The notes under the pieces: generated by a model
Database searches by the model: none
The model's input: only the letters and a program-made list of their open reading frames with translations
Told to the model about the DNA's origin: nothing
Made by a program: the position numbers and the translations under genes
In this document: positions 1-64,000 of the stretch, piece after piece
How the letters are laid out: each line of letters begins with the position of its first letter
How positions within the stretch are numbered: position 1 is the stretch's first letter
NCBI GenBank assembly: GCA_016699795.1
Contig: CP065011.1
Location: 418,474 to 482,473, forward strand
DNA: 64,000 bases
DNA from: Candidatus Moraniibacteriota bacterium
GTDB lineage: Bacteria; Patescibacteriota; Minisyncoccia; Moranbacterales; GCA-2747515
Direction: 5' to 3'

Positions 1-240
1 AGAATAAATAAAAGCTACAAGGTTATTATCTTTCATATTTCAATATTAACACACTATTTAATTATAATTTTGAGTGGATAGGGAGAATTTATCGCATCAC
101 TCGTTCGCCGTCATTCATTTACTCCTTACTCGCGGCAACGCCAAATGTTCATCCGCATTTATTGGCATTTGCTGTAAAAAATCTCTACTGAGCTTTTTCT
201 AGCTCACTGCCACCGAGTTCAATTCTCCCTACCACAAAAC

Positions 241-273
241 AAAAAACTCCCCTAATGAATGGGGAGCTTTTTG
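241..273. terminator. Bidirectional rho-independent terminator-like hairpin (ctcccc..ggggag) flanked by A-run and T-run
   Basis: Stem ctcccc 247-252 pairs with ggggag 261-266, followed by ttttt. A poly-A run precedes it, so it can act on either strand. It lies just downstream of the minus-strand HEPN-like gene. Confidence 0.55.
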
Positions 274-343
274 AAATTTTGAGCTGGCTTGTCCATGCGG
301 TTAGGACCGAATTCATGGAAGGAGTCTCCTGTAAATCCCCTGT

Positions 344-748
344 TTAGACCATTAGTTTGAGGATGATGTTGAGACATGGAGTACAGATGCTATTGAAAAT
401 TGCCTCGGCAGTCTCTTCGTCGTTAACCGGATACAACAAGCCATCTATTTCGAACTGGTTCTCGTGGAAATTTGAATGCATATACATGTTTCGATACTCT
501 CGAACCCTATGCAATGTTTCCGCTTCACTCTCAGCAATCAAACTGTCCTTTTTGGCCTTATTGATTATAACATTCAAGGTGTCTTCGTCTTTTGAATCTG
601 TAGCCCACCGCAAAACTTGTTCCAGAAGCATAAATAACGAAGCAATTGCCGGATACCATTTTTCTTCTTTGGCACAGCAATACATCTGAGAGACAATCCA
701 GCCTATGGCGCGATCTTTATTTGCTATATTGTTGATGATGTCATTCAT
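344..748 (-). CDS. Small hypothetical protein, candidate HEPN-domain RNase (R-N-x3-H motif)
   Basis: 134-aa ORF, predicted alpha-helical. 'RNMYMH' matches the HEPN R-[NHQ]-x3-H / Rx4-6H signature. It is the last gene of the co-directional island. Confidence 0.45.
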   Translation of the reverse strand: MNDIINNIANKDRAIGWIVSQMYCCAKEEKWYPAIASLFMLLEQVLRWATDSKDEDTLNVIINKAKKDSLIAESEAETLHRVREYRNMYMHSNFHENQFEIDGLLYPVNDEETAEAIFNSICTPCLNIILKLMV

Positions 749-769
749 TTTAGAAAAGATGCCGCCTTT

Positions 770-1744
770 TTAATTGGGCTTATAAATAAAATATTTCTCC
801 GCTATCTTGTTCCACTTTTTATCATTAAGGACATTCCTGTACGGGTTTTTGATGATTATCGGGTGGTAACCAGTCCGAGCCATTCCATTTCTGTCTACCA
901 AGTAGATAAAGTATTCTCCATTCTTCACTTTAGCAACATCAATTTCATTTCTTGTCCAAAAAAAAGTAGGTTCCCCTATATAGCTTTTAACTTCTATAAA
1001 TCTATCCGGAGTACTTGAAACTACCGATTCAAATGAAACTATGTCATATCCGGCAGAAACATCATAATCGGATATTTTTTCAATTTCTGGACTTTTCTGT
1101 TCGCCCAATCTCAACCTCTCGAACCCTAACACAAAATTTTCCGCCAACTCACCGTTAATCCTGTTTTCTTCAAGCTGTCGATATAAATCTTCTGCCGTCA
1201 ACTTTCTTCTTTTTAGGCTTGGTAGCACAGACGAATCGAAAATATCCCTATATTCACCATTAACAACCAACTTACTGGCATTGATGTCTAAACTAGGAAT
1301 CAAAAAATTGAAATCAATGAGCAATTGCTTGAATTTCGAATATTTCAAACGAAAGGCAGAATTCTTTATCTGTATATTTCTATGAACCACATCGTACGAA
1401 AAATTTTCAGGAATGAATATTTCTTTAAAAGCAGAGTCTTTTTCCAATTCGGAAAACGCTTTTTTCAATATTTTAATACGCAGATACTCTTCGCTTTTTA
1501 AATTTGCCAAAAAGGAATCGCCGATAATTATCGCCCCATTTTTTGCAATATTGATTATGTTGATTGCCTCAAGGAACGGGACACAACCGTCAAATACAGT
1601 CCGGCCATCAATCAGACGGTTACGTAAATATTCATCAATGCCAACAGTATTCCATCTTCCCTTGCGTGCATCAAATTGGTTGAATAATTCCCAAAATAAT
1701 TTCGGAGTACCGAGGTTTTCATATTTACTGAGTTCTTTTAGCAT
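770..1744 (-). CDS. DUF3883-like (restriction-endonuclease-fold, PD-(D/E)xK) domain protein
   Basis: The C-terminal 'DRFIEVKSY...FFWTRNEIDVAKVKNGEYFIYLVD' looks like DUF3883, a domain often fused C-terminally to SNF2 helicases. Its start overlaps the SNF2 gene by 20 nt. Confidence 0.55.
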   Translation of the reverse strand: MLKELSKYENLGTPKLFWELFNQFDARKGRWNTVGIDEYLRNRLIDGRTVFDGCVPFLEAINIINIAKNGAIIIGDSFLANLKSEEYLRIKILKKAFSELEKDSAFKEIFIPENFSYDVVHRNIQIKNSAFRLKYSKFKQLLIDFNFLIPSLDINASKLVVNGEYRDIFDSSVLPSLKRRKLTAEDLYRQLEENRINGELAENFVLGFERLRLGEQKSPEIEKISDYDVSAGYDIVSFESVVSSTPDRFIEVKSYIGEPTFFWTRNEIDVAKVKNGEYFIYLVDRNGMARTGYHPIIIKNPYRNVLNDKKWNKIAEKYFIYKPN

Positions 1745-3698
1745 AATTATCCAATAAAGCTTTGATTAAGTCCGTTTCATCCGAATCATCAATTCTGGAA
1801 AACAGAGGGATATCCTCGTCTATTATTTTTTCCATCCGTTCAACCTTAATGTGGAGTTGCCGATCAATAACCTCGTCAATCGAATCCTCGGATAATATGT
1901 AATAATAATTGGTTTCCTGGTCAGCAGGCAAGCCGACCCGATGTATCCTATCTTTGGACTGTAAGAAATTAGAGCAATTATAATCCCTTTCCATGTATAC
2001 GGCGTTATGACATCCTTTATGCAAAGAGATGGATTCAGCGACGGCGAAAGGATTGGCGATAACTACCCGAAACTCAGTATTGAGTGGGTCATTAAATTTT
2101 TTGATGATATTCTCACGCTCCACCTGCCCCGTCTCCCCGATAAGAAGCTCGGAATTTATTCCTTGTTTAGATAATAAATCCTTAAATTGCTTCGCGTTTT
2201 GCACAAATATGGTCCAAACCAAAATTTTCTCGTTTTGTTTAATCTTTTCCTTCAACAAATCCAATATGCTGGAAAATTTACTCGGTGTCTCCGATTTCAT
2301 ATACAGACTTATTTTTGATAGTATTTCAGAATCATCCTGAAACTCATCCGGCATTTTATTTCCAGAAAAAGTCCTACCGTCAAAATCATCGCTTTCCAGG
2401 GTTTCCTTAATTGGCTTCATGAGTAAAGAGGGGTTGGTCGAGGCTTGCCGCAACCTTATCAATTTAGCCTTATTCAAGATGTCCTTTATGGTTGCCGAGT
2501 TACTTTTTTGGAATGATTTGATGTACTTCGTTTCAATGAAATCATAAATTTTCCTTTGTTCTTTTCCCATTTCTACATGGATAATCGTTTCTTTTACCGG
2601 GGGGAGTTTCAGGTCAGACTTTTTTATTCTAATGAAGTATGGCGATATGTTAGCAGTGAATTTTTTTACTCGCTCGCTGTCAGGCTCGCTATTTTTAGTC
2701 ATATCAACCAGATTGCCATAATGAAATTTTAATATATCTTTGAACTTAAAGGGATATATAAACTGATACAAATTATACAGGTCTTCATATCCGTTTGGAA
2801 CGGGAGTACCCGTTAAAACTACCTTCGACTTTGCTTCTTTCGCGATGTTGATGACGCTCTTGCCCCACACGCCTTCAGGATTTTTTATCCTATGCGCTTC
2901 ATCTACGACCAACATAGTCTTGTGCTTCTTTAAGAAATCGACAATTTCATGCTGTAGGCCGTCAACGCCGCCATGAAATATAAGGGTTATTTCACAGGGA
3001 TTGCCCGAATACAGATGCTGCTCCTTATGGCTTCTTGATATACTGCTATCCCCAGAAAGTCTTTGCACTTGGGCTTTTTTGCCAAAACACTCTTCGTACT
3101 CATTTTCCCAAGGCGCAAAAGCAGACAGGGGGCTGATTACCATAAGCTTATCTACATGCTTAGGATCTTCTTTTGGTAAGTTTTTTAAATATGCGTAGGC
3201 TCCATATACAATTGAGGTTTTGCCGGCACCGGGAACTGCAAAGTTACAAGCATTTTGTGCAAAAGCCATGTGGTACGCCGATAACAATTGCAAGGGGTAT
3301 AGCTTTCTAGTTAATTCCCTTTTAACAACCGACTGAAAGTGATCAAAATCAGAAACAAGTTCCGGATTGTCTTTGAATTCATTGTTCCTTATCTTCCTAG
3401 CTTTTTGTGAAAATACATCGAAGTTCTTCTGCTCACGATGATAACTGTCTACTGATTTTTGAGTCTCATCGGACATGCTCTCCTTTATGCCGAATTTTTC
3501 AAAAAGTTCGTTTATTTCCCCCAACACATCTATTTTTCTCCCATCTTCAAAAGGTACGGACAACAAGTCTTCCTTCAATGCATAGTGCAGTCGCCTAAAA
3601 GAAAACAGAAGCCTCCTGTTGGTCAAGATGCTACTTATGTCACCGCTTATCACATACCTCAAATTTTCCTCATCCAAATGGATTTCGATATTACCCAT
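1725..3698 (-). CDS. SNF2-family (SWI2/SNF2) helicase/ATPase
   Basis: Walker A 'VPGAGKTS', 'VVDEAHRIKN' (DEAH box), 'VLTGTPVPNG' (motif III), C-terminal 'QSKDRIHRVG' (motif VI). The N-terminal ~130 aa have no recognised domain. Confidence 0.85.
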   Translation of the reverse strand: MGNIEIHLDEENLRYVISGDISSILTNRRLLFSFRRLHYALKEDLLSVPFEDGRKIDVLGEINELFEKFGIKESMSDETQKSVDSYHREQKNFDVFSQKARKIRNNEFKDNPELVSDFDHFQSVVKRELTRKLYPLQLLSAYHMAFAQNACNFAVPGAGKTSIVYGAYAYLKNLPKEDPKHVDKLMVISPLSAFAPWENEYEECFGKKAQVQRLSGDSSISRSHKEQHLYSGNPCEITLIFHGGVDGLQHEIVDFLKKHKTMLVVDEAHRIKNPEGVWGKSVINIAKEAKSKVVLTGTPVPNGYEDLYNLYQFIYPFKFKDILKFHYGNLVDMTKNSEPDSERVKKFTANISPYFIRIKKSDLKLPPVKETIIHVEMGKEQRKIYDFIETKYIKSFQKSNSATIKDILNKAKLIRLRQASTNPSLLMKPIKETLESDDFDGRTFSGNKMPDEFQDDSEILSKISLYMKSETPSKFSSILDLLKEKIKQNEKILVWTIFVQNAKQFKDLLSKQGINSELLIGETGQVERENIIKKFNDPLNTEFRVVIANPFAVAESISLHKGCHNAVYMERDYNCSNFLQSKDRIHRVGLPADQETNYYYILSEDSIDEVIDRQLHIKVERMEKIIDEDIPLFSRIDDSDETDLIKALLDNYAKRTQ

Positions 3699-3703
3699 AA
3701 ATA

Positions 3704-5080
3704 TTATCCGCCAAGTTCCTTCTTCATATCAAAAGTAGTTTTGTTTATAAGGGTTACCTTGTCGAGGAGCGATTTCTCCGGTTGCTTTCCCTTTTTATTT
3801 AAGTTTACTTTTGCAAGCAAATAAATGATGTGATCAAGCAAACTTTCAGGAGATGTCTTAATCAACATATCCGTCGTCATTTTGTTCAATTCCAGAACCT
3901 CATTCATGACTTCTGGTTCAGCAAAAGCTTTGTGTTTTTGGTCGATGGACTCAATCGCTCTCTTTGCGGAATTAATGAGCTTGGCCGGCTCATCGGCTGC
4001 TTGGCGATTACGGAGCCATTGGTAATGCGTATCTATGTTTTCATTAAGAAATTTGGCTGATTCTTTGGTAAACTTATCATCCCTTGCATCCAAATGTGCC
4101 TCAAGGTTTTCCGAATCATAATCAATTTTTTCTTCTTCGTCACTTATTGGATCCACATGTTCGAAATGGAAATCCCTGAAATCTTTCCATATCTTTTCAT
4201 CACCGAAAAAGTGACTTTCTTTTCGCCCGTAAGCTATATTCCTAAATTTTTTGCCTTCGTACCTTGCACGGATGTAATCAAAAGAAATCATTTTCAGATC
4301 ATCGACGTCACTGGATTTGTATCCATCAAAAGCGTCCGCACTCCCTCTTGAGACGTTTTCGAATTTTTTTATCCATTTTGTAAGATTTATGAATTGATCC
4401 TCTCTTCCGTCCAATTGGGTATATATTCCATCATATTGCAAGTATTGCAGGTAGTCATCCATTATTTTCATCACCTCCAAATATTCCTTTACAGTAGTTT
4501 CGCTTTCACCCATCCAATTGGCTATTTTGTCCACACTAACCTTCCTTTGATGGAGTCCTTTGGCTTTTAGATATTTTTCAACAGGATTATAACCCAGCTT
4601 TTCATCTTCGCCCATCTGGTACAATGTTTCGAGTTTTTCGATTTCCAAGGGGTCTTCTTCCAATGTGACGGGCAAAACCACTGCCTTAAAATAATCTTTT
4701 TTCAGCTTGTTCAAGAGCATGACTCTTCTGTTCCCATCTATAACTATTCCATCCCGTGTGATGATTCCAACTTTTTCTTGACCATATTTCTCTATACTTT
4801 CTTCAGTTTTCTTATTCCGGTCAGGCTTTGACTCCCAAAGTAATTTTTCGATACGGCGTCTGCCGTCTTCGCTTTCCACATCAATCTCATGCTTCTGGCT
4901 TTCAAGAGATTTTGTTCTGCTCAATATTCGCCCGTTATATTTATTGTAAACCAGGTATGCCAAGGGGATTTTAAACACTGGCATCAATTCCAGTTTCTCC
5001 TTCCAAGGGATTTCCTGCTTACTGAACGGTTCCAGTTTTGATACTTCACCTATCTTTTTAATGCGGTTTTCTTTTTCCAT
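3704..5080 (-). CDS. ParB/sulfiredoxin-like N-terminal domain protein (DGNRR motif) with probable HTH
   Basis: 'GIITRDGIVIDGNRRVMLL' resembles the ParB 'GERRxRA', DndB 'DGQHR' and DUF262 'DGQQR' nucleotide-binding motifs. The downstream 'VSVDKIANWMGESETTVKEYLEV' is HTH-like. The 250-aa C-terminus is unassigned. Confidence 0.55.
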   Translation of the reverse strand: MEKENRIKKIGEVSKLEPFSKQEIPWKEKLELMPVFKIPLAYLVYNKYNGRILSRTKSLESQKHEIDVESEDGRRRIEKLLWESKPDRNKKTEESIEKYGQEKVGIITRDGIVIDGNRRVMLLNKLKKDYFKAVVLPVTLEEDPLEIEKLETLYQMGEDEKLGYNPVEKYLKAKGLHQRKVSVDKIANWMGESETTVKEYLEVMKIMDDYLQYLQYDGIYTQLDGREDQFINLTKWIKKFENVSRGSADAFDGYKSSDVDDLKMISFDYIRARYEGKKFRNIAYGRKESHFFGDEKIWKDFRDFHFEHVDPISDEEEKIDYDSENLEAHLDARDDKFTKESAKFLNENIDTHYQWLRNRQAADEPAKLINSAKRAIESIDQKHKAFAEPEVMNEVLELNKMTTDMLIKTSPESLLDHIIYLLAKVNLNKKGKQPEKSLLDKVTLINKTTFDMKKELGG

Positions 5081-5090
5081 ATGCTTAATA

Positions 5091-6791
5091 TTAATAAACC
5101 AATTTTAATAAACCATACATAGCCATGATTTGGGCGAGAGGAACGGTTTCTTTTGGAAAAAAACCGTTGGTCTCAATGTACTTGAAATAGTTATCATATA
5201 AATTGATTGAGTCTGCCATCCCCTTGACTATCAATACTGGATTATTCTTATTGCTGAGGAATAAGTCATCCTCGTATGCCTTTTGCAAATCCTTTTTTGT
5301 GGCGATGTTTTTTATAGATTTTTTGTACTCATTGGAACAAGACAGATTTTCGTCAAGAATTTTTTCTATAATTGGCAAGCTCTTTTCATCCAATATCTTT
5401 ACCTTATGGTCATCTCCTGTACCGAAAAATACGCCCACATGCCACGATTTGGCGATGCTTTCATCTTTTCTGTCAGGATGATAGTTCATAAGATCAACTG
5501 TCATGTTTCCTAACTTCAATGGATGTCTACGGAAAAGAGCGTTTTTATTTCTTTTGCGCGGATTGTCAAACTTGTTTTCTGTAAATGTATTCAGATTGTT
5601 CACCTTCTTGTAATTTTCAGAAAGTTCCGAAAAATCGATTTTATCGTGACTGATCTCTCCCAATCCCATTTTTTTCCTGATAGTTTTGGCTAATGAATTC
5701 CCCATATGGGGGCAAACGGCGTTTCCTACTTGTTTCCACTTGATACCCTCGGAACCTACAAATTGGTACACATAAGGAAATCCCATAAGACAAGCGATTT
5801 CCCTTATAGTAGGCGCCCTGTATTCCCCGTCGCCCTTCCTGTTGTATTCCGACTTATAAATTAGAGCTTCCCGTGAACTTGCAGACTTTGTAGCTAGTAT
5901 GGTCCTGCTAGGCCTGTCTTCGTTCTCAGGGAATGACATCTTTCCCATAAAAGGATGATTCGTCTTTAAATATTCAGCTTTTTCCCATTCAAGTTTGTAA
6001 ATGCCAGAATCATAAAAGTGATCGGATATCTTTTCTGCCTCCAAAGTTATGCTAGGATAATTAGGATCCGTCCATTTGTTTTTTTTGTTTTTATCATTAG
6101 GCTTTGGTATGTTTTTCTTTATTTCTTGTAATTTGATATTGATCTTTTTCGCGCTTTCAGGTCTTAAGAATTCGTTTGTCTTAACCCATTCGCCTGCCAC
6201 AAACCTTTCCCTGCCTTGCGGAGCGCCAAAGTCCTTTGAGTTGAAAAATCCCCCATTCGTAGTCACCGCTATATCATCAGGTTTTTTACCGATTGTCAAC
6301 GACCATTTACCAAGGTTCAGATCTTTGAAACTGTATTTGATTTTCACGTGTGTTCGAGATTGTGGAACATTTTCCATATACCACGCCTTTAGCGTAGAGT
6401 CAGCCTCGTGTTTTTTCACGGCCACAACCCTCAAATATGCTTCAATCAACCTTATACCATGGGTTTTGTCAGCCTTGCCGGCCTTATTCGACATAGAAAA
6501 CGAAACACAGGACGGACTGCCAATCAATACTTCTGCCGGAGGCAACTTGTTGATTTCAGAAACATCCCCGGAAGATTTACCCCAAAAATCCAGGACGTTT
6601 TTTGTGGTATCTTTTAGGCCGTGATTTAGGTTATGCGTATCGATAGCAGGCTGCCAATTATCAACTCCCATTATCACATCAAATCCTTGCTGTCTGAATC
6701 CTTCGGAGAATCCGCCAGCACCGCAAAAGAAATCAATTACTCTAATCTTTTTGTTTTTCATAATGCAAGATGTATGATTAAATTTATCCAA
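5091..6791 (-). CDS. DNA (cytosine-5)-methyltransferase with ~190-aa C-terminal extension
   Basis: Motif I 'DFFCGAGGFSEGF', motif IV 'GSPSCVSFS' (catalytic Cys), motif VI 'YMENVPQ', motif X-like 'GNAVCPHMGNSLA'. The C-terminal ~190 aa are unassigned. The true start may be the internal Met of 'MKNKKIRVIDFF'. Confidence 0.85.
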   Translation of the reverse strand: MDKFNHTSCIMKNKKIRVIDFFCGAGGFSEGFRQQGFDVIMGVDNWQPAIDTHNLNHGLKDTTKNVLDFWGKSSGDVSEINKLPPAEVLIGSPSCVSFSMSNKAGKADKTHGIRLIEAYLRVVAVKKHEADSTLKAWYMENVPQSRTHVKIKYSFKDLNLGKWSLTIGKKPDDIAVTTNGGFFNSKDFGAPQGRERFVAGEWVKTNEFLRPESAKKINIKLQEIKKNIPKPNDKNKKNKWTDPNYPSITLEAEKISDHFYDSGIYKLEWEKAEYLKTNHPFMGKMSFPENEDRPSRTILATKSASSREALIYKSEYNRKGDGEYRAPTIREIACLMGFPYVYQFVGSEGIKWKQVGNAVCPHMGNSLAKTIRKKMGLGEISHDKIDFSELSENYKKVNNLNTFTENKFDNPRKRNKNALFRRHPLKLGNMTVDLMNYHPDRKDESIAKSWHVGVFFGTGDDHKVKILDEKSLPIIEKILDENLSCSNEYKKSIKNIATKKDLQKAYEDDLFLSNKNNPVLIVKGMADSINLYDNYFKYIETNGFFPKETVPLAQIMAMYGLLKLVY

Positions 6792-7305
6792 AATTAACTG
6801 CGACCTATTCCAATACCAGTCTAACAGTTATTTCATTTTGGATCAACTTTTAAACAACAGCATCGTTTTTTGTCTTTATTTCTTCCTTCATTCTATCGGC
6901 AAAGGACCATAAAGTAAAGGAAAACTGATGTTATAGGGGTCTTTTTGCTTAATAAACCCAACCCATCACAGAAATTGATTAAAAATCAAATAAATCAAAG
7001 TAGAACGAGTTCACAGGATTGGTTAAAAACCAAAAAAACCTTTGAGCAGGTAGCATTTTTTGCTTTACTTAAAACCTTCTTTGAACGGCAAGGTGCCGTA
7101 GAAGTGGTCGTTTAATCAATATTTATCAAATAACTCATACCAGAGATCTGAAAATGCCCTCTTTTCTGAGTTCATTGCTCATCCCTCGGACCCCGATTTC
7201 ATCCTGAGAGCATACTTTGTCATATCAGCCATATGCTTTTATGGCTTTTGCTTTTCCGTGCGACTCTGGATGTCTGGTGATTCGAGAAGCAAAAAACTGC
7301 ATAAT

Positions 7306-7716
7306 TTATCCGATGACGAATGGGCTTAGGATTTTTATGTGCTCCGATTGCAGATATCGGTAACTGTATCCGTTTTTCATTTTCCAAGATTTGCTATTTT
7401 TTATTGACCTGATAAATTTTTTCAGAATTTTGTCATGGTTGTATAGATACCACCCATCGTTCTTCTTGTCGTGAAAACAAATGAATATCTTTTTTCCCAG
7501 GTATTTCTTTTCAAAAGTTAGCCGTCCCTTAAGCTGAACCTTGAGATATTTTTCCCCGTCAAAGCTAATAGCAATAAAATCTGCACCCATCCAGTCGTCA
7601 GAAAGTTTAACGGTCGTATATCCATATTCGGCGAAGATGGCCGAGGCTTTTTGAAAGTTATATATTTCTTTCTGCCTAGCATTGAGATCGCTATATTTTA
7701 TTTTTTCCTTCAACAT
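7306..7716 (-). CDS. Hypothetical protein (possible nuclease-like fold, unassigned)
   Basis: 136-aa ORF. 'DFIAISFDGEKYLKVQLKGR' is weakly PD-(D/E)xK-like. No firm assignment. Confidence 0.35.
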   Translation of the reverse strand: MLKEKIKYSDLNARQKEIYNFQKASAIFAEYGYTTVKLSDDWMGADFIAISFDGEKYLKVQLKGRLTFEKKYLGKKIFICFHDKKNDGWYLYNHDKILKKFIRSIKNSKSWKMKNGYSYRYLQSEHIKILSPFVIG

Positions 7717-7963
7717 AAAAGCGACCTAAATCGATTAGATCGCCGAGAAGTTTCCGCTTGAGTGGACGACCCGGCGGAACTCACAGTCAAGAGAACACCA
7801 AGTGCCTCTATTGTGTGCACCGAATCGCCCGCTAAAAGGCGCAATAGAGACAAGCATGGCTTGTTTTCTTGATGTTTATTTGACTGTGAGTTCTATTATA
7901 AAATACACCCAAACAAAGCGTAATGCAACTTGCGAATTGTCCTGTTTATGAGAGAATGGGTGC

Positions 7964-8938
7964 ATGGAAAATCAATCGGTAAAAATCGTATTCAATGAAT
8001 TTCAAACTGATCTGCTGATAGGTTTTTTTAGCGACCTTGAAAAACTCAGATTTAAGAATCAGAACAATAGAACGGTTAGCATAAACCCAAATAAACACGA
8101 CGGCAGCTGGGTTTTTGACATGGATCCTTACGTACCCGCCATCAATGAGGCTTTCTCTCAAAATTTAGGAAAAATAAAGTATTTTGACCGACTAATTGAA
8201 GGGTTCAGCTCTTCCAATCTTTATCCGATTGTTAAAAGCAAAGACTCAATAACCGATTGCATAGAAAAACTTTCCCAAAAATACGGGCTGACAAAAATAC
8301 CCCTAATCTACACCACCGTTTTATTTCCATCCAAAGACAACCTTCCCGCCTTGGTCTGGGCTGAATTGTCTAGCATTGGATGTTTTGAAGAAAAATATTT
8401 TGGACATATCGATTTTATAAACGCCGTCTTGGAATTAAAAAAAGAAAAAAATATTGAAATAAAAGGTTTTGAAATAATGAATTTAGACGGGGCGGGTTTC
8501 ACATTTAAAATTATCTTGGCGCTAAAAAAAGAATTGGGAACCCACTCAGAAAATAAATTGTCTGACGCATATGAAATTTCGATCAAAGACAGGGAGATTT
8601 GGATTAATAACACATACCTTATCGGCAAACCTCACGGAGCTGGCAGCAACATGGAATTTTTCAGTTTTTTATTTGAACACCCAAATAAGTTTTTTAGAAA
8701 AAGTGAACTACCAGATGGAATTAAAAATGAAATAAAATCAAAAAAATTCTCAAAAATATTAAACAGTTTGGGTTTTAAAGGTGAAATATTAAAGGCATTC
8801 TTTCCGAAGAGAAGCACTAAGACGGGGTTATTGTTCAATAAAGTAATTTCCGATAAGGATATTGAAGAAAGAGGCATTAAAAAAGAAATATTTTTGAGGG
8901 AATTGGAGTTAGCTAACATAAGGAATAATCCAAAATAG
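7964..8938 (+). CDS. Hypothetical protein
   Basis: 324-aa ORF preceded by a structured intergenic region. No recognisable motifs. Confidence 0.5.
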   Translation: MENQSVKIVFNEFQTDLLIGFFSDLEKLRFKNQNNRTVSINPNKHDGSWVFDMDPYVPAINEAFSQNLGKIKYFDRLIEGFSSSNLYPIVKSKDSITDCIEKLSQKYGLTKIPLIYTTVLFPSKDNLPALVWAELSSIGCFEEKYFGHIDFINAVLELKKEKNIEIKGFEIMNLDGAGFTFKIILALKKELGTHSENKLSDAYEISIKDREIWINNTYLIGKPHGAGSNMEFFSFLFEHPNKFFRKSELPDGIKNEIKSKKFSKILNSLGFKGEILKAFFPKRSTKTGLLFNKVISDKDIEERGIKKEIFLRELELANIRNNPK

Positions 8939-8992
8939 TTCCATTTAGTTCCATATTCCATAAAAATTTTCGGAAAGAGTCATACTGCAAGT

Positions 8993-9565
8993 ATGATTTT
9001 TTTATTTTCAAAAAAATATTCCGACCAAGAACTTCTTGAAATTTTCCCTGAAGCCAAAACGATAATACCCGAAAAGATTTCAGAATGGCAGGAGGAGTAT
9101 GACAAATTGGCAAATGAGATTAAGGGATTTTTGACCGCCGTCTATGAGCGTTGCCCCGAAAAGGATGTGTGGTTCTGGGAAATAGTCGCGGAAAAACTGA
9201 TGATTCCCGACCTGCTGAAAATAGAGAATCACATCTTACGCCTAAAAAGGCAACAGATAATTGCAAAGGGCAAAAGCAACAGACGCCAAGAAAATTACGA
9301 AAAGTTCCAAGAGAAAATTATACTTGCTCGATCCTATCCAATCTACGAACTGGCGCGTGACAAACTCGATCTCAAACCGTCTGGGAAAAACTTTGTGGCG
9401 TTGTGTCCCTTCCACAATGAAAAAACTCCCAGCTGCTATTTCTACACAGAGACCAATACCTTTGTATGTTTCGGATGCGGAGAAAAGAGCGACATTATAA
9501 AATTTACAATGCATTTTTACGGAGTCGGATTCCGAGACGCCGTAGAGATGCTTCAAGCAAGATGA
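8993..9565 (+). CDS. CHC2 zinc-finger (DnaG-type primase Zn-binding domain) protein
   Basis: 'CPFHNEKTPSCYFYTETNTFVCFGCGEKSDIIKF' matches the C-x-H...C-x2-C primase zinc finger. Its stop TGA overlaps the next ATG (ATGA). Confidence 0.6.
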   Translation: MIFLFSKKYSDQELLEIFPEAKTIIPEKISEWQEEYDKLANEIKGFLTAVYERCPEKDVWFWEIVAEKLMIPDLLKIENHILRLKRQQIIAKGKSNRRQENYEKFQEKIILARSYPIYELARDKLDLKPSGKNFVALCPFHNEKTPSCYFYTETNTFVCFGCGEKSDIIKFTMHFYGVGFRDAVEMLQAR

Positions 9566-10917
9566 GTGGTAAAGCAAATAACAAATTAAACGAGATAAAA
9601 AACAATATGGAGAAAGAAAAAAATGTGTCGCACGACGCCAAGAAACAACAGTCTAGGGAGAATGAACGATTCGCAAAATTGATCCCAGAGGTACCGACTG
9701 ACATAGCACTCTGGCGAGAAGTTATCACGGAAAATTTTCCCGAATTGATACTTCCGGCCGAAGTAGGCTTAAGCATAATCGCCCAACTGCTGATAGGCGA
9801 TATCAAAAATCCGTTTGCCCTCGTCTATGTGGATGTTCCATCTTCTGGAAAAACCGTCGTTTTGAATTTCTTTTCCACCGCCAAAGAACTGGCATTTACG
9901 ACTGACAATTTCACCCCGGCGTCGTTTGTATCTCAAGCCGCAAAAAAGAAAAAGGAGGAACTGGCCGAAATCGACATGTTGCCACAGATCAGGTACAAGA
10001 CATTGATTATCCGGGATCTTGCCCCCGTATTTAGCAAGAAAGACGAAAATGTCCAAGAAATGCTCGGGATATTAATCAGAGTTCTGGACGGAGAAGGTCT
10101 GGAAACAAGCGGTGGCATACACGGCAAGCGCGGATATACCGGAGACTACCTGTTTATGTTGCTTTCTGCCTCTACCCCAATCCGCCCTAGGATATGGAAA
10201 GCTATGGGGAACCTGGGGTCGCGTTTGTTTTTCGTCAATATCGGAGGCGCCGAGAAAAGCGAAACCGCCCTAGCAAACCAGTTAAAGAAGCCTTGCCGGG
10301 AAAAAGAAATTTTATGCCGGGAAGTTACTGAAAACTTTGCAAAAACTTTGTGGAGCAAATATCCCGACGGAGTCCTTTGGGATATGGAAAAAGACGAGCA
10401 GAGCTTGTTGGAAATCATTGCTCGTCTTGCCAAAATACTGGCACGCCTCAGAAGTTCTATCAATGTTTGGAAAGACAGCAACGAATCCAAAAAGTATGAC
10501 CACACTCAACCGATTACAGAAATGCCAGACAGGCTGAATCAGCTCCTTTACAATTTGGCTAGAGGTCATGCCATTGTTTGTGGCCGAGAAAATATCACCA
10601 AGGAAGATCTTAGCATCGTAATGCGAGTTGCGCTTGATTCTGCTCCACCCAACCGAGCAAGAGTGTTTAAGAATCTCATAAAATCATCGGGTGTGCTTGC
10701 AACAAACCAAGTCATGGATATTCTCAAATGTTCCCGTCCAACAGCGCTGAAAGAAATGGAGCAACTTGTTATCCTGGGAATTGTCGAACCGTCTGAAGAT
10801 TTGGCTGAAGCAAGCAGTTTGCATTTCACAGGCAGACCGGAAAGCGAGATCGCGCTCAAAGAAGAATTCAAATGGTTTCTGACCAATGAATGCCATTTAT
10901 TGATACATAGGAGCTAA
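9562..10917 (+). CDS. P-loop NTPase, primase-associated/replicative helicase-like protein of a mobile element
   Basis: Walker A 'DVPSSGKTVV', Walker B-like 'LIIRDLAP', C-terminal winged-helix-like segment. Start moved to the ATG at 9562, which overlaps the upstream stop (translational coupling). The longer ORF from 9466 overlaps the previous gene. Confidence 0.5.
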   Translation: MSGKANNKLNEIKNNMEKEKNVSHDAKKQQSRENERFAKLIPEVPTDIALWREVITENFPELILPAEVGLSIIAQLLIGDIKNPFALVYVDVPSSGKTVVLNFFSTAKELAFTTDNFTPASFVSQAAKKKKEELAEIDMLPQIRYKTLIIRDLAPVFSKKDENVQEMLGILIRVLDGEGLETSGGIHGKRGYTGDYLFMLLSASTPIRPRIWKAMGNLGSRLFFVNIGGAEKSETALANQLKKPCREKEILCREVTENFAKTLWSKYPDGVLWDMEKDEQSLLEIIARLAKILARLRSSINVWKDSNESKKYDHTQPITEMPDRLNQLLYNLARGHAIVCGRENITKEDLSIVMRVALDSAPPNRARVFKNLIKSSGVLATNQVMDILKCSRPTALKEMEQLVILGIVEPSEDLAEASSLHFTGRPESEIALKEEFKWFLTNECHLLIHRS

Positions 10918-10966
10918 AAGGGTTTATAAACCAAATTTACCCCTATGTTATAAACCGATAATTACT

Positions 10967-11128
10967 ATGATTACCGAATCAGACGCTAAAAAATTTCAGG
11001 AACTATACGAAAAAGAAACCGGAAAGAAAATCTCTCTCAAGGAGGCTTTTGAACTGGCAGAAAATTTGGTGGACATGGTTCGGCTTATCTACAAGCCCAT
11101 TAAAAAGAAGGACCGCAAAGATTGTTAG
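10967..11128 (+). CDS. Small ORF (53 aa), hypothetical
   Basis: Read manually; 'MITESDAKKFQELYEKETGKKISLKEAFELAENLVDMVRLIYKPIKKKDRKDC'. It sits between the helicase-like gene and the recombinase. Below the 60-aa cut-off of the ORF track. Confidence 0.25.
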   Translation: MITESDAKKFQELYEKETGKKISLKEAFELAENLVDMVRLIYKPIKKKDRKDC

Positions 11129-11187
11129 AATTTTCAATGTCGCTATACAATCTGCATAGACAGTAACGTGCACAAATTGAAACCATT

Positions 11188-12795
11188 ATGGAGGCCAAAA
11201 TAAAGTATCTAATGTATCTTCGCAAAAGCACCGATAGCGAAGATCGCCAGATACAATCAATCGAAGATCAACGCAAGGAACTGGAACGCATCGCCAGACA
11301 TCTTAAACTTGAAATTAAGGGAGTTTACCATGAAAACAAATCCGCCAAGAAGCCTGGGCGGGAGGAATTTAACAAGATGCTTAAAGAGATAAGACGAGGC
11401 AAGGCCGGCGGAATTCTTTGTTGGAAAATTAACCGCCTAACCAGAAATCCGATAGACAGCGGCGAAATCCAATACATGCTGCAGCTTGGACTGATACAGT
11501 CGATCCAAACGCCGGGCAGAGAATACAAAACGACTGACAATGTATTGATGATGTCGGTCGAGACGGGAATGGCCAACCAGTACATCATTGACCTGGGCAG
11601 GGATGTTAAGCGCGGCATGGCTTCCAAAGCCGAGAAAGGTTGGCGGCCAGGACTCGTGCCGATTGGATACAAGAACGACAAGGCGGGAGAACAAGGAAGC
11701 AAAGTCATCCACGTCGATGAAGAACGCTTCCCGATTGTCCGCCAGATGTGGGATCTTATGTTGACTGGCGATTATTCGGTTTCCAAGATTGTTGACATTG
11801 CCAACAACGAGTGGGGTTTGAGAAAACCCACGCGCAATATAGACATGAAGCTCCACGAAAGCCACGGGTACAAAATTTTCACGAACCATTTTTATTACGG
11901 GGAATATGAGTGGGTCGGCAAGACATATCAAGGCAAGCACACGCCAATGATAACGCGAGCTGAATTTGATTATGTCCAGAAGCTCCTGGGGATCAAATGC
12001 AAATCACAGACACGCCACAAAAACCTTCCTTACCGTGGCACAATCCGCTGTGGCGAGTGCGGATGCTCTATCACGACCGAGCAGAAAATAAAAAGAATCA
12101 AATCCAAGAATATCATCAAGACTTTTGTTTACCACCACTGCACCAAAAAGAAATTGGACACCGATTGCCGACAGAAACCCGTATCTTTCGAAGAAATCAA
12201 CAGACAAGTCATGGAAGAGCTGGACAAAATAACCTTGCCCGAGAGTTTTCTGGCTTTTGCTTTGAAGATTTTGAACCGGGACAATGAACTTGAGGTCGAC
12301 AATCGCAACATCATGGTTAAAAACCAGCAGAAAGCCCTGAAAGACTGCCAGAACAAGATTGATAACCTGCTGAAAATCTATATTTCACTCAACAACTCCG
12401 ACAAGGATCTGATAAGCGACGAGGAATTCAAGGGCCAGAAGTCGTCCTTGCTTAAAGAGAAGGCCGGGATCGAACAGAATTTGAACAATCTACGCCAACG
12501 AGCAGACGAATGGTTAGAACTGACCGAAAAAACTTTCACATTCGCTGTCTACGCAAAACATAATTTCGCTGAGGGAGATTACGAAACCAAGACCAGGATA
12601 TTGCGTGCCTTAGGTTCGGACTGCGTCTTGAAAGACAGAAAGGTCCATATTACCTTGCGCAAACAATATCAGATCATCAAAGAAGGCACGGAAATGATAA
12701 AGGCTCAAAACCCAGGGTTAGAACTGAATGATTTTGCTTTATCTGAAACAAAAACAGCCCAATATGGGGCCGTTTCTGATGTCTTGAGCGGGTGA
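11188..12795 (+). CDS. Large serine recombinase (resolvase/invertase-type N-terminal catalytic domain, recombinase domain, zinc ribbon)
   Basis: 'YLRKSTDSEDRQ' is the Y-x-R-x-S-T...Q catalytic serine motif. 'CGECGCSIT' is a zinc ribbon. 535 aa. Its last 9 nt overlap the 3' end of tRNA-Gly. Confidence 0.85.
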   Translation: MEAKIKYLMYLRKSTDSEDRQIQSIEDQRKELERIARHLKLEIKGVYHENKSAKKPGREEFNKMLKEIRRGKAGGILCWKINRLTRNPIDSGEIQYMLQLGLIQSIQTPGREYKTTDNVLMMSVETGMANQYIIDLGRDVKRGMASKAEKGWRPGLVPIGYKNDKAGEQGSKVIHVDEERFPIVRQMWDLMLTGDYSVSKIVDIANNEWGLRKPTRNIDMKLHESHGYKIFTNHFYYGEYEWVGKTYQGKHTPMITRAEFDYVQKLLGIKCKSQTRHKNLPYRGTIRCGECGCSITTEQKIKRIKSKNIIKTFVYHHCTKKKLDTDCRQKPVSFEEINRQVMEELDKITLPESFLAFALKILNRDNELEVDNRNIMVKNQQKALKDCQNKIDNLLKIYISLNNSDKDLISDEEFKGQKSSLLKEKAGIEQNLNNLRQRADEWLELTEKTFTFAVYAKHNFAEGDYETKTRILRALGSDCVLKDRKVHITLRKQYQIIKEGTEMIKAQNPGLELNDFALSETKTAQYGAVSDVLSG

Positions 12796-12859
12796 GCGGA
12801 ATCGAACCGCCGTCCTTAGCTTGGAAGGCTAATATAATAAACCATTATACGACACCCGC
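12787..12859 (-). tRNA. tRNA-Gly (anticodon UCC), no encoded CCA
   Basis: Manual fold: acceptor GCGGGTG/CACCCGC, anticodon stem TTAGC/GCTAA with loop CTTCCAA, T-arm GGCGG-TTCGATT-CCGCT. The weak D-stem is AT-rich. Confidence 0.75.
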
Positions 12860-12910
12860 GGAGGTACTTTTTAAGGAAACATCTCCAGTGTATCAAATCG
12901 ACAAAAAAAA

Positions 12911-13645
12911 TCAACTCCGTGCTGATCCAAAATTATCAAAAAACATACGGTCCTTAGAAATTCCCATGTTTTCAAGATTATTTTTCATAACTTGTATAAA
13001 ATTTGCACCCGCAGCAATGAAGTATTGTGTTTCTGGTGTATCTTCTATAAATCCCCTAAGAAAATTTTCATCAATATATTCTCTTCTTCCATTCCAAAGA
13101 GAAGTCGAGTGCTCCATGTCTGTCATAGTATTGATTACTTTAATATGAGAATACTGTTGAGAGAGTGATTCTATCCATTGAAATTCAGGAGTTGCTTCAG
13201 GTGTGCGATTGGAATTTATAAGTAAGCAAGGAATAATTTCTTCTTTCTTGATAATATGTCGGAGTATACTTCTCATTGGAGAATATCCCACACCAGCACA
13301 AATAAAAACAAGATTTTGTACATTTTCCCCCATATTTGAAAGGGAACAATTTCCCATAGGATCAGAAATTTCCAAAGAATCCCCCAGGGACATTTTGTGA
13401 ATATTCTTTTTGAAACCACTTTCACTTTGGCGCATCAAAAAACTTAATTCCTCTTCATAAGGCGCACTCGCAAAAGAAAAAGTTCTTACATTTCCTCGTG
13501 CGTCTGGATATATATCCAATTCTTTGTTAAAACGCAAAACCGCATATTGTCCAGCCTCAAATGAATATTTCTCAGGTCGAGAAAAAGTGTAAATAAAAGT
13601 GTTTTCAGCAATTTCTTCTTTTTTTTGAAAATTAATACTTTGCAT
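12911..13645 (-). CDS. Ferredoxin-NADP reductase-like FAD/NAD(P)-binding oxidoreductase
   Basis: 'RTFSFAS' (RxYS FAD-binding) and 'VFICAGVGYSPMRS' (GxGxxP NAD-binding). 244 aa. Confidence 0.65.
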   Translation of the reverse strand: MQSINFQKKEEIAENTFIYTFSRPEKYSFEAGQYAVLRFNKELDIYPDARGNVRTFSFASAPYEEELSFLMRQSESGFKKNIHKMSLGDSLEISDPMGNCSLSNMGENVQNLVFICAGVGYSPMRSILRHIIKKEEIIPCLLINSNRTPEATPEFQWIESLSQQYSHIKVINTMTDMEHSTSLWNGRREYIDENFLRGFIEDTPETQYFIAAGANFIQVMKNNLENMGISKDRMFFDNFGSARS

Positions 13646-13658
13646 AATAAATTATTTT

Positions 13659-14906
13659 TTATTCCAAATATTTCATAGGATTAACATGAGCGCCTGTTGG
13701 AATTTTTTCTCCATTTACCGTAGAAATCTCAAATTGTGAAGCACTGTAAACTCCGAAATGTAAATGAGGCCCGGTAGAATAGCCCGTACTTCCAACAGAA
13801 CCAATCTGATCATTTTCTTTTAAGGAAGCCCCTTTTCCCACTCTCTTTTTACTTAAATGCCCATATATAGTAACTAATTTTTTACCATCAATTTCATGTT
13901 CAATAGCTATCCATTTTCCATAAGCAAAATTACCACTATCTCCATCAGCAATCACTTTTCCATCAGCCACTGAGTATACAGGAGTTCCTGTGGATGCTCC
14001 AAAATCTACACCATTATGAAATGTATACCATCTTGTAAAGGTTGTTTTTCCATAAGATTGAGTAATTCTGGGTGATTTCACAGGATAAGACAAAAGACCT
14101 TTCTTAGCAAACGGCATAGAAGAAAGATCAAGACCATTAATTTTTGCCGCTTCTATAGCAGCTATTTCTTGTTCAATTTCTTTAATTTTTTCTTCCACAT
14201 TATTAAGTCTCCACGCATATTTTCCCTTTTCTTGTTTCGTTTCTTGGAGAATTTTTTCTTTTTCTTGTGTTGCTCCCTCAAGATAGACACCTTGTTTTTC
14301 CAAACGAGTTACTACATTTTCCAAATCTATTTTTTTAGAATCTAATTCTTTTTTTTCTTCTTCCAAAGTCACTTTTGTCACTTTAATTTCTTCTAATATT
14401 TTTATCACTCTTTCTTGAAGTTGAGATGTTCGATCTTGAGAAGAAAATATAGATTCTCCCGAAGCATTCGCCAAAAGAGCTCCTGAAAATCCAGATTTTT
14501 TCTTATCATAGTAATCTCGCATGAGACTAGAAAGCGCAATTTTCTGAACAGTAATTAGCAATTCTTTTCTTTGTATATCTTGAATGAGTGATTCCGCTTC
14601 ACGTCCCAATCTATTTGCCGCTTCTTCATTTTCTTGAATATTTTTTTCCACGGTGTCCACTTGATTTTGAAGAGATTTTACTTGAGAAGAAACGATCTGT
14701 TCTTGTTTAATTTTCAAATTAAGTATTTTTGAATATGATTCTTTTTTTTCATTCAATCCTTTCAGTTCTTCATTGGCATCATCTAATTTTTCAGTAATGG
14801 TTTCTTCTGCCTGAACAAAAGAAATCATTCCCCCTTGAAAACATGCTAAAAATAAAACAAAAATAAATGTTTTATTAAAGAATTTTTGTGTATATTTTTT
14901 TCTCAT
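13659..14906 (-). CDS. M23 family metallopeptidase with N-terminal signal/TM and coiled-coil region (EnvC-like)
   Basis: C-terminal 'HNGVDFGASTGTPVYSVADGKV...GSTGYSTGPHLHFGVY' is LytM/M23. Start placed at the internal Met (MRKKYTQ...) to avoid overlap with the upstream gene. Confidence 0.8.
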   Translation of the reverse strand: MRKKYTQKFFNKTFIFVLFLACFQGGMISFVQAEETITEKLDDANEELKGLNEKKESYSKILNLKIKQEQIVSSQVKSLQNQVDTVEKNIQENEEAANRLGREAESLIQDIQRKELLITVQKIALSSLMRDYYDKKKSGFSGALLANASGESIFSSQDRTSQLQERVIKILEEIKVTKVTLEEEKKELDSKKIDLENVVTRLEKQGVYLEGATQEKEKILQETKQEKGKYAWRLNNVEEKIKEIEQEIAAIEAAKINGLDLSSMPFAKKGLLSYPVKSPRITQSYGKTTFTRWYTFHNGVDFGASTGTPVYSVADGKVIADGDSGNFAYGKWIAIEHEIDGKKLVTIYGHLSKKRVGKGASLKENDQIGSVGSTGYSTGPHLHFGVYSASQFEISTVNGEKIPTGAHVNPMKYLE

Positions 14907-14910
14907 ATGT

Positions 14911-15465
14911 TTATTCTCCAATAATAACAACGATCGCATGAGAAATCTCATCTCCTTTAGCTCCTTTTTGAACAGTTACTTCTCCATATCCGCCCAAAGA
15001 TTTAATTGTTCGAGACACCTCATCAGCAACTGTTTTTTCTTCTTTGTAGTAGACTGTCACACCCTTATACGCATACGAAGAAGCATTTGATGCTACTATT
15101 TTTTCAAATCCATTCTTTTTCAGACTTTCAGCAAGTTTACCAGCAACACCCTTCGCACCACCTCCATTAAGAACAGCTATATCAATTTTTTTTGTTACTA
15201 ATTCTTCAGAAGCTTCCCCTTCTTTTTCTTCTTCTTTTGCCTCTTCTTTTTCTGTTTCTGTGGCAAGTTTATCATTCATTTCCTTCATCAAAAGAGAATT
15301 ATCAAGTTTTTCTTTTGCGATCTGATCTATAGAAACACCATTTTCTTTAAAAATCTCTTTTCGATTATCGATAAACCAGGACGAGCCATAGCCGACAATA
15401 ACAATAAGGAAAATGAGTGAAATTATGGTGAAAAAAGATTGTATCATACGGTAATAGTATAACAC
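14911..15465 (-). CDS. LytR_C (cell-envelope-related transcriptional attenuator C-terminal) domain membrane protein
   Basis: N-terminal TM segment. 'IAVLNGGGAKGVAGKLAESLKKNGFEKIVASNAS' is LytR_C-like. Confidence 0.6.
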   Translation of the reverse strand: MLYYYRMIQSFFTIISLIFLIVIVGYGSSWFIDNRKEIFKENGVSIDQIAKEKLDNSLLMKEMNDKLATETEKEEAKEEEKEGEASEELVTKKIDIAVLNGGGAKGVAGKLAESLKKNGFEKIVASNASSYAYKGVTVYYKEEKTVADEVSRTIKSLGGYGEVTVQKGAKGDEISHAIVVIIGE

Positions 15466-15569
15466 AAAAAAAGAAAAATAAAAAATATTATATTTTCTCG
15501 CATTAAAATCAAAATAGACACTCTAGAAAAAATAAGGTAACCTAAAAATATAATTCTATTTTTAAATAT

Positions 15570-16070
15570 ATGGAAAAAACATTACAAAAGAAAGGAGAAA
15601 AAATTCTTATCATCACACTTTTTATTCTTTCTTTAGTCCAATTTGCAGAATCAGGAACGAATAGTATTCATCATATACTCGCTAAATTTCTTCGTGTTTC
15701 TATTGAAAATTTTACATTTCTTGATCCCATTATAAGTAGCATTTCAGCCCTGGGAAGTGCTTTTGTTCTCTTTGGATCAATACTTTGGTGGAAAAGTCGA
15801 CCTTCCTCAAAAATAACACTTCTCACTGGTTTTACATTTCTTATCTTTAAAAATATTTTTGATATTTTTAATCAGGTACTCCTCGTGCGAGAAAAATATT
15901 CTCTCATAACAGAAAAACATCTTTCCACACTTACTAACGATATCATGGCGAATCTTATCCAAATAATGCTTTGGGTAATTCTTTTTATTTATTTTATGAG
16001 AAAAAATCCAAGTATCCAAAAACAAACAAAAGAAATTGAAAAAAAAGAAACCCCTTCTACCACAGAATGA
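15570..16070 (+). CDS. Hypothetical integral membrane protein
   Basis: 166-aa ORF with about four hydrophobic segments. Confidence 0.5.
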   Translation: MEKTLQKKGEKILIITLFILSLVQFAESGTNSIHHILAKFLRVSIENFTFLDPIISSISALGSAFVLFGSILWWKSRPSSKITLLTGFTFLIFKNIFDIFNQVLLVREKYSLITEKHLSTLTNDIMANLIQIMLWVILFIYFMRKNPSIQKQTKEIEKKETPSTTE

Positions 16071-16620
16071 GTTGCTTTCGAATCTTTTTATGATCAGGGA
16101 ATGTAAGAGAAACGAGTTCCCAAAACTTTTCTGAATGGTTCATTTCTTTAATGTGGCACAATTCATGAACTATAATGTAATGCGCTAAATTAAGAGGAAG
16201 AAAAAGAATTTTATAATGGAAACTTAAAGTTCCTGAACTTGAACAACTACCCCAACGCGAGCGCTGATTCCGTATAGATATTTTCTCGTAAGAAAATCCA
16301 TAATAAGCATTACATTCCTTAATTTCTCTTATAACAAAAGCGTGCGCCTTCTTTTTTAAAGAAAGATATTCTTCCTGATCATAATAACTTGATACAATTT
16401 TTTTATTTTTTTCACTCTGGCGAAGTTTTTCTTTCACCCAATGAGAATGTTTCAAAAGAAATTGTTCCGCACTTGGTCGTCCAAAACCAAAGGGAACAGT
16501 GACAACACAATGATTGTCACTGTAAAAAATTATACGGAAACTTTTTGCTCGACGATCTTTTCGGAGAACATACCGAAAATCTATTTCTCCCAATCGAATA
16601 CAAAAAAACCGAGAATTCAT
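16057..16620 (-). CDS. YgjP-like metal-dependent hydrolase (DUF45/WLM-type HExxH)
   Basis: 'YIIVHELCHIKEMNHSEKFWELV' matches the HExxH..NH..FW signature of the YgjP/DUF45 family. Confidence 0.7.
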   Translation of the reverse strand: MNSRFFCIRLGEIDFRYVLRKDRRAKSFRIIFYSDNHCVVTVPFGFGRPSAEQFLLKHSHWVKEKLRQSEKNKKIVSSYYDQEEYLSLKKKAHAFVIREIKECNAYYGFSYEKISIRNQRSRWGSCSSSGTLSFHYKILFLPLNLAHYIIVHELCHIKEMNHSEKFWELVSLTFPDHKKIRKQLILW

Positions 16621-16763
16621 ACGGTTAAGATAACTCTATATATCACTTCTTAAAATCTATTTTCATTCTCGTGTCAAAATCTACATTCTTTATAATTTCT
16701 CACAACAAGATTGTATTTTTTACTTTGAAGAAAATGTAGCTGTATTCTTAAACTCAAACTCTA

Positions 16764-16837
16764 TGGTCGGAGCACCCGGAATCGAACCGGGACTACGTGT
16801 ACCCAAAACACGCGTACTACCACTATACTATGCTCCG
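16764..16837 (-). tRNA. tRNA-Pro (anticodon UGG), CCA encoded
   Basis: Reverse complement folds with acceptor CGGAGCA/TGCTCCG, anticodon stem CGTGT/ACACG with loop TTTGGGT, T-arm CCGG-TTCGATT-CCGG, 3' ACCA. Confidence 0.85.
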
Positions 16838-16935
16838 ATAAAGAAAGTATACCACAGTATATCCTCTCTTTTCAAACAACACAATCCCGAAATGTTTCGG
16901 GATTGTGTAGCTATCCTTTTTTATTTTGAAAGAAA

Positions 16936-16995
16936 AAGAGCTCGCCTCATAAAACCTTGACCTAAACTCGTCCAAAACTTATGAGGCGAGCTCTT
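16936..16995 (-). terminator. Long hairpin (17-bp stem) followed by U-run on minus strand, downstream of HU gene
   Basis: aagagctcgcctcataa ... ttatgaggcgagctctt. On the minus strand it is followed by tttctttc. Confidence 0.45.
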
Positions 16996-17005
16996 ATATA
17001 AAACT

Positions 17006-17287
17006 CTATTTCACTGCTTCTTTCAATGCTTTTCCAGAGGTAAATTTAGGAACTTTCATTGCTGGAATAGTGATTTTTGCCTTTGTTTGAGGGTTAATTC
17101 CTACTCGTGAAGCTCTTTGTGAAACACGAAATGTTCCGAAACCGGTAATGGTGACTTTATTTCCCAAACGAATTTGTTGAGTAATTTCATCAACTAAAGC
17201 ATCGATAACTGCTTCAACATTCTTCTTCGAGAGATCGGTCGTTACGGATACTGCACTTACGAGTCCGTCTTTGGTAACGCTTGTCAT
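17006..17287 (-). CDS. hup: HU family DNA-binding protein
   Basis: 'MTSVTKDGLVSAVSV...GFGTFRVSQRASRVGINPQTKAKITIPAMKVPKFTSGKALKEAV' is a canonical HU/IHF fold sequence. Start taken at the internal Met; the ORF track extends to 17326. Confidence 0.85.
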   Translation of the reverse strand: MTSVTKDGLVSAVSVTTDLSKKNVEAVIDALVDEITQQIRLGNKVTITGFGTFRVSQRASRVGINPQTKAKITIPAMKVPKFTSGKALKEAVK

Positions 17288-17448
17288 ATAATCCACCTCC
17301 TTTCTTTTTGTTACTGGTTTTTCCAAGCCTTTTTAGCTCGGGTAGCCCTATTGTATACCATTCTTCAAACCTGACAAGAGTCTTTCTAAAAAATCTCAGG
17401 AATTTTCTCAAAAATACTTGTTCTATTGCTTTAAATAGCAATAAATTA

Positions 17449-18981
17449 CTAACGTGCTATTTCAACAGCGCGAGTTTCACGCATAACATTGACTCGTATT
17501 TCTCCAGGATATTGAAGTTCACTTTGTATTCTATCTGCAATATCCTTTGCCAAAAGAGCCATTTTTGGATCATCAATTTTTTCAGGATTTACAAATACAC
17601 GGACTTCTCTTCCTGCTTGTATAGCATATGTTTTTTCAACACCTTCAAAGCTATTCACTAAGCCCTCTAACTCTTCAAGTCTCTTGATGTAGTTTTCTAC
17701 TGTATCACGTCTAGCCCCAGGACGGCTCGCAGAAATAGCATCTGCAGCAGTAACGATAAATGCTTCTGGAGTTGCATAGGGATATTCCTCATGATGAGAT
17801 CTCATAGCGTGAATAACTTCTTTTCCCATATTGAATTTCTCCAATATTTTTATTCCAATGTTTACATGAGTTCCTTCCACCTTATGATCAAGTGCTTTTC
17901 CTATGTCATGAAAAAGACCCGCTTTCTTCGCTACATTAACATCGTAACCAAGTTCAGCAGCAAGAGCTCCTGCAATAAATGCGACCTCTAAAGAATGCAG
18001 GAGGACATTTTGTTTGAAACTTGTTCTATATCGTAATGTTCCTAAAATATGAATAAGTTTAGGATGAATCCCCGCAATTCCAAGTTCATACACAGCAGAT
18101 TCTCCCGCTTCCTTAATATTTCTATTAATTTCTTTTTCTGCAAAAGAAACAGCTTCTTCAATTTTGGAAGGATTAATTCGCCCATCTTCCATAAGATGTT
18201 CGAGAGCAATTTTTGCTATCGCTCGACGAATCGGATCAAAAGAAGAAACAACTACCGTATCTGGGGAATCATCTATAATTACCTCCACTCCTGTAAGCTT
18301 TTCGATAACTCGAATATTACGACCTTCTTTTCCAATTATCTTTCCCTTCACATCTTCAGATGGTATGGAAACCGTTGAAGTCATAAATTCCGAAGCATGC
18401 GAACGAGCATATCGCTGAATCACTTGGATCATGATATTATTTGCTTTTTGCTCTAATTCTTCAACATTTTCTTTTTCCAATTTCACCACCTGTTGAGCAA
18501 GTCGCTCTTTAGATTCTTCTTGGGCTCGAGAAAATATTTCATCTTTTGCTTCTTCTAAAGTCATCCCTGAAATTTCTTCCATTTTTTGATCCTCCGCTCT
18601 TCTCATCTCATCTATTTGCTCACGAATTTTTTTTATTTCTTGAGCTTTTTCACGAAGCCTCTCTCCATTTTGTTCAATTTCTTCAGAACGATGTTCCAGA
18701 GATTCTTCTCTCTTTTCTAAACGCCTTTGTAGATGATTGATTTGTTCTTCTTGATTTTTTACCTTTTCTTCTACTTTATCAAGAATTTCAATGGCTTTAT
18801 TCTTCGCCTTTACAATTTCTTCTTTTGCTTTTTTCTCGGCCTCTACCATAATACCCACAGCCTTGCTTTCTGCTGTATTCACTTGACCCCTGGCTATAGT
18901 TTGTCTTGTATAATAGCCAGAAATAGCACCTACTATAAGAGAAAGAACTACTACCACAAGTAGCGTTAAACTTATCGTCAT
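17449..18981 (-). CDS. rny: Ribonuclease Y
   Basis: N-terminal TM, coiled coil, KH domain, HD domain ('LLHDIGKALDH'). Confidence 0.9.
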   Translation of the reverse strand: MTISLTLLVVVVLSLIVGAISGYYTRQTIARGQVNTAESKAVGIMVEAEKKAKEEIVKAKNKAIEILDKVEEKVKNQEEQINHLQRRLEKREESLEHRSEEIEQNGERLREKAQEIKKIREQIDEMRRAEDQKMEEISGMTLEEAKDEIFSRAQEESKERLAQQVVKLEKENVEELEQKANNIMIQVIQRYARSHASEFMTSTVSIPSEDVKGKIIGKEGRNIRVIEKLTGVEVIIDDSPDTVVVSSFDPIRRAIAKIALEHLMEDGRINPSKIEEAVSFAEKEINRNIKEAGESAVYELGIAGIHPKLIHILGTLRYRTSFKQNVLLHSLEVAFIAGALAAELGYDVNVAKKAGLFHDIGKALDHKVEGTHVNIGIKILEKFNMGKEVIHAMRSHHEEYPYATPEAFIVTAADAISASRPGARRDTVENYIKRLEELEGLVNSFEGVEKTYAIQAGREVRVFVNPEKIDDPKMALLAKDIADRIQSELQYPGEIRVNVMRETRAVEIAR

Positions 18982-19248
18982 ATCACTAAAATATAACGAA
19001 CCGCCATCAATGATAAAACATACTCACGTAAAAACGACCGATACTATTTAATCGGTCCGATATTTTTCATTCAATGATGCTAAATGAAAGAATTTCATAC
19101 TAAATAAAAACGTTTTCTGCAATAATCAGTGTTGCGCGATTCGAAATGTATTAAAATTACGCCTTATCAGTATAGTCCTTTCATTAAGTCTTTGTCAAAA
19201 TATTTCTTTCCTGGTATAGTTACTCAATAACGAACCCAAATAGAAACT

Positions 19249-20832
19249 ATGGAACCATATAAGCCGGTTGTTCTTATTGTTTTAGATGGATGGGGAGAAA
19301 GCCCTACCTTTCGAGGAAATCCTATAAGAAAAGCAAAGATCCTTACTATACAAAAACTTAATTCTTTTTATCCGCTGGCACTTCTCCAGGCATCGGGAAG
19401 TTCTGTTGGCCTTCCTTGGGGAGAGCCGGGAAATAGTGAGGTTGGTCACATAACCCTTGGAATGGGCCGTATTATTTATCAAAGCATGCCTCGAATTACC
19501 CTTGCCATACAAGATGGAACTTTTTATACAAACCCAGAATTTCTCAAAGGAATTACTTTTTCAAAAGAGAATAATGGAGCAATTCACATTATGGGCCTCG
19601 TTGGACAAGGATCAGTTCATTCCTATCTTGAACATCTTTATGCTCTCATGGAATTAGTTAAACGTGAGAAATGCTCAAAAGTCTTCTTTCACCTTTTTAC
19701 AGACGGAAGAGATTCTCCACCAACATCCGGGGTAGAAACAATAAGAACTATAGCTCTCCGCGCAAAAGAAATGGGTGTGGGAAATATAGTCTCTCTTTGT
19801 GGAAGAAACTGGGCTATGGATAGAAATAATAATTGGGATCGGATTGAAAAAGCATACCGAATGCTTGTCTATGGAGAGGGTACTTCTATACAAGACCCTA
19901 TTCAATATATGCAGGATTCGTATAAGAAAAAAATTACAGACGAATTCATAGAACCTGCGTTCCTTTCCGATGCATCAGGCAAGCCTATGGGTCGTATCCA
20001 AGATGGAGACGCTGTTTTCTTTTTTAATTTTAGAGAAGATCGTGCGCGTCAATTAACCAAAGCATTTGCACTTCCAGGCTTTAATAAAATAAAAAAGGAT
20101 AAAGATCTTGATATAGAATTTGTTACTCTCATTGAATATGAAAAAGATCTCCCTGTATCTGTCGCCTTTAAACCAGAAATAGCTGCTCATTCTTTAGGAG
20201 AAATACTTAGTAATGCAGGAAAACGTCAGCTTCGCATAAGTGAAACGGAAAAATATGCTCATGTTACCTATTTCTTTAATGGTGGTTTAGAAGCACCCTT
20301 TCCCAAAGAAGAACGCCTCCTCATTCCCTCTCCTATAGTTTCTAGTTTTGATAAGATACCTGAAATGAGTTCAGAAAAAATTACGGACACCGTCATTGAA
20401 CGTGTCACCACTGGGACGTATGATTTTATTTTAATAAACTACGCTAATCCTGATATGGTTGCTCATACAGGAAACGAAGAAGCAACTATTCAAGCTATTG
20501 AATTTGTTGATTATTGTCTCGAACGCCTCATCCCCGTCATTTTAAAAGCAAATGGTTGTATTCTTCTCACCTCGGATCATGGAAATGCTGAAGAGCTTAA
20601 AAATCTTCGAACGGGAGAAATCGACACAGAACACAGTATTAACCCTATACCTCTCTGGTATATAACATCTACCAATCATAGACAGAAAACGCCTGAGGCT
20701 ATCATACGACAACAAAGTGAGGTTATTGGACTTCTTAGTGATGTTGCTCCCACAATACTTGACATCTTTGGTTTGCCCAAACCTGAAGAAATGTTTGGAA
20801 GTAGCCTTCTTCCCCTTTTGAAAAATGAATAA
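19249..20832 (+). CDS. gpmI: 2,3-bisphosphoglycerate-independent phosphoglycerate mutase
   Basis: 'VVLIVLDGWGES...NSEVGHITLGMGRIIYQ' plus full-length iPGM architecture. Confidence 0.9.
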   Translation: MEPYKPVVLIVLDGWGESPTFRGNPIRKAKILTIQKLNSFYPLALLQASGSSVGLPWGEPGNSEVGHITLGMGRIIYQSMPRITLAIQDGTFYTNPEFLKGITFSKENNGAIHIMGLVGQGSVHSYLEHLYALMELVKREKCSKVFFHLFTDGRDSPPTSGVETIRTIALRAKEMGVGNIVSLCGRNWAMDRNNNWDRIEKAYRMLVYGEGTSIQDPIQYMQDSYKKKITDEFIEPAFLSDASGKPMGRIQDGDAVFFFNFREDRARQLTKAFALPGFNKIKKDKDLDIEFVTLIEYEKDLPVSVAFKPEIAAHSLGEILSNAGKRQLRISETEKYAHVTYFFNGGLEAPFPKEERLLIPSPIVSSFDKIPEMSSEKITDTVIERVTTGTYDFILINYANPDMVAHTGNEEATIQAIEFVDYCLERLIPVILKANGCILLTSDHGNAEELKNLRTGEIDTEHSINPIPLWYITSTNHRQKTPEAIIRQQSEVIGLLSDVAPTILDIFGLPKPEEMFGSSLLPLLKNE

Positions 20833-21016
20833 GGGGCGGAAAATTTCAATCATGTAAATATTTCGTTTGTTTTGTTTCATTTCTCTGTGGTCAATTCATT
20901 TTAATAAATGAAGATACAATTTTAAATTCTACCTTCATTTCTAAAACACACAAAGAAGCTCCAAGAGAATAGTTTCATTTCCATTATTTTTCTCTTATAA
21001 AAACACCTCATTAAAA

Positions 21017-21041
21017 AAAGACTTCGAGTGAAGTCTTTTTT
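21017..21041. terminator. Bidirectional terminator hairpin aagacttc-gagt-gaagtctt with flanking A/T runs
   Basis: Perfect 8-bp stem with a T7 run after it and an A7 run before it. It lies between the gpmI end and the minus-strand small ORF. Confidence 0.6.
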
Positions 21042-21065
21042 TAATATTACTCTATATTATTACTT

Positions 21066-21266
21066 TTAGAACAAACTCATTTGTCCAAAAAGGGTAAAAA
21101 CAAGAAGAGGAACCATTGCGAGTAAAACTGCTAATGAAGCATTTTCATATTCTTCAGTTACTCCTTCGTCGGTCATTTTAGGACCTATTTCACATTGAGC
21201 ACCAGAACATTCTTCTGCTTCTTGGTTCATGGATACTTCCATTACCTCGTCTATTTCATTTTTCAT
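21066..21266 (-). CDS. Small acidic protein with C-terminal hydrophobic anchor, hypothetical
   Basis: 66 aa. Acidic N-terminus with a CxxxxC pair, C-terminal 'LAVLLAMVPLLVFTLFG'. Confidence 0.35.
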   Translation of the reverse strand: MKNEIDEVMEVSMNQEAEECSGAQCEIGPKMTDEGVTEEYENASLAVLLAMVPLLVFTLFGQMSLF

Positions 21267-21419
21267 ATATTTGTGTTTTTGATATTTTTTTTATTTTATT
21301 TTTTCTAGAACTTTTTTTTAAAACCTTTTTATAAACAAAGAAAAACGGGATCGACCTCACCCGTTTTCTTACGTCTGAAACAATTATAGCACGTTTTACC
21401 CCTCAGGTCAACTTATCTA

Positions 21420-22004
21420 TTAAGACACAATTACTTTATCGATAATACCGTATTTCTTCGCCTCTTCAGAAGTCATAAAATAATCACGTTCCGTATCCTG
21501 CGAAACTTTTGCGAGCTTTTGTCCGGTATGTTTTGCCAAAATTTTATCCAATCGATCTCTTGTTCTCAAAATATGTCTTGCGTGAATTTCTACATCAGTC
21601 GCTTGACCTTGTGCACCTCCCATAACCTGGTGAATCATAACTTCCGCATTAGGAAGTGCCATTCTCTTTCCTTTAGTCCCTGCTGACAAAAGTATTGCAG
21701 CACCCGAAGCAGCTAATCCTACACAGATAGTTTGAACATCAGCACTTACATACTGCATAGTGTCATAAATCGCTAAAGCACTTGTTACGGAACCCCCGGG
21801 AGAATTTATATACATCTTTATATCTTCTTTGGGACTTTGTGATTCTAAGAAAAGTAATTGAGCGATAATAGCATTAGCCATTGTATCCTCAATAGGCGTT
21901 CCTACAAAAATAATCCTATCCTTTAAAAGACGCGAATAAATATCGTAAGCTCTTTCCCCATACGTTGTTTTTTCAATAACCGTTGGAATGAGATAATTTT
22001 CCAT
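21420..22004 (-). CDS. clpP: ATP-dependent Clp protease proteolytic subunit
   Basis: '[40 protein letters not shown]...[19 protein letters not shown]' is a canonical ClpP sequence. Confidence 0.9.
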
Positions 22005-22011
22005 ACAATAT

Positions 22012-23304
22012 TTATTTCTTTTCTAGAATTTCCCAAACCTTATTATTCATAAGCTCTCCTCGACTCAGAGCATAAAGACGATTCATGTCAATTTTTTTCT
22101 CAATATCTTTAACCCCTCCGTACTGCGCAAGTGTTGAATTCATATGTGTTTGTATCTCTTGAGAAGAAGGTTCTATTTTTTCTTCTTGAGCAATCTCAGA
22201 AAAAACAAGATTTCCCATAACACGTTTTTTTGCACTTTCTTTAAACATTTCTGAGATATCTTCTCGAGTCTTTTTTACCTGCTGTAAATATTGTTCGAAA
22301 GATATTCCTGAAGAAGTTACTCTGTATTCAAAGTCGTGAAGCATTGCATGAAGCTCTTCTTCAAGAAGAATTTCAGGAAGTTCCATTTCCACATTTTCTA
22401 AAAGAATATCCATAATATGAGAACGTTTCTCCTGCTCTTCTCTCTCATATTTTTCTTGAGTCATTCCCTTAGAAATGCTTAATTTCAAATCAGAAAGATC
22501 TTTAAATTTTCCTATTGAAATTGCAAAGGCGTCATTAATTTCAGGGAGTTCTCTTTGTTCAACGACATTGAGCTTTACTTCGAATGTCGCATTTTTCCCA
22601 GCGAGATGTTTTGCGTGATACGTTTCTGGGAAAGCGAGTTCGAAAGTTTTTTCTTCTCCAGATTTCATTCCTATAATTTTTTCTTCAAATCCTGGAATAA
22701 AAACTCCCGAGCCCAAAATAATAGCATGATCTTTTGACGTTCCTCCTTCAATAGGAACTTTGTCCACCAAAACCTGAAAATCAAGTTTCACATTATCACC
22801 TTCTTGAGCTTCCCGTTCAACAACGCTATGAAGAGCTCGACTTTGAGCCAATCGATTAATTTCTTTTGTTACTTCCGGGGAATCGATATCTATCTTCTCA
22901 CTTGATTTCTCTTTAGAAACAAAATCCTTCACCTTTTCTTTCCATATATCATTCATTTTCACTTCTGGCATAACATCAGTAACAATACGATATTCCAAAT
23001 CATTCCCTAGAGAAATAGCTTGTATATCTCCTCGAGGCCTTCCTATAACTTGTAATTTATTTTCACGAATTACAGATTCCCAATGTTTTTTCATAGCCAT
23101 TTCTCCTGCTTCATACAGTATGGCATCTTGTCCAACATTTTGTTCGATTACTTCCCGAGGAGCCTTACCTGGTCGAAAGCCCTCAATTTTCATTGATTGC
23201 GCAAATTTCTTTACAGCACTTTCGATATATTTTTCCCACTGAGAAAAAGGGATTTTAGAAATCACCTCTATTTTCGATTTTGGAAGATTCTTAATTTCAG
23301 TCAT
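22012..23304 (-). CDS. tig: Trigger factor
   Basis: N-terminal ribosome-binding domain '[14 protein letters not shown]', an FKBP-like middle domain, full length. Confidence 0.9.
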
Positions 23305-23347
23305 GATTCCTTTTTAAAATTATAAATAATTCAATCTTCTCATTCTC

Positions 23348-23887
23348 TTAAGATTGCTTTGGAAACTTCTTTGCGTACAATTTCATTCCTTCACAAATAA
23401 CTTCCATAGCCTCTTTTTTTCCCTCTACTTTTTTTATCTCAACTTTTTTCCCCTCTTCAATTGATTTGTAGGTTTCGAAAAAATGTGTAAATTCTTTTAT
23501 AGTATGAGGGTTGATATGAGAAAGGTTTTGCATTTTGTCAAAACGAGGATCCTCAAGAGGAACGGCTACTATTTTTTCATCACGTTCACCACAGTCAATC
23601 ATACGGAAAACAGCAACAGGTCTTACTTCAACAAGAACACCAGGGTGTAATGGGTATGTAGAAAGAACAACAACATCAAGAGGATCGTTATCATGCCAAT
23701 ATGTTTGTGGTATAAAACCATAATCAAAAGGAAAATCCTGCGAAGTTTTCATGGGTCTGTCTAATTTTATCAATCCTGTTTCTTTATCAATCTCATATTT
23801 ATTTTTATTTCCACGAGGATTTTCAATAATAACATTAAATGACTTGGGAACATTCTTTCCTATTGAAACTTCATGCCAAAGGTTCAT
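23348..23887 (-). CDS. ppa: Inorganic pyrophosphatase (family I)
   Basis: 'DNDPLDVVVLSTYPLHPGVLVEVRPVAVFRMIDCGERDEKIVAV'. Confidence 0.9.
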   Translation of the reverse strand: MNLWHEVSIGKNVPKSFNVIIENPRGNKNKYEIDKETGLIKLDRPMKTSQDFPFDYGFIPQTYWHDNDPLDVVVLSTYPLHPGVLVEVRPVAVFRMIDCGERDEKIVAVPLEDPRFDKMQNLSHINPHTIKEFTHFFETYKSIEEGKKVEIKKVEGKKEAMEVICEGMKLYAKKFPKQS

Positions 23888-23955
23888 ACACGTAATACTT
23901 AGTTTTTATACAAATACATTTTTAAATAATTTTCCCAAAGAAACAAGTGTTTATC

Positions 23956-25275
23956 TTATTTCTTTTCTTTTTTCTCTTTCTTCTCTTTTTTTTCTTCTAT
24001 CTTTTCTTCTATCTTTTCTTTAGGTTCTTCTTGACTATTCGGTTCTTCATCAAGGATGACTTCTTTTTCTGAAACAACATCAATTTGTCTTCCAACAAGT
24101 TTGGATGCCAAACGAACATTCTGACCTTGTCTACCAATAGCCAAAGAAAGTTGATCTTCGGGAACAACTACTTTTGCAAAATGCTCTTCTTCATTCAACT
24201 CTACACGGATAACTTTTGCAGGACTAATAGCTGCTCGAATAAACTTTTCTACGTCGCTATTCCATTCGATAATATCAATTTTTTCGCCTCCAAGTTCATC
24301 AATAACAGCCTGAACTCGAGTTCCTTTTTGCCCAACACAAGAGCCAATAGGATCAATTCCGCTTTCAGCTGCAAATACAGCCATCTTTGTACGAATTCCC
24401 GCTTCTCTTGCTATAGCTTTTATTTCCACTGTTCCTGTAAATATTTCTGGAACTTCAAGAGAAAATAATTTTCTTACAAGCTCACTCGCTGATCGAGAAA
24501 GAATAATTCCTGGTCCTCGAGGATCAAGATCTACTCGAGAAACGTATACCTTCATTCTTTGTCCAATTCTATATCGATCATTTGGGGATTGTTCTGCTGC
24601 AAAAAGAACTCCTGTTGATCGTCCTACCGTCACATAAACAACGCGACCCTCTATTCGTTCAACTGTTCCTCCAATAACTTCACCTTCTCTTTCTTTAAAT
24701 TCAGAAAACATAGCCTCTCGTTCAGCCTCTCGAATTTTTTGTAAAATTACTTGCTTTGCTGTTTGAGCGGCCACTCTACCAAAAGTATCAAATGATGGCA
24801 ATTCTTCTTCTACAATATCGCCAACCGATATGTTATTTTTTATTTTGAAAGCATCCTCAAGAAGAATATCCCGTTCAGGATTAAATCGAGATAATTTTCC
24901 ATCTTCGGAAAAAGTATTGCGTTCAATAATTCCGCGCTCTTCTTCCATTTCGAAATGCTTTTTCTTTCGAGAAGCATTTTCTTTTGCATCTTCTGTGGAT
25001 TCTTCTTCCACCTGAATAAAATCTCTTGTTGTTTCATCTACTACTTCTTTTATAAGGAAAAAACGAGCTGTTCCCATTTCATCATCAAACTGGGCTCGTA
25101 TATGCTGTCCACGCTTTCCATAATCTTTTTTGTAAGCAGCAGAAAGTGCGGCTTCTACTGTTTCGATAACACGCTCTCGCGTAATACCTTTTTCTTCAGC
25201 TATTTGTCCAAGAGCAATAGAAAATTCTTTAAGTTGAATTCCTCCTTGTTCTTCAGGTTGTACATTTTTTTTCAT
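23956..25275 (-). CDS. nusA: Transcription termination/antitermination factor NusA (Lys/Glu-rich C-terminal tail)
   Basis: N-terminal NusA domain, S1 domain, two KH domains ('IGRQGQNVRLASKL'). The C-terminal KEKIEEKIEEKKEKKEKKEKK tail is encoded by a simple repeat. Confidence 0.9.
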   Translation of the reverse strand: MKKNVQPEEQGGIQLKEFSIALGQIAEEKGITRERVIETVEAALSAAYKKDYGKRGQHIRAQFDDEMGTARFFLIKEVVDETTRDFIQVEEESTEDAKENASRKKKHFEMEEERGIIERNTFSEDGKLSRFNPERDILLEDAFKIKNNISVGDIVEEELPSFDTFGRVAAQTAKQVILQKIREAEREAMFSEFKEREGEVIGGTVERIEGRVVYVTVGRSTGVLFAAEQSPNDRYRIGQRMKVYVSRVDLDPRGPGIILSRSASELVRKLFSLEVPEIFTGTVEIKAIAREAGIRTKMAVFAAESGIDPIGSCVGQKGTRVQAVIDELGGEKIDIIEWNSDVEKFIRAAISPAKVIRVELNEEEHFAKVVVPEDQLSLAIGRQGQNVRLASKLVGRQIDVVSEKEVILDEEPNSQEEPKEKIEEKIEEKKEKKEKKEKK

Positions 25276-25445
25276 ACAAATTATTATAACTTATTCTTAT
25301 TCCTTGTTTATTCTAAACTTTTCTTCTTTTACCTTCTCATAATACCATGAGAATTTCAATCTTACGAAAAAAGTCCGCCAACACAGGCGAACTTTGCTTC
25401 CTTAAGAAAATAGAATATACCATATACTCTAAGTGCTTGTCAAAC

Positions 25446-25474
25446 TTGACTTTTTTATTAAAATGTGCTATTTT
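25446..25474 (+). promoter_or_regulatory. Candidate sigma70-type promoter (TTGACT - 17 nt - TGcTATTTT) upstream of band-7 gene
   Basis: -35 TTGACT at 25446-25451, 17-nt spacer, extended -10 TGnTATTTT at 25466-25474. About 90 nt upstream of the ATG at 25565. Confidence 0.3.
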
Positions 25475-25564
25475 AGAGGGTCATCTTTTCTGGTGGCAAA
25501 GAAAATTTTTCCTGACCTTTTCAGGTTAGGATTTGTACTTTAAAAAATTTGGAGTTGCAAGAAA

Positions 25565-26491
25565 ATGAAGAACTTCGTCATTAGAAACCTCAATGCCTTG
25601 GTTTTTAGCCTTGGATTGAGCGTGTTCTTTCTTCTCGGTTTTGGAATGGAAAGTATCTTCCCTTGGGGAATCCTCTTGGGAAGCGCTACTTGGACGCTGT
25701 TTTATGCGTCTATTGGCATTAAACTCGTTCCCCAAGGTACATGCTGGGCCATTGAAAGGCTCGGCCAGTATGTGGGGGTACGGAAAGCAGGACCTCAGGT
25801 TCTCTGCTTTCCAGGGTTTCTCGATAAACCCAGGGAGATCCCCTTAACCTATCAGCACGAGGATCTCTACGTCAATTCAGATGGAAGTGTGAACAAAAAC
25901 GCTTCTATTGATTTCGAGGACCTCAGTGCTCCTATAACGGCACAGGCCTGGTGGCAGATCGACGCTGAAAACAACGGGGGTTTAGAGGAAGCTATACGAA
26001 AGTTTCTCTACTCCGTAGGAGACGCTCGAAAATTCATAGGGGATGTTGTGGATGCATCATTACGTCATGATCTCTCCGAGATGAAGTTCGAAGAAGCGAG
26101 GAAAACAAAGGCTACTCGCATGGATACTCTGGCAAAGAAGGATACAGTCCTTGAAGCCCTAGCCCAGATAGGGGTAAAGCTTCGAGATCCCAAGGGGATT
26201 TTGATAACGGATATCATTCTCCCTCCGGAGCTTGAAGAGCTTCAATCTCTCGCGTTCAAAGGTGAGAGAGAGGCTAAAGAGTCTGCTAACAAGAGTATTG
26301 GCTATGCTCTTGCCATAAAGGAGATTATCCGGGCTGCCAAAGAAAATGATGGCCGAGTTCTCTCCTGGGAGGAAGCGCAAGACATCTACTTTCGAAACAA
26401 AGGTTTAGAAGCCTTTGCTTCTTCGGGAGCTCATTCCACCTTTATCGGTGGCAGTGTCGCCGATATGATTCAATCGCTGATTAAGCGATAA
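25565..26491 (+). CDS. SPFH/band-7 (stomatin/prohibitin-like) membrane protein
   Basis: 'LVPQGTCWAIERLGQYVGVRKAGPQVLCFPGFLDKPREI' matches the SPFH N-terminal signature. The gene is conspicuously GC-richer than its neighbours. Confidence 0.7.
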   Translation: MKNFVIRNLNALVFSLGLSVFFLLGFGMESIFPWGILLGSATWTLFYASIGIKLVPQGTCWAIERLGQYVGVRKAGPQVLCFPGFLDKPREIPLTYQHEDLYVNSDGSVNKNASIDFEDLSAPITAQAWWQIDAENNGGLEEAIRKFLYSVGDARKFIGDVVDASLRHDLSEMKFEEARKTKATRMDTLAKKDTVLEALAQIGVKLRDPKGILITDIILPPELEELQSLAFKGEREAKESANKSIGYALAIKEIIRAAKENDGRVLSWEEAQDIYFRNKGLEAFASSGAHSTFIGGSVADMIQSLIKR

Positions 26492-26504
26492 GGAGGAGGA
26501 AGAA

Positions 26505-27188
26505 ATGTTCGAACTTCTTATTGGAGGGATTTTTCTCTCCATGCTGATTTACGTTGGGTATAAGGTCTTCTTGGCTATTCCAAGAAAAGCGAGACCAACG
26601 ACAGTAACAACCTCAACACCAGCAACAACTTCCCTTTTTGCGAGTTTGAAAAAATTTGCAACGGGGTATGGGATGAGGAGATTTATTCTCTTTATCGTTG
26701 TCGGATCCCTTCTCTGGAATGAAACGAGAGAATCATTCTGGATGCAAGTAGTTCCTGACACGGTGAAAAAGCATGTCATTGGAGAAGTTCTCATCTCTTA
26801 CAAAATGAAAGATCTCAGAAAGGGAGAGACTCTAGATTGTCTCCCTCAAGGGATCTGGAAGTTTGTAAGAGTCCAGACACAAACCCCTCACTATCAGTAC
26901 ACCAAAGGAGATGGTTATTACACGGGGTTTTACGACAAAGAAGATCGCTCCTCGGTAGATCAAAAGACTGTTTCCAGACTTATCATCAAGGATGAAAAAA
27001 GATTTGGAAATCTATTGGTATCTTCGGATGTCAGTAGAAACAGACCCACCGGAGATGTAGTAGTAGTCAAAGGCGAGTGTCAAAAACTCACCGTTGAAAC
27101 TAATCTCCCACAGGAGTTCAAAGGCTACTCCCTTCTCGAGCTCGGGGGAAAAGGAAATCCCATCAAGCTCGCGTTTGAAAGGGAATGA
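26505..27188 (+). CDS. Hypothetical membrane protein, co-transcribed partner of band-7 gene
   Basis: 227 aa with two N-terminal TM segments. It starts 14 nt after the band-7 stop. Confidence 0.5.
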   Translation: MFELLIGGIFLSMLIYVGYKVFLAIPRKARPTTVTTSTPATTSLFASLKKFATGYGMRRFILFIVVGSLLWNETRESFWMQVVPDTVKKHVIGEVLISYKMKDLRKGETLDCLPQGIWKFVRVQTQTPHYQYTKGDGYYTGFYDKEDRSSVDQKTVSRLIIKDEKRFGNLLVSSDVSRNRPTGDVVVVKGECQKLTVETNLPQEFKGYSLLELGGKGNPIKLAFERE

Positions 27189-27196
27189 ATATTACA

Positions 27197-27227
27197 GGGT
27201 GATGCAAAATTTGCGTCACCCTTTTTT
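27197..27227 (+). terminator. Rho-independent terminator (gggtgatgc..gcgtcaccc + T6)
   Basis: 9-bp stem with one G-U pair, then tttttt. Directly after the 26505-27188 gene. Confidence 0.6.
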
Positions 27228-27287
27228 ATACGAAAAACTACTACTCTCAATAAGAAATAATAGGGATCATTAACCAATTCCCCCTTT

Positions 27288-27914
27288 CTATTCCATAAGT
27301 AATCCTATTTGACGCACAATGAGCAATGAAGCAAGTGCGATAGTAAGTCCCACAAGAGCATAAATAAATATTTTTTTACCCGTTTCAATTCTTTTTTCAC
27401 TTCCACCAGAAACAAGATACATAATACCTCCCACAACCATCATAATAAGAGAAATAACTCCCACGATAGCAAGGAGAAAATTCAAAACATTAAGAGCGAT
27501 ATCTATGAGTGGGGTGGCACTTTCTACCGGAGTTTTAACAACATTTGGTCCAGCTTCAAGAATCAGATAAATTTCTTTAAGAAACGTTGGTGCTACTATT
27601 CCTATAGCAAGTCCTATCATCGAAGCGAGAACTGCGCCCTTAGCAATTTTTATCGATCCTTCATTTCCCCCACTTGTGGTATAAATAACACCGCCAATAA
27701 CCAAAAAGACAACAGAGAGAAGTACGATAATTCCCTGAAGATATTCAAGAATAGAACCAAGAACGCCTTGTACCGTGTCATAATTAAGTGGATTTTGCCA
27801 ATAAATTCCAGATGCCCCAGATGATGCAAATGACTCCATGGGTACACAAAAAAAGAAAAAAAGAAAAATACTTATCCCCAAAAAACGATACTGTATTTTT
27901 TTCATATTTTTCAT
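27288..27914 (-). CDS. TrbC/VirB2-like (T4SS-type) pilin-family protein, two tandem pilin-like modules
   Basis: Signal peptide plus two copies of the hydrophobic-GG-(I/V)YxTSGG...KxxxxAxxIGLxIGI motif shared by the paralog cluster. Confidence 0.65.
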   Translation of the reverse strand: MKNMKKIQYRFLGISIFLFFFFCVPMESFASSGASGIYWQNPLNYDTVQGVLGSILEYLQGIIVLLSVVFLVIGGVIYTTSGGNEGSIKIAKGAVLASMIGLAIGIVAPTFLKEIYLILEAGPNVVKTPVESATPLIDIALNVLNFLLAIVGVISLIMMVVGGIMYLVSGGSEKRIETGKKIFIYALVGLTIALASLLIVRQIGLLME

Positions 27915-27930
27915 TAAAAACTATTTTTAA

Positions 27931-29160
27931 TTAACCAAAAAACATAGCTATTTGACGCACAACTATAAGAGAAATGAGTGCTACTACAAGTCCAATACCT
28001 GAGAATATAACTATTTTTTTACCCGCCTCAATTCTTGCTTCACTTCCCCCTGAGAAAAGATACATGATACCTCCCACAACCATCATAATAATAGAAAGGG
28101 TTCCTATGAGAGTAAGAAGAAGATTTAATGTATTCATGAGTATTGTATAAATAGATGTTGCTTCACTCACTTCCGTAGGAATTTCTGTATTTCCACCAAC
28201 AATCGTATAAATTTCATTTAAAAACGTTGGCGCCGCTATCCCTAGAGCAAGTCCTATCATAGAAGCCAGAATTGCTCCCTTGGCAAGCGTTAGCATCTTT
28301 TCATTCCCCGAACTCGTTATATAAAGAACTGCTCCGATTATAATAAACACCAATGATAAAACAACAATGACTCCCTGAAAGAAATTGAGCATCGCAGTAA
28401 TAACTTGCTGTAATGTATTATATTTAAAAGGATTTAAAAATTGGTAGTACGCCGAAGTCCCCCCTCCAGCACTTCCTCCTGGAGGAGGCGTGCTAACTTT
28501 ACAGCAAATTTTACCTGAATCACATGGTATGCTCAGTAATTTAGTTCCCGTACACTCCGCATCCGAAACACAAGATCCCCCAGCAGCTTGACATTTATCT
28601 TGTGTCGTGTTTTGTGTGCAACACTTAGGTGTTGTGGGTGTTGTTGGACATTCACCAGCAGAAGTCCAACCCGCTGAACAAGTTGCAAAACAAACACCAT
28701 TTCCACTAGAACAGCTTTGGGCGCTCGGGATACAACATTGCGGAGTAGCTCCCTTACAAGGAGAAGTAGAATCAGTGAAAGATTTCTCGTTTGCTCCACA
28801 ACTCGCTTTGCACGAACCTTGTCCCTGTGCACACTTAACTTCAGGAGTTGAGTCTTTGCAACAGACAGTATTGGGATCTCCATCACAATTCCCCTGACCA
28901 GGATCTTTTCCGGCAGGACAAATTCCCGCACCAGGAATACATTGTGCTGGGGCTTGACAAGTTGATATCTTTTCAGTACAAGGTTTTACAATATTTGGAT
29001 AAAAACTTTGTCTATTTTGACATTCTCCTATAGTAGAAAAACATTGCTCAATTTGAGATCCTGAAACATTAGCTATAAAACAATACTGAGCAGCCAAAGA
29101 ATCTTGAGCTGAGAAAAAAAATATTCCGAAGGCAAGAAATAAAACAAGGAAAAATCGCAT
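27931..29160 (-). CDS. Cys-rich extracellular domain fused to two TrbC/VirB2-like pilin modules
   Basis: Signal peptide, about 200 aa with more than 30 Cys in CxxC/KCC patterns, then two 'YITSSGN...AKG..LASMIGLALGI' pilin-like modules. Confidence 0.65.
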   Translation of the reverse strand: MRFFLVLFLAFGIFFFSAQDSLAAQYCFIANVSGSQIEQCFSTIGECQNRQSFYPNIVKPCTEKISTCQAPAQCIPGAGICPAGKDPGQGNCDGDPNTVCCKDSTPEVKCAQGQGSCKASCGANEKSFTDSTSPCKGATPQCCIPSAQSCSSGNGVCFATCSAGWTSAGECPTTPTTPKCCTQNTTQDKCQAAGGSCVSDAECTGTKLLSIPCDSGKICCKVSTPPPGGSAGGGTSAYYQFLNPFKYNTLQQVITAMLNFFQGVIVVLSLVFIIIGAVLYITSSGNEKMLTLAKGAILASMIGLALGIAAPTFLNEIYTIVGGNTEIPTEVSEATSIYTILMNTLNLLLTLIGTLSIIMMVVGGIMYLFSGGSEARIEAGKKIVIFSGIGLVVALISLIVVRQIAMFFG

Positions 29161-29192
29161 ACATTTTATACATCTTATTTATTCTACATTCA

Positions 29193-29603
29193 CTAAAATA
29201 ACGAATTTCCATTCAACCACGCATCTACGGCATAAATGATAATAAGTCCAGATAATGCAGTAATAACACCCACTATTGACCAAATCATATATCGTTTAGC
29301 ACTGTCGATTTGATTCTCATCCCCTCCTGAAGTGAGGTACATAATACCTGAAACCACAAAAGCAATAATAGCAATAATTCCGAAAATACTCAAAATCCAT
29401 TTAAGAAAAGTATCCAAAACCGACCAAATAGGATTAGCGGGATCAGCTCCCTCAGAAAGTCCTGTCTCCGTAGGAACGCAAACACCTGAAAGCACATCAA
29501 AACCATCAGGGCATTCAGTTACAGCCTGTGACGTTTGAGAAAAAATAAAAAATAAACTAAAAAAAAGAATCAGAGCGAATGAAGAAAAAAAAGTGTATTT
29601 CAT
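29193..29603 (-). CDS. TrbC/VirB2-like pilin-family protein
   Basis: Signal peptide plus 'IIAIIAFVVSGIMYLTSGGDENQIDSAKRYMIWSIVGVITALSGLIII'. Confidence 0.7.
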   Translation of the reverse strand: MKYTFFSSFALILFFSLFFIFSQTSQAVTECPDGFDVLSGVCVPTETGLSEGADPANPIWSVLDTFLKWILSIFGIIAIIAFVVSGIMYLTSGGDENQIDSAKRYMIWSIVGVITALSGLIIIYAVDAWLNGNSLF

Positions 29604-29636
29604 ATATTTTTTATTTTATTCTTTTTTATGTAAAAA

Positions 29637-30020
29637 TTAAAAAAGAGCATTTCCATCAAGCCAATTACTTACCGCTGTAAGAATAATAACTCCTGAAAGT
29701 GCTATTACCACACCTATGATAGATCCTATCATATAGCGTTTAGCTGACTCTGTTTGTTTTTCATCCCCTCCTGAAGTGAGATACATAATACCGGAAATCA
29801 CAAAGGCAATAATGGCAATCATTCCCAAAATATACAAAAGCCAAAGCATAAGATTTTGAATAGTCTCCGCAATAGTTTTACTAGAAAGTCCGTAACCCGT
29901 ATAATTCCCCTTATTCCATCCAGAAGTAAGTGCAAGAGCGTGAGAAGAAACAAATGTTATTCCCAAAAGAATTATTCCCGGGAGAAAGGTCATTAACGAT
30001 TTTTTTTGATTCTTTTCCAT
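29637..30020 (-). CDS. TrbC/VirB2-like pilin-family protein
   Basis: 'IAIIAFVISGIMYLTSGGDEKQTESAKRYMIGSIIGVVIALSGVIIL'. Confidence 0.7.
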   Translation of the reverse strand: MEKNQKKSLMTFLPGIILLGITFVSSHALALTSGWNKGNYTGYGLSSKTIAETIQNLMLWLLYILGMIAIIAFVISGIMYLTSGGDEKQTESAKRYMIGSIIGVVIALSGVIILTAVSNWLDGNALF

Positions 30021-30201
30021 ATTTTTATTTTTTCAATAAAACTTATACATGTAGAATACCACAGATTTCCTTCTACACAAAACGACGCTTTTTCGCGTCG
30101 TTTTATCCTTTTCTCTTAAAGAGTGTAAGTTTTTATTCAATATATCTTTTGAGCTTAATTCTCTGCTAAAACAAAAATCTTTCTGTATTATTTGGAAAAA
30201 A

Positions 30202-30558
30202 TTAAAAATCATTACTTCCAGCAAGCCAACTATTTACAGCTGTAAGAATAATGAGACCTAGCAGGGCTACTACTACTCCTATTATAGCATACACCATAGC
30301 ATTCTTTGCTGTAGAGGCTCTATCATCACTTCCACCAGAAGTAAGATAGATCAAACCGGAGATCACAAAAGCAATAATAGCAATCATTCCCAAAATATAA
30401 AGAAGCCATTGCATAAGCCTTTGGATAACTGACCAGATTGTAGATTGTGATAATCCTGAACCATAACCTCCGGTACTAAGTTGAGCACTTACCGCTGCAG
30501 GAACAGTAAGAACGCACAAACTCAAAACATAGAAAGCTTTTTTTATAGTATTGATCAT
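30202..30558 (-). CDS. TrbC/VirB2-like pilin-family protein (tandem paralog A)
   Basis: 'IAIIAFVISGLIYLTSGGSDDRASTAKNAMVYAIIGVVVALLGLIIL'. Near-identical to 30911-31273 outside a variable mature N-terminal region. Confidence 0.7.
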   Translation of the reverse strand: MINTIKKAFYVLSLCVLTVPAAVSAQLSTGGYGSGLSQSTIWSVIQRLMQWLLYILGMIAIIAFVISGLIYLTSGGSDDRASTAKNAMVYAIIGVVVALLGLIILTAVNSWLAGSNDF

Positions 30559-30638
30559 TTTTCTTCACCTCCTTTCATTGTATTTTCGTTCATTTTTTTA
30601 TTTCTTTTATCTTTGTACTGAAAGTATATCATTTTTTT

Positions 30639-30821
30639 CTACTCAAGCAAAATACTGAGGGTGTAGAAAATAATCATAATCATAAGAATTCCTAATAAAC
30701 CCACGAGAGCAAAAAAAGTTGATCTTTTGGCCCGTTCTATATTTTTCGCATCTCCTCTTGAAAAAAGATATAAAACTCCAGAAAAAACAAAAGTAAGAAG
30801 GAAGATAGTGCCTGAGATCAT
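30639..30821 (-). CDS. Mini pilin-like membrane protein (60 aa)
   Basis: 'VLYLFSRGDAKNIERAKRSTFFALVGLLGILMI' matches the same motif. Identical to the C-terminal 60 aa of 31354-31623. Confidence 0.4.
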   Translation of the reverse strand: MISGTIFLLTFVFSGVLYLFSRGDAKNIERAKRSTFFALVGLLGILMIMIIFYTLSILLE

Positions 30822-30910
30822 GAAAAGGCCCTTCTAAATAATGTAAAGTATTTTTCTCCAAATAAAAACAGTGCTCGAGTGCACTGTTTTTATTTGAGTT
30901 CTCAATAAAA

Positions 30911-31273
30911 TTAGAATTCATTAGAATTCAATAGCCATGCATTAGCTGCATTAAGAATAATGAGACCTAGCAGGGCTACTACTACTCCTATTATAGCATA
31001 TACCATGGCATTCTTTGCTGTAGAGGCTCTATCTTCGTTCCCACCAGAAGTAAGATAGATCAAACCGGAAATCACAAAAGCGATTACCGCAACAAATCCA
31101 AGAATATAAAGAAGCCATTGCATAAGTCTTTGGATAGTCTCCCAAATTGTAGATGTTGATAACTCAGAGTCGGTCTTATATTGAGCCATATCTAATTGAG
31201 CACTTACCGCTGCAGGAACAGTAAGAACGCACAAACTCAAAACATAGAAAGCTTTTTTTATAGTATTGATCAT
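30911..31273 (-). CDS. TrbC/VirB2-like pilin-family protein (tandem paralog B)
   Basis: Same signal peptide and C-terminal module as 30202-30558. The variable region reads 'DMAQYKTDSELSTSTIWETIQ'. Confidence 0.7.
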   Translation of the reverse strand: MINTIKKAFYVLSLCVLTVPAAVSAQLDMAQYKTDSELSTSTIWETIQRLMQWLLYILGFVAVIAFVISGLIYLTSGGNEDRASTAKNAMVYAIIGVVVALLGLIILNAANAWLLNSNEF

Positions 31274-31353
31274 TTTTCTTCACCTCCTTTCATTGTATTT
31301 TCGTTCATTTTTTTATTTCTTTTATCTTTGTACTGAAAGTATATCATTTTTTT

Positions 31354-31623
31354 CTACTCAAGCAAAATACTGAGGGTGTAGAAAATAATCATAATCATAA
31401 GAATTCCTAATAAACCCACGAGAGCAAAAAAAGTTGATCTTTTGGCCCGTTCTATATTTTTCGCATCTCCTCTTGAAAAAAGATATAAAACTCCAGAAAA
31501 AACAAAAGTAAGAAGGAAGATAGTGCCTGAGATCGTGAGAAGAAAAAAGAATATCTTACGAAGAACTTCTGCTACCTTGGGAGCATCATCAATAACTCCA
31601 GCTTGGGCTATTTCAAAAATCAT
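31354..31623 (-). CDS. Mini pilin-like membrane protein (89 aa; N-terminal extension relative to 30639-30821)
   Basis: The C-terminal 60 aa are identical to 30639-30821. Confidence 0.45.
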   Translation of the reverse strand: MIFEIAQAGVIDDAPKVAEVLRKIFFFLLTISGTIFLLTFVFSGVLYLFSRGDAKNIERAKRSTFFALVGLLGILMIMIIFYTLSILLE

Positions 31624-31636
31624 AGATATATTACTT

Positions 31637-33034
31637 TTATCGACGAGAAAGTGTTCGAATACGTTCCTCTAAAAGACGAACAGCTTCAAAAATAGTTGTT
31701 TTCGCCGAATGAACATCATCAATTATTTGAGCCATTGTTGTTTCTATAGCGTCAGCATCATATTGTCTCCATGATCTTGCGATGAGATTTCCTGTTACGA
31801 AAGGCCCGAGAATGGGATCAGTTTTCTGTTCTTCAATAAGATCTCTTCTTGCTGCGGGAGATTTTGTTTTTTCTACATACACCTTAGCAGGATTTATTCC
31901 TATAGAAATTTCTTTTTGATTCCCTGATATAATATTTGTGAATAATTGAGGTCCTCCTTTGTGTACTGTGAGATAACGAAGGTATTGCCAAGATTCAAAA
32001 ATTCTTACGTCATCTTTATAAGCAGGATCAATTTCTCCTTGCGCTTTTTTATTTTTTGCTACAACGAATACCCAATAATTGGGATAATTAATTTCTGAAG
32101 CAGATCCCGCAAATTGAGGAAGGGGTGCTACAGCAAAGTTTAAGCGAGGATTCTTTCGTTTTATCGTTTCGTACTGCCAAGAATAATTTAGCATCATTGC
32201 CAAATCACCTTCTTGAAAAGCGTCTATGGAATAATCTTCCCGAAGATTCCAGCTATAGTAGGGAGAATTGATATCAGCAAATTGCTCATAAAACTGCAAA
32301 GCCTCTTGGCCTTTTGATCCTAGTATAGAAGAGGGGGCAGTCTTTTCTCTTGTTGTAAATTCTAGATTTGTTCCGAACTGAAGAAATAACATATTCAAAA
32401 TATCTGTAGCTCTATTAATATTTTTTGCCGTTCCTAAGGAAGTACCACTTCTTGTAATAGATCCTAGATTATCTTTTCTCGTTAACTGATTCGTAAGGGC
32501 AAGAAATTGATCCCATGTTTTTGGAGGATTCGTTATTCCTTCTATGTTAAAAATATCTTTGTTATAGTAAAGAGCTAAAGAATCAACGGAAAGGGGTAAT
32601 CCGTAAATTTTATCATCCAAAATAACATCATTAGCAACGACATCTACAAACTCTCTTTGGACAGTATCTCTGTTTAAAATTGCTCCAGAAGGAACGGGTG
32701 CTATTTTATCTTGAAATTCAGGAATCCATGTATTTCGAATAAGAAAAACATCAGGACCCTCTCCCGAAGCTAGTGCGGAAAGAAGATCTCTTTTGTACTC
32801 ATCCACAAGAACCTTTTTGTGTGTAATAGAAGATATAAACGGACTAGCAGTTTCATAAGCATCATTAATTTCAGCATATGCATAACTATCTTCTGTTGGT
32901 CCCCAAACTTCTAATTCAAGCTGATATCCTTCAGGACCCGAAACGGTAACATAAATAAGAAAAAGAATAGCTATTATCAAAAGAACCAAACCAACAGCTG
33001 CTGCAATATATGCAGGAAATTTTGATTTCATCAT
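31637..33034 (-). CDS. Extracellular solute-binding protein (ABC transporter SBP family 1-like), membrane-anchored
   Basis: N-terminal TM anchor, about 430-aa periplasmic-binding-protein-like domain ('LEVWGPTEDSYAY...', 'NYPNYWVFVVAKN'). Confidence 0.7.
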   Translation of the reverse strand: MMKSKFPAYIAAAVGLVLLIIAILFLIYVTVSGPEGYQLELEVWGPTEDSYAYAEINDAYETASPFISSITHKKVLVDEYKRDLLSALASGEGPDVFLIRNTWIPEFQDKIAPVPSGAILNRDTVQREFVDVVANDVILDDKIYGLPLSVDSLALYYNKDIFNIEGITNPPKTWDQFLALTNQLTRKDNLGSITRSGTSLGTAKNINRATDILNMLFLQFGTNLEFTTREKTAPSSILGSKGQEALQFYEQFADINSPYYSWNLREDYSIDAFQEGDLAMMLNYSWQYETIKRKNPRLNFAVAPLPQFAGSASEINYPNYWVFVVAKNKKAQGEIDPAYKDDVRIFESWQYLRYLTVHKGGPQLFTNIISGNQKEISIGINPAKVYVEKTKSPAARRDLIEEQKTDPILGPFVTGNLIARSWRQYDADAIETTMAQIIDDVHSAKTTIFEAVRLLEERIRTLSRR

Positions 33035-33615
33035 ATCGCTTTTTCTTTTTTAATAAAAAGGAACCCGTAATGATAATCTCCTACAGAGACAACACGTTCA
33101 TCCCCAAGGCCAACTTCGTAAGCAAGTTTTAAAAGATCTTCTTTACGTAATCGTTTTTCAAGAGGTGGTCCTAAAACATTAGAAGGATCTGAATCCCATT
33201 CAGCTAGAAAAACCATTCCTCCAAGAGCAAGAACCCTCACAATTTCTTCCAAAATAACTTTCTTATCTTGGTTCATAAAAAGAATGTCTTTAGCAATGAC
33301 AAGATCAATACTCGCATCATCAAGTGTTGATCCTCCTAATTTTTCTAAATTTACTCTTCTTGTTTCGATACTATTTAAAGATTCCATCATCGCACGACTC
33401 TCTACAGACTCTAATGCTTGAGTCAAGATATCTAATGCATATACTTTTCCAGAAGGTGCTACGCGTCGTGCTGCCTCAATAGTAAAATGTCCAGCTCCTG
33501 TACCAAAATCAGCAACATGCATCCCTAAGCGAATAGGTATCTGATCAAAAATTTTATTTGGTTCAAGAAATGATTTTGTTTTTATAGTTTCATTTGGCGA
33601 AGTGTTCGGATCCAT
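33031..33615 (-). CDS. Class I SAM-dependent methyltransferase
   Basis: 'HVADFGTGAGHFTIEAARRV' (motif I GxGxG), 'VYALDI' (motif II), 'IDLVIAKDILF' (motif III). 4-nt overlap with the SBP gene. Confidence 0.75.
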   Translation of the reverse strand: MDPNTSPNETIKTKSFLEPNKIFDQIPIRLGMHVADFGTGAGHFTIEAARRVAPSGKVYALDILTQALESVESRAMMESLNSIETRRVNLEKLGGSTLDDASIDLVIAKDILFMNQDKKVILEEIVRVLALGGMVFLAEWDSDPSNVLGPPLEKRLRKEDLLKLAYEVGLGDERVVSVGDYHYGFLFIKKEKAI

Positions 33616-33853
33616 AATTTTAATTTTTATTCTCTTTTAGTAAGAAAGACATTAAGTATTATATCCTATATTCATCATCTTTACAAAAAAATATTTCCGA
33701 GACAAAAAAAGATGAAAAATAGAGAAAATAAAGTGCTTGCAAAAAGAAAAAAAATCATCTACAAAAAGAAGAGAATGTTTTTATTTTTCAAAAAACTTTA
33801 TAAAAAATAAAATGTTCTGAAATATTTTATTTATATTTTTAGAAAATATTCAA

Positions 33854-33943
33854 GGAGAGATGCTAGAGTGGTCGAATAGGACAGTCTCGAAAACTGTTGT
33901 ATCGGAAACGGTACCGTGGGTTCGAATCCCACTCTCTCCGCCA
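33854..33943 (+). tRNA. tRNA-Ser (anticodon CGA), long variable arm, CCA encoded
   Basis: Acceptor GGAGAGA/TCTCTCC+G+CCA, anticodon stem ACAGT/ACTGT with loop CTCGAAA, T-arm GTGGG-TTCGAAT-CCCAC. Confidence 0.85.
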
Positions 33944-35449
33944 AAATTGGAAATCGGAATCAGAAGCCGAAATGGGGTCGGCGCGAAGCGCCGACGCAAA
34001 CGCATTCCCGCCAAAAATTCCCGAATTCAAAAGGTTTTTCCACGCTCCGCGTGGCTCAAAAAAGACGGTTCGATCCTTAATTTGAAAGTTCGAACCGACT
34101 TTTTTAAACAAATGAAGAAATTCTTCATTTGTTTTCTCGTTAGCCAATTCCACCATATAAATATTGGCTTTTAGAAGATTTTCGGTAAGTTCGAACCGAT
34201 TATTGGATTTTTTCTCAAAAGCCGATAATTTCTCTTTTAAAAGTTGTTTTTGATTCACTAACTTATTTTTAGAATCACGATATTCTTCCAAAGACAGAAC
34301 ATTTTCTAAATATAAGTTCATCAACTTTTCAACTTTTGAATCCAAAAGAGAAATTTCATCTTTTGTTTTTTGAGAAAAAATCTCACTCGATTGATTTTCT
34401 GATTGTCGGTTTTTCTCATTTTCGACAATCATCCAATTTGCCCAATCGAGTGGCAAAGAAACTTTTTTGATACTTTCTGCAATTTGAGAAGTGATGAGTT
34501 CTTCGCGAACATATTTTTGCAAGCAAGGATTTTTCCGTTTGGTACATCGCAAATAATTATGACCTTTTTGGGTTTCAGTGGTAATGAAACAACCACATTC
34601 TCCACAACGGAAAAATCCTCTATACAAAAATGGTTTCAGTCCTTTGGAGTGAGGTTTAGATTTCCTCATCATCACTTCTTGAACGGAATCAAAAAGTTTC
34701 TTTGTGATAATCGGTTCGTGCTTACCCTCAAAAATCTCTCCGTTATACCTCATTAAACCCGTATAGATAGGATTTTTGAGGATTTGCTGATAGTTCGACA
34801 CCGCAAGTTCCTTTCCGCTTTTTCGCTTCAATCCAAGTCCGTTAAATTTGTCGCGGAGTTGTCGCAAAGTGAAAGACCCAGACGAATATGCCTCAAATGT
34901 CTTTTTAATCAGTTTAGCAATTTCAATATCGGGAATGATTCCAGCACCTTTCACATTTACATATCCGAGCGGAGACATTTGAGGCCATATTCCGTCTTTC
35001 ACTTTGTTGCGATGACCTCGTTTGATATTTTCTGACAAGTTATCTACATAATACTTGGATTGCGAAAAAGCGATTGAGAGCATGAACTTGCCTTGCGGTG
35101 TCGGATCACACCAGAAAGTTGGAAATTTTAGCTCGGCAATTTTGCCCGTATCGAGCAAGTAAATAACTTTTCCACCATCAACACTATTTCTCGCTAATCT
35201 GTCGGGATGCCACGCCAAAATTCCATTTGCTTCACCTTGCTCGATACGGAGAAGCATTTCATTAAATACTGGCCGACCCGGAGATTTTGCAGTTTGTTTT
35301 TCTACAAAAATATCAACGACATCAATATCCTCTTTTATCGCCAATAGTTTGAGTTCGGCCAGTTGATCCGAAATGCTTCTCACTTGCCGATCTTCGGTGT
35401 CGATTGATTTGCGAGTATAGATAAAAAACTTTCTGGTGTGATTATTCAT
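33863..35449 (-). CDS. Large serine recombinase (C-terminus uncertain: ORF reads through flanking repeat and tRNA-Ser)
   Basis: 'YTRKSIDTEDRQ' catalytic motif, 'CGECGCFIT' zinc ribbon. Paralogous to 11188-12795. The last ~60 codons are translated repeat/tRNA sequence ('EWDSNPRY'), so the true stop is probably lost or lies near 34100. Confidence 0.75.
   Translation of the reverse strand: MNNHTRKFFIYTRKSIDTEDRQVRSISDQLAELKLLAIKEDIDVVDIFVEKQTAKSPGRPVFNEMLLRIEQGEANGILAWHPDRLARNSVDGGKVIYLLDTGKIAELKFPTFWCDPTPQGKFMLSIAFSQSKYYVDNLSENIKRGHRNKVKDGIWPQMSPLGYVNVKGAGIIPDIEIAKLIKKTFEAYSSGSFTLRQLRDKFNGLGLKRKSGKELAVSNYQQILKNPIYTGLMRYNGEIFEGKHEPIITKKLFDSVQEVMMRKSKPHSKGLKPFLYRGFFRCGECGCFITTETQKGHNYLRCTKRKNPCLQKYVREELITSQIAESIKKVSLPLDWANWMIVENEKNRQSENQSSEIFSQKTKDEISLLDSKVEKLMNLYLENVLSLEEYRDSKNKLVNQKQLLKEKLSAFEKKSNNRFELTENLLKANIYMVELANEKTNEEFLHLFKKVGSNFQIKDRTVFFEPRGAWKNLLNSGIFGGNAFASALRADPISASDSDFQFWRREWDSNPRYRFRYNSFRDCPIRPL
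34057..34105. terminator. Long near-perfect palindrome (16-bp stem) with A6/T6 flanks; likely terminator/true 3' end of recombinase gene
   Basis: aaaaaagacggttcga ... tcgaaccgactttttt. Confidence 0.45.
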
Positions 35450-35586
35450 AAAATTGTATTGGCAAACGAGGAGCCACGCGGAGCGTGGCGAATCCTTGCA
35501 GAATCAGGATTTTGTGGGGGGAATGCAGAACAGACGGCGCTTCGCGCCGACCATATTTTTGGTTCTGAAACCCTTTTCGAAAAATT

Positions 35587-35945
35587 GCGGTATTCATTGT
35601 ACAAAATTCGAACCTTTTTTGAAACCAATCCCGATGAGGAATGAATCGCCCCGCCACCGCCTCGCAGAGCCTCGGCAACCCCGAAAGAAAAAACACTCCT
35701 TGCATTTCTGATTTGGCGGGGGTGAATTTTCTTTTGAAAAAGGAAAGGGTGTTTTTCTTTCGGGGTTCTGCCCTCCAAGTATTCGGGCAGTGTGGCGGGA
35801 CGAAATGCGGACTCGGTTTTGCCAAAACTATTTTCTGGGGGAAAGGATTTGGCAAAACCTCGACTGAATTTCCCGCCCGCAGGAGGGGTCTGGGGAGGAA
35901 TGCGGGCGGGTTTCGGACTGGGGGTTTTTGGAAATTCGGCGGCTA
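35587..35945. repeat. Left copy of perfect ~359-bp inverted repeat (GC-rich, multi-hairpin, apparently non-coding)
   Basis: It is the reverse-complement of 39017-39375. The 98-120-aa ORFs on both strands have identical translations at the two loci and are low-complexity. Internal hairpins include ccccgaaagaaaaaacac/gtgtttttctttcgggg, ggttttgccaa/ttggcaaaacc and cccgcccgca/tgcgggcggg. Confidence 0.85.
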
Positions 35946-36043
35946 CAAAATCAGAAAATTCAGATTGAATAAATCTATAATTTTTGCTATCATTGTTTTG
36001 TGAGCAAAGAAAGAATCTTCTCATAAGATAATACTATCAAAGT

Positions 36044-36250
36044 TTGGATACTATGGCAACTATATCAGAAAACATAAAACGAATACGAACAAAACAAGGA
36101 TTGACGCAAGACGACTTGGCGAAGAAAGCGGACATCAAATACTCTACCCTTACAAAAATTGAGGGTGGTGTTGTTACAAAACCAAGTGTTCAAACAATCC
36201 AAAAAATCGCCAAGTCGTTGGGCGTTCCTATGGAGGAAATTTTGAAATAA
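36044..36250 (+). CDS. XRE-family helix-turn-helix transcriptional regulator
   Basis: 'IKRIRTKQGLTQDDLAKKADIKYSTLTKIEGG' is a canonical HTH_XRE sequence. 68 aa. Confidence 0.8.
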   Translation: MDTMATISENIKRIRTKQGLTQDDLAKKADIKYSTLTKIEGGVVTKPSVQTIQKIAKSLGVPMEEILK

Positions 36251-36251
36251 T

Positions 36252-37097
36252 ATGGATAATCAAGAAGAACAAAATAATATAGAAGTGCAACCTGATTTGT
36301 ATCTTGAATCACCAAAGGCTTTTCATCTTGAAATGCCTCCTTACCACAATTTTGATTTGTCCACTAAAGCTATTTCAAGAGCCATATATGAAATTTTAAG
36401 TAACAGATCAACTATTGATGCTTATTGTATTTGGTGCGGAAAAGAAGGCGTGTTTAGGGCATACAACTATCTATCTGATAATGTTTCTGTTCCTCCCTGG
36501 ACAAAAAGAAATAATGGATTGATAGAAATAGAGTATCGTTGCACTCGTAACGAATCCCATGCTTACCACACTTATTATTTTAAGGCGGGTGATTTTTTTA
36601 CAAAAGTTGGACAGTTTCCATCTGTTGCTGATTTTCAAATACCTCAAGTTGAGTCGTATCGAAAAATTCTTGACGAAGAACAATATAAGGAATTTACACG
36701 CGGGATCGGTCTATCCGCTCATGGCGTAGGTATCGGTTCATTCGTGTATCTTCGCCGTGTTTTTGAAAATCTTATTGAAGAAGCTCATAATAAAGCAAAG
36801 GCGGAAGACGAATCGTTCTCGGACGAAGCATATATACGAGCAAGAATGGATGACAAAATTGAAATGGTAAAAGAATATTTACCAGAATTCCTTGTCGAAA
36901 ATCGCTCATTATATGCAATTTTGAGTAAAGGTATTCATGCCCTAGGCGAAGATGAGTGTTTGCAATATTTCGAAACAGTGAAAATCGGAATTGAGCAAAT
37001 TCTTGACGAAAAAATTATTGCTAAAGAAAAAGCAGAAAAAGCCGCTTCTGCTCGTGCCGCAATTCAGAAAACACATGGCAAAATAAATGGAGTATAA
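36252..37097 (+). CDS. Hypothetical protein paired with XRE regulator (possible Abi/HEPN-like effector, unassigned)
   Basis: 281 aa. It starts 2 nt after the XRE stop. A CxxC pair lies near the N-terminus. No confident domain assignment. Confidence 0.5.
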   Translation: MDNQEEQNNIEVQPDLYLESPKAFHLEMPPYHNFDLSTKAISRAIYEILSNRSTIDAYCIWCGKEGVFRAYNYLSDNVSVPPWTKRNNGLIEIEYRCTRNESHAYHTYYFKAGDFFTKVGQFPSVADFQIPQVESYRKILDEEQYKEFTRGIGLSAHGVGIGSFVYLRRVFENLIEEAHNKAKAEDESFSDEAYIRARMDDKIEMVKEYLPEFLVENRSLYAILSKGIHALGEDECLQYFETVKIGIEQILDEKIIAKEKAEKAASARAAIQKTHGKINGV

Positions 37098-37102
37098 AAC
37101 TT

Positions 37103-37690
37103 ATGGAAATAAACAGACCAAAATCTAAACAACCGATTCCCGATAACGCCAAAAAGGTTTTTGCTGGAGTGCTTTTTGATGTCTATCAATGGGAGCAAGA
37201 ACTTTTTGACGGAACAAAAACTCTTTTTGAAAAACTGAAACGCCCTGATACCGTTGTCGTTTTTCCAGTTTTAGATGACGGGAAAATTATACTTACAGAA
37301 CAAGAACAACCCGGCAAAGAACCTTTTATCGGGGCGACTGGCGGGAGAGTTGATAAGGGCGAAGATATTTTGGAAGCGGCGAAACGCGAACTTCTTGAAG
37401 AAAGTGGTTACGAAGCATCAGAGTTTGTCCTTTGGGACGCCCAACACCCGACATCAAAAATTGATTGGGTTGTTTATACTTTTATCGCCAAAGGGCTTAA
37501 AAAAGTTTCTGAAATGAATCTCGATGCTGGCGAAAAAATCACTCTAAAGTTAGTTGATCTCGATGAGTTTATTGAAATTGCATTAAATAAAAATTTTGTT
37601 GAAAAGGAAATAATTCCAAAACTTTACGAGGCGAAACTTTACCCAGAAAAGAATGAAGAACTTAAAAAGTTATTTAACCCAAAATTTTAA
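37103..37690 (+). CDS. NUDIX hydrolase
   Basis: Nudix box 'GGRVDKGEDILEAAKRELLEESGY' (GX5EX7REUXEEXGU). Confidence 0.8.
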   Translation: MEINRPKSKQPIPDNAKKVFAGVLFDVYQWEQELFDGTKTLFEKLKRPDTVVVFPVLDDGKIILTEQEQPGKEPFIGATGGRVDKGEDILEAAKRELLEESGYEASEFVLWDAQHPTSKIDWVVYTFIAKGLKKVSEMNLDAGEKITLKLVDLDEFIEIALNKNFVEKEIIPKLYEAKLYPEKNEELKKLFNPKF

Positions 37691-37693
37691 TTT

Positions 37694-38086
37694 ATGAAAA
37701 CAATTTTAGTTGATGCCGTAGATGCGTTTGTTGTAGAAACCGAAAATGGTTTCGAGATTTTTGAGCCAGTGCAAAAAATGCTCAACGAGTTTCCAAACAC
37801 CAAAATAATTCTTACTGGTGCGAATGATGAACAGTTTAAGAAATTTGGTCTGGATAAAATGCCATATGAAGTTTTTACACTAAAACACGACCCTGAAAAA
37901 ACCAACTCCGAGTATTACAAAAAAATGCTTGAGCATTTTAACTTTAAGCCGGAAGATGTTGTTTATTTTGAGCACAACCCTGAAGCAGTAAAAAGTGCTC
38001 AATCAGTCGGTATCAAAACTCATTTTTGGGACAACGAGAAAAGACCATTGAGAGAGTTGAGTATTTTCTTGGAAAACAGCATTTAA
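37694..38086 (+). CDS. Small HAD-like hydrolase (putative phosphatase/nucleotidase)
   Basis: 'MKTILVDAVDAFV' is motif-I-like; 'KIILTGAND' and 'VVYFEHNPEAV' are also HAD-like. The assignment is tentative. Confidence 0.45.
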   Translation: MKTILVDAVDAFVVETENGFEIFEPVQKMLNEFPNTKIILTGANDEQFKKFGLDKMPYEVFTLKHDPEKTNSEYYKKMLEHFNFKPEDVVYFEHNPEAVKSAQSVGIKTHFWDNEKRPLRELSIFLENSI

Positions 38087-38089
38087 TAT

Positions 38090-39019
38090 ATGAAACCAAT
38101 CCTCGTAACTTGTTATGTAAATCCCGACCTCGACGGCGTTGCTGGCGCAATCGCCTACGGCGAATTTTTACAGAAAACTGGCAAAAATACTGTCGTAGGG
38201 ATTATTGGCGAACCACACGACGAAGCGAAGTATATTTTAGATTGCTTTGGCTTTGAATATCCGCCAATGATAGAAAACGCGGATAATTTCGATGAAGTGA
38301 TACTCGTGGATGCAAGCGACCTCAATGGACTTGAGGGAAAAATATCTGCCGAAAAAGTCATCGAAATTATCGACCACAGAAAAGTCCATGAGGCGGATAA
38401 ATTTCCCAATGCCAAAGCGCAAATTGAGCTTGTTGGTGCGGCCGCTACTCTTGTCGCAGAAAAATTTATGCAAAACAAAGTTGATATATCGAAAGAATCA
38501 GCAACACTTGTTTACGGAGCAATAATTTCCAATACCCTCAATTTCAAGGGAAGCGTTACCACTGACCGCGACAAAGTAGCAGCCGAATGGCTCAATAAGG
38601 TTGCGAAATTGCCCGAAGATTTTTGGAAAGATTTGTTTATCGTAAAATCAGATTTATCAGGCAATAAACTTACAGAAAGAATAGAGGGCGATTTCGCATG
38701 GTTTGTTATGGGCGACAAAAAAGTTGGTATCGCCCAAGTTGAAATGATTGGTGCTAAAAAACTTGTAGACAAAAGAAGTAGCGAGATTGTTCAAGTGTTA
38801 GATAAAATCAAAAAAGAGATGGGCCTAGATTTTATCTTCCAAAATACAATCGAGCTTGAAGATACAAAAAACTTTTTTGTCGCTCAAGATTCCGAAACAC
38901 AAAAACTTTTGGAAAAAGTTTTGAAAGTTCAATTTGCTGGCGTAGTCGCGGAGCGACCAAATCTGATTATGCGCAAGCAAATTGTTCCTTTGTTGAAGGA
39001 TGAGTTAGAATTGAAATAG
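38090..39019 (+). CDS. DHH-family phosphoesterase (NrnA/PpaC-like)
   Basis: 'ILVTCYVNPDLDGVAGAIAYGEFL', 'VILVDASD', 'IIDHRKV' are DHH motifs I-III. Its stop TAG lies inside the right inverted repeat. Confidence 0.7.
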   Translation: MKPILVTCYVNPDLDGVAGAIAYGEFLQKTGKNTVVGIIGEPHDEAKYILDCFGFEYPPMIENADNFDEVILVDASDLNGLEGKISAEKVIEIIDHRKVHEADKFPNAKAQIELVGAAATLVAEKFMQNKVDISKESATLVYGAIISNTLNFKGSVTTDRDKVAAEWLNKVAKLPEDFWKDLFIVKSDLSGNKLTERIEGDFAWFVMGDKKVGIAQVEMIGAKKLVDKRSSEIVQVLDKIKKEMGLDFIFQNTIELEDTKNFFVAQDSETQKLLEKVLKVQFAGVVAERPNLIMRKQIVPLLKDELELK

Positions 39020-39375
39020 CCGCCGAATTTCCAAAAACCCCCAGTCCGAAACCCGCCCGCATTCCTCCCCAGACCCCTCCTGCGGGCGGGAAATTCAGTC
39101 GAGGTTTTGCCAAATCCTTTCCCCCAGAAAATAGTTTTGGCAAAACCGAGTCCGCATTTCGTCCCGCCACACTGCCCGAATACTTGGAGGGCAGAACCCC
39201 GAAAGAAAAACACCCTTTCCTTTTTCAAAAGAAAATTCACCCCCGCCAAATCAGAAATGCAAGGAGTGTTTTTTCTTTCGGGGTTGCCGAGGCTCTGCGA
39301 GGCGGTGGCGGGGCGATTCATTCCTCATCGGGATTGGTTTCAAAAAAGGTTCGAATTTTGTACAATGAATACCGC
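39017..39375. repeat. Right copy of perfect ~359-bp inverted repeat
   Basis: Reverse-complement identical to 35587-35945 over the whole length compared. Confidence 0.85.
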
Positions 39376-39399
39376 TATAGAGTTTTTTCCAATATGGGA

Positions 39400-39690
39400 T
39401 TAATTTCCCGTATTGGAGAAAATATTGTGAAAAATCAAAGGGATTCGAACGGGTAGGAGCGAGTCCTCGAGTATCGATGGATGCGAATAAATGAGCATTC
39501 AGCGCTACCCAGGACAACGAACTCCCATTTTGGGAGTGAGGCGAAAATCCCACTCTGGGCAGTGAACGAAGTGAATGAGGAAGAGAAAGAAAGCAAAGAG
39601 TTTTGCTTTCTTTGGAATGAGAAGGGACTTGCGAAGCGACAAAAGTCACCGAAAGTCCCCGGCCCGAAGGGGAATCTCTCTCTTACTTAA
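39400..39690. other. GC-rich structured non-coding arm of the tRNA-Ser element
   Basis: No credible ORF. Contains 'GGGATTCGAACGGG', reminiscent of the tmRNA tRNA-like domain, and a 'GAAAGTCCCCGGCCCGAAGGGG' hairpin. Related sequence recurs in the mini-element after tRNA-Pro(CGG). Confidence 0.35.
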
Positions 39691-39727
39691 AAAAAACTCT
39701 CATGCCCTAATTCATGAGAGTTTTTTA
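39689..39727. terminator. Bidirectional terminator (ctctcatg...catgagag with A8/T7 flanks)
   Basis: 8-bp stem with an A-run before and a T-run after. It lies downstream of the minus-strand gene 39755-41947 and at the right edge of the tRNA-Ser element. Confidence 0.6.
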
Positions 39728-39754
39728 TTTCCTATACTTTCGAAGTAGAATTAT

Positions 39755-41947
39755 CTACATCGATTCGCATGACATATATTTTTCTATAGAACCATCTGCA
39801 GCAAGAAGTGTTCCTATCATAAATCTTCGATATCCATTTGCACATTCTGCCACACCATTGTAATCGGGGCACGAAATTGGGAACTGTAAAGTCTCTCCTC
39901 TTGGCCCCGTGCATGAACGAATAGATCCGTTCGAATTTTGAACCACAACAGCATACCCATAAAGTCCGCCCTTACGAGGACTCGTAAAAGATCCTGATAT
40001 TGACTCGCATGAATAATATCTAGACGTAAAACTTTCTGTTATTGAACCTGTTCCAATGCGACGAAAACCACTCTCACAAATAGGTATATTATCCCCTCCA
40101 CAAGTCATTGGAGAAGATGCTCCGCAACCAACAGCATTGCCTTGTTGCATAGTAACTATACCAACGCCATATAATTTTCCTTTTTCTTTTATCGCTGGAT
40201 ATGAGTTTGTATTTGCTTTGCACGTATACACCGTGTACGCTCCCCCGGCATCGGGCACACTTCCGATTTTTGACAAATAGAAACCTCTTTCACAGACTGG
40301 CTGCTCCAAATTATTGCATGAAATGGGATCGATCGTTTCTCCATCCCAAATATCACCTGCAGGCTTAGGTCCTTTACAATAGTCATTTCTTACCATTACA
40401 GCACCGAAAAGTGATTCGGAATCATAGGGTCCTCTGTAAGAAGGTTGATCTTTTAAGATTTGAGCTATCTGAGCATTTGAAGAAGATTTATCTGAACCTT
40501 TATCTACCAACTTCACATACGTTCTTTTTCCATACGGATAGGAATTATTACCACTCTTCCATGTCCACGTTAGTAAATCTTTTTGTCTAATATCTTCATC
40601 AAGATATAATTGTCGCACTGCATAAAATTCACTTTGGTTATACGTGACTTGAAAAGAGTTCATTGAGAGACTGCCCTTATCTTGATAGATATCATTTCTC
40701 ATATCAACGACAGTTGAAAGTGCCCACACATCTTTTCCGTATTGAGCTGCAAGTTTTCTCACAACTTTATTAACAAGGCGGTGTTGTTCATGACCATATT
40801 CACCCCAATTATTATGCGTCACAATGCGCTTTGTGGTACTCGCACTCATAATTGGTTTTAATTTAGCTTCAAGAACACTAGCGGAAACAAGTGATTGTCG
40901 AGAGATTGGATTTGTTTTGTATTGAGCTATGTACGTTGAAACATCCGTTCTTCCATAAATCGTTTCCCATTTCTGGCTATAGTTATAAGGGGTTTTATTT
41001 ACAATATTTTCAAAAGGAGGTGTTGCTGGATATGCAGAAAGTACAAATTTTTGAGCTACCTTAAAAAATGGAAACATCCAGAGTAAATCATCATCTTGAT
41101 GGGCAAAAATAAGCACAGTGCCTCCATCTGAAAATTCTGCTGGCAAAGTAGGATCTCCTCCTCTCGAACCCTTAAACGTAGCTGTTACATTACGAGATTG
41201 TGTGAGAGATACAGAACACGTTTTACTTGTTCCTCTACAATCCCCTGTCCATCCTTCAAAAGTATTTCCACTTTGAGGTGAAGCTGTGAGTGTAACCTTT
41301 GTATTTTGAGGTAATGTTTTTGAACATGTTGTACCACAATTAATTCCAGAAGGATTTGATACTATTGTTCCTGCTCCAGTACCAGCTTTTGCTACAGTAA
41401 GAGTTTGTTGTCCTTGTTGTGTAGAACAGTTAATTTTCTTTGGTGAACCACTAATGACATTGTTTGGTCCTCCAGAAATATCAATAGCATGAATGTATAT
41501 ATTCTTTTCACCTTGATTACGGAATGAGGAAGGAAGTTTACAGTCAAAGCCATGAGTTCCACTAATACCATAACCTTTGTTTATATCAGGTCTGGAAACT
41601 TTTGTTTGACATCCTGCTATAAATTTTCCTCCTTTACCATAAGGAGCTCCTTCATAAAAATGAACCCAGATAGATGTTCTGGAGTTATCAGGATCATAGG
41701 CCCAACCTTTTACACTACAAGTATTGGAGTCAGGACCATCAAAAGCTCCTATAGCAGGTTTAGCACTTGCAGCATCTGAAAATGGTAAATCAAAAGAAAT
41801 TCCTGAGAAGATATCCCTTGTTGTTGCTTTTTGAATAAGAAGAATACTTCCAAGAAAAAAGCTTATGACAAGAAGAAGAGAAATGATTTGTATTTTAGAA
41901 TCTTTTTTTTGTTTTTTTTTGTTTTTTTTTGTTTTTTTTGAAAACAT
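39755..41947 (-). CDS. Secreted/membrane-anchored multi-domain protein: InlB B-repeat-like domain + LmbE/PIG-L-like deacetylase domain + Cys-rich C-terminal region
   Basis: N-terminal Lys-rich segment plus TM. 'LTVAKAGTGAGTIVSNPSGINCGTTCSKTL...GNTFEGWTGDCRG...CSVSLTQSRNVTATF' is a divergent InlB B-repeat. 'VLIFAHQDDDLLW' matches AHPDDE and 'HNNWGEYGHEQH' matches HxDH of LmbE/PIG-L. Confidence 0.65.
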   Translation of the reverse strand: MFSKKTKKNKKKQKKDSKIQIISLLLVISFFLGSILLIQKATTRDIFSGISFDLPFSDAASAKPAIGAFDGPDSNTCSVKGWAYDPDNSRTSIWVHFYEGAPYGKGGKFIAGCQTKVSRPDINKGYGISGTHGFDCKLPSSFRNQGEKNIYIHAIDISGGPNNVISGSPKKINCSTQQGQQTLTVAKAGTGAGTIVSNPSGINCGTTCSKTLPQNTKVTLTASPQSGNTFEGWTGDCRGTSKTCSVSLTQSRNVTATFKGSRGGDPTLPAEFSDGGTVLIFAHQDDDLLWMFPFFKVAQKFVLSAYPATPPFENIVNKTPYNYSQKWETIYGRTDVSTYIAQYKTNPISRQSLVSASVLEAKLKPIMSASTTKRIVTHNNWGEYGHEQHRLVNKVVRKLAAQYGKDVWALSTVVDMRNDIYQDKGSLSMNSFQVTYNQSEFYAVRQLYLDEDIRQKDLLTWTWKSGNNSYPYGKRTYVKLVDKGSDKSSSNAQIAQILKDQPSYRGPYDSESLFGAVMVRNDYCKGPKPAGDIWDGETIDPISCNNLEQPVCERGFYLSKIGSVPDAGGAYTVYTCKANTNSYPAIKEKGKLYGVGIVTMQQGNAVGCGASSPMTCGGDNIPICESGFRRIGTGSITESFTSRYYSCESISGSFTSPRKGGLYGYAVVVQNSNGSIRSCTGPRGETLQFPISCPDYNGVAECANGYRRFMIGTLLAADGSIEKYMSCESM
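41903..41939. repeat. Four homopolymeric T8-9 tracts separated by G (A8-9 on coding strand) within first 15 codons of 39755-41947
   Basis: tcttttttttgtttttttttgtttttttttgttttttttg encodes KKTKKNKKKQKK. Confidence 0.8.
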
Positions 41948-42397
41948 AGTTGTGTGTTTTAGGTTATAGTAGTAATGATACTCTTTTGTGGGAGATGTTC
42001 AAGACTTTATAATTTTTCTCTATTGTAAAGTAATTTTCCAACGATGCAGTGCTTGAGAATTTCTTTGTGAACTGCATATATTAGTAGCGCTTGTTTTAAA
42101 TTTCGCACAGTACACATAGAAAGATCCGTTTGCTATATGATTTGCGGAAGCATTATCACTAACTACCGTACAATATTGATATCCACCATCTAAGCCTTGT
42201 TGACTTGCTGGTTCTTCTACGATAGTTTTTGAGAATTCTCCCCTATTTATATATAAAAATTATTCAAAAAAGCATTCTATGTAATTCTTTTTCTACTACA
42301 GAGCTTTTTTAAAATTTTTACTTTCCAAAAAATGATTTTCTTTACTTATTGTAATTAAACACTTTTTCATTGAATAATTCTTATAGACAAAATAAAA

Positions 42398-42940
42398 ATG
42401 TTGTGCTACATTTTCCTCATGGATGCGCCTAGTGATTTTTGGTTATGGATTTGGATTCTTTCTGGAGGAATAATATTTCTTCTTCTTTTTCTTACCTTAC
42501 TTTGGATTTACGTTCGAAAAATTAATGAAACGTTAAAAATTTTTTTTTCTGGCACGCAAGAAGCTAAAGACTTTGAATCCGTTATTATAGAAAATATACG
42601 TCACACACAACAACTTGAAAAAGATGTAAAAGACCTCGCATCCTTCAGTAATAATGTTTATCGATTAGCCACAAAAAGTCCTTATAAAATGGGCCTTATA
42701 AGATTTAATCCTTTTAAAGATATTGGAGGAAATCAAAGTTTTGCCCTTTCTTTTTTGGATAAAGAAAAAACAGGTATGGTTATTTCATCTCTTTATACCC
42801 GAGAAGGAACGAGGATATACGCCAAACCTGTTTACAAAGGAGAGGCTCTGGATGGTTATGAATTTTCAAAAGAAGAAAAACAAGCTGTAATCCAAGCATC
42901 AATAAAAAAAATAAAAGGATTTCAAAAAAGTGAAAAGTAA
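42398..42940 (+). CDS. DUF4446-like membrane protein (hypothetical)
   Basis: N-terminal TM. 'RFNPFKDIGGNQSFALSFLDKEKTGMVISSLYTREGTRIYAKPV' resembles DUF4446. Family assignment from memory. Confidence 0.5.
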   Translation: MLCYIFLMDAPSDFWLWIWILSGGIIFLLLFLTLLWIYVRKINETLKIFFSGTQEAKDFESVIIENIRHTQQLEKDVKDLASFSNNVYRLATKSPYKMGLIRFNPFKDIGGNQSFALSFLDKEKTGMVISSLYTREGTRIYAKPVYKGEALDGYEFSKEEKQAVIQASIKKIKGFQKSEK

Positions 42941-42988
42941 TTTTTTATTATCATAACTCTCAATTAATCATCATAGAATCATTTTTAT

Positions 42989-44767
42989 ATGACAACAACT
43001 ACATCTCCTCAAAGTGAAGAAAAAATAATAAAAATCCCCGAAACAATAACTGTCCAAAGATTTTCTGAAATTCTTCAACTTTCTGTTTCTGCAGTTATAA
43101 TGGAATTGATGAAAAATAAAATCTTGGCCACTATAAATGATGAGATTGATTTTGAAACAGCCAGTATTATAGCGCAAGATCTTGGATTCACTACACAAAA
43201 AGACTTAGATGTTACTGCTGGGGAAAGCGTTACCTTAGAAAAACTTCTTGAAATTTGTCGTCAAGAAAAAGAGAAGGGTTTAAGACTTACTCCTCGTCCA
43301 CCAATAGTTACTATTCTCGGACACGTTGATCATGGAAAAACTACTCTACTTGATTATATTCGCAAAGCAAGCGTTGCTCAATCTGAAGTCGGAGGGATTA
43401 CTCAAGGCATCAGTGCTTATCAAACAAAAAAACAAGGTAAATATATAACATTTGTCGACACACCTGGTCATGAGGCCTTCGCATCTATGCGACAACGTGG
43501 TGTTTCCTTGGCAGATATAGCAATCCTTGTTGTTGCTGCTGATGACGGAGTAAAACCTCAAACAAAGGAAGTTATCGCGTATTTAAAGGAAAAGAAAATA
43601 CCTACCATCGTAGCTATAACGAAAATTGATAAACCGGAAGCTAAAACTGCTCGAGTAAAACAAGAGGTTTCTGAGCATGGCATTCTCTTGGAAGGTTGGG
43701 GAGGAGATGTTATGTGTGCTGAGGTAAGTGGTAAAAGTGGAAAAGGTGTCGATCAATTATTAGAAAGTATTCTCCTTCTTTCTGAAGTAGAAGACTTTTC
43801 AGCTGATAAAAAACGAGATGGTTTAGGTATTGTTCTTGAAGGAAATCTTGATGCGAAAAAAGGTCCTGTTGCGATCGTATTAGTAAAAACAGGAACATTC
43901 CGAGTAGGTCAGGATGTTGTAGCGGGAACAGTTTCTGGACGAATTCGAAGGATAGAAAACTGGAAGGGTGAATCCATACCTTTCGCAGAACCTTCTGTTC
44001 CAGCAACTATAATAGGACTTTCTGACGTACCTCAGTCAAACACTATTTTGCAAGTTATTGATGCAAAAAAAGAAAGACGCTTACGAGATACCATAAACTT
44101 CTCAAAGAAAAAAACAATCTCAGCTCAAAAAGATGATTCAAAAAAAGTAGTTTCCGTTATCCTTAAGGCAGATACACAAGGATCTCTCGAAGCAGTTCAA
44201 CAAATCCTTTCTACATTTACCAATGATGAAGTTTCTCTTGATTATATTGATGCTGGCATTGGGAGTATAACAGAATCCGATATTCGCTCAGCAAAAGCTG
44301 GTGAGGCTTCTATTTTTGGATTTAGCGTAGAAGCAACCCCTGTTGCTAAAAGAATGGCTCAAGCTGACTCTGTTGAAATAAAAACATATCGTATTATTTA
44401 TGAATTGGTTGATGATATAAAAACTCGAATGGAAAATCTCCTTGAACCAGAAGTGATCCGCACAGATCTTGGGAAAATGGGAGTGCTTGCAATTTTCAAA
44501 ACAACAAAGAAAGATATGATTTTGGGAGGAAAAGTCATAAAAGGAAAGATTGCCAAAGGAGCTAATATTGAAGTTATGCGCGAAGATCGTCTTATTGGAA
44601 TAGGAAAACTCGTCAACTTGCAACAGAATAAAGTCGATGTAAATGAGGTAAAACAAAATTACGAATGTGGAGTTACCTTTGAAGGTGAAACTCGCATTGT
44701 CGCTGGAGACATTCTCGTCTGTTCTTTTCAAGAAATACGAAAACGAACACTCTCAGCATCTCGATAA
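42989..44767 (+). CDS. infB: Translation initiation factor IF-2 (short N-terminus)
   Basis: G-domain 'GHVDHGKTTLLD', 'DTPGHEAF', 'NKIDK', plus the C-terminal IF2 beta-barrel domains. Confidence 0.9.
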   Translation: MTTTTSPQSEEKIIKIPETITVQRFSEILQLSVSAVIMELMKNKILATINDEIDFETASIIAQDLGFTTQKDLDVTAGESVTLEKLLEICRQEKEKGLRLTPRPPIVTILGHVDHGKTTLLDYIRKASVAQSEVGGITQGISAYQTKKQGKYITFVDTPGHEAFASMRQRGVSLADIAILVVAADDGVKPQTKEVIAYLKEKKIPTIVAITKIDKPEAKTARVKQEVSEHGILLEGWGGDVMCAEVSGKSGKGVDQLLESILLLSEVEDFSADKKRDGLGIVLEGNLDAKKGPVAIVLVKTGTFRVGQDVVAGTVSGRIRRIENWKGESIPFAEPSVPATIIGLSDVPQSNTILQVIDAKKERRLRDTINFSKKKTISAQKDDSKKVVSVILKADTQGSLEAVQQILSTFTNDEVSLDYIDAGIGSITESDIRSAKAGEASIFGFSVEATPVAKRMAQADSVEIKTYRIIYELVDDIKTRMENLLEPEVIRTDLGKMGVLAIFKTTKKDMILGGKVIKGKIAKGANIEVMREDRLIGIGKLVNLQQNKVDVNEVKQNYECGVTFEGETRIVAGDILVCSFQEIRKRTLSASR

Positions 44768-44861
44768 AAATACCCTTAAAAACAAAATATTCCATCGGAT
44801 ACTTCTTCTTACAGTATCCGATTTTTTGACCTTGTGAAGAAAAACCATTACAGTAGTCTTT

Positions 44862-46313
44862 ATGAAATATATAATTCCTCCATCAGTACTACACACTGGA
44901 AAAACTTTACTTGAAGCGGGTTTTGAGGTTTATCTCGTAGGAGGTTGCGTTCGGGATCTTCTTATGCAAAAAAAACCAAAAGATTGGGATTTTACGACAA
45001 ATGCACTCCCGGAACAAATACAAAAACTATTCCCTGATAGTTTTTATGAAAATACTTTTGGCACCGTTGGCATCAAAGTTCCTGAAGAAATTTCCATAGA
45101 TTCCAGTGATCGTATTATTGAAATCACTACGTATAGAACCGAATTGGGTTATTCAGATAATAGACGCCCTGATCACATACACTTTGCCAAAACTTTAAAG
45201 GAAGATCTCTTACGAAGAGATTTTACTATGAATGCTATTGCTCTATCCCCTCTTAAAAACGAGATTCAAGATTTCTATAATGGCGAGAAAGATATTGAAC
45301 AAAAAATTATTCGTGCCGTAGGAGACCCAAATGAACGTTTTTCTGAAGATGCTCTTCGCATGATGAGGGCTGTTCGATTTTCAAGTGAGCTCTGTTTTTC
45401 TATCGAAGAAAAAACTCTACAAGCCATACAAAAAAATGCTTCTCTTCTCAAAAATATTGCGAAAGAACGTATTCGTTTAGAATTGGAGCGCATTCTTCTT
45501 TCCCCACATCCTTCTGAGGGAATAGAAATGCTTGAAAAATCAGATCTTCTTCAATACATAATTCCCGAACTTCGTGAAGGAATTGGTGTTTCTCAAAATC
45601 TTCACCACACGTATACTGTATGGGAACATAACCTTTTAGCACTTAAAACTTGCCCATCGAAAAAACTTTCCGTTCGTCTCGCTGCACTTTTGCATGACGT
45701 AGGAAAACCCCGAACAAAAAAAGGTGATGGAAAATTCGCCACCTTCTATAATCATGATCATGTTGGTGCTCGTATAACACGAGAAATTCTCAAACGTCTC
45801 ACCTTTCCTCGTGAAATTGTAGAACACACAACCCTTCTCGTAGATCAACATCTCTTTTATTACAACGTGGAAGAAGTTACAGAGTCCGCCGTAAGACGAG
45901 TAATTGCGCGTGTTGGTCTTGAAAACATAAAAGATCTTATTGATGTTCGCATTGGGGATCGACTTGGAAGTGGTGTTCCTAAAGCTAAACCCTACCGACT
46001 TAGACATTTTGAATATATGGTAGAGAAAGTTTCTCATGATCCTATAAATGTTAAGGATCTCAAAATAAATGGAAATGATCTCACTCAAACTCTTACCCTT
46101 AAACCTGGACCAAAAATTGGCGCCATTCTTGACGTTCTTCTTGGAGAAGTTATTGAGGATTCTTCAAAAAATACTAAAGAGTTTCTTCTTGAGCGCGCTC
46201 GTAAACTTGAATCACAAGAAATTGAAACACTTCGCCATACAGCCAAATCTCGCATTGAAGAACAAAGAAAAAAAGATGAGGACTTTATGAAAAGTAAATA
46301 TTGGGTAAAATAA
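44862..46313 (+). CDS. cca: CCA-adding tRNA nucleotidyltransferase with HD domain
   Basis: 'GGCVRDLLMQKKPKDWDFTT' (PolB-like NTase head), 'RDFTMNA', HD motif 'LLHDVGKP'. Confidence 0.85.
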   Translation: MKYIIPPSVLHTGKTLLEAGFEVYLVGGCVRDLLMQKKPKDWDFTTNALPEQIQKLFPDSFYENTFGTVGIKVPEEISIDSSDRIIEITTYRTELGYSDNRRPDHIHFAKTLKEDLLRRDFTMNAIALSPLKNEIQDFYNGEKDIEQKIIRAVGDPNERFSEDALRMMRAVRFSSELCFSIEEKTLQAIQKNASLLKNIAKERIRLELERILLSPHPSEGIEMLEKSDLLQYIIPELREGIGVSQNLHHTYTVWEHNLLALKTCPSKKLSVRLAALLHDVGKPRTKKGDGKFATFYNHDHVGARITREILKRLTFPREIVEHTTLLVDQHLFYYNVEEVTESAVRRVIARVGLENIKDLIDVRIGDRLGSGVPKAKPYRLRHFEYMVEKVSHDPINVKDLKINGNDLTQTLTLKPGPKIGAILDVLLGEVIEDSSKNTKEFLLERARKLESQEIETLRHTAKSRIEEQRKKDEDFMKSKYWVK

Positions 46314-46521
46314 AAATCTTAAAAACTTAAAATCTTCTCAAGTTCATTACAAATTTACCCTATTTAAAGATATGTTTCTATTCTCTCTTACATTTTCCAT
46401 TAAAAATTTTACGCATAACTTTTCAAATTTCTGTACATTTTCGAAGGAAAAATCTATACTAAAGCCATAATTGTTATTCTATTTTTAATGTTCTCTAAAA
46501 TTTTAATGAGAATACAAAAGT

Positions 46522-47295
46522 ATGCTTAGTGAAAAAAATTTCTTCTCCATTCTCAACAACCAATCCAATCATTTTCCTGGTTATAATGAAAATCAATCTG
46601 AAGGAGACGGAAAAATTCTTGAACGAGCCCTCTTTGGTGGCCTAACCGGTTTCAATAAAGACTCTGACACACTCCTTGAGAATAGATTTGAATCCGTAAG
46701 TGGAGAACATGACAAAAATTATTATTCCAAGATATTTGAAATCGTACGCACACGCCAACCACACAATAACCCCAAAAATCCTCCTGGTCATTTCCCTCAA
46801 CAACTCCTCAAAGAAATTGTGCGAACTCTTGCGATAAAAACAAGGCGCATTCAACCCGGAGACTCAATCACCCTTCCGCATCCCTTTTTAGATGTTCGTT
46901 TGTATACAGCGGTTAATTCAATTCTCGATCGACGAGAAGGAGTGGATGCTTTCATTGATTTTGTACTCCCAAACAAAACTATTCGAACTGTGACTCTCGA
47001 TGCCACGCTTCAGGATATAAAAAATTCGTTCAAAGCAGATATTCTTTTCAGTCTTCCTCCAGAAATAAAGAGAAATTTTCGAAGGGATACCTTTATAGAA
47101 GATTTTGTTGATACTAAAAGATGTACGACATTCTTCTATGAACTCTCCGAAAAAATAGTCAATGTATTGACAAATCCCAAAAATATGGTAAATATAGAAG
47201 AACGTCTGGCACACCCGACAAAGCATGTCGTACCCCAGGATGTTCTTTATTGCACTGGAAACACCTATCGAAAAAACGATATGGAGGTAAAATAA
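46522..47295 (+). CDS. Hypothetical protein
   Basis: 257-aa ORF with no recognised motifs. Confidence 0.45.
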   Translation: MLSEKNFFSILNNQSNHFPGYNENQSEGDGKILERALFGGLTGFNKDSDTLLENRFESVSGEHDKNYYSKIFEIVRTRQPHNNPKNPPGHFPQQLLKEIVRTLAIKTRRIQPGDSITLPHPFLDVRLYTAVNSILDRREGVDAFIDFVLPNKTIRTVTLDATLQDIKNSFKADILFSLPPEIKRNFRRDTFIEDFVDTKRCTTFFYELSEKIVNVLTNPKNMVNIEERLAHPTKHVVPQDVLYCTGNTYRKNDMEVK

Positions 47296-47597
47296 GATTG
47301 AAGAAAAAATCTTTTGCAAACGTCCTTTTTGGAAGTGTCGTGAACGGGCCTCCTGATATCGAACATGAGCCAAATCTCGAGTATTTCACTCATGAATTTA
47401 CTTCGGGATGTGTCGCTCACGCTTTCTGTAGTGGATGTGGAAGGCACTTTCAAGTAACTACTAAGAGAGCAGAAGAGATTCTCCATTCACACACACTCCC
47501 TCACAATGACGAGTACATCCGACTTATAGAGTGCACGCTCTGCTGTCCCCAGGGTGCTCGGGGAGCTATTATAAAAAAAAGACCCAAGCTCTCCTAG
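47250..47597 (+). CDS. Hypothetical Cys-rich small protein (possible zinc-binding)
   Basis: 115 aa with 'CVAHAFCSGCGRHF' and 'CTLCCPQG'. The start is uncertain because it overlaps the previous gene by 46 nt. Confidence 0.3.
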   Translation: MHWKHLSKKRYGGKIRLKKKSFANVLFGSVVNGPPDIEHEPNLEYFTHEFTSGCVAHAFCSGCGRHFQVTTKRAEEILHSHTLPHNDEYIRLIECTLCCPQGARGAIIKKRPKLS

Positions 47598-47632
47598 CTT
47601 TTCAAGTGCTAAAAAATAAACCACATTTTCAA

Positions 47633-47667
47633 AACGGGATTGTCTTACTTTCCCGTTTTTTCTTTTT
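47633..47667 (+). terminator. Rho-independent terminator (aacggga...tcccgtt + T-run)
   Basis: aaaacgggattgtcttactttcccgttttttc. Confidence 0.6.
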
Positions 47668-48050
47668 ATATTAATCTCTTTTGCGAAGAATCCTCCACCC
47701 TTTAGTGTACGGTCTCGAAAATAACCTTCACACCCAAAGATAAATATGAAAATTACCCAAAATCGTAAAGTTATTATTTCATAATAGAAATTTCTCGCGT
47801 CTGTGCTTCTATATTTCGTATTTGAAAAAAATATTAAAATCCAAAATTTTAAACTATAAACAATATATTGTCGGAAAACTTTTTTACATTTTTCTTCACT
47901 CTTTCTTCTTTTTACTCACAAAGGATATCTCAAAACAAGCATCCTAACCTTTATTGGAGAATAAAATATTTAAAATAGACTCTTTATTTTTCTAATCTTC
48001 TACAATATAGACAAAAAAAAATTTTACAATTATAGTAAAAGATAACCTAG

Positions 48051-48121
48051 CGGGCTGTAGTATACCGGTAGTACGCACCCTTCGGGTGGGTGTAGACTGG
48101 GTTCAATTCCCGGCAGCCCGA
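48051..48121 (+). tRNA. tRNA-Pro (anticodon CGG), no CCA
   Basis: Acceptor CGGGCTG/CAGCCCG, anticodon stem CACCC/GGGTG with loop TTCGGGT, T-arm CTGGG-TTCAATT-CCCGG. The exact 5' end is +/-1 nt. Confidence 0.7.
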
Positions 48122-48245
48122 CAATAATGAATGGGCTGAAGTACACAAACTGCTTTGCGTGCGTCGGAAATTGAAGGGATGGGCGATGCGTTTCGCCGAC
48201 TATCCCTGGCCCGAAGGGAATTTCTAGCAGCCTGACGTGAATTAA
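48122..48245 (+). mobile_element. Miniature tRNA-3'-end-associated element (remnant/CIME-like) with degenerate tRNA-Pro 3'-end copy
   Basis: 'ccctggcccgaagggaatttctagcagcctgacgtgaatt' ends in a degenerate copy of 'ttcaattcccggcagcccgacaataat'. The internal 'gaaggga..gcga.gcg...ggcccgaaggg' parallels the arm at 39630-39675. Confidence 0.35.
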
Positions 48246-48266
48246 TTTATAAAAAGTATCATTTAT

Positions 48267-49025
48267 ATGGAAACATTTCTTTTGTATTTATTCTTTATAG
48301 GAATTGGGGTTATTCTTATTTCTATAAAACAAATCAATCAATACGAGCGTGGAGTAAAATTTACTTTTGGAAAATTTACCTCCATTATAGAACCTGGCTG
48401 GAGACTTATTTTTCCTATAATACAAGGATATCAAAAAGTAGACATGCGAACCCGAGCTGTAGACGTTCCTGATCAAGAAGCTATTACCAAGGATAATATT
48501 TCTGTTCGAGTTAATGCTGTTATTTATTATCGAGTAAATGACGCTCAAAAAGCAATATTGGAAGTAGAAAATTTTTATTTTGCTGTATCTCAACTTGCCC
48601 AAACTACAATGAGAAATATCGTAGGAGAGGTAGATCTCGATGAACTTCTTTCAAATAGAAACGCCATAGCAGAAAAAATACGTCTTATCATTGATAAATC
48701 ATCTGATTCTTGGGGAGTTCAAGTAGAATCTGTTGAACTTAAAGATGCTATTCTTCCTGAGGATATGAAAAGGACTATCGCCAAACAAGCTGAAGCTGAA
48801 AGAGAAAAACGAGCTGTCATTATCAAAGCTGAAGGAGAACTTATCTCAGCTGAAAATATGGCTAAAGCTGCCTCTATTCTCTCGGGAAGTAATGGCGCTC
48901 TCCATTTACGAACACTTCAAACACTCAATGATATTAGTAGCGATGAATCTAATACTATGATCTTTGTGACTCCTATAGAGCTTATACAAGCTATTGAAGG
49001 TTTTTCAAAGAAGATTTCTCGCTAA
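48267..49025 (+). CDS. SPFH/band-7 protein (stomatin/HflK-like)
   Basis: 'ERGVKFTFGKFTSIIEPGWRLIFPIIQGYQKVDMRTRAVDVPDQEAITKDNISVRVNAVIYYRV' plus the C-terminal 'AEAEREKRAVIIKAEGE' coiled coil. Confidence 0.85.
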   Translation: METFLLYLFFIGIGVILISIKQINQYERGVKFTFGKFTSIIEPGWRLIFPIIQGYQKVDMRTRAVDVPDQEAITKDNISVRVNAVIYYRVNDAQKAILEVENFYFAVSQLAQTTMRNIVGEVDLDELLSNRNAIAEKIRLIIDKSSDSWGVQVESVELKDAILPEDMKRTIAKQAEAEREKRAVIIKAEGELISAENMAKAASILSGSNGALHLRTLQTLNDISSDESNTMIFVTPIELIQAIEGFSKKISR

Positions 49026-49060
49026 AAATTACTGAAAATACAAATTTTTTGTATTAGTGT

Positions 49061-49360
49061 ATGCAAATATATGTAAAAGATTTTAATGGAACCGCCGTTT
49101 CTCTTATGCGAAAAATCGGTTATGTTTTCCAAAAACAAGAAAATTCCCATGAATTAGCTTTTGTTCGAACACTAGCACAATCAGGTTTTCCTCGATTTCA
49201 CATCTATGTAAAAAAGAAGGATAAAGAACTTCTTCTTACGATTCATCTTGACCAACACAAAGAAACCTATGGACAAGAAACCCTCCATCATGGAGAATAT
49301 GCTTGTGATGGTGCCCTTGGAGAAGAAATGAAAAGAATTCAACATATTCTCCAAAAATAA
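49061..49360 (+). CDS. Hypothetical protein
   Basis: 99-aa ORF ending 2 nt before tRNA-Leu. Confidence 0.45.
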   Translation: MQIYVKDFNGTAVSLMRKIGYVFQKQENSHELAFVRTLAQSGFPRFHIYVKKKDKELLLTIHLDQHKETYGQETLHHGEYACDGALGEEMKRIQHILQK

Positions 49361-49362
49361 AA

Positions 49363-49445
49363 GCCGAGGTGGCGAAATGGTAGACGCATCAGCCTTAGGA
49401 GCTGACGGAATAATATCCATGGAGGTTCGAGTCCTCTCCTCGGCA
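49363..49445 (+). tRNA. tRNA-Leu (anticodon UAG), long variable arm
   Basis: Acceptor GCCGAGG/CCTCGGC, anticodon stem TCAGC/GCTGA with loop CTTAGGA, T-arm GGAGG-TTCGAGT-CCTCT. Confidence 0.85.
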
Positions 49446-49531
49446 CTACATCTACTCTTGATTTTTTTCTCAAAATAAACTATTACATACCCACAGCCCT
49501 TCAAAAATCCTTCGTACAAGAGAGTTTTTCT

Positions 49532-49852
49532 GTGCAAGTTTTTTTAAGGATTGATCCTTCAGTTTGTAACGAGGCAAAGAAGAAAATGCATTTTGTCATT
49601 AAAGGTCTTTCCATAAATGAAAGAGAAGGTTTTATATATGGAGAAAAAGCCTTCGATCCCTCTACTCAAACAACGAGTATTAAGACTCAGTTCTTTGAAG
49701 GTATTTTTTCGGGTTTTTATCCCCTAGAACAGAGAGAATCCTCTATTCCCATTCAGTATGATAAAATTTTTACCTCTCTCTTGGTGATAAATATCACTCA
49801 GAAAGATTGGGAGAAAAAACTCTCAGAATATCTTCAAATAATCCTTAACTAA
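49532..49852 (+). CDS. Hypothetical protein
   Basis: 106-aa ORF. Confidence 0.4.
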   Translation: MQVFLRIDPSVCNEAKKKMHFVIKGLSINEREGFIYGEKAFDPSTQTTSIKTQFFEGIFSGFYPLEQRESSIPIQYDKIFTSLLVINITQKDWEKKLSEYLQIILN

Positions 49853-49914
49853 GGATTATTAAAAAAGCATCTGCCAAACAAGGTATGATGCTTTTTTCTT
49901 AAATTCCACCTTTT

Positions 49915-50958
49915 TTAGAAATCCCAACTTCCCTTAAGCGAACTTGACTGAGTGTAATTTACAACCGTTGTTTCAAAAAAATTTCCTTTGTCCCCATTAG
50001 TATCTTGTAAACGATCAAGATGTTTATAGGGGTTTGCTATAGCATCAGGATATAAAGGATTAATACTAAGTGTTGCTAGGCGTTTATTGGCAAGCCATCG
50101 AGTATATTCTCTTGTTGTTACCGCATTTATTCCAGGAATTTTATTTCCTAAAATATGCGTCCCCCATTCTATTTCTTGATCAACAGCTGACTTCATCATT
50201 TCAACAATAAGTTTTTCGTTATAAATAGAGGGAAATTCTTTTCGTATTTCACGAATAATATTCGCAAATATCGAGACATGAGTAAGTTCATCCCTTCGAA
50301 TATAAGCAATCATCCTTCCTGTCGCTTGCATTTTCCCACGATCTGTTAAGGTATCAAAGAAAGCAAATCCATTATAGAAATACAGTGACTCCAAAAGGAA
50401 ATTAGCTACAATTCCACGGAAGAAGTTTTCATCGCTTGGGGTATCTATAAAATCTTGGTACATTTGACCTATATACGTATTTCTTTTGAGAAGAATTTTA
50501 TTTTTTCTCCAAAAATAATAAATCTCAGTACGCTCATCACTATCCACGACAGATTCAAGGATAGTTGCATATGACTGTGAATGAATTGCCTCTTGATATG
50601 CCTGAATAGACAAGATGAGATTTACTTCTGGACTCGTAATATACTCAGAAAAATTCGGCAAATTAACCGTCTGTATAGAATCCAAAAAAATAAGAAAAGA
50701 AAGTATACCCTTATAGGCTCGCTGTTCTTCCGCACTCATTTCTGAATGAAACATGCGAGCATCATCTTTAAGTCCCATTACCTTTTCAGGAACCCAAAAA
50801 TTACCAATCATAACTTGATACAAAGATTTTGCCCAAGAATATTTTGTAGCATTTAAATTGAATAATCCTGTTGTATTTCCCTTTATAATAGCCCTATCTG
50901 AAACGTCATCGTTCCCTAAAGGATTAAATATGGGATTTTTTTGCATTTTTTTCACCAT
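49915..50958 (-). CDS. nrdB: Class I ribonucleotide reductase beta (R2) subunit
   Basis: Di-iron ligand motifs ('YQEAIHSQSYATI', 'ANFLLESLYFYNGFAFF', 'ELTHVSIFANII') of the ferritin-like R2 fold. Confidence 0.85.
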   Translation of the reverse strand: MVKKMQKNPIFNPLGNDDVSDRAIIKGNTTGLFNLNATKYSWAKSLYQVMIGNFWVPEKVMGLKDDARMFHSEMSAEEQRAYKGILSFLIFLDSIQTVNLPNFSEYITSPEVNLILSIQAYQEAIHSQSYATILESVVDSDERTEIYYFWRKNKILLKRNTYIGQMYQDFIDTPSDENFFRGIVANFLLESLYFYNGFAFFDTLTDRGKMQATGRMIAYIRRDELTHVSIFANIIREIRKEFPSIYNEKLIVEMMKSAVDQEIEWGTHILGNKIPGINAVTTREYTRWLANKRLATLSINPLYPDAIANPYKHLDRLQDTNGDKGNFFETTVVNYTQSSSLKGSWDF

Positions 50959-50978
50959 AGAAGTTACGTTTAAATAAT

Positions 50979-53597
50979 TTATCCGCTACACGAAACACAA
51001 TCGTCTTTTATTTCACCTGATAAGCTTCGTACATAATATACCGTTTTAATACCATCTTCCCACGCTTTCATATAATAACCAAAGAGTTGTGCAGGACTTG
51101 TCCGCGCAGGATCAATCATCCACTCAAAACTTATTGATTGGTCAATCCATTTATACACAATCGCTATCATATCAATGACATCTGCCATATCCATAGTAAT
51201 ATATTCCCTATAATACCAAAAATTTTCTTTATTAAGTTTTGGAGCTACTCTTATTGTGGAAGAGCTGAGATTTGTTTCAATAAAATATTTTTTATATATA
51301 GGAAGAAGTGCTGCTGTTGTACCAACCACACCCGCTGTGGATGTATTTGGGGCTGGAGCTGTATGATAACCAAATCGTACTCCATATTCTTTCATATCTA
51401 AGAAGATGCGTTTCCATTGTTCTGCATATTTAGTATTTTCTTCAAACCATGAACTTTTATGTCCAAGAAGTATTCCTTTACTATATTCACTTCCTTTATA
51501 TAATTCATATGAGCCTCGCTCTTTCGCTAAATTTATCGATGAGCGATATGTATAATACGCATATCGTTCAAAAAGTTGATCAACTTGTACTCTTGCTTCC
51601 AAACTTTCATATGCCAACTTTCTCGTTGCTAAATATTCTGCCAAACCTAAATATCCTATTCCTATACTGCGATATCTAAGGGCTGTTCTCTCAGCTTCTT
51701 TGATAGGATAATAATTAAGTGTTATCACATTATCCAAGACACGTAGAAGAATGGGAAATGTTTTTTTCATCACTGATTCCGTATAGACTTTAGCAACATT
51801 TACAGAAGCAAGATTACAAACAACAAGATCTCCAGGTTGATAGCGAATAATAATTTCTCCACTTTCTTCCAAAACTTCTTTTTTAAATACTGTAGGTGAT
51901 GTATTTTGACAAATTTCTGTACAAAGCTGAGTAGAATAAATATTTCCAGCGTGTTTATTTGGATTTAATCTATTTACAGTATCCCTATAAAACACATAGG
52001 GCATACCTGTTTCAACTGTTGCTTTGAGAAATTTTTTAAATAAATCCTTTGCAAGAACTGTTTTCTTTAATTTCAAACGATTATCAGCTTCAAGTTCTTT
52101 ATAAAATTTTTCAAATTCTTTTCCAAAATGATCTTCTAATTTTTTCCCCCAAACACTACCCACTTCATGGGGATCAAAAAGTGTCCATTCCCCCTCATCC
52201 TTCAATCTTTTCATAAAAATATCAGGAATAGAAACGGCTGGAAATATATCAAATGCTTTAGAACGAATATCTCCTGTTTCTGTTTGAAGATCAAGGAAAT
52301 CATAAATATCTGCATGCCAAATATCAAGCGTAACAGAAATTGCTCCAGCACGAGCCCCGAGCTGATTAACTGCATTAGCCGTATCATTTATAACTTTTAT
52401 CCAAGGATTAACTCCGCCAGAGGTACCCTCTACTTTACGAATCATCGCCCCTCGTGAGCGAATATGACCGAGATACACACCAATACCCCCTCCAAATTTA
52501 GAAATCTGCGCCATATTCTCAATACCATGATAAATGGCTCTTAAATCATCATCTATATTTATTTTAAAACAGCTAGAAAGTTGATGGTAATTCGTTCTTG
52601 CATTAAGGAGTGTCGGAGTTGGTAATGATATTCTTTGCTCAGAACATTCTTCGTAAAGACGTAAAGCAAATTTAAGACGGTTCTCTTTTTTCTCAGGAAT
52701 AGCCAAAAATAAAGCAACTGACATATACATCTCCTGAGGAAGTTCCTTAACAATCTTATTAGGATTTAAAAGATATCTATTTGCAAGAGATAATATAGTT
52801 GTATATTCATAATTTTCATCCGTATTTTTATTTAAATAACGGCCTGCTTCCAGAATATCTTCTTTAGAATAATATTGATAAAAATCCTTATAATAGAGAC
52901 CCTGTTGAATATAATCATCAAATAAAGATTTGTAAGACTGTGCTGAATATAATTTCTCCATTGAAAGTTTTCGGTTAGAAAGTGCCTGTTTGTACAAATT
53001 CCCCAAAAAAATTCTTGCTCCTACATATTGCCAAGCAATATTTTCCACACTCACCAAATCAATACAAGTCTTTACTAAAAGTTTATTTATATCAGATGTT
53101 TTAATATCCTCTACAATGTTATTTTTAAAAGCCTCAACTAATTCTTTAAAAAGACATTGTTTTTCATAGCCCTTTGAAGCCCTATCAAAGACTTTTTTTA
53201 TCTTTTTTATATCAAAAAGTTCTTTAGATTTATTATTTTTTATCACTTTAAGTGATTTTTTCTCAAACTGTGAAATGAGATATTCTTTTCGCTCTTCGCG
53301 TTCTCGTCGATGTTCCTCACGATAAAGAATATATGCCTTTGCTACCTCAAAATATTCAACTCGCATCAAAGCTCGCTCAACAGCATCTTGTATCTTTTCA
53401 ACAACAGGGATTGATGAATGAATTTCATTTTCACAATGACGTTCCAATTCTTCAACAATCTCATCAACAAGAAATGGAATAAACTCCTGATCTTTTTCTC
53501 CTATAGCATCACATGCTTTTTGGATAGCTTCTTCGATTCTTGCTCGATCAAAGTCCTCTATTTCACCGTCACGTTTTTGAATATGTGTGATAGTCAT
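50979..53597 (-). CDS. nrdA: Class I ribonucleotide reductase alpha (R1) subunit with ATP-cone
   Basis: N-terminal ATP-cone ('HIQKRDGEIEDFDRARIEEAI'), catalytic-core 'CNLASVNV' and C-terminal Cys pair 'CVSCSG'. 872 aa. Confidence 0.9.
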   Translation of the reverse strand: MTITHIQKRDGEIEDFDRARIEEAIQKACDAIGEKDQEFIPFLVDEIVEELERHCENEIHSSIPVVEKIQDAVERALMRVEYFEVAKAYILYREEHRREREERKEYLISQFEKKSLKVIKNNKSKELFDIKKIKKVFDRASKGYEKQCLFKELVEAFKNNIVEDIKTSDINKLLVKTCIDLVSVENIAWQYVGARIFLGNLYKQALSNRKLSMEKLYSAQSYKSLFDDYIQQGLYYKDFYQYYSKEDILEAGRYLNKNTDENYEYTTILSLANRYLLNPNKIVKELPQEMYMSVALFLAIPEKKENRLKFALRLYEECSEQRISLPTPTLLNARTNYHQLSSCFKINIDDDLRAIYHGIENMAQISKFGGGIGVYLGHIRSRGAMIRKVEGTSGGVNPWIKVINDTANAVNQLGARAGAISVTLDIWHADIYDFLDLQTETGDIRSKAFDIFPAVSIPDIFMKRLKDEGEWTLFDPHEVGSVWGKKLEDHFGKEFEKFYKELEADNRLKLKKTVLAKDLFKKFLKATVETGMPYVFYRDTVNRLNPNKHAGNIYSTQLCTEICQNTSPTVFKKEVLEESGEIIIRYQPGDLVVCNLASVNVAKVYTESVMKKTFPILLRVLDNVITLNYYPIKEAERTALRYRSIGIGYLGLAEYLATRKLAYESLEARVQVDQLFERYAYYTYRSSINLAKERGSYELYKGSEYSKGILLGHKSSWFEENTKYAEQWKRIFLDMKEYGVRFGYHTAPAPNTSTAGVVGTTAALLPIYKKYFIETNLSSSTIRVAPKLNKENFWYYREYITMDMADVIDMIAIVYKWIDQSISFEWMIDPARTSPAQLFGYYMKAWEDGIKTVYYVRSLSGEIKDDCVSCSG

Positions 53598-53750
53598 ATA
53601 TTTTCATTATATTTTTTATTTCGATTCATTTTTAACTAAAAACTGGAGAATTTCTTTTATATGCAATTTTTATTCAAAAACTTACATTTTAGAGAAGGAA
53701 AAGGAGTGGCAAAAAACCACCCCCTCATTCTTTCTACAAAGAAAAATGAA

Positions 53751-54329
53751 CTATTTTACAAACCGAGATTCAACAACACGCCAATCAATAGCTTTCATAA
53801 AAATTTCAATATAATCCACTCGCTTCAAACCATAGTCAATCATATATGCGTGTTCGAATACATCCATCACAAGAAGTGGGATCGAGCCAGAAAGATGTCC
53901 TCCGTCATGCTCATTAATCCATACATTAAAAAATTGATCTTCTTGGGGATCATAGTAGAGCACAATCCAACCAATTCCTCTCATTACAGCCATAGATCGA
54001 AAATCTTTTTCCCACACCTCCAAACTTCCCCATTCTTTCTTGAAAGCCTCTTTCAATTTTCCTTCCAAAAGAAAAGATTTTTCTTTTGTAAGATTTCCAA
54101 AATACAATTCATGAAGTCGCATACCATTCCATTCCCATCCAAATCGTCGATTCATTTCCGCATATTCTGGCACGATAAACTTCTCATTTCTCCTTAATTC
54201 TATCAAAGAATCTTGTAATTTATTAACATTGGCAACATATCCTTCATAAAGGGTAAAATGATTCCTTAATAAATCTTCACTCATTCCTGAGATTCCCAAA
54301 AGATGTTCAAATTTCTTCGGATGATACAT
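53751..54329 (-). CDS. Fe/Mn superoxide dismutase
   Basis: 'FEHLLGISGMSEDLLRNHFTLYEGYVANVN' and 'DVFEHAYMIDYG' (SOD Fe/Mn signature D-x-W-E-H-[STA]-[FY]2). Confidence 0.9.
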   Translation of the reverse strand: MYHPKKFEHLLGISGMSEDLLRNHFTLYEGYVANVNKLQDSLIELRRNEKFIVPEYAEMNRRFGWEWNGMRLHELYFGNLTKEKSFLLEGKLKEAFKKEWGSLEVWEKDFRSMAVMRGIGWIVLYYDPQEDQFFNVWINEHDGGHLSGSIPLLVMDVFEHAYMIDYGLKRVDYIEIFMKAIDWRVVESRFVK

Positions 54330-54373
54330 AAATAATACTTTATTTTATATTTTATCGCTATTGAAAAATATTT

Positions 54374-54961
54374 TTAAATCTTTCCTACCAAGTCTACTCC
54401 TGGCTTTAATGTTTTCTTCCCTGGAGTCCATCGAGCAGGACAAACCTCTCCCTTATGCTTTGATACATAAATAGACGCTCTCAATTTTCGAAGTAATTCT
54501 TCAGCATTTCGTCCAATAGAATTATCATTCACTTCGTAGGCCTTAAGCACTCCCTTTGGATCGATAATGAATGTTCCTCGAAGAGCAAGTCCTTCCTCTG
54601 GAATATAAATTCCGAAATACTTTGCTATTTGTGCAGTAGGGTCAGCTCCCATTGGATAAGTAATCTTTTTTATAGAAGGTGAATTATCATGCCAAGCCTT
54701 ATGAACAAATGCCGTATCTGTACTAAAACTAACAATTTCAGCACCTTCTTTAACAAAATCTTTATAATTCTCTGCGAGATCTTCAAGCTCCGTAGGGCAA
54801 ATAAAAGTAAAATCTGCTGGATAAAAAAAGATAATTAACCACTTATCTTTAAAATCAGATATTTTTTTCTTCGAAATTCTATTATTTTGAAATACTTCAA
54901 ACGAAAGATCTTCGATTTTTTCCCCTATTACAGGATGTCGATTATTATTTATTTGTTCCAT
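54374..54961 (-). CDS. Peroxiredoxin (AhpC/TSA, typical 2-Cys)
   Basis: 'FYPADFTFICPTEL' peroxidatic Cys motif, resolving 'GEVCPARW'. Confidence 0.9.
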   Translation of the reverse strand: MEQINNNRHPVIGEKIEDLSFEVFQNNRISKKKISDFKDKWLIIFFYPADFTFICPTELEDLAENYKDFVKEGAEIVSFSTDTAFVHKAWHDNSPSIKKITYPMGADPTAQIAKYFGIYIPEEGLALRGTFIIDPKGVLKAYEVNDNSIGRNAEELLRKLRASIYVSKHKGEVCPARWTPGKKTLKPGVDLVGKI

Positions 54962-55256
54962 ACTTTTATAAGAATTGATATATTATTTTTACATTTTATA
55001 CAAAAACTTCTCTTTAGCTTGAAATTATATAAAACTACTCCTTAGTGTATTCCAACAAAAATATCTTGTCAAACCAAAAGAAACCAATTATACAAAAAAA
55101 CACAACATATTGTGCTTTTTCAATAAAAAAAACACAATCAATGTATTTCATACAATAAAAATACTCTCCAAAAAACCTTCGAATTTTTCTTATTATAAAG
55201 ATTAGGAAGGCTTCTTCACTAAAAATTTTAGAAAAAATACAATTAAGATACATACA

Positions 55257-57542
55257 TTATTGAATTTCATAAATTTCATATTCCTCCCCATATGATTTTA
55301 TAAAGACAATATCCTGATTTTCTTCCAAAAAAGATTTAAAATTTTTAGATGCAATACATATTTTATTCTCTTCCATATTCTCTTTATGTAAACATGTATT
55401 AGCTCGGAAACGATAAAAAAGGATATATTTAACATTAAATTTCTTTAAAACCTCTTTAGGATTTTCTTCTTTTGAAAAACACAAGAATAACTCACCAAAA
55501 AAATCAGGAATAAAATTTTTATATGAATCTTGAAGAAAATATCCTTGAGGCTCAAAAAGGCCATAAATTTTTACATCTTCTTTTAAAAGCCTTATGCGAT
55601 TATTAAGAAATTGTGATGCCTGAAAAAGGAAATAATTACCAGAATCACATCTTTTATCAACTTTATCACAAGATATCTGTTCAAAACCCTCACTCAAATC
55701 AATTTCATTTCGAAAGTATTCAAGCTTTGTTGGTATATTTGAAATAAGGGAAAAAATAAAAATTAAGAAAGTAGAAATAAAGAAAATAGATATTTTAACA
55801 GCATTTTGTATTACGATTGTTTTCCTTGAAATTTGAATAAAAGCTATGTATAACCATAAAAAAAACGATGGCCCTAAATACCAGATTTGTCCACTTAAGA
55901 AAAATGCCCAAAAAAAGAAATACATCCAGGAAAAAATAAAAATAATTCCATCAAATAAAGAAAATTTTCTCCATTGAAAAAATAATATTACTGGCAAAAA
56001 AAGGAAAAAATAAATTCCTGGGTTATTCAACAAAAAACTATTATTTCCCAATAAAAAATGGGAAATAAAAAATATTTTTACATTATTAATAAAACTCACA
56101 GCCTCTCTTTTTATATCAAATTTCCAACTATAAATGAAAATAACATCTTCTCGAATCTGCTGAGTAAATTCTTTATGACAAGAATCTCCATTCTGAGAGG
56201 AATAAATGTTTTTTCCATCCATTAAGGGATAAAAGGGTGAGCTGTAAAAAGAAAGATCTTTTACCATCCATGGAAACATAGCTATAAACATAAACAATGT
56301 AACAATAAGAATATGTTGAATTCGAATCTTTTTTAAAATCCAGAAAACAAAAAAGATACTTAAGAAAAAGATAATAAAGAAGACTGCTGTATATTTTATG
56401 GACATAAGGAATCCCAATAAAATACCAAAAATTGAGTATGTACCAAGAGATTTTTTTAAGGAAATTTTTTCAATAATATCCCTAAAAACAAGAAGTGTGA
56501 CAAGAAAGAAGAAATAAAGAAAAAGATCTATTTTTAAATGAAAAAAACTCATGTTAAGCAAAAAAGGAAACGTCGAAAAAACAAGAACAAACCATATCTT
56601 CAATGACCCTTTTCCCCCCTTCACAGATAATAAGTCAAAAAAAGCAAGCGCGGAAAATACATATAATAACCAGTGCAAAACAAAAGGACCCAGTAATCCT
56701 AAAGAAAAATAACCAGCCATAAACAAAATTTCTCCCAGTTGAGGAAATCCCCAATGAGGATGAAATGCAAAAGGAATAATATGTCCTAAACGAGCATATG
56801 TTTCAGGAAAAGTAAGATACTGATGAAAAGTATCCCATCCCCCACTTAGTAATGAACCTAGAGAAGAAAGAAAACTTGAAAGAAAAATAAGAATTAAAAT
56901 AATCCAAGGAATAACTTCTATTCCGAAATGAGATGCTATTCGAAAAGAAAACGCCACAGAAAAAAAATCACGCAAAAAATGAAATATTTTTTTATAAAAA
57001 ATAAAGCTTAAAAACAAAACAATCCCTAAAAAAGAAAAATTATTTATTCCAAAAAATAGCGTGAAAAGATATAAGCTATATCCAAAACATCCCATTCCCA
57101 TAGCAAATGAGACGAGAAAATAGCTCATTTTTCTTTTTGTGTAATATCCAAAAAATTTCAAAATGCTCTCTCCTATACTTATTGAAAGAAGCACAAGCAT
57201 TCCTAAAAAAAAGAAAATAAAAAAAATATCTAAAAAACCAAAAAATAATTTGCCCCACAGTTCCATTTTTAAAGCATATTCCTGAAAAACTAAAGAAAAT
57301 ATAAGGATGAAAATGAAAAAAATTAAAATCCAAACAGGTATTTTAGACTCCAAAATAAACTCTTTTAAGATTTTTCTCAAAAAGAACAAACTAAAGAAAA
57401 GAAAAGAAAAGAAAACAATCAGGAGAAGTCCAAAAAGAAGAAGAAAATCTCTCACAGTATCCAAAGGAAGTAATGTTGCAACATAGGGAATACTTGACAT
57501 TCCAATAAGCCAAAAAATATATAAAATCTCTTTTTTAATCAT
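55257..57542 (-). CDS. Large polytopic membrane protein (>15 TM; possibly ArnT/PMT-family glycosyltransferase or O-antigen/pilin glycosylation-type)
   Basis: 761 aa, almost entirely hydrophobic helices, with a soluble ~150-aa C-terminal domain. Family unassigned. Confidence 0.55.
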   Translation of the reverse strand: MIKKEILYIFWLIGMSSIPYVATLLPLDTVRDFLLLFGLLLIVFFSFLFFSLFFLRKILKEFILESKIPVWILIFFIFILIFSLVFQEYALKMELWGKLFFGFLDIFFIFFFLGMLVLLSISIGESILKFFGYYTKRKMSYFLVSFAMGMGCFGYSLYLFTLFFGINNFSFLGIVLFLSFIFYKKIFHFLRDFFSVAFSFRIASHFGIEVIPWIILILIFLSSFLSSLGSLLSGGWDTFHQYLTFPETYARLGHIIPFAFHPHWGFPQLGEILFMAGYFSLGLLGPFVLHWLLYVFSALAFFDLLSVKGGKGSLKIWFVLVFSTFPFLLNMSFFHLKIDLFLYFFFLVTLLVFRDIIEKISLKKSLGTYSIFGILLGFLMSIKYTAVFFIIFFLSIFFVFWILKKIRIQHILIVTLFMFIAMFPWMVKDLSFYSSPFYPLMDGKNIYSSQNGDSCHKEFTQQIREDVIFIYSWKFDIKREAVSFINNVKIFFISHFLLGNNSFLLNNPGIYFFLFLPVILFFQWRKFSLFDGIIFIFSWMYFFFWAFFLSGQIWYLGPSFFLWLYIAFIQISRKTIVIQNAVKISIFFISTFLIFIFSLISNIPTKLEYFRNEIDLSEGFEQISCDKVDKRCDSGNYFLFQASQFLNNRIRLLKEDVKIYGLFEPQGYFLQDSYKNFIPDFFGELFLCFSKEENPKEVLKKFNVKYILFYRFRANTCLHKENMEENKICIASKNFKSFLEENQDIVFIKSYGEEYEIYEIQ

Positions 57543-57662
57543 AAAAACTTTATAGCATACTTTTCATTTTCTTGACTCGATAAAGAATACTAGAGTATAC
57601 GTTAAACTATAAAGAAAGCCCCGATATAAGAATGTCTATGATAGAGCTTAAATTAAACTAAA

Positions 57663-59213
57663 ATGAAAAAAAGTCAAAAAACAGCCCTCATTATAGGTGC
57701 TGGTCCTGCAGGTCTTACAGCAGCGCTTGAAATACTGAGAAAAAGTAATCTCCAAGTTATTATTATAGAAAAAGACTCTGTTGTTGGAGGAATTTCTAAA
57801 ACAATTCCCTTTAAAGGAAATCGTATTGACATAGGAGGTCATCGTTTTTTTTCAAAATCAGATGAGGTAATGCTTTGGTGGAATGAAATACTTCCCATAC
57901 TCGACAAAAACAATGATCATTTCTTACCCAAAGAGAGTTTTCACTTTATTTCTCAAAAAGAGTATAAAAAGAATCTCCCTAAAAATATAATGTTTATTCG
58001 AAAAAGAATCTCAAGAATATTCTATGCCAATACATTCTTTACGTATCCCATAACATTTACTTTAGAGACCCTTAAGAATCTCGGTTTTTTTTCTTCCCTT
58101 ACTATAGCCTTTTCCTATATTTTTCATAAACTCTTTCCAAGGAAACCAGAAAACACTTTAGAAGATTTTTTTATCAACAAATTTGGAAAAAAACTTTATT
58201 CTTTATTCTTTAAAGAATATACCGAAAAGGTATGGGGGACTTCCTGTAAAAACATACAAGCTACGTGGGGAGCACAAAGAATAAAAGGACTTTCTTTGAG
58301 AAAGGTTATTTCTCATTCATTACATACCTGTTTTTCAAAAAAAACTCTGTCTTCCAAAAAAATTGAAACCAGTCTTATTGAAAGATTTCTTTATCCAAAA
58401 TATGGACCAGGACAAATGTGGGAACTCGTAGCAAAACACATACTAAAAAGAAAAGGAAAGATTCTTTTTCATCATGAGATAGAAAATATATATATTTCAA
58501 AAAATACAGTTACTTCTCTAGAAATAAAAAACAAAGAAACTCAAGAAAAATTCACCATAAACACCGACTTTGTTTTTTCAAGTATGCCCATTTCTGAGCT
58601 CATTCACACCATGAAAGATCAGCCACCTCAAGAAGTTCAAGCTATTTCTAAAGAACTTACCTACCGTGATTTCATAACAGTCGGAATACTTTGTTCTTCT
58701 TTTTTACCCTCAACAAAAATCAAAGATAATTGGATATACATACAAGAACCAGGATTACAAGTAGGAAGAATTCAGATATATAACAACTGGAGTCCTTTTA
58801 TGGTGAAAAATCCAAAAGAAACAATATGGATTGGATTGGAATATTTTACGAATAAACATGATGCTTTTTGGAGTATGAACGATGAAGAAATTCTTTCTTT
58901 AGCAAAAAAAGAATTAGTTCAAATGAAAATGACTTCATTAGAAAATATTCTGGATGGTATTGTTATTAGAGTTGAAAAAGCCTATCCTTCTTACATAGGA
59001 AGTGGCTATAAACAATTCTCTATAATAAAGGAATATCTTCTTTCTTTAGAGAATCTTTATCCTATAGGAAGAAATGGAACACATACCTACAACAATCAAG
59101 ATCATTCCATGCTTTCAGCGATTCGATCTGTTGAGCATATGCTTACGAATTCTCCAAGTAAAGAATCTCTATGGCGGATTAATTCTGAAAAAGAATATCA
59201 TGAGAAAAGGTGA
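57663..59213 (+). CDS. FAD/NAD(P)-binding oxidoreductase (amine-oxidase / UDP-galactopyranose-mutase-like)
   Basis: '[18 protein letters not shown]' (GxGxxG Rossmann motif) and 'IDIGGHRFF'. Confidence 0.65.
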
Positions 59214-59319
59214 GGTATGCCCTTTCGCAAAACGCTTGACGTTTCTCTTATTCTCCCTTATTATAGGGAAGTTAAAAAAATAACTGCTCGATATTTTCGT
59301 ATCGTCTTATCTCAAATAT

Positions 59320-59781
59320 ATGCACTCTGACGTTATTGCCTTTAATCTTGCTCAAAGAACTCATGTTGTTCCAGATCTTAAAACTGGTGATATTGTTCGT
59401 GTTTATAGGAAAATTAAAGAAGGCGATAAAGAGCGTATTCAAATCTTTGAAGGTCTTATTATACGTATTCAGGCCAAACAAAGCTCCTCTCCTATTATAA
59501 CCGTTCGAAAAACCTCTTTCGGAATCGGTGTTGAAATCATGTTCCCTATTCATTCTCCTTCAGTAGATAAAATTGAAATAGTCAAAAAAGCGAAGATTCG
59601 TCGCGCAAGACTTTACTTCGTTCGAGAGAAAACAGACAGAGAATTAAGAAAGAAACTTCGAGCAGTTACTGTGGCAACAAAAAAAGTATCTCCTAAAAAA
59701 GATGATAAAGTTTCAAAAGTTCCTTCTCAAGAAGTAAAGGCTAAAAAGGAAACGGTTATTTCAGAAGCTCAGGAAAAATAA
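59320..59781 (+). CDS. rplS: 50S ribosomal protein L19 with Lys-rich C-terminal extension
   Basis: 'FNLAQRTHVVPDLKTGDIVRVYRKIKEGDKERIQIFEGLIIRIQ'. Confidence 0.9.
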   Translation: MHSDVIAFNLAQRTHVVPDLKTGDIVRVYRKIKEGDKERIQIFEGLIIRIQAKQSSSPIITVRKTSFGIGVEIMFPIHSPSVDKIEIVKKAKIRRARLYFVREKTDRELRKKLRAVTVATKKVSPKKDDKVSKVPSQEVKAKKETVISEAQEK

Positions 59782-59789
59782 AACATCAT

Positions 59790-59874
59790 GCCCAGGTGGC
59801 GGAACCCGGTATACGCGCTAGCTTGAGGTGCTAGTTCTCGCAAGGGATTGGAGGTTCAAATCCTCTCCTGGGCA
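59790..59874 (+). tRNA. tRNA-Leu (anticodon GAG), long variable arm
   Basis: Acceptor GCCCAGG/CCTGGGC, anticodon stem CTAGC/GCTAG with loop TTGAGGT, T-arm GGAGG-TTCAAAT-CCTCT. Confidence 0.75.
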
Positions 59875-60033
59875 CACCAAGGAAGTACGTCAACTACTTG
59901 ACGTATGTGAGGATTTGAAAGCCGGAGCGATGTGCGAAGCACCGCGAGGCGGGGTCGAAAGATTTTCTTTGAAAAAAGAAAATACTTGTGACCAAATCCT
60001 CTCCTGGGCACACCAAGGAAGTATGTAAGGAGA
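59875..60033 (+). mobile_element. Miniature element inserted at tRNA-Leu(GAG) 3' end: 115-nt insert bounded by perfect 31-nt direct repeat
   Basis: 'caaatcctctcctgggcacaccaaggaagta' at 59857-59887 recurs at 60003-60033. The intervening 'gaaagccggagcgatgtgcgaagcaccgcgaggcggggtcgaaagatttt...gaaaatacttgtgac' is shared with the element after tRNA-Val. Confidence 0.5.
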
Positions 60034-60113
60034 GATTGAAAGTCAAAGCGTTGTGTGCAAAAGATATAAAGGTTGATCCGGAAGAGAAAAGGAGTATACT
60101 ATAAAATATATAT

Positions 60114-60187
60114 GCGTGCTTAGCTCAGTTGGCTAGAGCATCTCGTTTACACCGAGAGGGTCAGGGGTTCGAGTCCCTTAGCACGCA
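60114..60187 (+). tRNA. tRNA-Val (anticodon UAC)
   Basis: Acceptor GCGTGCT/AGCACGC, D-arm GCTC/GAGC, anticodon stem TCTCG/CGAGA with loop TTTACAC, T-arm AGGGG-TTCGAGT-CCCTT. Confidence 0.85.
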
Positions 60188-60376
60188 CAACAAACATCGT
60201 GAGTTTTGTGTGTTATGTACGCCAACTGCTTGGCGTACATAGGGACGAGAAAGCCGGAGTAAAGTGTGAGTTTTCCCTGAATCTTCGAAGGGAAAGGCAA
60301 ACACCACGAGGCGGGGTCGAAAGATTTTTCCGTCAGGAAAAATACTTGTGACCGAGTCTCTCGATAAGTACACAAT
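60188..60376 (+). mobile_element. Miniature tRNA-Val 3'-end-associated element with degenerate tRNA 3'-end copy
   Basis: The internal 'gaaagccggagtaaagtgtga...accacgaggcggggtcgaaagatttttcc...gaaaaatacttgtgacc' is homologous to the tRNA-Leu mini-element. The terminal 'gagtctctcgataagtacacaat' resembles the tRNA-Val 3' end 'gagtcccttagcacgcacaac'. Confidence 0.35.
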
Positions 60377-60566
60377 TTTTATCAATCATAAAAAATCGCC
60401 TTAAAGCGGTTTTTATTTTTGACCATTAAAAAATAAACAGGAGATTCTCCCCTTCTATCGCTTCGCACGTGCCTTTGACACAGACTACGCATCTCCTCCA
60501 GAGCCGGGGTTTTCAAAACGTGAAGCAGTTCACGTTTTGAAATACCCTTCGATTCCCCTCGTTTTT

Positions 60567-60608
60567 ACACCTACCTAAATACAAAAGACCCCATATGGGG
60601 TCTTTTGT
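60567..60608. terminator. Perfect 20-bp palindrome (cctaaatacaaaagacccca/tggggtcttttgtatttagg), bidirectional terminator candidate
   Basis: It lies immediately 3' of the minus-strand tRNA-Gly(GCC). Confidence 0.45.
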
Positions 60609-60680
60609 ATTTAGGTGAGCGAGAGACGGGAATCGAACCCGCGACCTATTCCTTGGCAAGGAATCGTTCTACCATTGAAC
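60609..60680 (-). tRNA. tRNA-Gly (anticodon GCC)
   Basis: Reverse-complement GCGAGAG...anticodon stem ATTCC/GGAAT with loop TTGCCAA...T-arm GCGGG-TTCGATT-CCCGT...CTCTCGC. Confidence 0.85.
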
Positions 60681-60750
60681 CACTCTCGCATCTTTATTTA
60701 TTTTTTGAAAAATACCCTCAGACAGCATATCCCGAAAATTTCCTCTTCAG

Positions 60751-60823
<73 letters not shown>

Positions 60824-60850
60824 TTCTTTTTTATTATTTTCGCTCTAACG

Positions 60851-60922
60851 TGCCTGGGGTGAGAATCGGACTCACGACACAAGGATTTTCAGTCCTTTGC
60901 TCTACCACTGAGCTACCCAGGC
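60851..60922 (-). tRNA. tRNA-Phe (anticodon GAA)
   Basis: Reverse-complement GCCTGGG, D-arm GCTC/GAGC, anticodon stem AAGGA/TCCTT with loop CTGAAAA, T-arm GTGAG-TCCGATT-CTCAC, acceptor CCCAGGC. Confidence 0.85.
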
Positions 60923-61085
60923 ATAACACAACATTCTCCTCTTCCAGTATAAGAAAAAAAAAGAAAAAAGCAAGCTCTCTTTTTAGAGAAAAAGTATACA
61001 TCTCTATAAAGATATTTTTATTTGACATAATTAAGCTTTTTCATTATTATTTATTTTTAAGATTTCGCTAAAAATACCTTTTTCT

Positions 61086-61688
61086 ATGCACAACTTAATA
61101 CAAAATCTTTTTATTATTTCTGGCCCCTCTGGTGTTGGTGAAGACTCTGTTATAGAAGGTCTACGAGAAAGAATTCCTATTGAACGAGTTATCACATCCA
61201 CAACGCGTCAACCTCGAGAAGGAGAATCTCAAGGAGTTCCTTATTACTTTCTCTCTAAGGAAGATTTTAAAAAGGGAATAGAAAAAGAAATATTCATAGA
61301 ATATGCAAAAGAGTATAATGATGAATATTATGGCGTAACCAAAGAAGAAATTGAAAGAGTTATACAATCAGGAAAAATTGGTATTTGGAAAATAGAATGG
61401 AAAGGTGTTATTACTGCAAAAAAACTTTTTCCTTCTATACAATCTATACTCTTAACTGTGAGTGATCTCTCTATTTTAGAAAAACGTATTCAAAAACGAG
61501 GATCTGTTTCCAAAGAATACATTACAGAGAGAATGCTCTATACCATCGAATGGCTTTCTCACAAAGATATTTATGATTACATCGTCTACAATGAAGAAGG
61601 AAAACTTACACAAACAATTCAAGAAGTCCAAACAATTATTGAAAATAACAGCCTCCTTTACAAAAAAGATTCAGACAACCGCGCATAG
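61086..61688 (+). CDS. gmk: Guanylate kinase
   Basis: P-loop 'ISGPSGVGEDSV', 'TTRQPREGESQGVPYYFLSKEDF'. Confidence 0.85.
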   Translation: MHNLIQNLFIISGPSGVGEDSVIEGLRERIPIERVITSTTRQPREGESQGVPYYFLSKEDFKKGIEKEIFIEYAKEYNDEYYGVTKEEIERVIQSGKIGIWKIEWKGVITAKKLFPSIQSILLTVSDLSILEKRIQKRGSVSKEYITERMLYTIEWLSHKDIYDYIVYNEEGKLTQTIQEVQTIIENNSLLYKKDSDNRA

Positions 61689-62652
61689 ATACCATCTTTG
61701 GGATAAGGGACATCGTATTGTTATTGGTGTTTCTGGAGGACCAGACAGCATGGCTCTTCTTTACTTTTTCCTGCATCTAAGAGGGAAATACGATCTTACT
61801 CTTTTTGTTGCCCATGTAAATTACCGGTTGCGTGGAACGGAGAGCAATGCCGATCAAAATCTCGTTCAATTCTTTTGTGAAAAAAATAACATTCCCTATT
61901 TCAATTATAAACCAAGAAATTTTGAAATAAATGAGGATTCTTTACGAAAAAAAAGATTTCTTTTTTTTAAGAAAATAAAAAGATTAACGAAGTCCCACGT
62001 AGTAGCCCTTGCTCATCATAAAAATGATCAAGCGGAAACAGTATTTTTTCGCCTTCTTCGCGGGAGTGGAAGAAAAGGATTATCAGGAATGTCTATCAAA
62101 ACGAAAACGATTATTCGTCCTTTTCTTTTCACATCAAAGGAAGATATTATTTCTTATACGAAAGAGAATGACATTCCCTATCGTACAGACAAGACAAATC
62201 TCGAATCAAACTTTACAAGAAATCGTATTCGAAATATTCTATTCCCCCTTCTAAAAGAACAACTTCATCCAAATATTATCACTGTTTTAGCTCAAACAGG
62301 CCATATACTCTCTGATGAAGATATCTATTTAAATTCCTTACTCCAAGAAAATTTTCATCCCCTTATAGAAAAAAAGAATTTGAGTATTTCATTTTCTCTC
62401 ACGGAATGGAGAGACCTTCCTATTCCCCTCCGAAGAAGAGCTCTTATTTTTTGCATAGACACTATTCCGAAACATTCTTCTACCCTAACAAATATACATT
62501 TTTCTCTCATAGAAGAGCTTAAAAATATGCTAGAAAAATCAAAATCTAAACATCAAGAAAAAAGATTTCTAGGATTGCTTTTAGAGAAAAAAGGTGATAG
62601 AGTAACCTTGTTTTACACAAAAAATCCATTGTCCGATAATTCTAATACCTAA
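61573..62652 (+). CDS. tilS: tRNA(Ile)-lysidine synthetase (start uncertain; ORF overlaps gmk by ~116 nt)
   Basis: PP-loop '[18 protein letters not shown]'. The true start is probably downstream of 61573 or uses a non-ATG start. Confidence 0.75.
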
Positions 62653-62668
62653 GATATTTCACACATTT

Positions 62669-64000
62669 ATGAATAAAAATATTAAAAACATTGCAACAGC
62701 TGTTCTTCTCGCGATCTTATTTATGGGACTTTTATCCCTTTATACAAACCCCTCAGAAAAACCAGAGGAAATCACACTCAGTACTCTTTCGCAAGAAATA
62801 AATGATAATAAAATTAAATCAATTGAAATCGATGAGAGTAAAGTGAATGTCACATTATCTGATGGAAAAAAACAACTCACCACAAAAGAGGCTGAAAGTT
62901 CTCTTTCTGAAACACTTGTTAACTTCGGAGTATCCACAGAAAAGCTTAATTCTATAGATATTTCCATAAAAAAAGAATCAGCTTCTTCCTTTTGGCTAAG
63001 AACTTTTCTTCCTTTTTTCCTCCCCTTTATTCTTATTGGACTTTTTCTTTGGTTTATGTTTCGTCAAGCGCAAAAGGGAAGTTCCCAAGCACTTACTTTT
63101 GGTTTAAGTAGAGCTCGAATAGTCGATCCTAATGACAAAAAAAGAAGGATTACTTTCAAGGATGTCGCGGGAGAAACGGAAGCAAAAGAAGAACTTTTTG
63201 AAATCGTAGAATTTCTTAAAGAACCAAAGAAGTTTTTGGCTATGGGTGCTAAAATTCCCAAAGGAGTTCTTCTTATGGGCCCTCCGGGAACAGGAAAAAC
63301 ACTCCTCGCAAAGGCAGTTGCTGGTGAAGCGGGCGTTCCTTTCTTTAATATAAGCGGATCCGAATTTGTAGAAATGTTCGTAGGAGTAGGTGCAAGTCGC
63401 GTAAGAGATCTCTTTAAACAGGCTAAGAAACAAGCTCCTGCAATTGTTTTTATTGATGAAATCGATGCTGTGGGACGACATAGAGGAGCTGGCTTAGGAG
63501 GTGGCCATGACGAAAGAGAGCAGACTCTTAATCAAATTCTTGTGGAAATGGATGGTTTTGAAACAGATGCTGGTGTCATTGTTATAGCGGCTACCAACCG
63601 ACCTGACGTACTTGATCCAGCACTCCTTCGCCCTGGACGATTTGACCGTAGAGTTATTCTCGGTTTCCCCGATATGAGAGAAAGAGAGGCTATCCTTACT
63701 TTGCACATAAAGAATAAACCTATACATTCTAATGTAGATAAAAAAGTTATTGCCCAAAGAACTCCAGGATTCTCAGGAGCTGATCTAGCCAATCTTCTTA
63801 ATGAAGCAGCTCTTCTTGCAGCAAGACGTAATAGAAAAACTATCAGGATGCAAGAAATAACAGAATCCATTGAAAAGGTTCTTCTTGGGCCAGCAAGAAA
63901 GAGTCGAATTATAAATGAAGAAGAAAAGAAGACAATAGCATATCACGAAGCGGGTCATGCTCTTGTTGCGGATACCCTTCCAAATGCTGATCCTGTACAA
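62669..64000 (+). CDS. ftsH: ATP-dependent zinc metalloprotease FtsH (3'-truncated by window edge)
   Basis: Read manually; not in the ORF track because no stop lies in the window. TM, '[23 protein letters not shown]' (Walker A), '[11 protein letters not shown]' (Walker B), '[19 protein letters not shown]' (SRH), and 'HEAGHA' starting as the window ends. Confidence 0.9.

Follow-up and report, generated by a model that had tools for sequence, protein, structure and literature searches.

In a genome of the Moranbacteria (Patescibacteria), that of Candidatus Moraniibacteriota bacterium, an island lies between a tRNA-Gly(UCC) gene and the original terminator of that gene. Junction mapping within the window, the whole 64,000-nt stretch of DNA that we analysed, delimits it as a complete mobile island at 281-12,789 with 12,505 bp between two GAGC cores; since both junctions fall inside the window, so does the entire element. 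Its cargo comprises five minus-strand genes for a Dcm methylase and for ParB-like, SNF2, NOV_C nuclease-like and DUF4145 proteins. The core that follows has the order 136-aa gene, structured intergenic element, gene for a protein of about 290 aa, zinc-ribbon protein, helicase, small ORF and large serine recombinase (LSR). Cargo and core are on opposite strands, separated by a non-coding spacer of 514 nt (6792-7305), and are enclosed together by a single pair of att-type junctions.

Cargo, core genes and composition

Nearest the left end are a 134-aa DUF4145 protein (344-748; Pfam PF13643, E 8e-5, at the curated threshold) and a 324-aa NOV_C (DUF3883-type) nuclease-like protein (770-1744; PF13020, E 3e-12), which matches PD-T4-1, PDC-S36 and the TmtA C-terminus in PADLOC (E 2e-11 to 1e-9). 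They are accompanied by a 657-aa SNF2-family helicase (1725-3698; Pfam SNF2-rel_dom, E 4e-30, and Helicase_C) with PADLOC matches to ZorD, DpdE and DrmD-like proteins; by a 458-aa ParB-N-like protein (3704-5080) with no Pfam match above threshold and weak PHROG ParB-like matches (E 1e-4 to 3e-3, residues 88-205); and by a 566-aa C5 cytosine DNA methyltransferase (5091-6791; PF00145, E 1e-32; PADLOC MTase_II, E 6e-41) with a C-terminal extension of about 190 aa. Judged by these sequence matches, the five genes form a methylation-linked, defence-type passenger operon.

The core opens on the minus strand with a conserved 136-aa protein (7306-7716), whose orthologues in the related loci L004, L007 and L010 occupy the same position and are 64-72% identical; its only family match, to DUF4365, is sub-threshold. 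All other core features lie on the plus strand. The structured element (7777-7893), two nested helices whose outer arms measure 26 nt, lies in the divergent intergenic region and is found at the same place in all six close elements. Compensatory changes are seen in 16 of its 40 predicted pairs, and the share of paired cells is 94.4%; none of 500 shuffles did as well, slid controls gave 0-5, and conserved G-U pairs indicate the plus strand. We regard it as a candidate origin or single-strand initiation signal, or a candidate regulatory RNA. The next protein, of 324 aa here (7964-8938), is conserved only in its C-terminal 125 aa or so: homologues span about 40% of the query, and the AlphaFold2 model, confident only at residues 200-324, gave no significant fold match.

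Downstream is a 190-aa CHC2 (DnaG-type) zinc-ribbon protein (8993-9565; PF01807, E 5e-22, residues 112-188 only), whose TIGR01391 match is confined to model positions 12-87. No TOPRIM catalytic domain was found in it with Pfam, PHROGs or TIGR01391; of the CHC2 primase named in the original prediction, the zinc ribbon thus remains but the primase does not. The ATGA coupling of this gene to that of a P-loop protein, also predicted, is present at 9562-9565. The coupled protein (451 aa, 9562-10917) has a C-terminal winged helix and an invariant Walker A motif, PSSGKT. With its AlphaFold2 model (pLDDT 81.5, pTM 0.83), the best 50 Foldseek matches in the PDB were all MCM subunits (E 1.5e-7 to 7e-6), and the modelled fold identifies it as a helicase of MCM-like AAA+ type; many of its homologues carry a Toprim or Prim-Pol domain fused at the N-terminus. 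Pfam and PHROGs revealed neither a catalytic primase or polymerase nor an identifiable excisionase in the element, so that autonomous replication and excision can only be inferred.

Directly upstream of the LSR gene is a 53-aa protein (MITESDAKKFQ...IYKPIKK; 10967-11128) that matches no Pfam or PHROG family. Ten related close loci were examined; eight of them contain it as a complete ORF, and a profile search adds L006 and L010. Across phyla, some 75 of about 115 LSR loci have it on the same strand as the LSR and upstream of it. We regard it as a candidate for a recombination directionality factor or for a partner of the LSR. The LSR itself (11188-12795; 535 aa in the integrated state) combines Pfam Resolvase, Recombinase and Zn_ribbon_recom domains with a PHROG integrase match (E 2e-60) and invariant catalytic-motif residues R12, K13, S14 and T15. 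Orthologues of 535 aa, 63-76% identical, exist in Moranbacteria and Parcubacteria; the solved LSR structures are all very distant in sequence and match in the catalytic domain only (E about 1e-8).

The whole of 1-12,795 had been described as GC-richer. This is true of 8990-12795 (43.9%, against 35.6% in the rest of the window) but not of 7800-8990 (34.6%) or of 1-7800, where the 38.3% resembles host stretches such as 25-40 kb, which reach 38.2%. Composition is therefore non-uniform as expected, but the outlier in GC and in tetranucleotides is limited to the replication/integration module. Among relatives the core departs from the host in both directions, being richer here and poorer in L004. 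The difference between cargo and core (38.3% vs 43.9%) counts against a single element.

Attachment sites and the tRNA-Gly gene

At the right junction, the attR core GAGC (12786-12789) constitutes the last 4 nt of the minus-strand tRNA-Gly(UCC) gene (12786-12859), which is an intact tRNA according to ARAGORN and Rfam (61.8 bits) and supplies the B' arm with its 3' part. As originally noted, the LSR stop lies inside the 3' end of this convergent tRNA: the TGA is at 12793-12795, the overlap is 10 nt, and the last LSR codons in the integrated state, AGC GGG TGA, fall in the tRNA gene. An element-borne tRNA-Gly terminator, a minus-strand hairpin with U-run (12749-12778), is embedded in the LSR 3' coding region. 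In 10 loci, 7-9 nt separate the tRNA from such a downstream hairpin and U-run on the same strand (-16.6 to -22.5 kcal/mol), whose stems vary in sequence among loci while the pairing is kept.

The left attachment site, reported earlier as not found in the window, is inside it. It consists on the plus strand of a GAGC core (281-284) and an element-derived P' arm (TGGCTTGTCCATGCGGTTAGGACCGAATTCAT; attL 281-316), of which about 32 nt (285-316) are conserved. Just outside the element, on the other side of the GAGC, is the displaced host tRNA-Gly terminator (240-273, minus strand), a bidirectional hairpin with T/A runs that serves as the attL B arm; a terminator scan gives it 13 minus-strand pairs, and its RNA fold is -19.9 kcal/mol. 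Searched with an nhmmer model of the P' arm, the window yields a single site (E 8e-9); L006, L008, L009, L010, L011 and L049 each have one where the left end is expected, and L006 has a second. The hairpin-GAGC-arm layout is repeated at seven related left junctions. When left junctions are compared, conservation is seen to the right of GAGC and not to the left, where L006, L008, L009, L010 and L011 carry counterpart hairpins of quite different sequence. The left junctions of the window and its relatives give element sizes of 8.4-12.5 kb, and the contigs of L009 and L010 end within about 50 nt of attL.

The two sides of the core carry distinct half-site motifs, TCGAAC at +13 after GAGC in 10/10 B' arms (tRNA side) and TAG(A/G)AC at +18 in 8/8 P' arms (element side). 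This 5-bp shift matches the attB-versus-attP shift known for LSRs, as in the LI integrase, where the zinc-ribbon-domain motif is shifted 5 bp inward in attB relative to attP (PMC3783163). The B and P arms, the half-sites on the left, resemble one another in register and lack the shift, which counts against our reading. The tRNA 3' end has no long direct repeat in the window, and 58 related loci have no such repeat of 13 nt or more, as expected for an LSR; common cores of serine integrases may measure as little as 3 bp (PMC9262239). The proposal to test for attachment sites by such a repeat was thus unsuited to a serine recombinase, and its absence upstream is no refutation.

When the sites are rebuilt, attP contains GGGGCCGTTTCTGATGTCTTGAGCTGGCTTGTCCATGCGGTTAGGACC and attB contains GGGGAGCTTTTTGAAATTTTGAGCGGGTGAGCGGAATCGAACC. 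The LSR reading frame stays open through the rebuilt attP of the window, L006, L008, L009 and L011, giving proteins of 547-554 aa vs 532-535. In the window, the codons that complete the gene in an excised circle (285-347, plus strand) encode the tail WLVHAVRTEFMEGVSCKSPV and end with TAG at 345-347. Eight arms encode the consensus S-W-[LV]-V-[HND]-x-V-R-T-x-F, with 5, 4 and 9 variable sites at codon positions 1, 2 and 3, and synonymous/non-synonymous differences number 71/105 in this frame vs 27/126 and 5/143 in the others. Because the frame extends into a conserved tail, integration would change the LSR C-terminus: attP would lie within the LSR ORF, with a 554-aa enzyme carrying the tail (WLVHAVRTEF...) in the excised form and a 535-aa enzyme ending in G in the integrated form. 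Matches to the attP pattern in IMG/VR were attributable to chance.

Just left of attL is a conserved non-coding module of about 170 nt (69-237) that starts with a tRNA-Gly-like 3' end. L006 and L008, which are at other tRNA-Gly genes, have it too; a simple host flank fails to explain this, which again tells against our reading. In L006, a separate 0.84-kb mini-insert that has a hairpin-GAGC-P' arm of its own has its right-hand target in the module's tRNA-like end; the module thus acts like a second attB rather than the end of an element.

Relatives and alternative explanations

The same core is found in other Moranbacteria genomes at tRNA-Gly genes in other chromosomal neighbourhoods, with different cargo: SEC-C/DUF4238 and HTH+M78 in L001/L007; SAVED, a LexA-like protein and Dcm in L003/L004; and Dcm with an EcoRV-like enzyme in L006. 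In close homologues, the insertion site is one of three different tRNA-Gly isoacceptor genes. The tRNA-Gly(GCC) at 60617 in the window is unoccupied and shows the layout predicted for attB, namely hairpin, about 10 nt, GAGC and TCGAAC at +13, and the homologous tRNA-Gly(GCC) beside the L19/RNR neighbourhood is filled in L006, L007, L009 and L011. Across many phyla, 73 of 101 related LSR loci adjoin a convergent tRNA or tmRNA gene, and the ORF enters the tRNA in 72. The original prediction describes a real feature and is partly confirmed; the accessory nature of the island is borne out by the relatives, and the central reading, an integrative element at tRNA-Gly with defence genes, a replication-type module and an LSR, is supported by the recurrence of the core elsewhere and by the one att pair that encloses everything. 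In our judgement, 281-12,789 is very probably one complete 12.5-kb integrative element, neither prophage nor conjugative.

It could be argued that the insertion is ancient and now a stable part of the chromosome, its recombinase retained or domesticated. Neither an excised circle nor an attP junction nor an empty attB in the same species was seen in the contigs searched, none of the contigs examined is circular, and such forms were likewise not seen in IMG/VR; the LSR length of 535 aa is highly conserved across Moranbacteria, and Pfam and PHROGs identified no excisionase or transfer genes. However, the core genes are all intact, the excised-form tail codons are kept with a coding-type substitution pattern, homologues sit at three isoacceptor genes with different neighbourhoods and cargo, a site empty here is filled in relatives, and contigs break at element ends, all of which makes an immobile remnant rather unlikely. 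A prophage remnant or PICI-like satellite dependent on helper-phage packaging would fit the size (about 8-12 kb), the integrase with primase/helicase-type module and the tRNA-adjacent position, which recall satellites and PICI-like tycheposons (bioRxiv 10.1101/2020.12.28.424599). Yet Pfam and PHROGs detected no capsid, terminase, portal or packaging-redirection genes in the window element and the family has no relatives in IMG/VR, leaving this account only a small chance of being right.

Two further alternatives concern the extent of the element. If the left boundary were a classical displaced tRNA fragment, the end would be the tRNA-Gly-like 72-90 or lie beyond the window, and 69-280 would be part of the element or of some larger composite island. 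The module does open with GAGT and about 17 nt resembling a tRNA-Gly 3' end, matching the element's own tRNA at 18/20 in L006; its positions 2-39 weakly match tRNA-Gly of L004 (E 0.46); and it is kept between the window and L006 despite different isoacceptor targets. Against this boundary, which we hold to be very improbable, the window module matches its own tRNA end at only about 11/21 (by eye), L011 has no module, the conserved, protein-coding-like P' arm begins at 285 and not at 91, the module end in L006 is the target of the mini-insert, and the recombinase is a serine and not a tyrosine enzyme. Alternatively, the defence operon (about 340-7,300) might be a separate island beside a 5.5-kb integration/replication element, as the differences in GC and tetranucleotide distance, the opposite strands with their spacer and the unrelated cargo of relatives would allow. 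The sole attL-type site in the window is nevertheless left of the cargo, six relatives also have variable cargo between attL and the conserved core, neither an internal att-like site nor a second recombinase was found in the window, and the composition gap fits cargo swapping inside one element; two adjacent elements are therefore highly improbable.

Proposed integration route and known systems

For a single integrative element, we infer the route of integration from the anatomy of the junctions. The LSR would have recombined attP of a circular form with an attB straddling the boundary between the tRNA-Gly 3' end and its intrinsic terminator, exchanging strands within the 4-nt core GAGC (tRNA positions 71-74). 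Exchange at that point would account for the intact tRNA, for the old terminator moved 12.5 kb away to attL, and for the hairpin inside the LSR gene 3' end that replaces it. In the excised circle, the MCM-like helicase and the zinc-ribbon protein may act on the structured element (7777-7893) for upkeep or amplification, and the 53-aa protein may aid or direct recombination.

With known LSR elements (A118/LI, Bxb1 and phiC31 integrases, SCCmec Ccr) the island shares the Resolvase, Recombinase and zinc-ribbon architecture, a minimal common core (4-7 nt) without long duplication, the 5-bp shift between attB-type and attP-type arms, and an integrase gene at the element end beside att. It differs in targeting a tRNA gene at its 3' boundary, not a protein-coding gene, and in that attP would lie inside the integrase reading frame. 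Insertion at a tRNA gene would thus be the work of a type of enzyme that older literature says avoids such genes (PMC4383910, PMC9262239). Islander-type islands, which target tRNA and tmRNA genes, have the same tRNA-adjacent position, functional tRNA, adjacent integrase gene and defence-type cargo, but use tyrosine integrases; here the last 4 nt of the tRNA would be the site of exchange, with no tRNA fragment duplicated as a result, and the element replaces the terminator instead of the tRNA 3' half.

Fusions of an MCM-like helicase to a primase-polymerase are known from mobile elements, for example BcMCM of a Bacillus cereus prophage. The 451-aa protein has the same AAA+ MCM-like fold, and its homologues often carry such N-terminal domains; however, it stands alone, coupled only to a zinc-ribbon protein and with no catalytic primase domain. 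Compared by description, the tycheposons and cryptic elements of Prochlorococcus are likewise small and tRNA-associated; they combine a site-specific integrase and a replication module of primase/helicase type with adaptive or defence cargo that varies. Large serine recombinases occur in a minority of them (27/937; bioRxiv 10.1101/2020.12.28.424599). They belong to another phylum, and the element here differs in its MCM-like helicase and lack of a catalytic primase.

A parallel to the interrupted reading frame is the integration-dependent immunity of mycobacteriophages BPs and Brujita (Broussard et al. 2013), as far as the summary in PMC9262239 describes it. There, too, attP lies in a gene 3' end next to a tRNA target, so that the protein C-terminus is replaced on integration and host sequence provides the stop codon. 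According to that summary, the split gene encodes the repressor, the integrase is a tyrosine enzyme and the removed tail is an ssrA-like degradation tag, whereas here the split gene would be that of the serine integrase itself, with a tail (SW[LV]V.xVRTxF) that does not look ssrA-like. If the exchange of tails does take place, LSR activity or stability could be coupled to the integration state.

Attachment sites of the element

The recombinase encoded at 11188-12795 (535 aa) carries the Pfam domain PF00239 followed by PF07508 and PF13408, and its residues R12, K13, S14 and T15 are invariant among 28 family members. By domain architecture and catalytic residues it is a large serine recombinase (LSR), for which attP x attB activity can be predicted. 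The tRNA-Gly(UCC) gene is intact at 12786-12859 on the minus strand (ARAGORN, Rfam), and the LSR stop codon, TGA at 12793-12795, falls in its acceptor stem, which bears out the original prediction that the LSR gene ends within the 3' end of the convergent tRNA gene, with a 10-nt overlap. A direct repeat of that 3' end had been proposed as the test for an att site. No such copy is found elsewhere in the window (24-nt search, up to 3 mismatches) or in L001 and L004, two of the related loci fetched from other genomes, and none of 58 related loci holds a tRNA-end repeat of at least 13 nt; the test was dropped given that the enzyme is of the serine family.

The left attachment site, formerly thought to be missing from the window, is located within it. 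The first 330 nt of the window are homologous to L006:2229-2509, and alignment of the left junction (attL) of the window with those of five related loci (L006, L008, L009, L010 and L011) gives one order throughout, namely a terminator hairpin, a few nucleotides, GAGC and a conserved arm. The hairpin has a different sequence at every locus aligned. The arm, which is the element side (P'), reads TGG(C/G)TAGTnnATnCGGTTAGAAC after GAGC, and a profile built on it finds a single window site at 281-317 (E 8e-9) and also matches the expected left end in six other elements. GAGC is both the attL core and the last four nucleotides of tRNA-Gly at the right junction (attR). Since GAGC with the conserved arm stands at the left and GAGC at the tRNA end, the element occupies 281-12,789, or 12,505 bp from core to core; related elements are 8.4-11.5 kb long, and the contigs of two relatives end no more than about 50 nt from the left junction. 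The predicted junction sequences are AACTCCCCTAATGAATGGGGAGCTTTTTGAAATTTTGAGCGGGTGAGCGGAATCGAACCGCC for attB and CAATATGGGGCCGTTTCTGATGTCTTGAGCTGGCTTGTCCATGCGGTTAGGACCGAATTC for attP. A tRNA-like match (18/24) at L006:2244 was rejected as attL, as it starts a conserved module and the true P' arm lies 210 nt rightward.

These junctions fit a serine recombinase on three counts: a short core, a shifted motif and an empty site. The core shared by attL and attR is just 4-7 nt (GAGC), and the common core of a serine integrase may measure as little as 3 bp (PMC9262239). On the tRNA side (B'), TCGAAC begins at +13 past the core in 10 of 10 loci, while on the element side TAG(A/G)AC begins at +18 in all 8 arms. 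The right-hand arms therefore show a 5-bp motif offset, matching the published model of LI integrase, in which the zinc-ribbon-domain motif sits 5 bp further inward in attB than in attP (PMC3783163); the left-hand arms (B and P) are alike in register and lack this offset. An unoccupied tRNA-Gly(GCC) at window position 60617, in the neighbourhood of L19, tRNA-Leu/Val, AhpC, SOD and RNR, shows the order predicted for attB (hairpin, about 10 nt, GAGC, TCGAAC at +13), and the equivalent tRNA-Gly(GCC) is filled in L006, L007, L009 and L011. Neither an excised form nor a same-species empty site was seen among the related loci or in IMG/VR, and no related locus has the terminal overlap of a circular contig. 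Three IMG/VR matches to the attP pattern were rejected as junctions, being without LSR homology; by a rough estimate from pattern length, their number is about the chance expectation.

Proposed terminator exchange and the recombinase C-terminus

Insertion leaves tRNA-Gly unsplit and parts it from its own terminator. The original terminator (240-273, 13 pairs) is now at attL, and another hairpin with a U-run lies at 12749-12778, within the last 20 codons of the LSR and 7-9 nt downstream of tRNA-Gly. Across ten loci the pairing of this LSR-embedded hairpin is kept while its stem sequence varies, and once the element is integrated it would presumably end the tRNA-Gly transcript.

When attP is rebuilt by linking the element's right end back to its left, the LSR reading frame runs on for 12-19 codons in five elements; in the window this gives 554 aa, with the stop codon TAG at 345-347, as against 535 aa in the integrated state. 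Eight P' arms yield the tail consensus S-W-[LV]-V-[HND]-x-V-R-T-x-F, which integration exchanges for a glycine and a stop codon read from tRNA-Gly. Read in the LSR frame, the variable sites of these eight arms fall at codon positions 1/2/3 in the numbers 5/4/9, and synonymous/non-synonymous codon differences are 71/105, compared with 27/126 and 5/143 in the other frames. This pattern indicates coding constraint in the LSR frame; the P' arm therefore appears to be under constraint at the protein level in addition to the DNA level. The rebuilt attP also contains the 9-nt motif GGTTAGRAC twice in direct orientation (window 12725-12745 and 297-305), both copies being conserved family-wide: one is about 70 nt left of the core, within the LSR coding region, and encodes LEL, and the other is 16 nt right of the core and encodes VRT.

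The nearest documented precedent for this tail swap is the integration-dependent immunity of mycobacteriophages, in which attP is located within the gene for the repressor, a tyrosine integrase acts and the tail removed is an ssrA-like tag (PMC9262239). Our element resembles this BPs-type switch in that attP lies inside a coding sequence and integration alters the C-terminus of the protein. However, the split gene here is that of the integrase itself, and its tails (...CKSPV, ...TATFNH, ...REKYLI and similar) are not ssrA-like. If functional, a state-dependent C-terminus would give serine integrases a novel means of detecting whether they are integrated, and such built-in sensing could set directionality or stability.

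The arrangement extends well beyond close relatives. LSR homologues were collected at 120 loci (31-76% identity, many phyla, from species-representative genomes and metagenomes, not de-replicated). A convergent tRNA or tmRNA gene lies at the LSR 3' end in 73 of the 101 loci with enough right flank, and the LSR reading frame enters the RNA gene in 72 of those 73. The target tRNAs include Asn, His, Gly, Gln, Trp, Asp, Met, Arg and others, and the clade includes members from Patescibacteria, Peribacteria, Omnitrophota, Margulisiibacteriota, Bacteroidota and proteobacterial MAGs. Our composite reading, which we hold tentatively and at somewhat under even confidence, is that a phylum-spanning LSR clade uses tRNA/tmRNA 3' ends as att sites, runs the LSR frame through attP so that exchange of a conserved tail for a few tRNA-encoded codons acts as an integration-state sensor, encodes a small partner protein and, in the tRNA-Gly subfamily, provides a replacement terminator. 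The papers examined either state that no serine recombinase is known to act on tRNA genes or are silent on the point, and a systematic LSR survey likewise does not mention tRNA. The present data indicate that serine recombinases can exploit conserved tRNA 3' ends, a niche usually credited to tyrosine integrases. Their solution differs, the insertion taking place at the boundary of tRNA and terminator with the element supplying a replacement terminator. For genome engineering, an attB that is by nature a near-universal tRNA sequence could make such recombinases useful in organisms without engineered landing pads, uncultivated lineages included.

Core genes, cargo and kinship with known elements

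LSR orthologues 63-76% identical to that of the window, mostly 535 aa long, are annotated in Moranbacteria, Parcubacteria and other Patescibacteria. The loci of other genomes keep the core order of a 136-aa protein (minus strand), a protein of about 290 aa, a zinc-ribbon protein, a helicase-type protein and the LSR, which in the fetched loci always ends 10-12 nt inside a convergent tRNA-Gly, usually the GCC isoacceptor. Right-hand chromosomal neighbours vary between loci with a shared core, and so does the cargo, which comprises SEC-C/DUF4238 and HTH plus M78 in L001/L007, SAVED, a LexA-like protein and Dcm in L003/L004, and Dcm with an EcoRV-like enzyme in L006. This variation in cargo shows that restriction-modification and other defence genes travel on these small elements between bacteria whose genomes are very small. 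Composition agrees in part with the GC-richer island that had been described: the excess holds for 8990-12795 (43.9%) and does not for 1-7800 (38.3%) or 7800-8990 (34.6%), the rest of the window being at 35.6% with host stretches that also reach 38%. In the element region only windows spanning 9-13 kb are tetranucleotide outliers. The L004 element is GC-poorer than its host and the core in the window GC-richer, and opposite departures of this kind are expected of horizontally moving DNA.

Within the core, the CHC2 zinc-ribbon gene (8993-9565) is joined to the next gene by ATGA coupling, as foreseen, with codons overlapping at 9562-9565. The reading of its product as a DnaG-type primase had to be given up: it has the CHC2 ribbon alone (residues 112-188), without a TOPRIM core, and the element therefore encodes no recognisable catalytic primase. 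The 451-aa helicase is 100% identical to the Candidatus Moraniibacteriota protein IPN70_02080 and had no family match. Its structural model is confident (pLDDT 81.5), its top 50 PDB matches by Foldseek are all MCM subunits (E 1.5e-7 to 7e-6, TM about 0.43-0.45) and the Walker GKT is invariant in its family, so that we class it as a predicted MCM-like AAA+ helicase. Many homologues bear an N-terminal Toprim or Prim-Pol domain and, unlike the protein here, include Toprim fusions. Given the modelled MCM-like fold and these fused homologues, the protein is predicted to correspond to the helicase portion of a primase-helicase. L008 and L009 have an AAA_25 protein at this position instead. In the divergent intergenic region at 7777-7893, a structured element of about 117 nt is found in all six close elements, with compensatory changes at 16 of 40 pairs and 94% of cells paired, a level reached by 0 of 500 shuffles; it may serve as an origin or as a regulatory RNA. 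Just upstream of the LSR, a small reading frame (10967-11128, 53 aa) is complete in 8 of 10 related close loci, the remaining two being added by a profile search, and occurs upstream on the same strand at roughly 75 of about 115 related LSR loci. Its product matched no known family, and we propose that it is a partner of the LSR or a directionality factor. For the core proteins of 324 aa and 136 aa, searches gave no match to a family, solved structure or fold.

The cargo lies on the minus strand and consists of genes for a DUF4145 protein (344-748), a NOV_C nuclease-like protein (770-1744), an SNF2 helicase (1725-3698), a ParB-like protein (3704-5080) and a C5 methyltransferase (5091-6791). 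PADLOC returned single-protein matches (MTase_II/DruM/DrmMII; a ZorD/DpdE/DrmD-like SNF2; a PD-T4-1-like NOV_C), none for the ParB-like protein and no named complete anti-phage system, and a literature search yielded nothing specific. We treat the cargo, provisionally, as an unclassified operon of defence type that is linked to methylation. A 514-nt non-coding spacer (6792-7305) parts it from the core and probably holds both the cargo promoter and the point at which cargo is exchanged.

The island was compared with described classes of mobile element. Islander-type tDNA islands use a tyrosine integrase and leave a distal displaced tRNA fragment, whereas the only recombinase here is of the serine family and attL shares GAGC alone; a tRNA-like sequence at 72-90 is a poor match and lies outside the P' arm. 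A prophage would bring virion structure or packaging genes, but PHROGs gives primase, integrase and ParB-like matches only, and Pfam finds no such genes. A PICI-like satellite is disfavoured by the lack of terS and capsid-redirection domains, and an ICE or IME by the lack of any relaxase or T4SS domain in the 10 main proteins (Pfam); IMG/VR holds no relatives of the element. With tycheposons it shares a site-specific integrase, a tRNA-adjacent site, a replication module and variable cargo, a likeness in organisation alone. In the tycheposon study, 27 of 937 Prochlorococcus integrative elements carry an LSR (bioRxiv 10.1101/2020.12.28.424599). The defence island is genuine, complete and LSR-borne. 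It is ordinary in kind; what makes it unusual is its target, the design of its junctions and the lineage of its host. It has been mapped to the base, from junctions and arms to a putative origin and a putative directionality factor, and offers a reference example for Patescibacteria, where very few mobile elements have been delimited.

Structured and atypical sequences outside the element

Just left of the attL hairpin, a conserved non-coding module (69-237) recurs at L006 2244-2414 and L008 1-50. It opens with GAG(T/C) and a tRNA-Gly-like 3' end, has a 15-bp closing stem, folds stably (z = -5.7) and is flanked by TATAAT (62-67) upstream and a bidirectional terminator downstream. It may represent a degenerate copy of tRNA-Gly, an attB that acts as a decoy, or a small RNA. 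Rfam searches of 1-13,000 and 38.8-40.3 kb returned only the tRNA, leaving the module unmatched. A decayed LSR 3' end was rejected for 69-280, the weak match being confined to the hairpin part. The L006 copy of the module is the target of a second, 0.84-kb insert (L006 1410-2248), which contains only an HTH_17 (excisionase-type) and a Fic/Doc toxin gene and is bounded by its own hairpin, GAGC and P' arm on the left and by GAGC plus a tRNA-Gly-like end on the right. It looks like a recombinase-less hitcher on the same att logic. In L016, a Peribacteria MAG, the intact LSR gene is preceded, about 8.5 kb upstream, by a second, frameshifted copy (8-1500), and between the two are LexA-like and SAVED genes 33-36% identical to L004 cargo. 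The arrangement suggests tandem or decayed elements, with possible cargo sharing across phyla.

Three further regions of the window deserve mention. At 39020-39750, about 700 nt are free of open reading frames, GC-rich (about 45%) and without an Rfam or ARAGORN call, and a segment of the minus strand there (39464-39520) is similar to the 69-237 module (E 1.5e-5); this is possibly an unrecognised structured RNA gene. The stretch 55000-59200, between AhpC and ribosomal protein L19, has very low GC (25-30%) and is a tetranucleotide outlier; relatives hold a pseudouridine synthase gene in its place, and it may be another inserted island. Finally, compared with L006, L007, L009 and L011, the block of tRNA genes Gly(GCC)-Met-Phe (59790-60922) runs the other way with respect to tRNA-Val/Leu and L19, and one end of this inversion is the tRNA-Gly 3' end, the att position.

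Follow-up and report, generated by a model that had tools for sequence, protein, structure and literature searches.

The window is a stretch of 64,000 nucleotides from a Candidatus Moraniibacteriota bacterium (contig CP065011.1). Close to its left end lies a string of five co-directional ORFs on the minus strand, with a terminator beyond the last of them:

5091–6791, minus strand: gene 1, C5-cytosine DNA methyltransferase (MTase), 566 aa
3704–5080, minus strand: gene 2, ParB/Noc/KorB-like protein, 458 aa
1725–3698, minus strand: gene 3, SNF2-family ATPase/translocase, 657 aa
770–1744, minus strand: gene 4, predicted winged-helix + NOV_C/DUF3883 effector subunit, 324 aa
344–748, minus strand: gene 5, DUF4145/HEPN-like small protein, 134 aa
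240–273, both strands: bidirectional intrinsic terminator with a 13-bp stem, 6 GC pairs, and T runs on both strands

The ORF list returned the coordinates exactly as given in the original prediction. The genes are separated by gaps of 10, 5, and 21 nt, except that gene 4 overlaps gene 3 by 20 nt. The predicted terminator was recovered as a 13-bp stem followed by a T run, and it marks the end of the gene string. The upstream region, previously described as AT-rich, is AT-richer than the operon but only marginally so (GC content 0.34–0.37 versus 0.37–0.43). All five domain assignments hold, although the ParB fold is apparent from structure only and the DUF4145/HEPN match is borderline.

Homologues of genes 1–4 (MTase with its C-terminal extension, ParB-like protein, SNF2 protein, and winged-helix PD-(D/E)xK protein) occur in the same order and with conserved sizes in 58 of 80 species genomes from more than 10 phyla, in agreement with the proposal that these genes belong together. 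The hosts include CPR bacteria, Bacteroidota, Proteobacteria, Firmicutes, Acidobacteriota, Spirochaetota, and the archaeon Methanolobus. Because this order recurs in dozens of unrelated genomes, the arrangement goes far beyond chance. The ParB-like and SNF2 genes adjoin in 79 of the 80 loci. Many copies are flanked by ordinary chromosomal housekeeping genes; others sit at prophage contig ends, and one is carried by Streptococcus phage Javan191. Together, these comparisons identify genes 1–4 as a predicted operon that has been widely transferred.

Gene 5 does not share this distribution. A DUF4145 gene follows the operon in one of the 80 other loci (26% identity) and is absent from that position in the remaining 79. 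Gene 5 itself matches Pfam DUF4145 (PF13643) at E=8e-5, scoring 23.0 bits against a gathering score of 23.1. DUF4145 belongs to the HEPN families and has frequent links to restriction-modification (R-M) systems (PMC3710099). HEPN domains are all-helical and have an Rx4-6H motif; gene 5 contains RNMYMH (Rx4H), and a 62% identical protein, P0324, bears a precomputed PF13643 match. The score of gene 5 itself leaves the HEPN assignment borderline. Its close homologues (53–75% identity) reside in the backbones of related mobile elements (loci L114–L118); in L114 and L116, homologues of orf136, orf324, and the primase (46–75% identical) enclose different cargo. The co-occurrence counts and the comparison of element backbones led us to reject the HEPN-like gene as a system component, and with it the RNase fail-safe that had been proposed. 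The conserved unit consists of four genes rather than five; gene 5 belongs to the backbone or flank of an integrative element, a small one with a serine recombinase, and is at most an independent accessory.

Other backbone genes of this element lie to the right of the operon:

7306–12859, mixed strands: carrier-element backbone, supported by Pfam matches, tRNA search, and element comparison
7306–7716, minus strand: orf136
7964–8938, plus strand: orf324
8993–9565, plus strand: CHC2 zinc-finger primase fragment
9466–10917, plus strand: 483-aa HTH/AAA-lid protein
11188–12795, plus strand: large serine recombinase, whose 3' end abuts tRNA-Gly
12786–12859, minus strand: tRNA-Gly

The position of the recombinase against the tRNA gene and the CHC2 primase corroborate the integrative setting suggested earlier. 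No significant direct repeat that could represent att sites was found in positions 1–13000, which is unsurprising because the recombinase is of the serine type. The left end of the element was placed solely from the circular permutation seen in L118.

Gene 1 consists of a C5-MTase core (residues ~14–375) and a family-specific C-terminal extension of ~190 aa. The MTase assignment holds, with matches to Pfam DNA_methylase (PF00145, E=1e-32) and PADLOC MTase_II (E=6e-41) and with all catalytic motifs present. Motifs I (FxGxG), IV (PC), VI (ENV), VIII (QxRxR), IX (RE), and X (GNAV) of PF00145 are read in the translation as FFCGAGGF, GSPSC, ENV, QGRER, TIRE, and GNAV. In an alignment of 15 homologues, the catalytic motifs are invariant or nearly so; motif IV reads P-S-C in the window and P-P-C in most homologues. 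Translation probably begins at the ATG at 6761 and not at the TTG at 6791, given that homologues start with MKNK. The target recognition domain (TRD)-like region is nearly as conserved as the catalytic core. A PDB profile search matched the catalytic core alone (M.HaeIII, DNMT1, and M.HhaI). The extension occupies the following position:

5094–5666, minus strand: gene 1 C-terminal extension, residues ~376–566, with motifs FRRHPxKxGNxTVxLxNY, W, LQxxYE, and QLxAxYA

It is kept across phyla and evolves fast (mean identity 0.32, compared with 0.55 for the core). A Pfam scan of 18 members and the PDB profile search returned only noise for this region. It occurs solely in the context of the gene 1–gene 2 operon, and one database ORF (P0175) fuses the C-terminal part of the MTase and the extension to gene 2. 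Of the 79 loci tallied, 66 have an MTase of the gene 1 type 10–30 nt 5' of gene 2, and L041 is one more.

Gene 2 encodes an N-terminal ParB-CTPase fold and an HTH domain; its middle region (DVDDL...YIR...EGK) is conserved, whereas its helical C terminus varies. The residues of its box I-like (YNKYNGRILS) and box II-like (IDGNRR) motifs are invariant. In structure searches it matched ParB, Noc, KorB, and PadC best, and not SspE or GmrSD; the ParB fold is confirmed in this way, with the canonical ParB/Noc/KorB architecture of CTPase fold plus HTH. Sequence profiles were silent: no Pfam, NCBIfam, or PADLOC model matched (PADLOC at E<=0.1), a Pfam hit to ddrB-ParB being nonsignificant (E=0.098), and there was no match to DUF499 or AAA+ domains. 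The fold named in the original prediction is therefore borne out by structure, whereas the suggested likeness to DndB and DpdB is not, as those proteins are of the DUF262 type. No Pfam match to DUF262 was found among 23 family members, and neither gene 2 nor three distant relatives matched NsnA, DndB, DpdB, SspE, or GmrSD in PADLOC.

Gene 2 shares the N-terminal CTPase fold and HTH with the ParB of canonical ParABS systems. Canonical ParB additionally has GERRxRA, a C-terminal dimerization domain, and a cognate parA/parS; box II of gene 2 reads GNRR, and no parA adjoins the gene in the window or in the four-gene loci. The resemblance is one of mechanism, not membership. In box II, an asparagine replaces the catalytic glutamate of ParB, which makes NTP hydrolysis by gene 2 uncertain. 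At 50% identity, the ParB-like family alone falls into ~200–900 clusters among 1.8 billion representatives. Distant homologues on Firmicutes plasmids lie 3' of a type III Mod-Res pair, as on Enterococcus faecalis pUK045_1, or 5' of a PLD-SNF2 fusion, as on an Exiguobacterium plasmid, where the gene 2-like protein and PLD-SNF2 have no annotated MTase.

Gene 3 encodes an intact SNF2 ATPase, as proposed. It matches SNF2-rel_dom (E=4e-30) and Helicase_C (E=9e-11), and motifs I (PGAGKT), II (DEAH), III (TGTP), and VI (QSKDRIHRVGL) are intact in the translation; a further Pfam match, to ResIII, reflects the generic SF2 core only. A region of ~150 aa precedes the SNF2 domains. Homologues that are 42–80% identical are present in 79 of the 80 loci. 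PADLOC places the protein near ZorD, DpdE, and DrmD, with scores far under the NCBIfam equivalog cut-offs. Its PDB relatives are CHD1L, SMARCA5, Chd1, a Sulfolobus Rad54-like protein, LSH, and DDM1. A DNMT5/DDM1-like ancestry was considered and rejected, as the MTase and SNF2 proteins are no nearer to those enzymes than to other family members.

The expected DUF3883-like C terminus of gene 4 was recovered as a NOV_C match (E=3e-12), with Asp-234, Glu-251, and Lys-253 (E251-V-K253) as putative catalytic residues. Residues 1–~185 at the N terminus form a tandem winged-helix domain. We read gene 4 as a PD-(D/E)xK nuclease on a winged-helix adaptor. It is a separate gene coupled in translation to gene 3, with an overlap of ~13–20 nt between the two across loci. 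Its five PADLOC matches are all to PD-T4-1, PDC-S36, and TmtA models, and none is to HmaA. This position of the operon is variable. In five loci (L062–L066), a ThsB-like TIR domain replaces NOV_C behind an N-terminal domain homologous to that of gene 4. These variants came from the loci; when the N-terminal domain of gene 4 served as query in a word-indexed search, NOV_C orthologues alone were returned and the TIR variants were missed. In L016 and L018, a MutH/Sau3AI-like REase occupies the effector slot directly 3' of SNF2, which suggests functional integration. Exchangeable effectors are a hallmark of defence systems.

A C5-MTase is linked to the operon in nearly all loci, being of the gene 1 type, M.Sau3AI-like, a divergent 422-aa form, or a convergent 484-aa form; locus L044 has no MTase nearby. 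Among the 80 genome loci, five have an adjacent Vsr (they form a BLAST cluster, and Pfam confirmed one member); so does the prophage locus L093. This implies real 5mC production. Some loci hold a complete type II pair around the ParB–SNF2–effector triad, either a MutH/Sau3AI-like REase with an MTase or a combination of Vsr, a DpnII/BanI-like REase, and a convergent MTase.

We compared the operon with known systems. One of the closest parallels is Hma, or type-1 BREX-related (BR) (PMC11232893, PMC12839542), in which HmaA (SNF2 and NOV_C) defends against T4 via its nuclease (PMC11232893). Both are mobile and patchily distributed, and both combine a SNF2 motor, a NOV_C/DUF3883 nuclease, a DNA MTase, and a further NTP-binding accessory. 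HmaA, however, is a single SNF2-NOV_C polypeptide, whereas here the two parts are separate ORFs (657 and 324 aa) and the nuclease carries a winged-helix adaptor; HmaB is a DUF1156 MTase, whereas gene 1 is a C5 enzyme with a unique C-extension; and HmaC is a DUF499 AAA+ ATPase, whereas gene 2 has the ParB-CTPase fold. HmaB is absent from the gene 1 PADLOC matches listed (25 of 46). In MANTIS (Gao_RL; MtsA AAA+ ATPase, MtsB, MtsC MTase, and MtsD helicase-nuclease), ATPases load the MTase and trigger the helicase-nuclease (10.64898/2026.09.23.753747). The logic is alike, an NTPase accessory and MTase acting on unmodified sites before a motor-nuclease is triggered, but the families all differ (N6-adenine MTase, ORC/Cdc6-type AAA+, and SauUSI-like dimeric helicase-nuclease), and none of them showed homology with gene 2.

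Menshen, GmrSD, and SspE employ sensors of the ParB superfamily (PMC12065111). Menshen NsnA, GmrSD/BrxU, SspE, DndB, and DpdB (PMC12065111, PMC10853773) resemble gene 2 in joining a ParB/Srx-fold NTP-binding domain to a DNA-binding domain, and the sensor-transducer-effector layout of Menshen, with an NTPase transducer and a polymorphic effector, recalls genes 2–4. These proteins nevertheless belong to the DUF262 branch, marked by the motifs QRxxxW, DGxQR, and FxxxN and by a helical "ParBDB" domain, as opposed to DGNRR and a canonical ParB-type HTH in gene 2, and the transducer of Menshen is an ABC ATPase instead of SNF2. Type III, Type ISP, and class 1/2 DISARM systems likewise couple ATP-dependent SF2 motor restriction to an MTase, and DISARM even includes a SNF2 protein (DrmD) and a C5-MTase (DrmMII); none of them has a ParB-like subunit. 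The DISARM core of DrmA (DUF1998-associated helicase), DrmB (DUF1998), and DrmC (PLD) is missing from the operon: no gene matched DrmB or DrmC in PADLOC or NCBIfam, and gene 3 gave weak, partial matches to DrmD, with 54 bits in PADLOC and 67 bits in NCBIfam, where the cut-off is 610. BREX PglZ and BrxC gave no match, the only similarity being a weak one to the helicase-C region of BrxHI/II (E=1e-8). Type I and III R-M systems use HsdR/HsdM/HsdS or Mod/Res with N6/N4 MTases, whereas the operon has a C5-MTase, no HsdS, and no Res equivalog; the single-polypeptide architecture of Type ISP is missing as well. The mismatch with DISARM, BREX, Dnd/Ssp, Dpd, and type I/III systems noted in the original prediction was upheld by PADLOC and NCBIfam. 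Judged by gene content, genes 1–4 are not Hma/BR, DISARM, BREX, Menshen, Dnd/Dpd, or type I/III. A limited literature search found no description of a C5-MTase, ParB-like, SNF2, and NOV_C/TIR operon, so the four-gene operon is apparently undescribed.

Our results suggest that the operon most likely restricts foreign DNA. Genes 1–4 would probably constitute a horizontally mobile, methylation-gated, NTP-dependent restriction system directed against phages or plasmids; of the modification-plus-helicase-nuclease module with an RNase fail-safe proposed at the outset, this keeps a four-gene core and drops the fail-safe. The MTase would place a 5mC mark on host DNA. Its target motif is probably uniform in the family, given that the TRD-like region approaches the catalytic core in conservation. 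The ParB-like protein would bind DNA and, through its NTP switch, detect or clamp unmarked DNA, possibly helped by the MTase C-extension. It would then license the SNF2 motor, so that translocation brings the attached effector into action. In the window, this effector is predicted to cleave DNA; in the variants, it would be a TIR domain or a MutH/Sau3AI-like REase. More tentatively, gene 2 might be a ParB/Noc/KorB-type NTP-gated clamp recruited as a self/non-self scanner, which loads or slides on DNA lacking 5mC and licenses SNF2 with its plug-in effector. Such "clamp-licensed" restriction would be a mode described for no R-M or defence system.

The methylation sensitivity of the ParB–SNF2–nuclease module is something that we only infer, and the triad could act independently of methylation, because L044 and the Exiguobacterium plasmid lack a linked MTase and other loci hold a complete type II pair. 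An unlikely alternative is accordingly that two independent neighbours, an ordinary C5-MTase (orphan or type II, with or without REase and Vsr) and a methylation-independent ParB–SNF2–effector module sensing invaders directly, like Hna, ZorD, and Menshen, are co-localized as defence-island cargo. Besides the loci just named, the differing MTase types between subtypes are compatible with it. The linkage of some C5-MTase to nearly all loci, the short spacing of the gene 1 type from gene 2, the context-specific extension, the fused MTase–gene 2 ORF, and the REase in the effector slot of L016 and L018 argue against it. Two further features sit uneasily with the methylation-gated reading. A conserved TRD-like region is atypical of R-M systems, which usually diversify their specificity, and the TIR variants resemble ThsB, which in Thoeris signals and does not kill.

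We consider it improbable that the module serves the mobile element instead of the host, as an addiction or anti-restriction cassette in which the MTase protects element and host DNA or provides post-segregational killing, while genes 2 and 3 help to maintain the element or to compete with rival ones. The presence of the operon on integrative elements, prophage ends, and plasmids would fit, as would the weak gene 2 match to ddrB-ParB, a domain reported from polyvalent proteins of phages and conjugative elements (PMC5512222). Yet such elements commonly carry defence systems, nuclease/TIR effectors and SNF2 motors are typical of defence, no parA or other partition context adjoins the operon in the window, and many copies sit among housekeeping genes. 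An epigenetic or repair machine, modeled on the SNF2 domain of Dnmt5 and on DDM1/LSH of eukaryotes, is very improbable. Here the SNF2 ATPase would aid C5 methylation with the ParB-like protein as loader, and the nuclease would work with Vsr in 5mC-related repair. LSH and DDM1 are among the PDB relatives of gene 3, Vsr is linked, Dnmt5 is reported to couple a SNF2 ATPase to methylation (10.1101/2020.01.05.895227), and MANTIS shows ATPase-dependent methylation (10.64898/2026.09.23.753747). The SNF2 protein, however, is no closer to LSH/DDM1 than to CHD or ISWI, and the patchy distribution driven by horizontal transfer, the mobile-element location, and the effector swaps to TIR or REase fit immunity.

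If confirmed, the restriction reading would add a defence system that is widespread and linked to methylation, with a range that takes in CPR bacteria, prophages of Streptococcus, and an archaeon. It would also bring CTP/NTP switches, which operate in transcription and chromosome segregation (ParB, Noc, and KorB), into immunity, the distinctive subunit being a clamp-type protein of the ParB-CTPase fold. The swappable effector slot and the conserved methylase TRD would make the operon a tractable model of the way in which a motor links the sensing of DNA to several outputs, and a second question, the reading of 5mC as "self," could be approached with the same genes. The defence repertoire of CPR bacteria is poorly known, and the comparison of elements identifies a cargo hotspot in their small serine-recombinase elements.

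ORF listing of the window recovered the five co-directional minus-strand genes of the original prediction at exactly matching coordinates, and the bidirectional terminator that it had described is also present.

5091-6791, minus strand, g1, 566-aa ORF (C5-MTase with C-terminal extension)
3704-5080, minus strand, g2, 458-aa ORF (ParB-like)
1725-3698, minus strand, g3, 657-aa ORF (SNF2)
770-1744, minus strand, g4, 324-aa ORF (winged helix and NOV_C/DUF3883)
344-748, minus strand, g5, 134-aa ORF (DUF4145/HEPN-like)
240-273, both strands, bidirectional terminator with a 13-bp stem

Within g1-g5 the intergenic gaps measure 10, 5, and 21 nt, with a 20-nt overlap between g3 and g4. The spacer upstream of g1, predicted to be AT-rich, is AT-richer than the operon, but by a small margin only (GC 0.34-0.37 versus 0.37-0.43). 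Because homologues begin at the corresponding MKNK, the ATG at 6761, not the TTG at 6791, is the probable start of g1.

Profile searches upheld the enzymatic assignments. The C5-MTase call for g1 is supported by Pfam DNA_methylase (E=1e-32) and by a complete C5 motif set, readable in the sequence and invariant across homologues. The g3 product, which also has an N-terminal region of ~150 aa, matches SNF2-rel_dom (4e-30) and Helicase_C (9e-11), with PGAGKT, DEAH, TGTP, and motif VI all intact, and g4 matches NOV_C/DUF3883 (3e-12); two parts are visible in the AF2 model of the latter (pLDDT 85.7). By their sequences, all three enzymes (MTase, SNF2 ATPase, and nuclease) are catalytically intact. 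For g5, predicted to be a HEPN protein, the Pfam match to DUF4145, a HEPN family often linked to R-M systems (PMC3710099), reached 23.0 bits, just under the cut-off of 23.1.

No Pfam, NCBIfam, or PADLOC match to the g2 protein passed threshold, and PHROG gave only weak ParB-like matches. In Foldseek its AF2 model (pLDDT 87.9) gave alignments of ~220 columns with Noc, CDP-bound ParB, and KorB (E 7e-5 to 1e-3). On the strength of this model and these alignments, residues 1-~215 have a ParB-CTPase fold followed by an HTH, the architecture of CTP-gated DNA clamps, which bears out the ParB-like call. Neither the box I-like YNKYNGRILS nor the box II-like IDGNRR varies among 23 homologues. Helices make up the protein beyond residue ~215, where an invariant DVDDL...YIR...EGK...H.FG region precedes a variable C terminus. 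An identical g2 protein is known from a Candidatus Moraniibacteriota MAG, which places the window in a CPR bacterium.

The g2 family is large: a word-indexed search returned >1200 homologues, every one named "hypothetical," and among 1.84 billion representatives there were 205, 878, and 1557 clusters at 50% identity (E<=1e-30, 1e-10, and 1e-3, respectively). Scanning one genome per species yielded a sample of 80 loci from Patescibacteria/CPR, Bacteroidota, Alpha-, Beta-, and Gammaproteobacteria, Campylobacterota, Firmicutes, Acidobacteriota, Verrucomicrobiota, Spirochaetota, Melainabacteria, Chloroflexota, Caldisericota, and the archaeon Methanolobus. When the five window proteins were compared with these loci by tblastn, the complete g1-g2-g3-g4 order was found in 57 of the 79 loci counted; adding the Hellea locus L041 makes this 58 of 80. 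g2 and g3 are adjacent in all loci except those interrupted by a contig end, and g4 starts ~13-20 nt ahead of the g3 end across loci; the two genes are translationally coupled. In independent look-ups, a Chitinophagales genome and a Hellea genome carried the four-gene set flanked by unrelated housekeeping genes. Co-occurrence held for g1-g4 but not for g5, which was present in one other of these loci only (L015, 26% identity).

The original prediction had included g5 in the system as a possible RNase fail-safe. Its near homologues (53-75% identity) lie on CPR contigs L114-L118, which lack genes 1-4, and we therefore rejected g5 as a system component. The backbone gene orf136 has a homologue in both L114 and L116 (66-75% identity), and L116 adds homologues of orf324 (58%) and of the CHC2 primase (46%). 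In both contigs, the interval from orf136 to the g5 homologue holds different cargo. L118 has its g5 homologue immediately after a serine recombinase; the window's own recombinase stands at the end opposite g5, and its 3' end overlaps tRNA-Gly. These placements are the circular permutation expected of one element. Judging from the shared backbone, the differing cargo, and the permuted recombinase, g5 is a backbone or flanking gene of a putative ~12.5-kb integrative element, and genes 1-4 are cargo in its hotspot between orf136 and g5. The predicted location on an integrative element beside a serine integrase was thus substantiated. The left 12.8 kb of the window (344-748 plus 7306-12859) looks like a small integrative element comprising the tRNA-Gly-abutting serine recombinase, CHC2 primase, orf324, orf136, and HEPN-like g5; backbone genes recur on L114-L118 at 46-75% identity with differing cargo. 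The primase-like ORF (8993-9565, 190 aa, CHC2 zinc finger) overlaps by 100 nt a 483-aa ORF (9466-10917) with weak AAA-lid and HTH matches, and together they may encode a replication protein of the element that is frameshifted or in two parts. The alternative cargo (L116:2571-7887; also in L114 and L115) consists of Vsr, a C5-MTase of 325-348 aa (325-331 aa in L114 and L116), and an operon of four genes for proteins of 80-114, 204, 694, and 296 aa, the last with a weak Sigma70_r4 match; the operon has essentially no Pfam or PADLOC matches. This cargo is another candidate methylation-linked defence system.

The ORF following g4 is highly variable (101 singletons among 134 downstream ORFs), and the effector itself is swapped. 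In L062-L066 the NOV_C protein gives way to one that ends in a TIR domain (PF13676, E=7e-16; PADLOC ThsB, 1e-45); the ~180 residues at the N terminus of this TIR protein share homology with the g4 N-terminal domain (hhalign probability 99%, E=2e-18). L016 and L018 have a MutH/Sau3AI-like REase immediately 3' of SNF2, followed by an M.Sau3AI-like C5-MTase; in L008 such an MTase is convergent after SNF2, and L021, L038, L060, L086, L089, and one metagenomic contig are arranged similarly. About 20 prophage contigs and Streptococcus phage Javan191 combine g2-g3-g4 with a convergent C5-MTase; in L093, the sole prophage-type locus checked by Pfam, the genes run Vsr, DpnII/BanI-like REase, g2, g3, g4, and convergent C5-MTase. 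Just 5' of this cluster lies a 1608-aa ORF with MutS domain I (L093:1165-5991). In one more distant family member, the C5-MTase is divergent (422 aa). Given these variable effectors and MTases around a constant pair, the invariant core is the ParB-like protein and an SF2/SNF2 motor, almost always with a C5-MTase and an exchangeable effector. Linkage of g2 to SNF2 is obligatory, and linkage to a C5-MTase nearly so.

Vsr is adjacent at five of the genome loci and at one from a prophage, which argues that the MTases make genuine 5mC. Directly 3' of the four-gene system, L075 encodes an AspBHI-like 5mC-dependent type IV enzyme (14678-15940; RE_AspBHI_N and Mrr_cat), and L081 an ORF of the same BLAST cluster (14157-15347); since the four-gene system includes its own C5-MTase, the specificities of the two enzymes must be compatible. 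The TRD-like region of g1 is conserved almost to the level of the catalytic core (mean identity 0.48 versus 0.55). Evolution is fastest in the MTase C-extension (0.32), the g2 C terminus (0.40), and the g4 N-terminal domain (0.30). In one database ORF, the C-terminal part and C-extension of the MTase are joined to g2.

We infer that g1-g4 probably constitute a methylation-gated, NTP-dependent restriction system. The MTase would mark self DNA; the ParB-like protein, perhaps with the MTase C-extension, would recognise or clamp unmarked DNA via an NTP switch and license the SNF2 translocase; and the attached effector would then cleave the DNA, with variants acting through a TIR domain or REase. 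That g2 specifically licenses the motor as a clamp is a tentative part of this scheme. Each step has a precedent in one of three published systems: in HmaA, which joins SNF2 to NOV_C and depends on its nuclease for defence (PMC11232893), in MANTIS, where ATPases load the MTase and trigger the helicase-nuclease (10.64898/2026.09.23.753747), and in the ParB-superfamily sensors of Menshen, GmrSD, and SspE (PMC12065111).

Alternatively, the MTase, with or without an REase, and a methylation-independent triad could be independent neighbours, a reading that we regard as unlikely. An addiction or anti-restriction cassette serving the element is a still weaker contender, and an epigenetic or repair machine with SNF2 assistance seems very improbable. 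As predicted, the defining features of DISARM, BREX, and type I/III R-M are absent from the locus, as are those of DUF262-type ParB sensors and of Hma/BR, although it resembles Hma/BR in logic, as it does MANTIS. No model in Pfam, NCBIfam, or PADLOC v2 covers g2, and a full-text literature search of incomplete coverage found no description of this operon, which may have been described elsewhere. We class g1-g4 as a candidate for methylation-linked motor-nuclease defence, a known type, with a new kind of subunit.

Distant g2 homologues occur on Firmicutes plasmids (31% identity over residues 1-214). In E. faecalis pUK045_1 (L084, NZ_CP091197.1 55659-61780), a type III Res gene is overlapped at its end by the gene for a 423-aa homologue, in the order Mod-Res-g2-like, an arrangement suggesting that the g2 family serves recurrently as an accessory to SF2 motor restriction enzymes other than SNF2. 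On an Exiguobacterium plasmid (L085, NZ_CP081879.1 81222-84993), the g2-like protein overlaps an 857-aa PLD-nuclease-SNF2 fusion; an Ig-domain protein of 1120 aa and an HNH endonuclease come next, with no annotated MTase nearby. In L059 and L082 the SNF2 gene is broken into fragments, and these loci are probably decaying copies of the system.

Follow-up and report, generated by a model that had tools for sequence, protein, structure and literature searches.

Tandem arrays of VirB2-like pilin genes are already documented in Patescibacteria, where 441 arrays of 2-11 genes were described in 383 assemblies (Quinonero-Coronel et al., 2025, PMC12102498), and the gene arrangement considered here is therefore of a known kind. 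Identity within these published arrays reaches a maximum of 54%, and in 813 of 1,948 VirB4-bearing assemblies the pilin genes lie away from virB4, so that unlinked pilin genes are nothing unusual for this phylum (PMC12102498). In Southlakia epibionticum SEML1 a pilin series is located inside the T4SS cluster and is essential (Wang et al., 2023, PMC10633639). PrgB-like adhesins have not been detected in Patescibacteria, and the literature yielded no visualised pilus of the PF18895-type family in any species. Multiple tandem VirB2 copies also occur in the T4SSs of Bartonella and Anaplasma and are thought, according to work cited in PMC12102498, to diversify surface-exposed parts. As for disulfide-rich proteins, CPR genomes are enriched in disulfide machinery of the MdbA/VKOR type (10.1101/335083), and trans-defensins are known from animals only, with only cis-defensins known from bacteria (PMC11561630).

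The locus studied here lies in a stretch of 64,000 nucleotides (the window) from a Candidatus Moraniibacteriota (Moranbacteria) MAG with an ultra-small genome, an origin that makes the CPR call of the first-pass annotation right. The minus strand carries eight consecutive ORFs at 27288-31623, with exactly the coordinates that this annotation had given for eight pilin-family genes; from g1 to g8 they encode 208, 409, 136, 127, 118, 60, 120 and 89 amino acids, g8 being the first gene of the array and g1 the last. A search of the 64-kb window recovered no further pilin-like ORFs and no T4SS machinery genes, and a terminator-like hairpin (27196-27222) between the convergent g1 and ORF 26505-27188 marks the end of the array. 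The surroundings are a conserved housekeeping context with the order MTase-SBP-array-NusA-Tig-ClpP across 79 related genome loci. Arrays are present in all 79, the SBP gene adjoins the array in 54 of 82 loci (the 79, L001, L002 and the window itself), and no virB4 or VirB4-like ATPase gene occurs within ±10 kb of the array in any of the 79. Locus and class order are also retained in L001 and L002. The genetic unlinking of the array from any T4SS ATPase had escaped the earlier annotation.

All eight proteins match PF18895 (T4SS_pilin) in a Pfam search, as expected for the T4SS-pilin-like family said to be expanded in CPR bacteria (Pfam; PMC12102498, PMC10633639). The gathering score of 26.6 bits is exceeded by six of them (g1-g5 and g7, at 36-62.5 bits) and missed by g8 (25.4 bits) and g6 (20.1 bits). 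Two PF18895 modules are found in each of g1 and g2, as had been claimed; the ten modules of the array align gap-free, with Tyr, Gly and Lys invariant in and around the inter-helix loop. A common signal peptide had been assigned to all eight, and six do have canonical Sec signal peptides, but g8 carries an 8-residue leader and g6 is leaderless. The array resembles the published Patescibacteria arrays in its PF18895/PF04956 membership, Sec signal peptides, tandem same-strand order and size within 2-11 genes, and it is likewise chromosomal and from a monoderm, host-dependent phylum. It differs from them in having no link to virB4 and lying inside a conserved housekeeping locus, in holding duplicates of recent origin (83% and 98% identical, where the published maximum is 54%), and in its covalent double-module pilins and a pilin with beta-defensin-like repeats; the literature found on Patescibacteria arrays describes neither such a setting, nor recent duplicates, double modules or defensin-like repeats.

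As in the TrbC/VirB2 pilins (A. tumefaciens VirB2, RP4 TrbC, F TraA; PF04956), two hydrophobic helices follow the signal peptide, with a short polar loop holding a conserved basic residue. The proposed TrbC search was positive for g4, which scores 32.5 bits with PF04956 (gathering score 27.9) and is the sole array member to pass the TrbC/VirB2 threshold. Unlike these diderm systems, the array belongs to a monoderm envelope, has no adjacent VirB machinery and includes versions with tandem modules and a large N-terminal ectodomain; a single-pilin profile matched no solved VirB2/TraA structure by sequence, and Foldseek with the g1 model returned generic helical matches only. Proteins g1-g5 and g7 also match NF045849 (pilin-like conjugal transfer protein; E 1e-7 to 1e-4), and g8 weakly matches the Mycoplasma ICE family MMCAP2_0566/Mbov_0396, all at 22-31 bits and thus under the NCBIfam cut-offs of 40. 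The locus tags of the latter are consecutive with those of the NF045849 family (MMCAP2_0565/Mbov_0395), and it is presumably a neighbouring gene. Both are likewise small proteins with two helices and belong to a monoderm T4SS of the MPF-FATA type, but they reside on mobile ICEs beside transfer machinery, whereas the array is a core chromosomal locus.

With moderate confidence, we propose that this chromosomal VirB2-like (PF18895) array encodes a pilus built from major and minor subunits, together with a defensin-like adhesin that binds the envelope. A possible, though rather doubtful, alternative is membrane-anchored surface display, in which the modules would be permanent anchors for variable ectodomains, the defensin-like repeats included, would never be extracted or polymerised, and the T4SS would be irrelevant. 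Such anchors would fit a core locus among housekeeping genes that never adjoins virB4, in the window or the 79 related loci, and modules that do not directly match solved conjugative pilins; moreover, neither an N-terminal domain of 200 aa nor a covalent double module would fit easily into a tightly packed helical filament of the VirB2 type. However, separation from virB4 is shared with the 813 assemblies cited above, homology links the modules to TrbC/VirB2 as well as to ICE pilin-like proteins, and the homologous Southlakia series sits in a T4SS cluster and is essential (PMC10633639). Six or seven paralog classes, conserved and kept in order, would also be superfluous for a plain anchor, as would an undecorated member with strong expression.

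At the head of the array, g8 (31354-31623, minus strand) encodes an 89-aa short-leader pilin-like protein with one two-helix module, its 8-aa leader ending in AQA (MIFEIAQA) before the conserved mature motif GVIDDAP. The g8 class, with AxA followed by GVI(D/S)(D/E)AP, comes first in the arrays of many related loci, and its leaders are full signal peptides in some species and only 8-14 aa long in many. A 5'-truncated duplicate of g8 without the leader, g6 (30639-30821, minus strand; 60 aa) is 98% identical to it over the common part; it stems from a 715-bp tandem duplication, at the junction of which its ATG arose, and is probably a by-product remnant.

Genes for single-module pilins follow g8 and g6, namely g7 (30911-31273, minus strand; 120 aa, Sec signal peptide ending in AVSA before QL, PF18895 53.7 bits) and its tandem duplicate g5 (30202-30558, minus strand; 118 aa, 50.1 bits). 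Their modules share 83% amino acid identity (dS 0.41, dN 0.146), and signal peptide, Shine-Dalgarno sequence and 5' region are identical, with zero substitutions upstream. A 339-nt tract (30481-30819) that is 100% identical to 31196-31534 spans the 3' part of g6/g8, the intergenic region, the Shine-Dalgarno sequence and the g5/g7 signal peptide, and with flanks diverged by ~10-15% it points to a gene-conversion or recombination mosaic. The perfect 10-nt Shine-Dalgarno sequence AAGGAGGTGA precedes 2 of the 56 window genes, g5 and g7 only; across related loci its core is present in 31 of 77 members of this class (40%, against a background of 7.5%). Each of the two genes has its own extended -10-like element and is followed by a hairpin on the minus strand: the intrinsic-terminator-like AAAAACAGTGCACTCGAGCACTGTTTTT at 30864-30891 after g7, read directly from the sequence and unlisted by the consensus scan, and the palindromic, terminator-like AAAACGACGCGAAAAAGCGTCGTTTT at 30079-30104 after g5, found by terminator scan and sequence. 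Since the perfect Shine-Dalgarno sequence and own terminators are confined to them, g5 and g7 are candidate major pilins, the division into major and minor being drawn from translation signals only.

The tandem duplication and the conversion tract between g8-g7 and g6-g5 would also suit a cassette for antigenic or host-range variation, whose paralogs would be interchangeable variants of one subunit, maintained so that the cell can switch between them, as in the VirB2 arrays of Bartonella and Anaplasma and as suggested for Patescibacteria by Quinonero-Coronel et al. (PMC12102498). Alignment of the paralogs, one of the checks proposed earlier, places the most divergent stretch of g5 and g7 in the 14-aa mature N-terminus. 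For the array as a whole we consider this unlikely. The Bartonella and Anaplasma paralogs are near-equivalent variants beside the virB operon of diderm pathogens of animals, whereas the classes g8, g7, g4, g3 and double pilins differ in architecture and expression signals and in many related species recur in a repeated relative order, the double-module gene standing at either the end or the start; selection tests gave dN/dS of ~0.35-0.7 and none above 1, and neither inverted repeats nor invertible promoters were found. Variation of this kind probably applies to the g5/g7 pair only. The variable mature N-termini of the first-pass annotation hold as a description, without dN/dS above 1, and its surface diversification fits the N-terminal parts of g2-type proteins and the 14-aa stretch of g5/g7. 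The paralogs do not, however, form a hypervariable family that varies freely. The recurrent order of their classes across species suggests that major and minor subunits divide the work between them.

Two further single-module pilins with signal peptides follow. The mature N-terminus of g4 (29637-30020, minus strand; 127 aa, PF18895 45.7 bits, weak T4SS_CagC match), TSGW..NYTGYGL, recurs in its counterpart in L002. That of g3 (29193-29603, minus strand; 136 aa, 36 bits, TrbC 22.4 bits and thus under the gathering score) contains a two-Cys loop, CPDGFDVLSGVC, and counterparts in L001 and L002 have this two-Cys loop too. The last gene, g1 (27288-27914, minus strand), encodes a 208-aa 'naked' double pilin (62.5 bits over two stretches) in which the signal peptide is followed by a short mature N-terminus, an NPL.YDT motif and two modules, modelled by AF2 (pLDDT 82.8) as two helical hairpins with long helices at 48-80, 85-118, 136-167 and 173-207. 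Pairs of naked and decorated double pilins recur in four related loci (L014, L018, L033 and L069).

The decorated partner, g2 (27931-29160, minus strand; 409 aa), consists of a signal peptide (aa 1-23), a 4-Cys region (24-65), four 6-Cys beta-defensin-like units, a Pro/Gly linker, an NPF.Y.T motif and two pilin modules (aa 245-326 and 332-409). The Cys-rich domain of ~200 aa that had been annotated is located at aa 24-223 and contains 28 Cys. Its beta-defensin-like repeat nature had been missed. The units (28492-28965, minus strand, at 28849-28965, 28723-28839, 28609-28719 and 28492-28599) follow the pattern C-x5-6-C-x3-6-C-x9-13-C-x5-8-CC, and the unit HMM finds each with an i-Evalue of 1e-7 to 3e-6. 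Against the PDB, the unit profile hits the beta-defensin fold in 23 of 23 matches (best E=0.0012). Pfam Defensin_beta_2 matches unit 2 with E=0.0064; g2's own units stay under the Pfam defensin cut-off (best 17.3 bits against 22.2), and relatives exceed the curated cut-off (P0108 33.4 bits, P0091 25.8 bits), single units of relatives reaching 23-24.3 bits. An AF2 model of the unit (pLDDT 89) has a helix and three strands, and Foldseek places it in the beta-defensin fold in 15 of 16 matches with TM up to 0.69 (tick carboxypeptidase inhibitor, crotamine, hBDs), its E-values of 0.56-9 being not significant for a 36-residue model. With shuffled controls the defensin matches vanish. By PDB profile, Pfam and AlphaFold model, the four 6-Cys units of the Cys-rich region match beta-defensins.

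Shared with the trans-defensin superfamily of the beta-defensin fold (PF13841, PF00711; hBD1-3, avian gallinacins, crotamine and tick carboxypeptidase inhibitor) are the six-Cys spacing ending in CC, conserved Gly before C2 and C4, and the predicted short N-terminal helix and three-stranded sheet. The g2 units differ, in a likeness known from sequence and predicted fold, in being bacterial and tandemly repeated within a membrane protein rather than free peptides, and in being neutral to acidic (0, 0, +2 and -2; family mean -0.7). The charges of hBD1-3, by comparison, are +4 to +11. Among g2-type proteins the pilin part is constant (165-188 aa), whereas the N-terminal part can be as short as 44 or as long as 299 aa and changes in steps of 6 Cys, its Cys counts peaking at 6, 12 and 18. 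A role of the units as effectors against the membrane or cell wall of the host, whether set free or still attached to a pilin part that serves only as carrier, is very unlikely: they resemble beta-defensins in sequence and fold, the same unit is fused to GH25 lysozyme, Phage_lysozyme2, Peptidase_M23 and Peptidase_C39_2 in proteins of other organisms, and Patescibacteria must take nutrients out of their hosts (PMC11665869), but the units are non-cationic, the stretches between them show no obvious protease site or cleavage signal, and the lytic fusions would owe their catalysis to the other domain, which suits targeting better than killing.

Under the pilus reading, the array proteins would be Sec-exported and membrane-inserted as helical hairpins with both termini outside and the short Lys-containing loop inside, g8 probably inserting via its short acidic N-tail. 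The paralogs would each have a specialised place in a single filament or surface structure, polymerised by a distant VirB4 machine, with g5 and g7 as the probably abundant major pilin, g8, g4 and g3 as low-abundance minor subunits, and g1 and g2 as covalent four-helix 'pseudo-dimers'. Gene conversion, tandem duplication and the gaining or losing of 6-Cys units may vary the exposed parts. With an outward-facing N-terminus bearing four disulfide-knotted units on a Pro/Gly linker, g2 is the likely adhesin touching the envelope of the host bacterium, and would take the role of the VirB5/PrgB adhesins that are absent from Patescibacterial T4SSs. A binding role is supported by the fusion of the same unit to cell-wall hydrolases in other organisms, and formation of the disulfides by the MdbA/VKOR-type machinery in which CPR genomes are enriched. 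Present in four copies, its cysteine-knotted domain is a candidate means of holding on to the host cell.

Eight consecutive ORFs, all on the minus strand and transcribed in the direction g8 to g1 (numbered here from the low coordinate), occupy positions 27288-31623. The gaps between them range from 16 to 181 nt, and the arrangement falls within the definition of Patescibacterial VirB2 arrays as 2-11 pilin genes lying in tandem or one gene apart (PMC12102498). A pilin-family module had been proposed for all eight in the first-pass annotation, and this was borne out, as PF18895 (T4SS_pilin) matches every one of them and six exceed its gathering score of 26.6 bits (g1 62.5, g2 58.6, g3 36.0, g4 45.7, g5 50.1, and g7 53.7 bits). 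The other two, g8 (25.4 bits) and g6 (60 aa; 20.1 bits), score below it, yet align gap-free with the other modules. For PF04956 (TrbC/VirB2; gathering score 27.9 bits), g4 lies above the threshold (32.5 bits) and g3 below it (22.4 bits), and the remaining genes gave no match at E<=1. No other pilin-like ORF was found in the 64-kb window.

The eight genes supply ten modules of ~80 aa that align with zero gaps; g1 and g2 contribute two each, in agreement with their earlier description as two-module genes. The layout is that of PF18895 proteins, with a Sec signal peptide ahead of two hydrophobic helices and a short polar loop between the helices. The signal peptide, previously claimed to be common to all eight, proved canonical in six only; g8 carries an 8-residue leader and g6 none. 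In the single-module pilins of the window and of two syntenic relatives, a Tyr, two Gly, and a Lys are invariant around the inter-helix loop, within the conserved stretch SG..YLTS.G…AK. Hydropathy and the AlphaFold model of g1 (pLDDT 82.8; helices at residues 48-80, 85-118, 136-167, and 173-207) depict each module as a helical hairpin. The hallmark of TrbC/VirB2 proteins is an extracellular pilus polymer with bound phospholipid, built by a VirB4-containing machine. A Foldseek search with the full g1 model against the PDB retrieved generic helical bundles only (BAR, 14-3-3, and MsbA) and is uninformative for VirB2 membership, and a profile of the single-module pilins did not match VirB2/TraA among PDB sequences.

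At sub-threshold scores, g1-g5 and g7 match the NCBIfam family 'Mbov_0395/MMCAP2_0565 pilin-like conjugal transfer protein' of Mycoplasma ICEs. For g8, the match is a weak one to the MMCAP2_0566/Mbov_0396 family. The locus tags of the two families run consecutively, so that the latter is presumably the neighboring gene. These matches hint that the g8-g7 pair may mirror an ICE gene pair of MPF-FATA systems. It was also observed that every single-module pilin with a signal peptide (29193-31273 and the counterparts in the related loci L001 and L002) has an aromatic extreme C-terminus (…ALF, SLF, NDF, NEF, TGF, TSF, TAY, TDF, KDF, or TTF), an ending absent from the double pilins and the g8 class.

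The paralogs appear to represent distinct classes and not random variants, judging from their order and motifs in related genomes. In L002, the closest sampled relative, the array reads g8-like, two g7-like, g4-like, g3-like, and a Cys-rich double pilin, and the class features are kept, including the g8-class leader motif (AxA followed by GVI(D/S)(D/E)AP), a signal peptide ending in AQ(F/L/W/Y), the N-terminus TSGW..NYTGYGL, and a two-Cys loop. Across 79 related loci, the order g7-like, g4-like, g3-like recurs with double-module genes at one end, where a 'naked' double pilin (as g1) and one 'decorated' with a Cys-rich ectodomain (as g2) are often paired. The leader of g8 consists of the 8 residues MIFEIAQA ahead of GVIDDAP; members of its class range from a full signal peptide in some species to no more than 8-14 residues in many others. 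Because the short-leader form is kept across species, g8 as a pseudogene or truncation was ruled out.

A 715-bp tandem duplication has copied g8 (3' part)-g7 into g6-g5, and g6, a 5'-truncated copy of g8 whose leader is missing, is unlikely to be a functional gene. The two duplication units share an identical 339-nt tract (30481-30819 and 31196-31534, zero substitutions) that spans the 3' part of g6/g8, the intergenic region, the Shine-Dalgarno (SD) site, and the signal peptide of g5/g7. Directly downstream, the mature N-termini of g5 and g7 differ by many substitutions and a 2-aa indel, and the remainder of the gene shows a dS of 0.41 and a dN of 0.146. This juxtaposition of identical and diverged sequence indicates gene conversion or recombination. 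Positive selection found no support, with dN/dS at ~0.35-0.7 for g5/g7, g3/g4, and g1/g2; as the ratio stays under 1 for each of these pairs, the data do not demonstrate diversifying selection.

By their expression signals, g5 and g7 stand apart. Among 56 window genes these two only have the perfect 10-nt SD AAGGAGGTGA, in a genome that rarely uses SD sites, and in related loci the SD core is found in 31 of 77 members of the g7-like class vs 7.5% of background ORFs and 0-8% of other pilin classes. A hairpin terminator follows g7 and another follows g5, and a putative extended -10-like element, TGATATACT, was recognized by eye upstream of both. On the basis of these signals, g5 and g7 are taken as the putative major structural subunit and the other paralogs as candidate minor subunits. 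Convergent with g1, a 227-aa ORF on the plus strand (26505-27188) has neither a Pfam nor an NCBIfam match; the window holds no more than three strong SD sites, of which this ORF has one (AAGGAGG), and a counterpart of 189 aa adjoins the array in L001.

The ~200-aa Cys-rich domain that had been noted as a fusion in one gene corresponds to aa 24-223 of g2, whose 28 Cys resolve into a 4-Cys head and four ~37-aa units with the pattern C-x5-6-C-x3-6-C-x9-13-C-x5-8-CC. All four units conform to beta-defensin spacing (C-x4-8-C-x3-6-C-x9-13-C-x4-8-CC). The six Cys columns are invariant in an alignment of 70 units drawn from 77 double-pilin homologues, and the resulting profile gave 23 matches among PDB sequences at E values up to 10, every one of them a beta-defensin or the tick carboxypeptidase inhibitor, which has the beta-defensin fold (best E=0.0012). 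Searched singly, 10 of the 70 units match PF13841 (Defensin_beta_2; best 1.2e-5) and 8 match PF00711 (Defensin_beta), and a few also match Defensin_big, Defensin_1, and Inhibitor_I68. The curated cut-offs are 22.2 bits for PF13841 and 21 bits for PF00711; relatives surpass the former (P0108 33.4 bits, P0091 25.8 bits, and single units 23.0-24.3 bits), and g2's own units fall below it, the best being unit 2 (17.3 bits, E=0.0064), with units 1 and 4 giving no match.

A similar picture emerges from structure prediction. The AF2 model of g2 unit 4, built from the 70-unit alignment (pLDDT 89.1; H2-5, E9-12, E19-25, E30-34), predicts a short N-terminal helix and a three-stranded antiparallel sheet, as in beta-defensins, where the disulfide connectivity is C1-C5, C2-C4, C3-C6. 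In a Foldseek search of this model against the PDB, 15 of 16 matches have the beta-defensin fold (crotamine, tick carboxypeptidase inhibitor, platypus DLP-1, and avian and human beta-defensins; TMq 0.48-0.69, rmsd 1.6-3.1 Å), at E values of 0.56-9 that are not significant for a query of only 36 residues. An artefact of Cys spacing is ruled out by two shuffle controls, in which the non-Cys residues were permuted inside each unit with Cys spacing and composition preserved; no defensin match survived, neither with the profile against the PDB nor with the single units against Pfam (0/70). Beta-defensin peptides are small, secreted, cationic, and antimicrobial, whereas the g2 units occur as repeats inside a 409-aa membrane protein and are not cationic (net charges 0, 0, +2, and -2; family mean -0.7), and they therefore resemble the beta-defensin fold and not the host-defence peptide class. 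A role as an antimicrobial peptide is not favored.

Among 1.84 billion representative proteins, the profile of the 6-Cys unit found only 41 at E<=0.001, comprising CPR pilins whose N-terminal units precede either two modules or one, a single pilin that has its units at the C-terminus, fusions to GH25 lysozyme, Phage_lysozyme2, Peptidase_M23, or Peptidase_C39_2, a dockerin protein with an archaeal-type leader, small secreted proteins with two units each, and one protein each from a nematode (P0084) and a shrimp (P0080). The co-occurrence with cell-wall hydrolases suggests that the 6-Cys unit may bind the bacterial envelope, and in our reading the beta-defensin-like fold serves as a putative module for binding or scaffolding, whose likeliest targets are components of the bacterial envelope. 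Eight metagenomic proteins (P0078, P0079, P0081, P0083, P0087, P0097, P0100, and P0104), which are secreted, Asn/Thr-rich, and probably eukaryotic, carry 3-9 copies of the unit fused to a GH25 lysozyme, a phage-tail lysozyme, or an unassigned C-terminal domain, and this combination of multiple defensin-like units with a muramidase is apparently undescribed so far.

A homologue search using the g2 ectodomain alone returned zero matches. In 67 double-pilin homologues, the C-terminal pilin part measures 165-188 aa and the N-terminal part 44-299 aa, with Cys counts of the latter peaking at 6, 12, and 18. The closest g2 homologue, P0002, is 77% identical in the aligned C-terminal pilin part, and its 6-Cys ectodomain is wholly unlike that of g2. 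Given this constant pilin part, the variable N-terminal part, and the swapped ectodomain of P0002, sequence comparison argues that the exposed part turns over via gain, loss, and replacement of units.

The genomic setting of the array is that of a housekeeping region. On one side are the genes of RNase Y, iPGM, ClpP, trigger factor (Tig), pyrophosphatase (PPase), NusA, and an SPFH protein, and on the other those of a solute-binding protein (SBP) and a methyltransferase (MTase). The locus MTase-SBP-[array]-SPFH-NusA-PPase-Tig-ClpP is also present in L001 and L002, two other Moranbacteria assemblies. A scan with one genome per species returned 79 related loci, mostly Moraniibacteriota, and all 79 contain a same-strand array of 2-9 pilin-like genes. 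When these are combined with L001, L002, and the window, SBP adjoins the array in 54 of 82 loci, and Tig, ClpP, NusA, and MTase are close to it in 37-41. The array studied here does not lie near virB4: no T4SS component was found among window ORFs of at least 110 aa, and a VirB4-like ATPase was absent within ±10 kb of the array in all 79 related loci. Because of these conserved neighbors and the lack of a VirB4-like ATPase within this distance, the array is best regarded, from gene order, as a core chromosomal locus of the Moranbacteria lineage without genetic linkage to the T4SS ATPase. Close to related arrays there are three large ORFs with a Walker-A motif which, by eye only, look like FtsK, an ATP-grasp enzyme, and a surface protein rather than VirB4. 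Two Moranbacteria are scored VirB4 'Yes' in Table S1 of PMC12102498, and the Paceibacteria literature locates virB4 near dnaA/dnaN. Many contigs whose array and gene order are of the Moranbacteria type (L004, L012-L014, L017, L018, and others) go under the record titles 'uncultured Bdellovibrionales', 'Caldatribacteriota', or 'Bathyarchaeia', and these are probably mislabelled bins.

Elsewhere in the window, ~8.7 kb (33854-42300) separate the methyltransferase (33031-33615) from DUF4446 (42398-42940). This interval contains a tRNA-Ser gene (33854-33943), into which the 3' end of a large serine recombinase gene (33863-35449) extends, along with NUDIX, HAD, and DHH genes and the gene of an InlB-B-repeat surface protein of 730 aa (39755-41947). 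As the equivalent interval in the syntenic L001 is only ~1 kb, this is probably an integrated island. A second island-like block (770-12859) encodes a NOV_C protein, an SNF2 helicase, a C5 cytosine methylase, a DnaG-type zinc-ribbon protein, and a large serine recombinase (11188-12795) whose 3' end overlaps a tRNA-Gly (12786-12859). The GC content reaches 0.45 at 10-12 kb and has its window minimum (0.28) at 54000-58000, a stretch that includes a 761-aa ORF (55257-57542, minus strand) without any Pfam match.

From the family, architecture, conservation, expression signals, and defensin-like sequence and fold documented here, we infer a pathway of pilus polymerization, subunit stoichiometry, and envelope binding. 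Upon Sec export and signal-peptidase cleavage, each protein would form a hairpin with both termini outside, owing to its signal peptide and two helices. The same topology is established for VirB2. A VirB4-type machine encoded elsewhere would then extract g5 and g7 and polymerize them into a thin filament, which the minor subunits g8, g4, and g3 might prime or cap; the four-helix g1 and g2 would each fill two protomer positions, and the defensin-like string at the outward N-terminus of g2 would act as an adhesin for the host envelope. Structural support for such assembly comes from one predicted model, the hairpins of g1. The main rival account holds that the array proteins remain in the membrane as anchored display proteins, and it stays alive because the array is unlinked from virB4. 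However, among 1948 VirB4-positive Patescibacteria assemblies, pilin genes are near virB4 in 1135 and likewise away from it in 813 (PMC12102498).

The array by itself belongs to a class already in print and is not new, given that 441 arrays of 2-11 VirB2-like genes were reported in 383 Patescibacteria assemblies (PMC12102498) and that a 2025 T4SS review highlights them. A pilin series is essential in Southlakia (PMC10633639), the role of the Patescibacterial T4SS has been called 'completely unknown' (PMC11665869), and an adhesin for it was not found (PMC12102498). Compared with published arrays, the features that appear to be new are the setting in a conserved housekeeping region that lacks virB4, the division of the paralogs into ordered classes of which one is SD-marked, the covalent double pilins, and the beta-defensin-like repeat ectodomain. 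The g2 protein is identical to the 'hypothetical protein' IPN70_02185, encoded on a contig of 1,186,598 bp in a Candidatus Moraniibacteriota MAG. An apt annotation for these genes would be VirB2-like pilin array in place of 'hypothetical proteins'. The locus also supplies testable candidates, namely the putative strongly expressed major pilin pair g5/g7, the conserved minor subunits, and g2 with its exposed string of beta-defensin-like, putatively disulfide-knotted modules.

Of all parts of the locus, the defensin-like domain most merits follow-up. No paper linking such domains to Patescibacteria pilins was found in the searchable literature. The resemblance to beta-defensins may reflect either homology or convergence, and a bacterial family of this kind bears on the origin of trans-defensins, which reviews confine to animals, the defensins reported from bacteria being of the cis type only (PMC11561630). 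It can be speculated, although we consider it rather improbable, that the unit and animal beta-defensins are truly homologous and of ancient origin, so that the trans-defensin fold has prokaryotic members; that it is in wide use as an envelope-binding module, in CPR bacteria, probably also in DPANN-like archaea, and in eukaryotic lysozyme fusions; that unit number and sequence on Moranbacteria pili set which host bacterium is gripped; and that the T4SS-type pilus is the host-recognition organelle of non-Saccharibacterial Patescibacteria. If envelope binding holds true, host recognition in a large lineage that is uncultured could be approached through these units.
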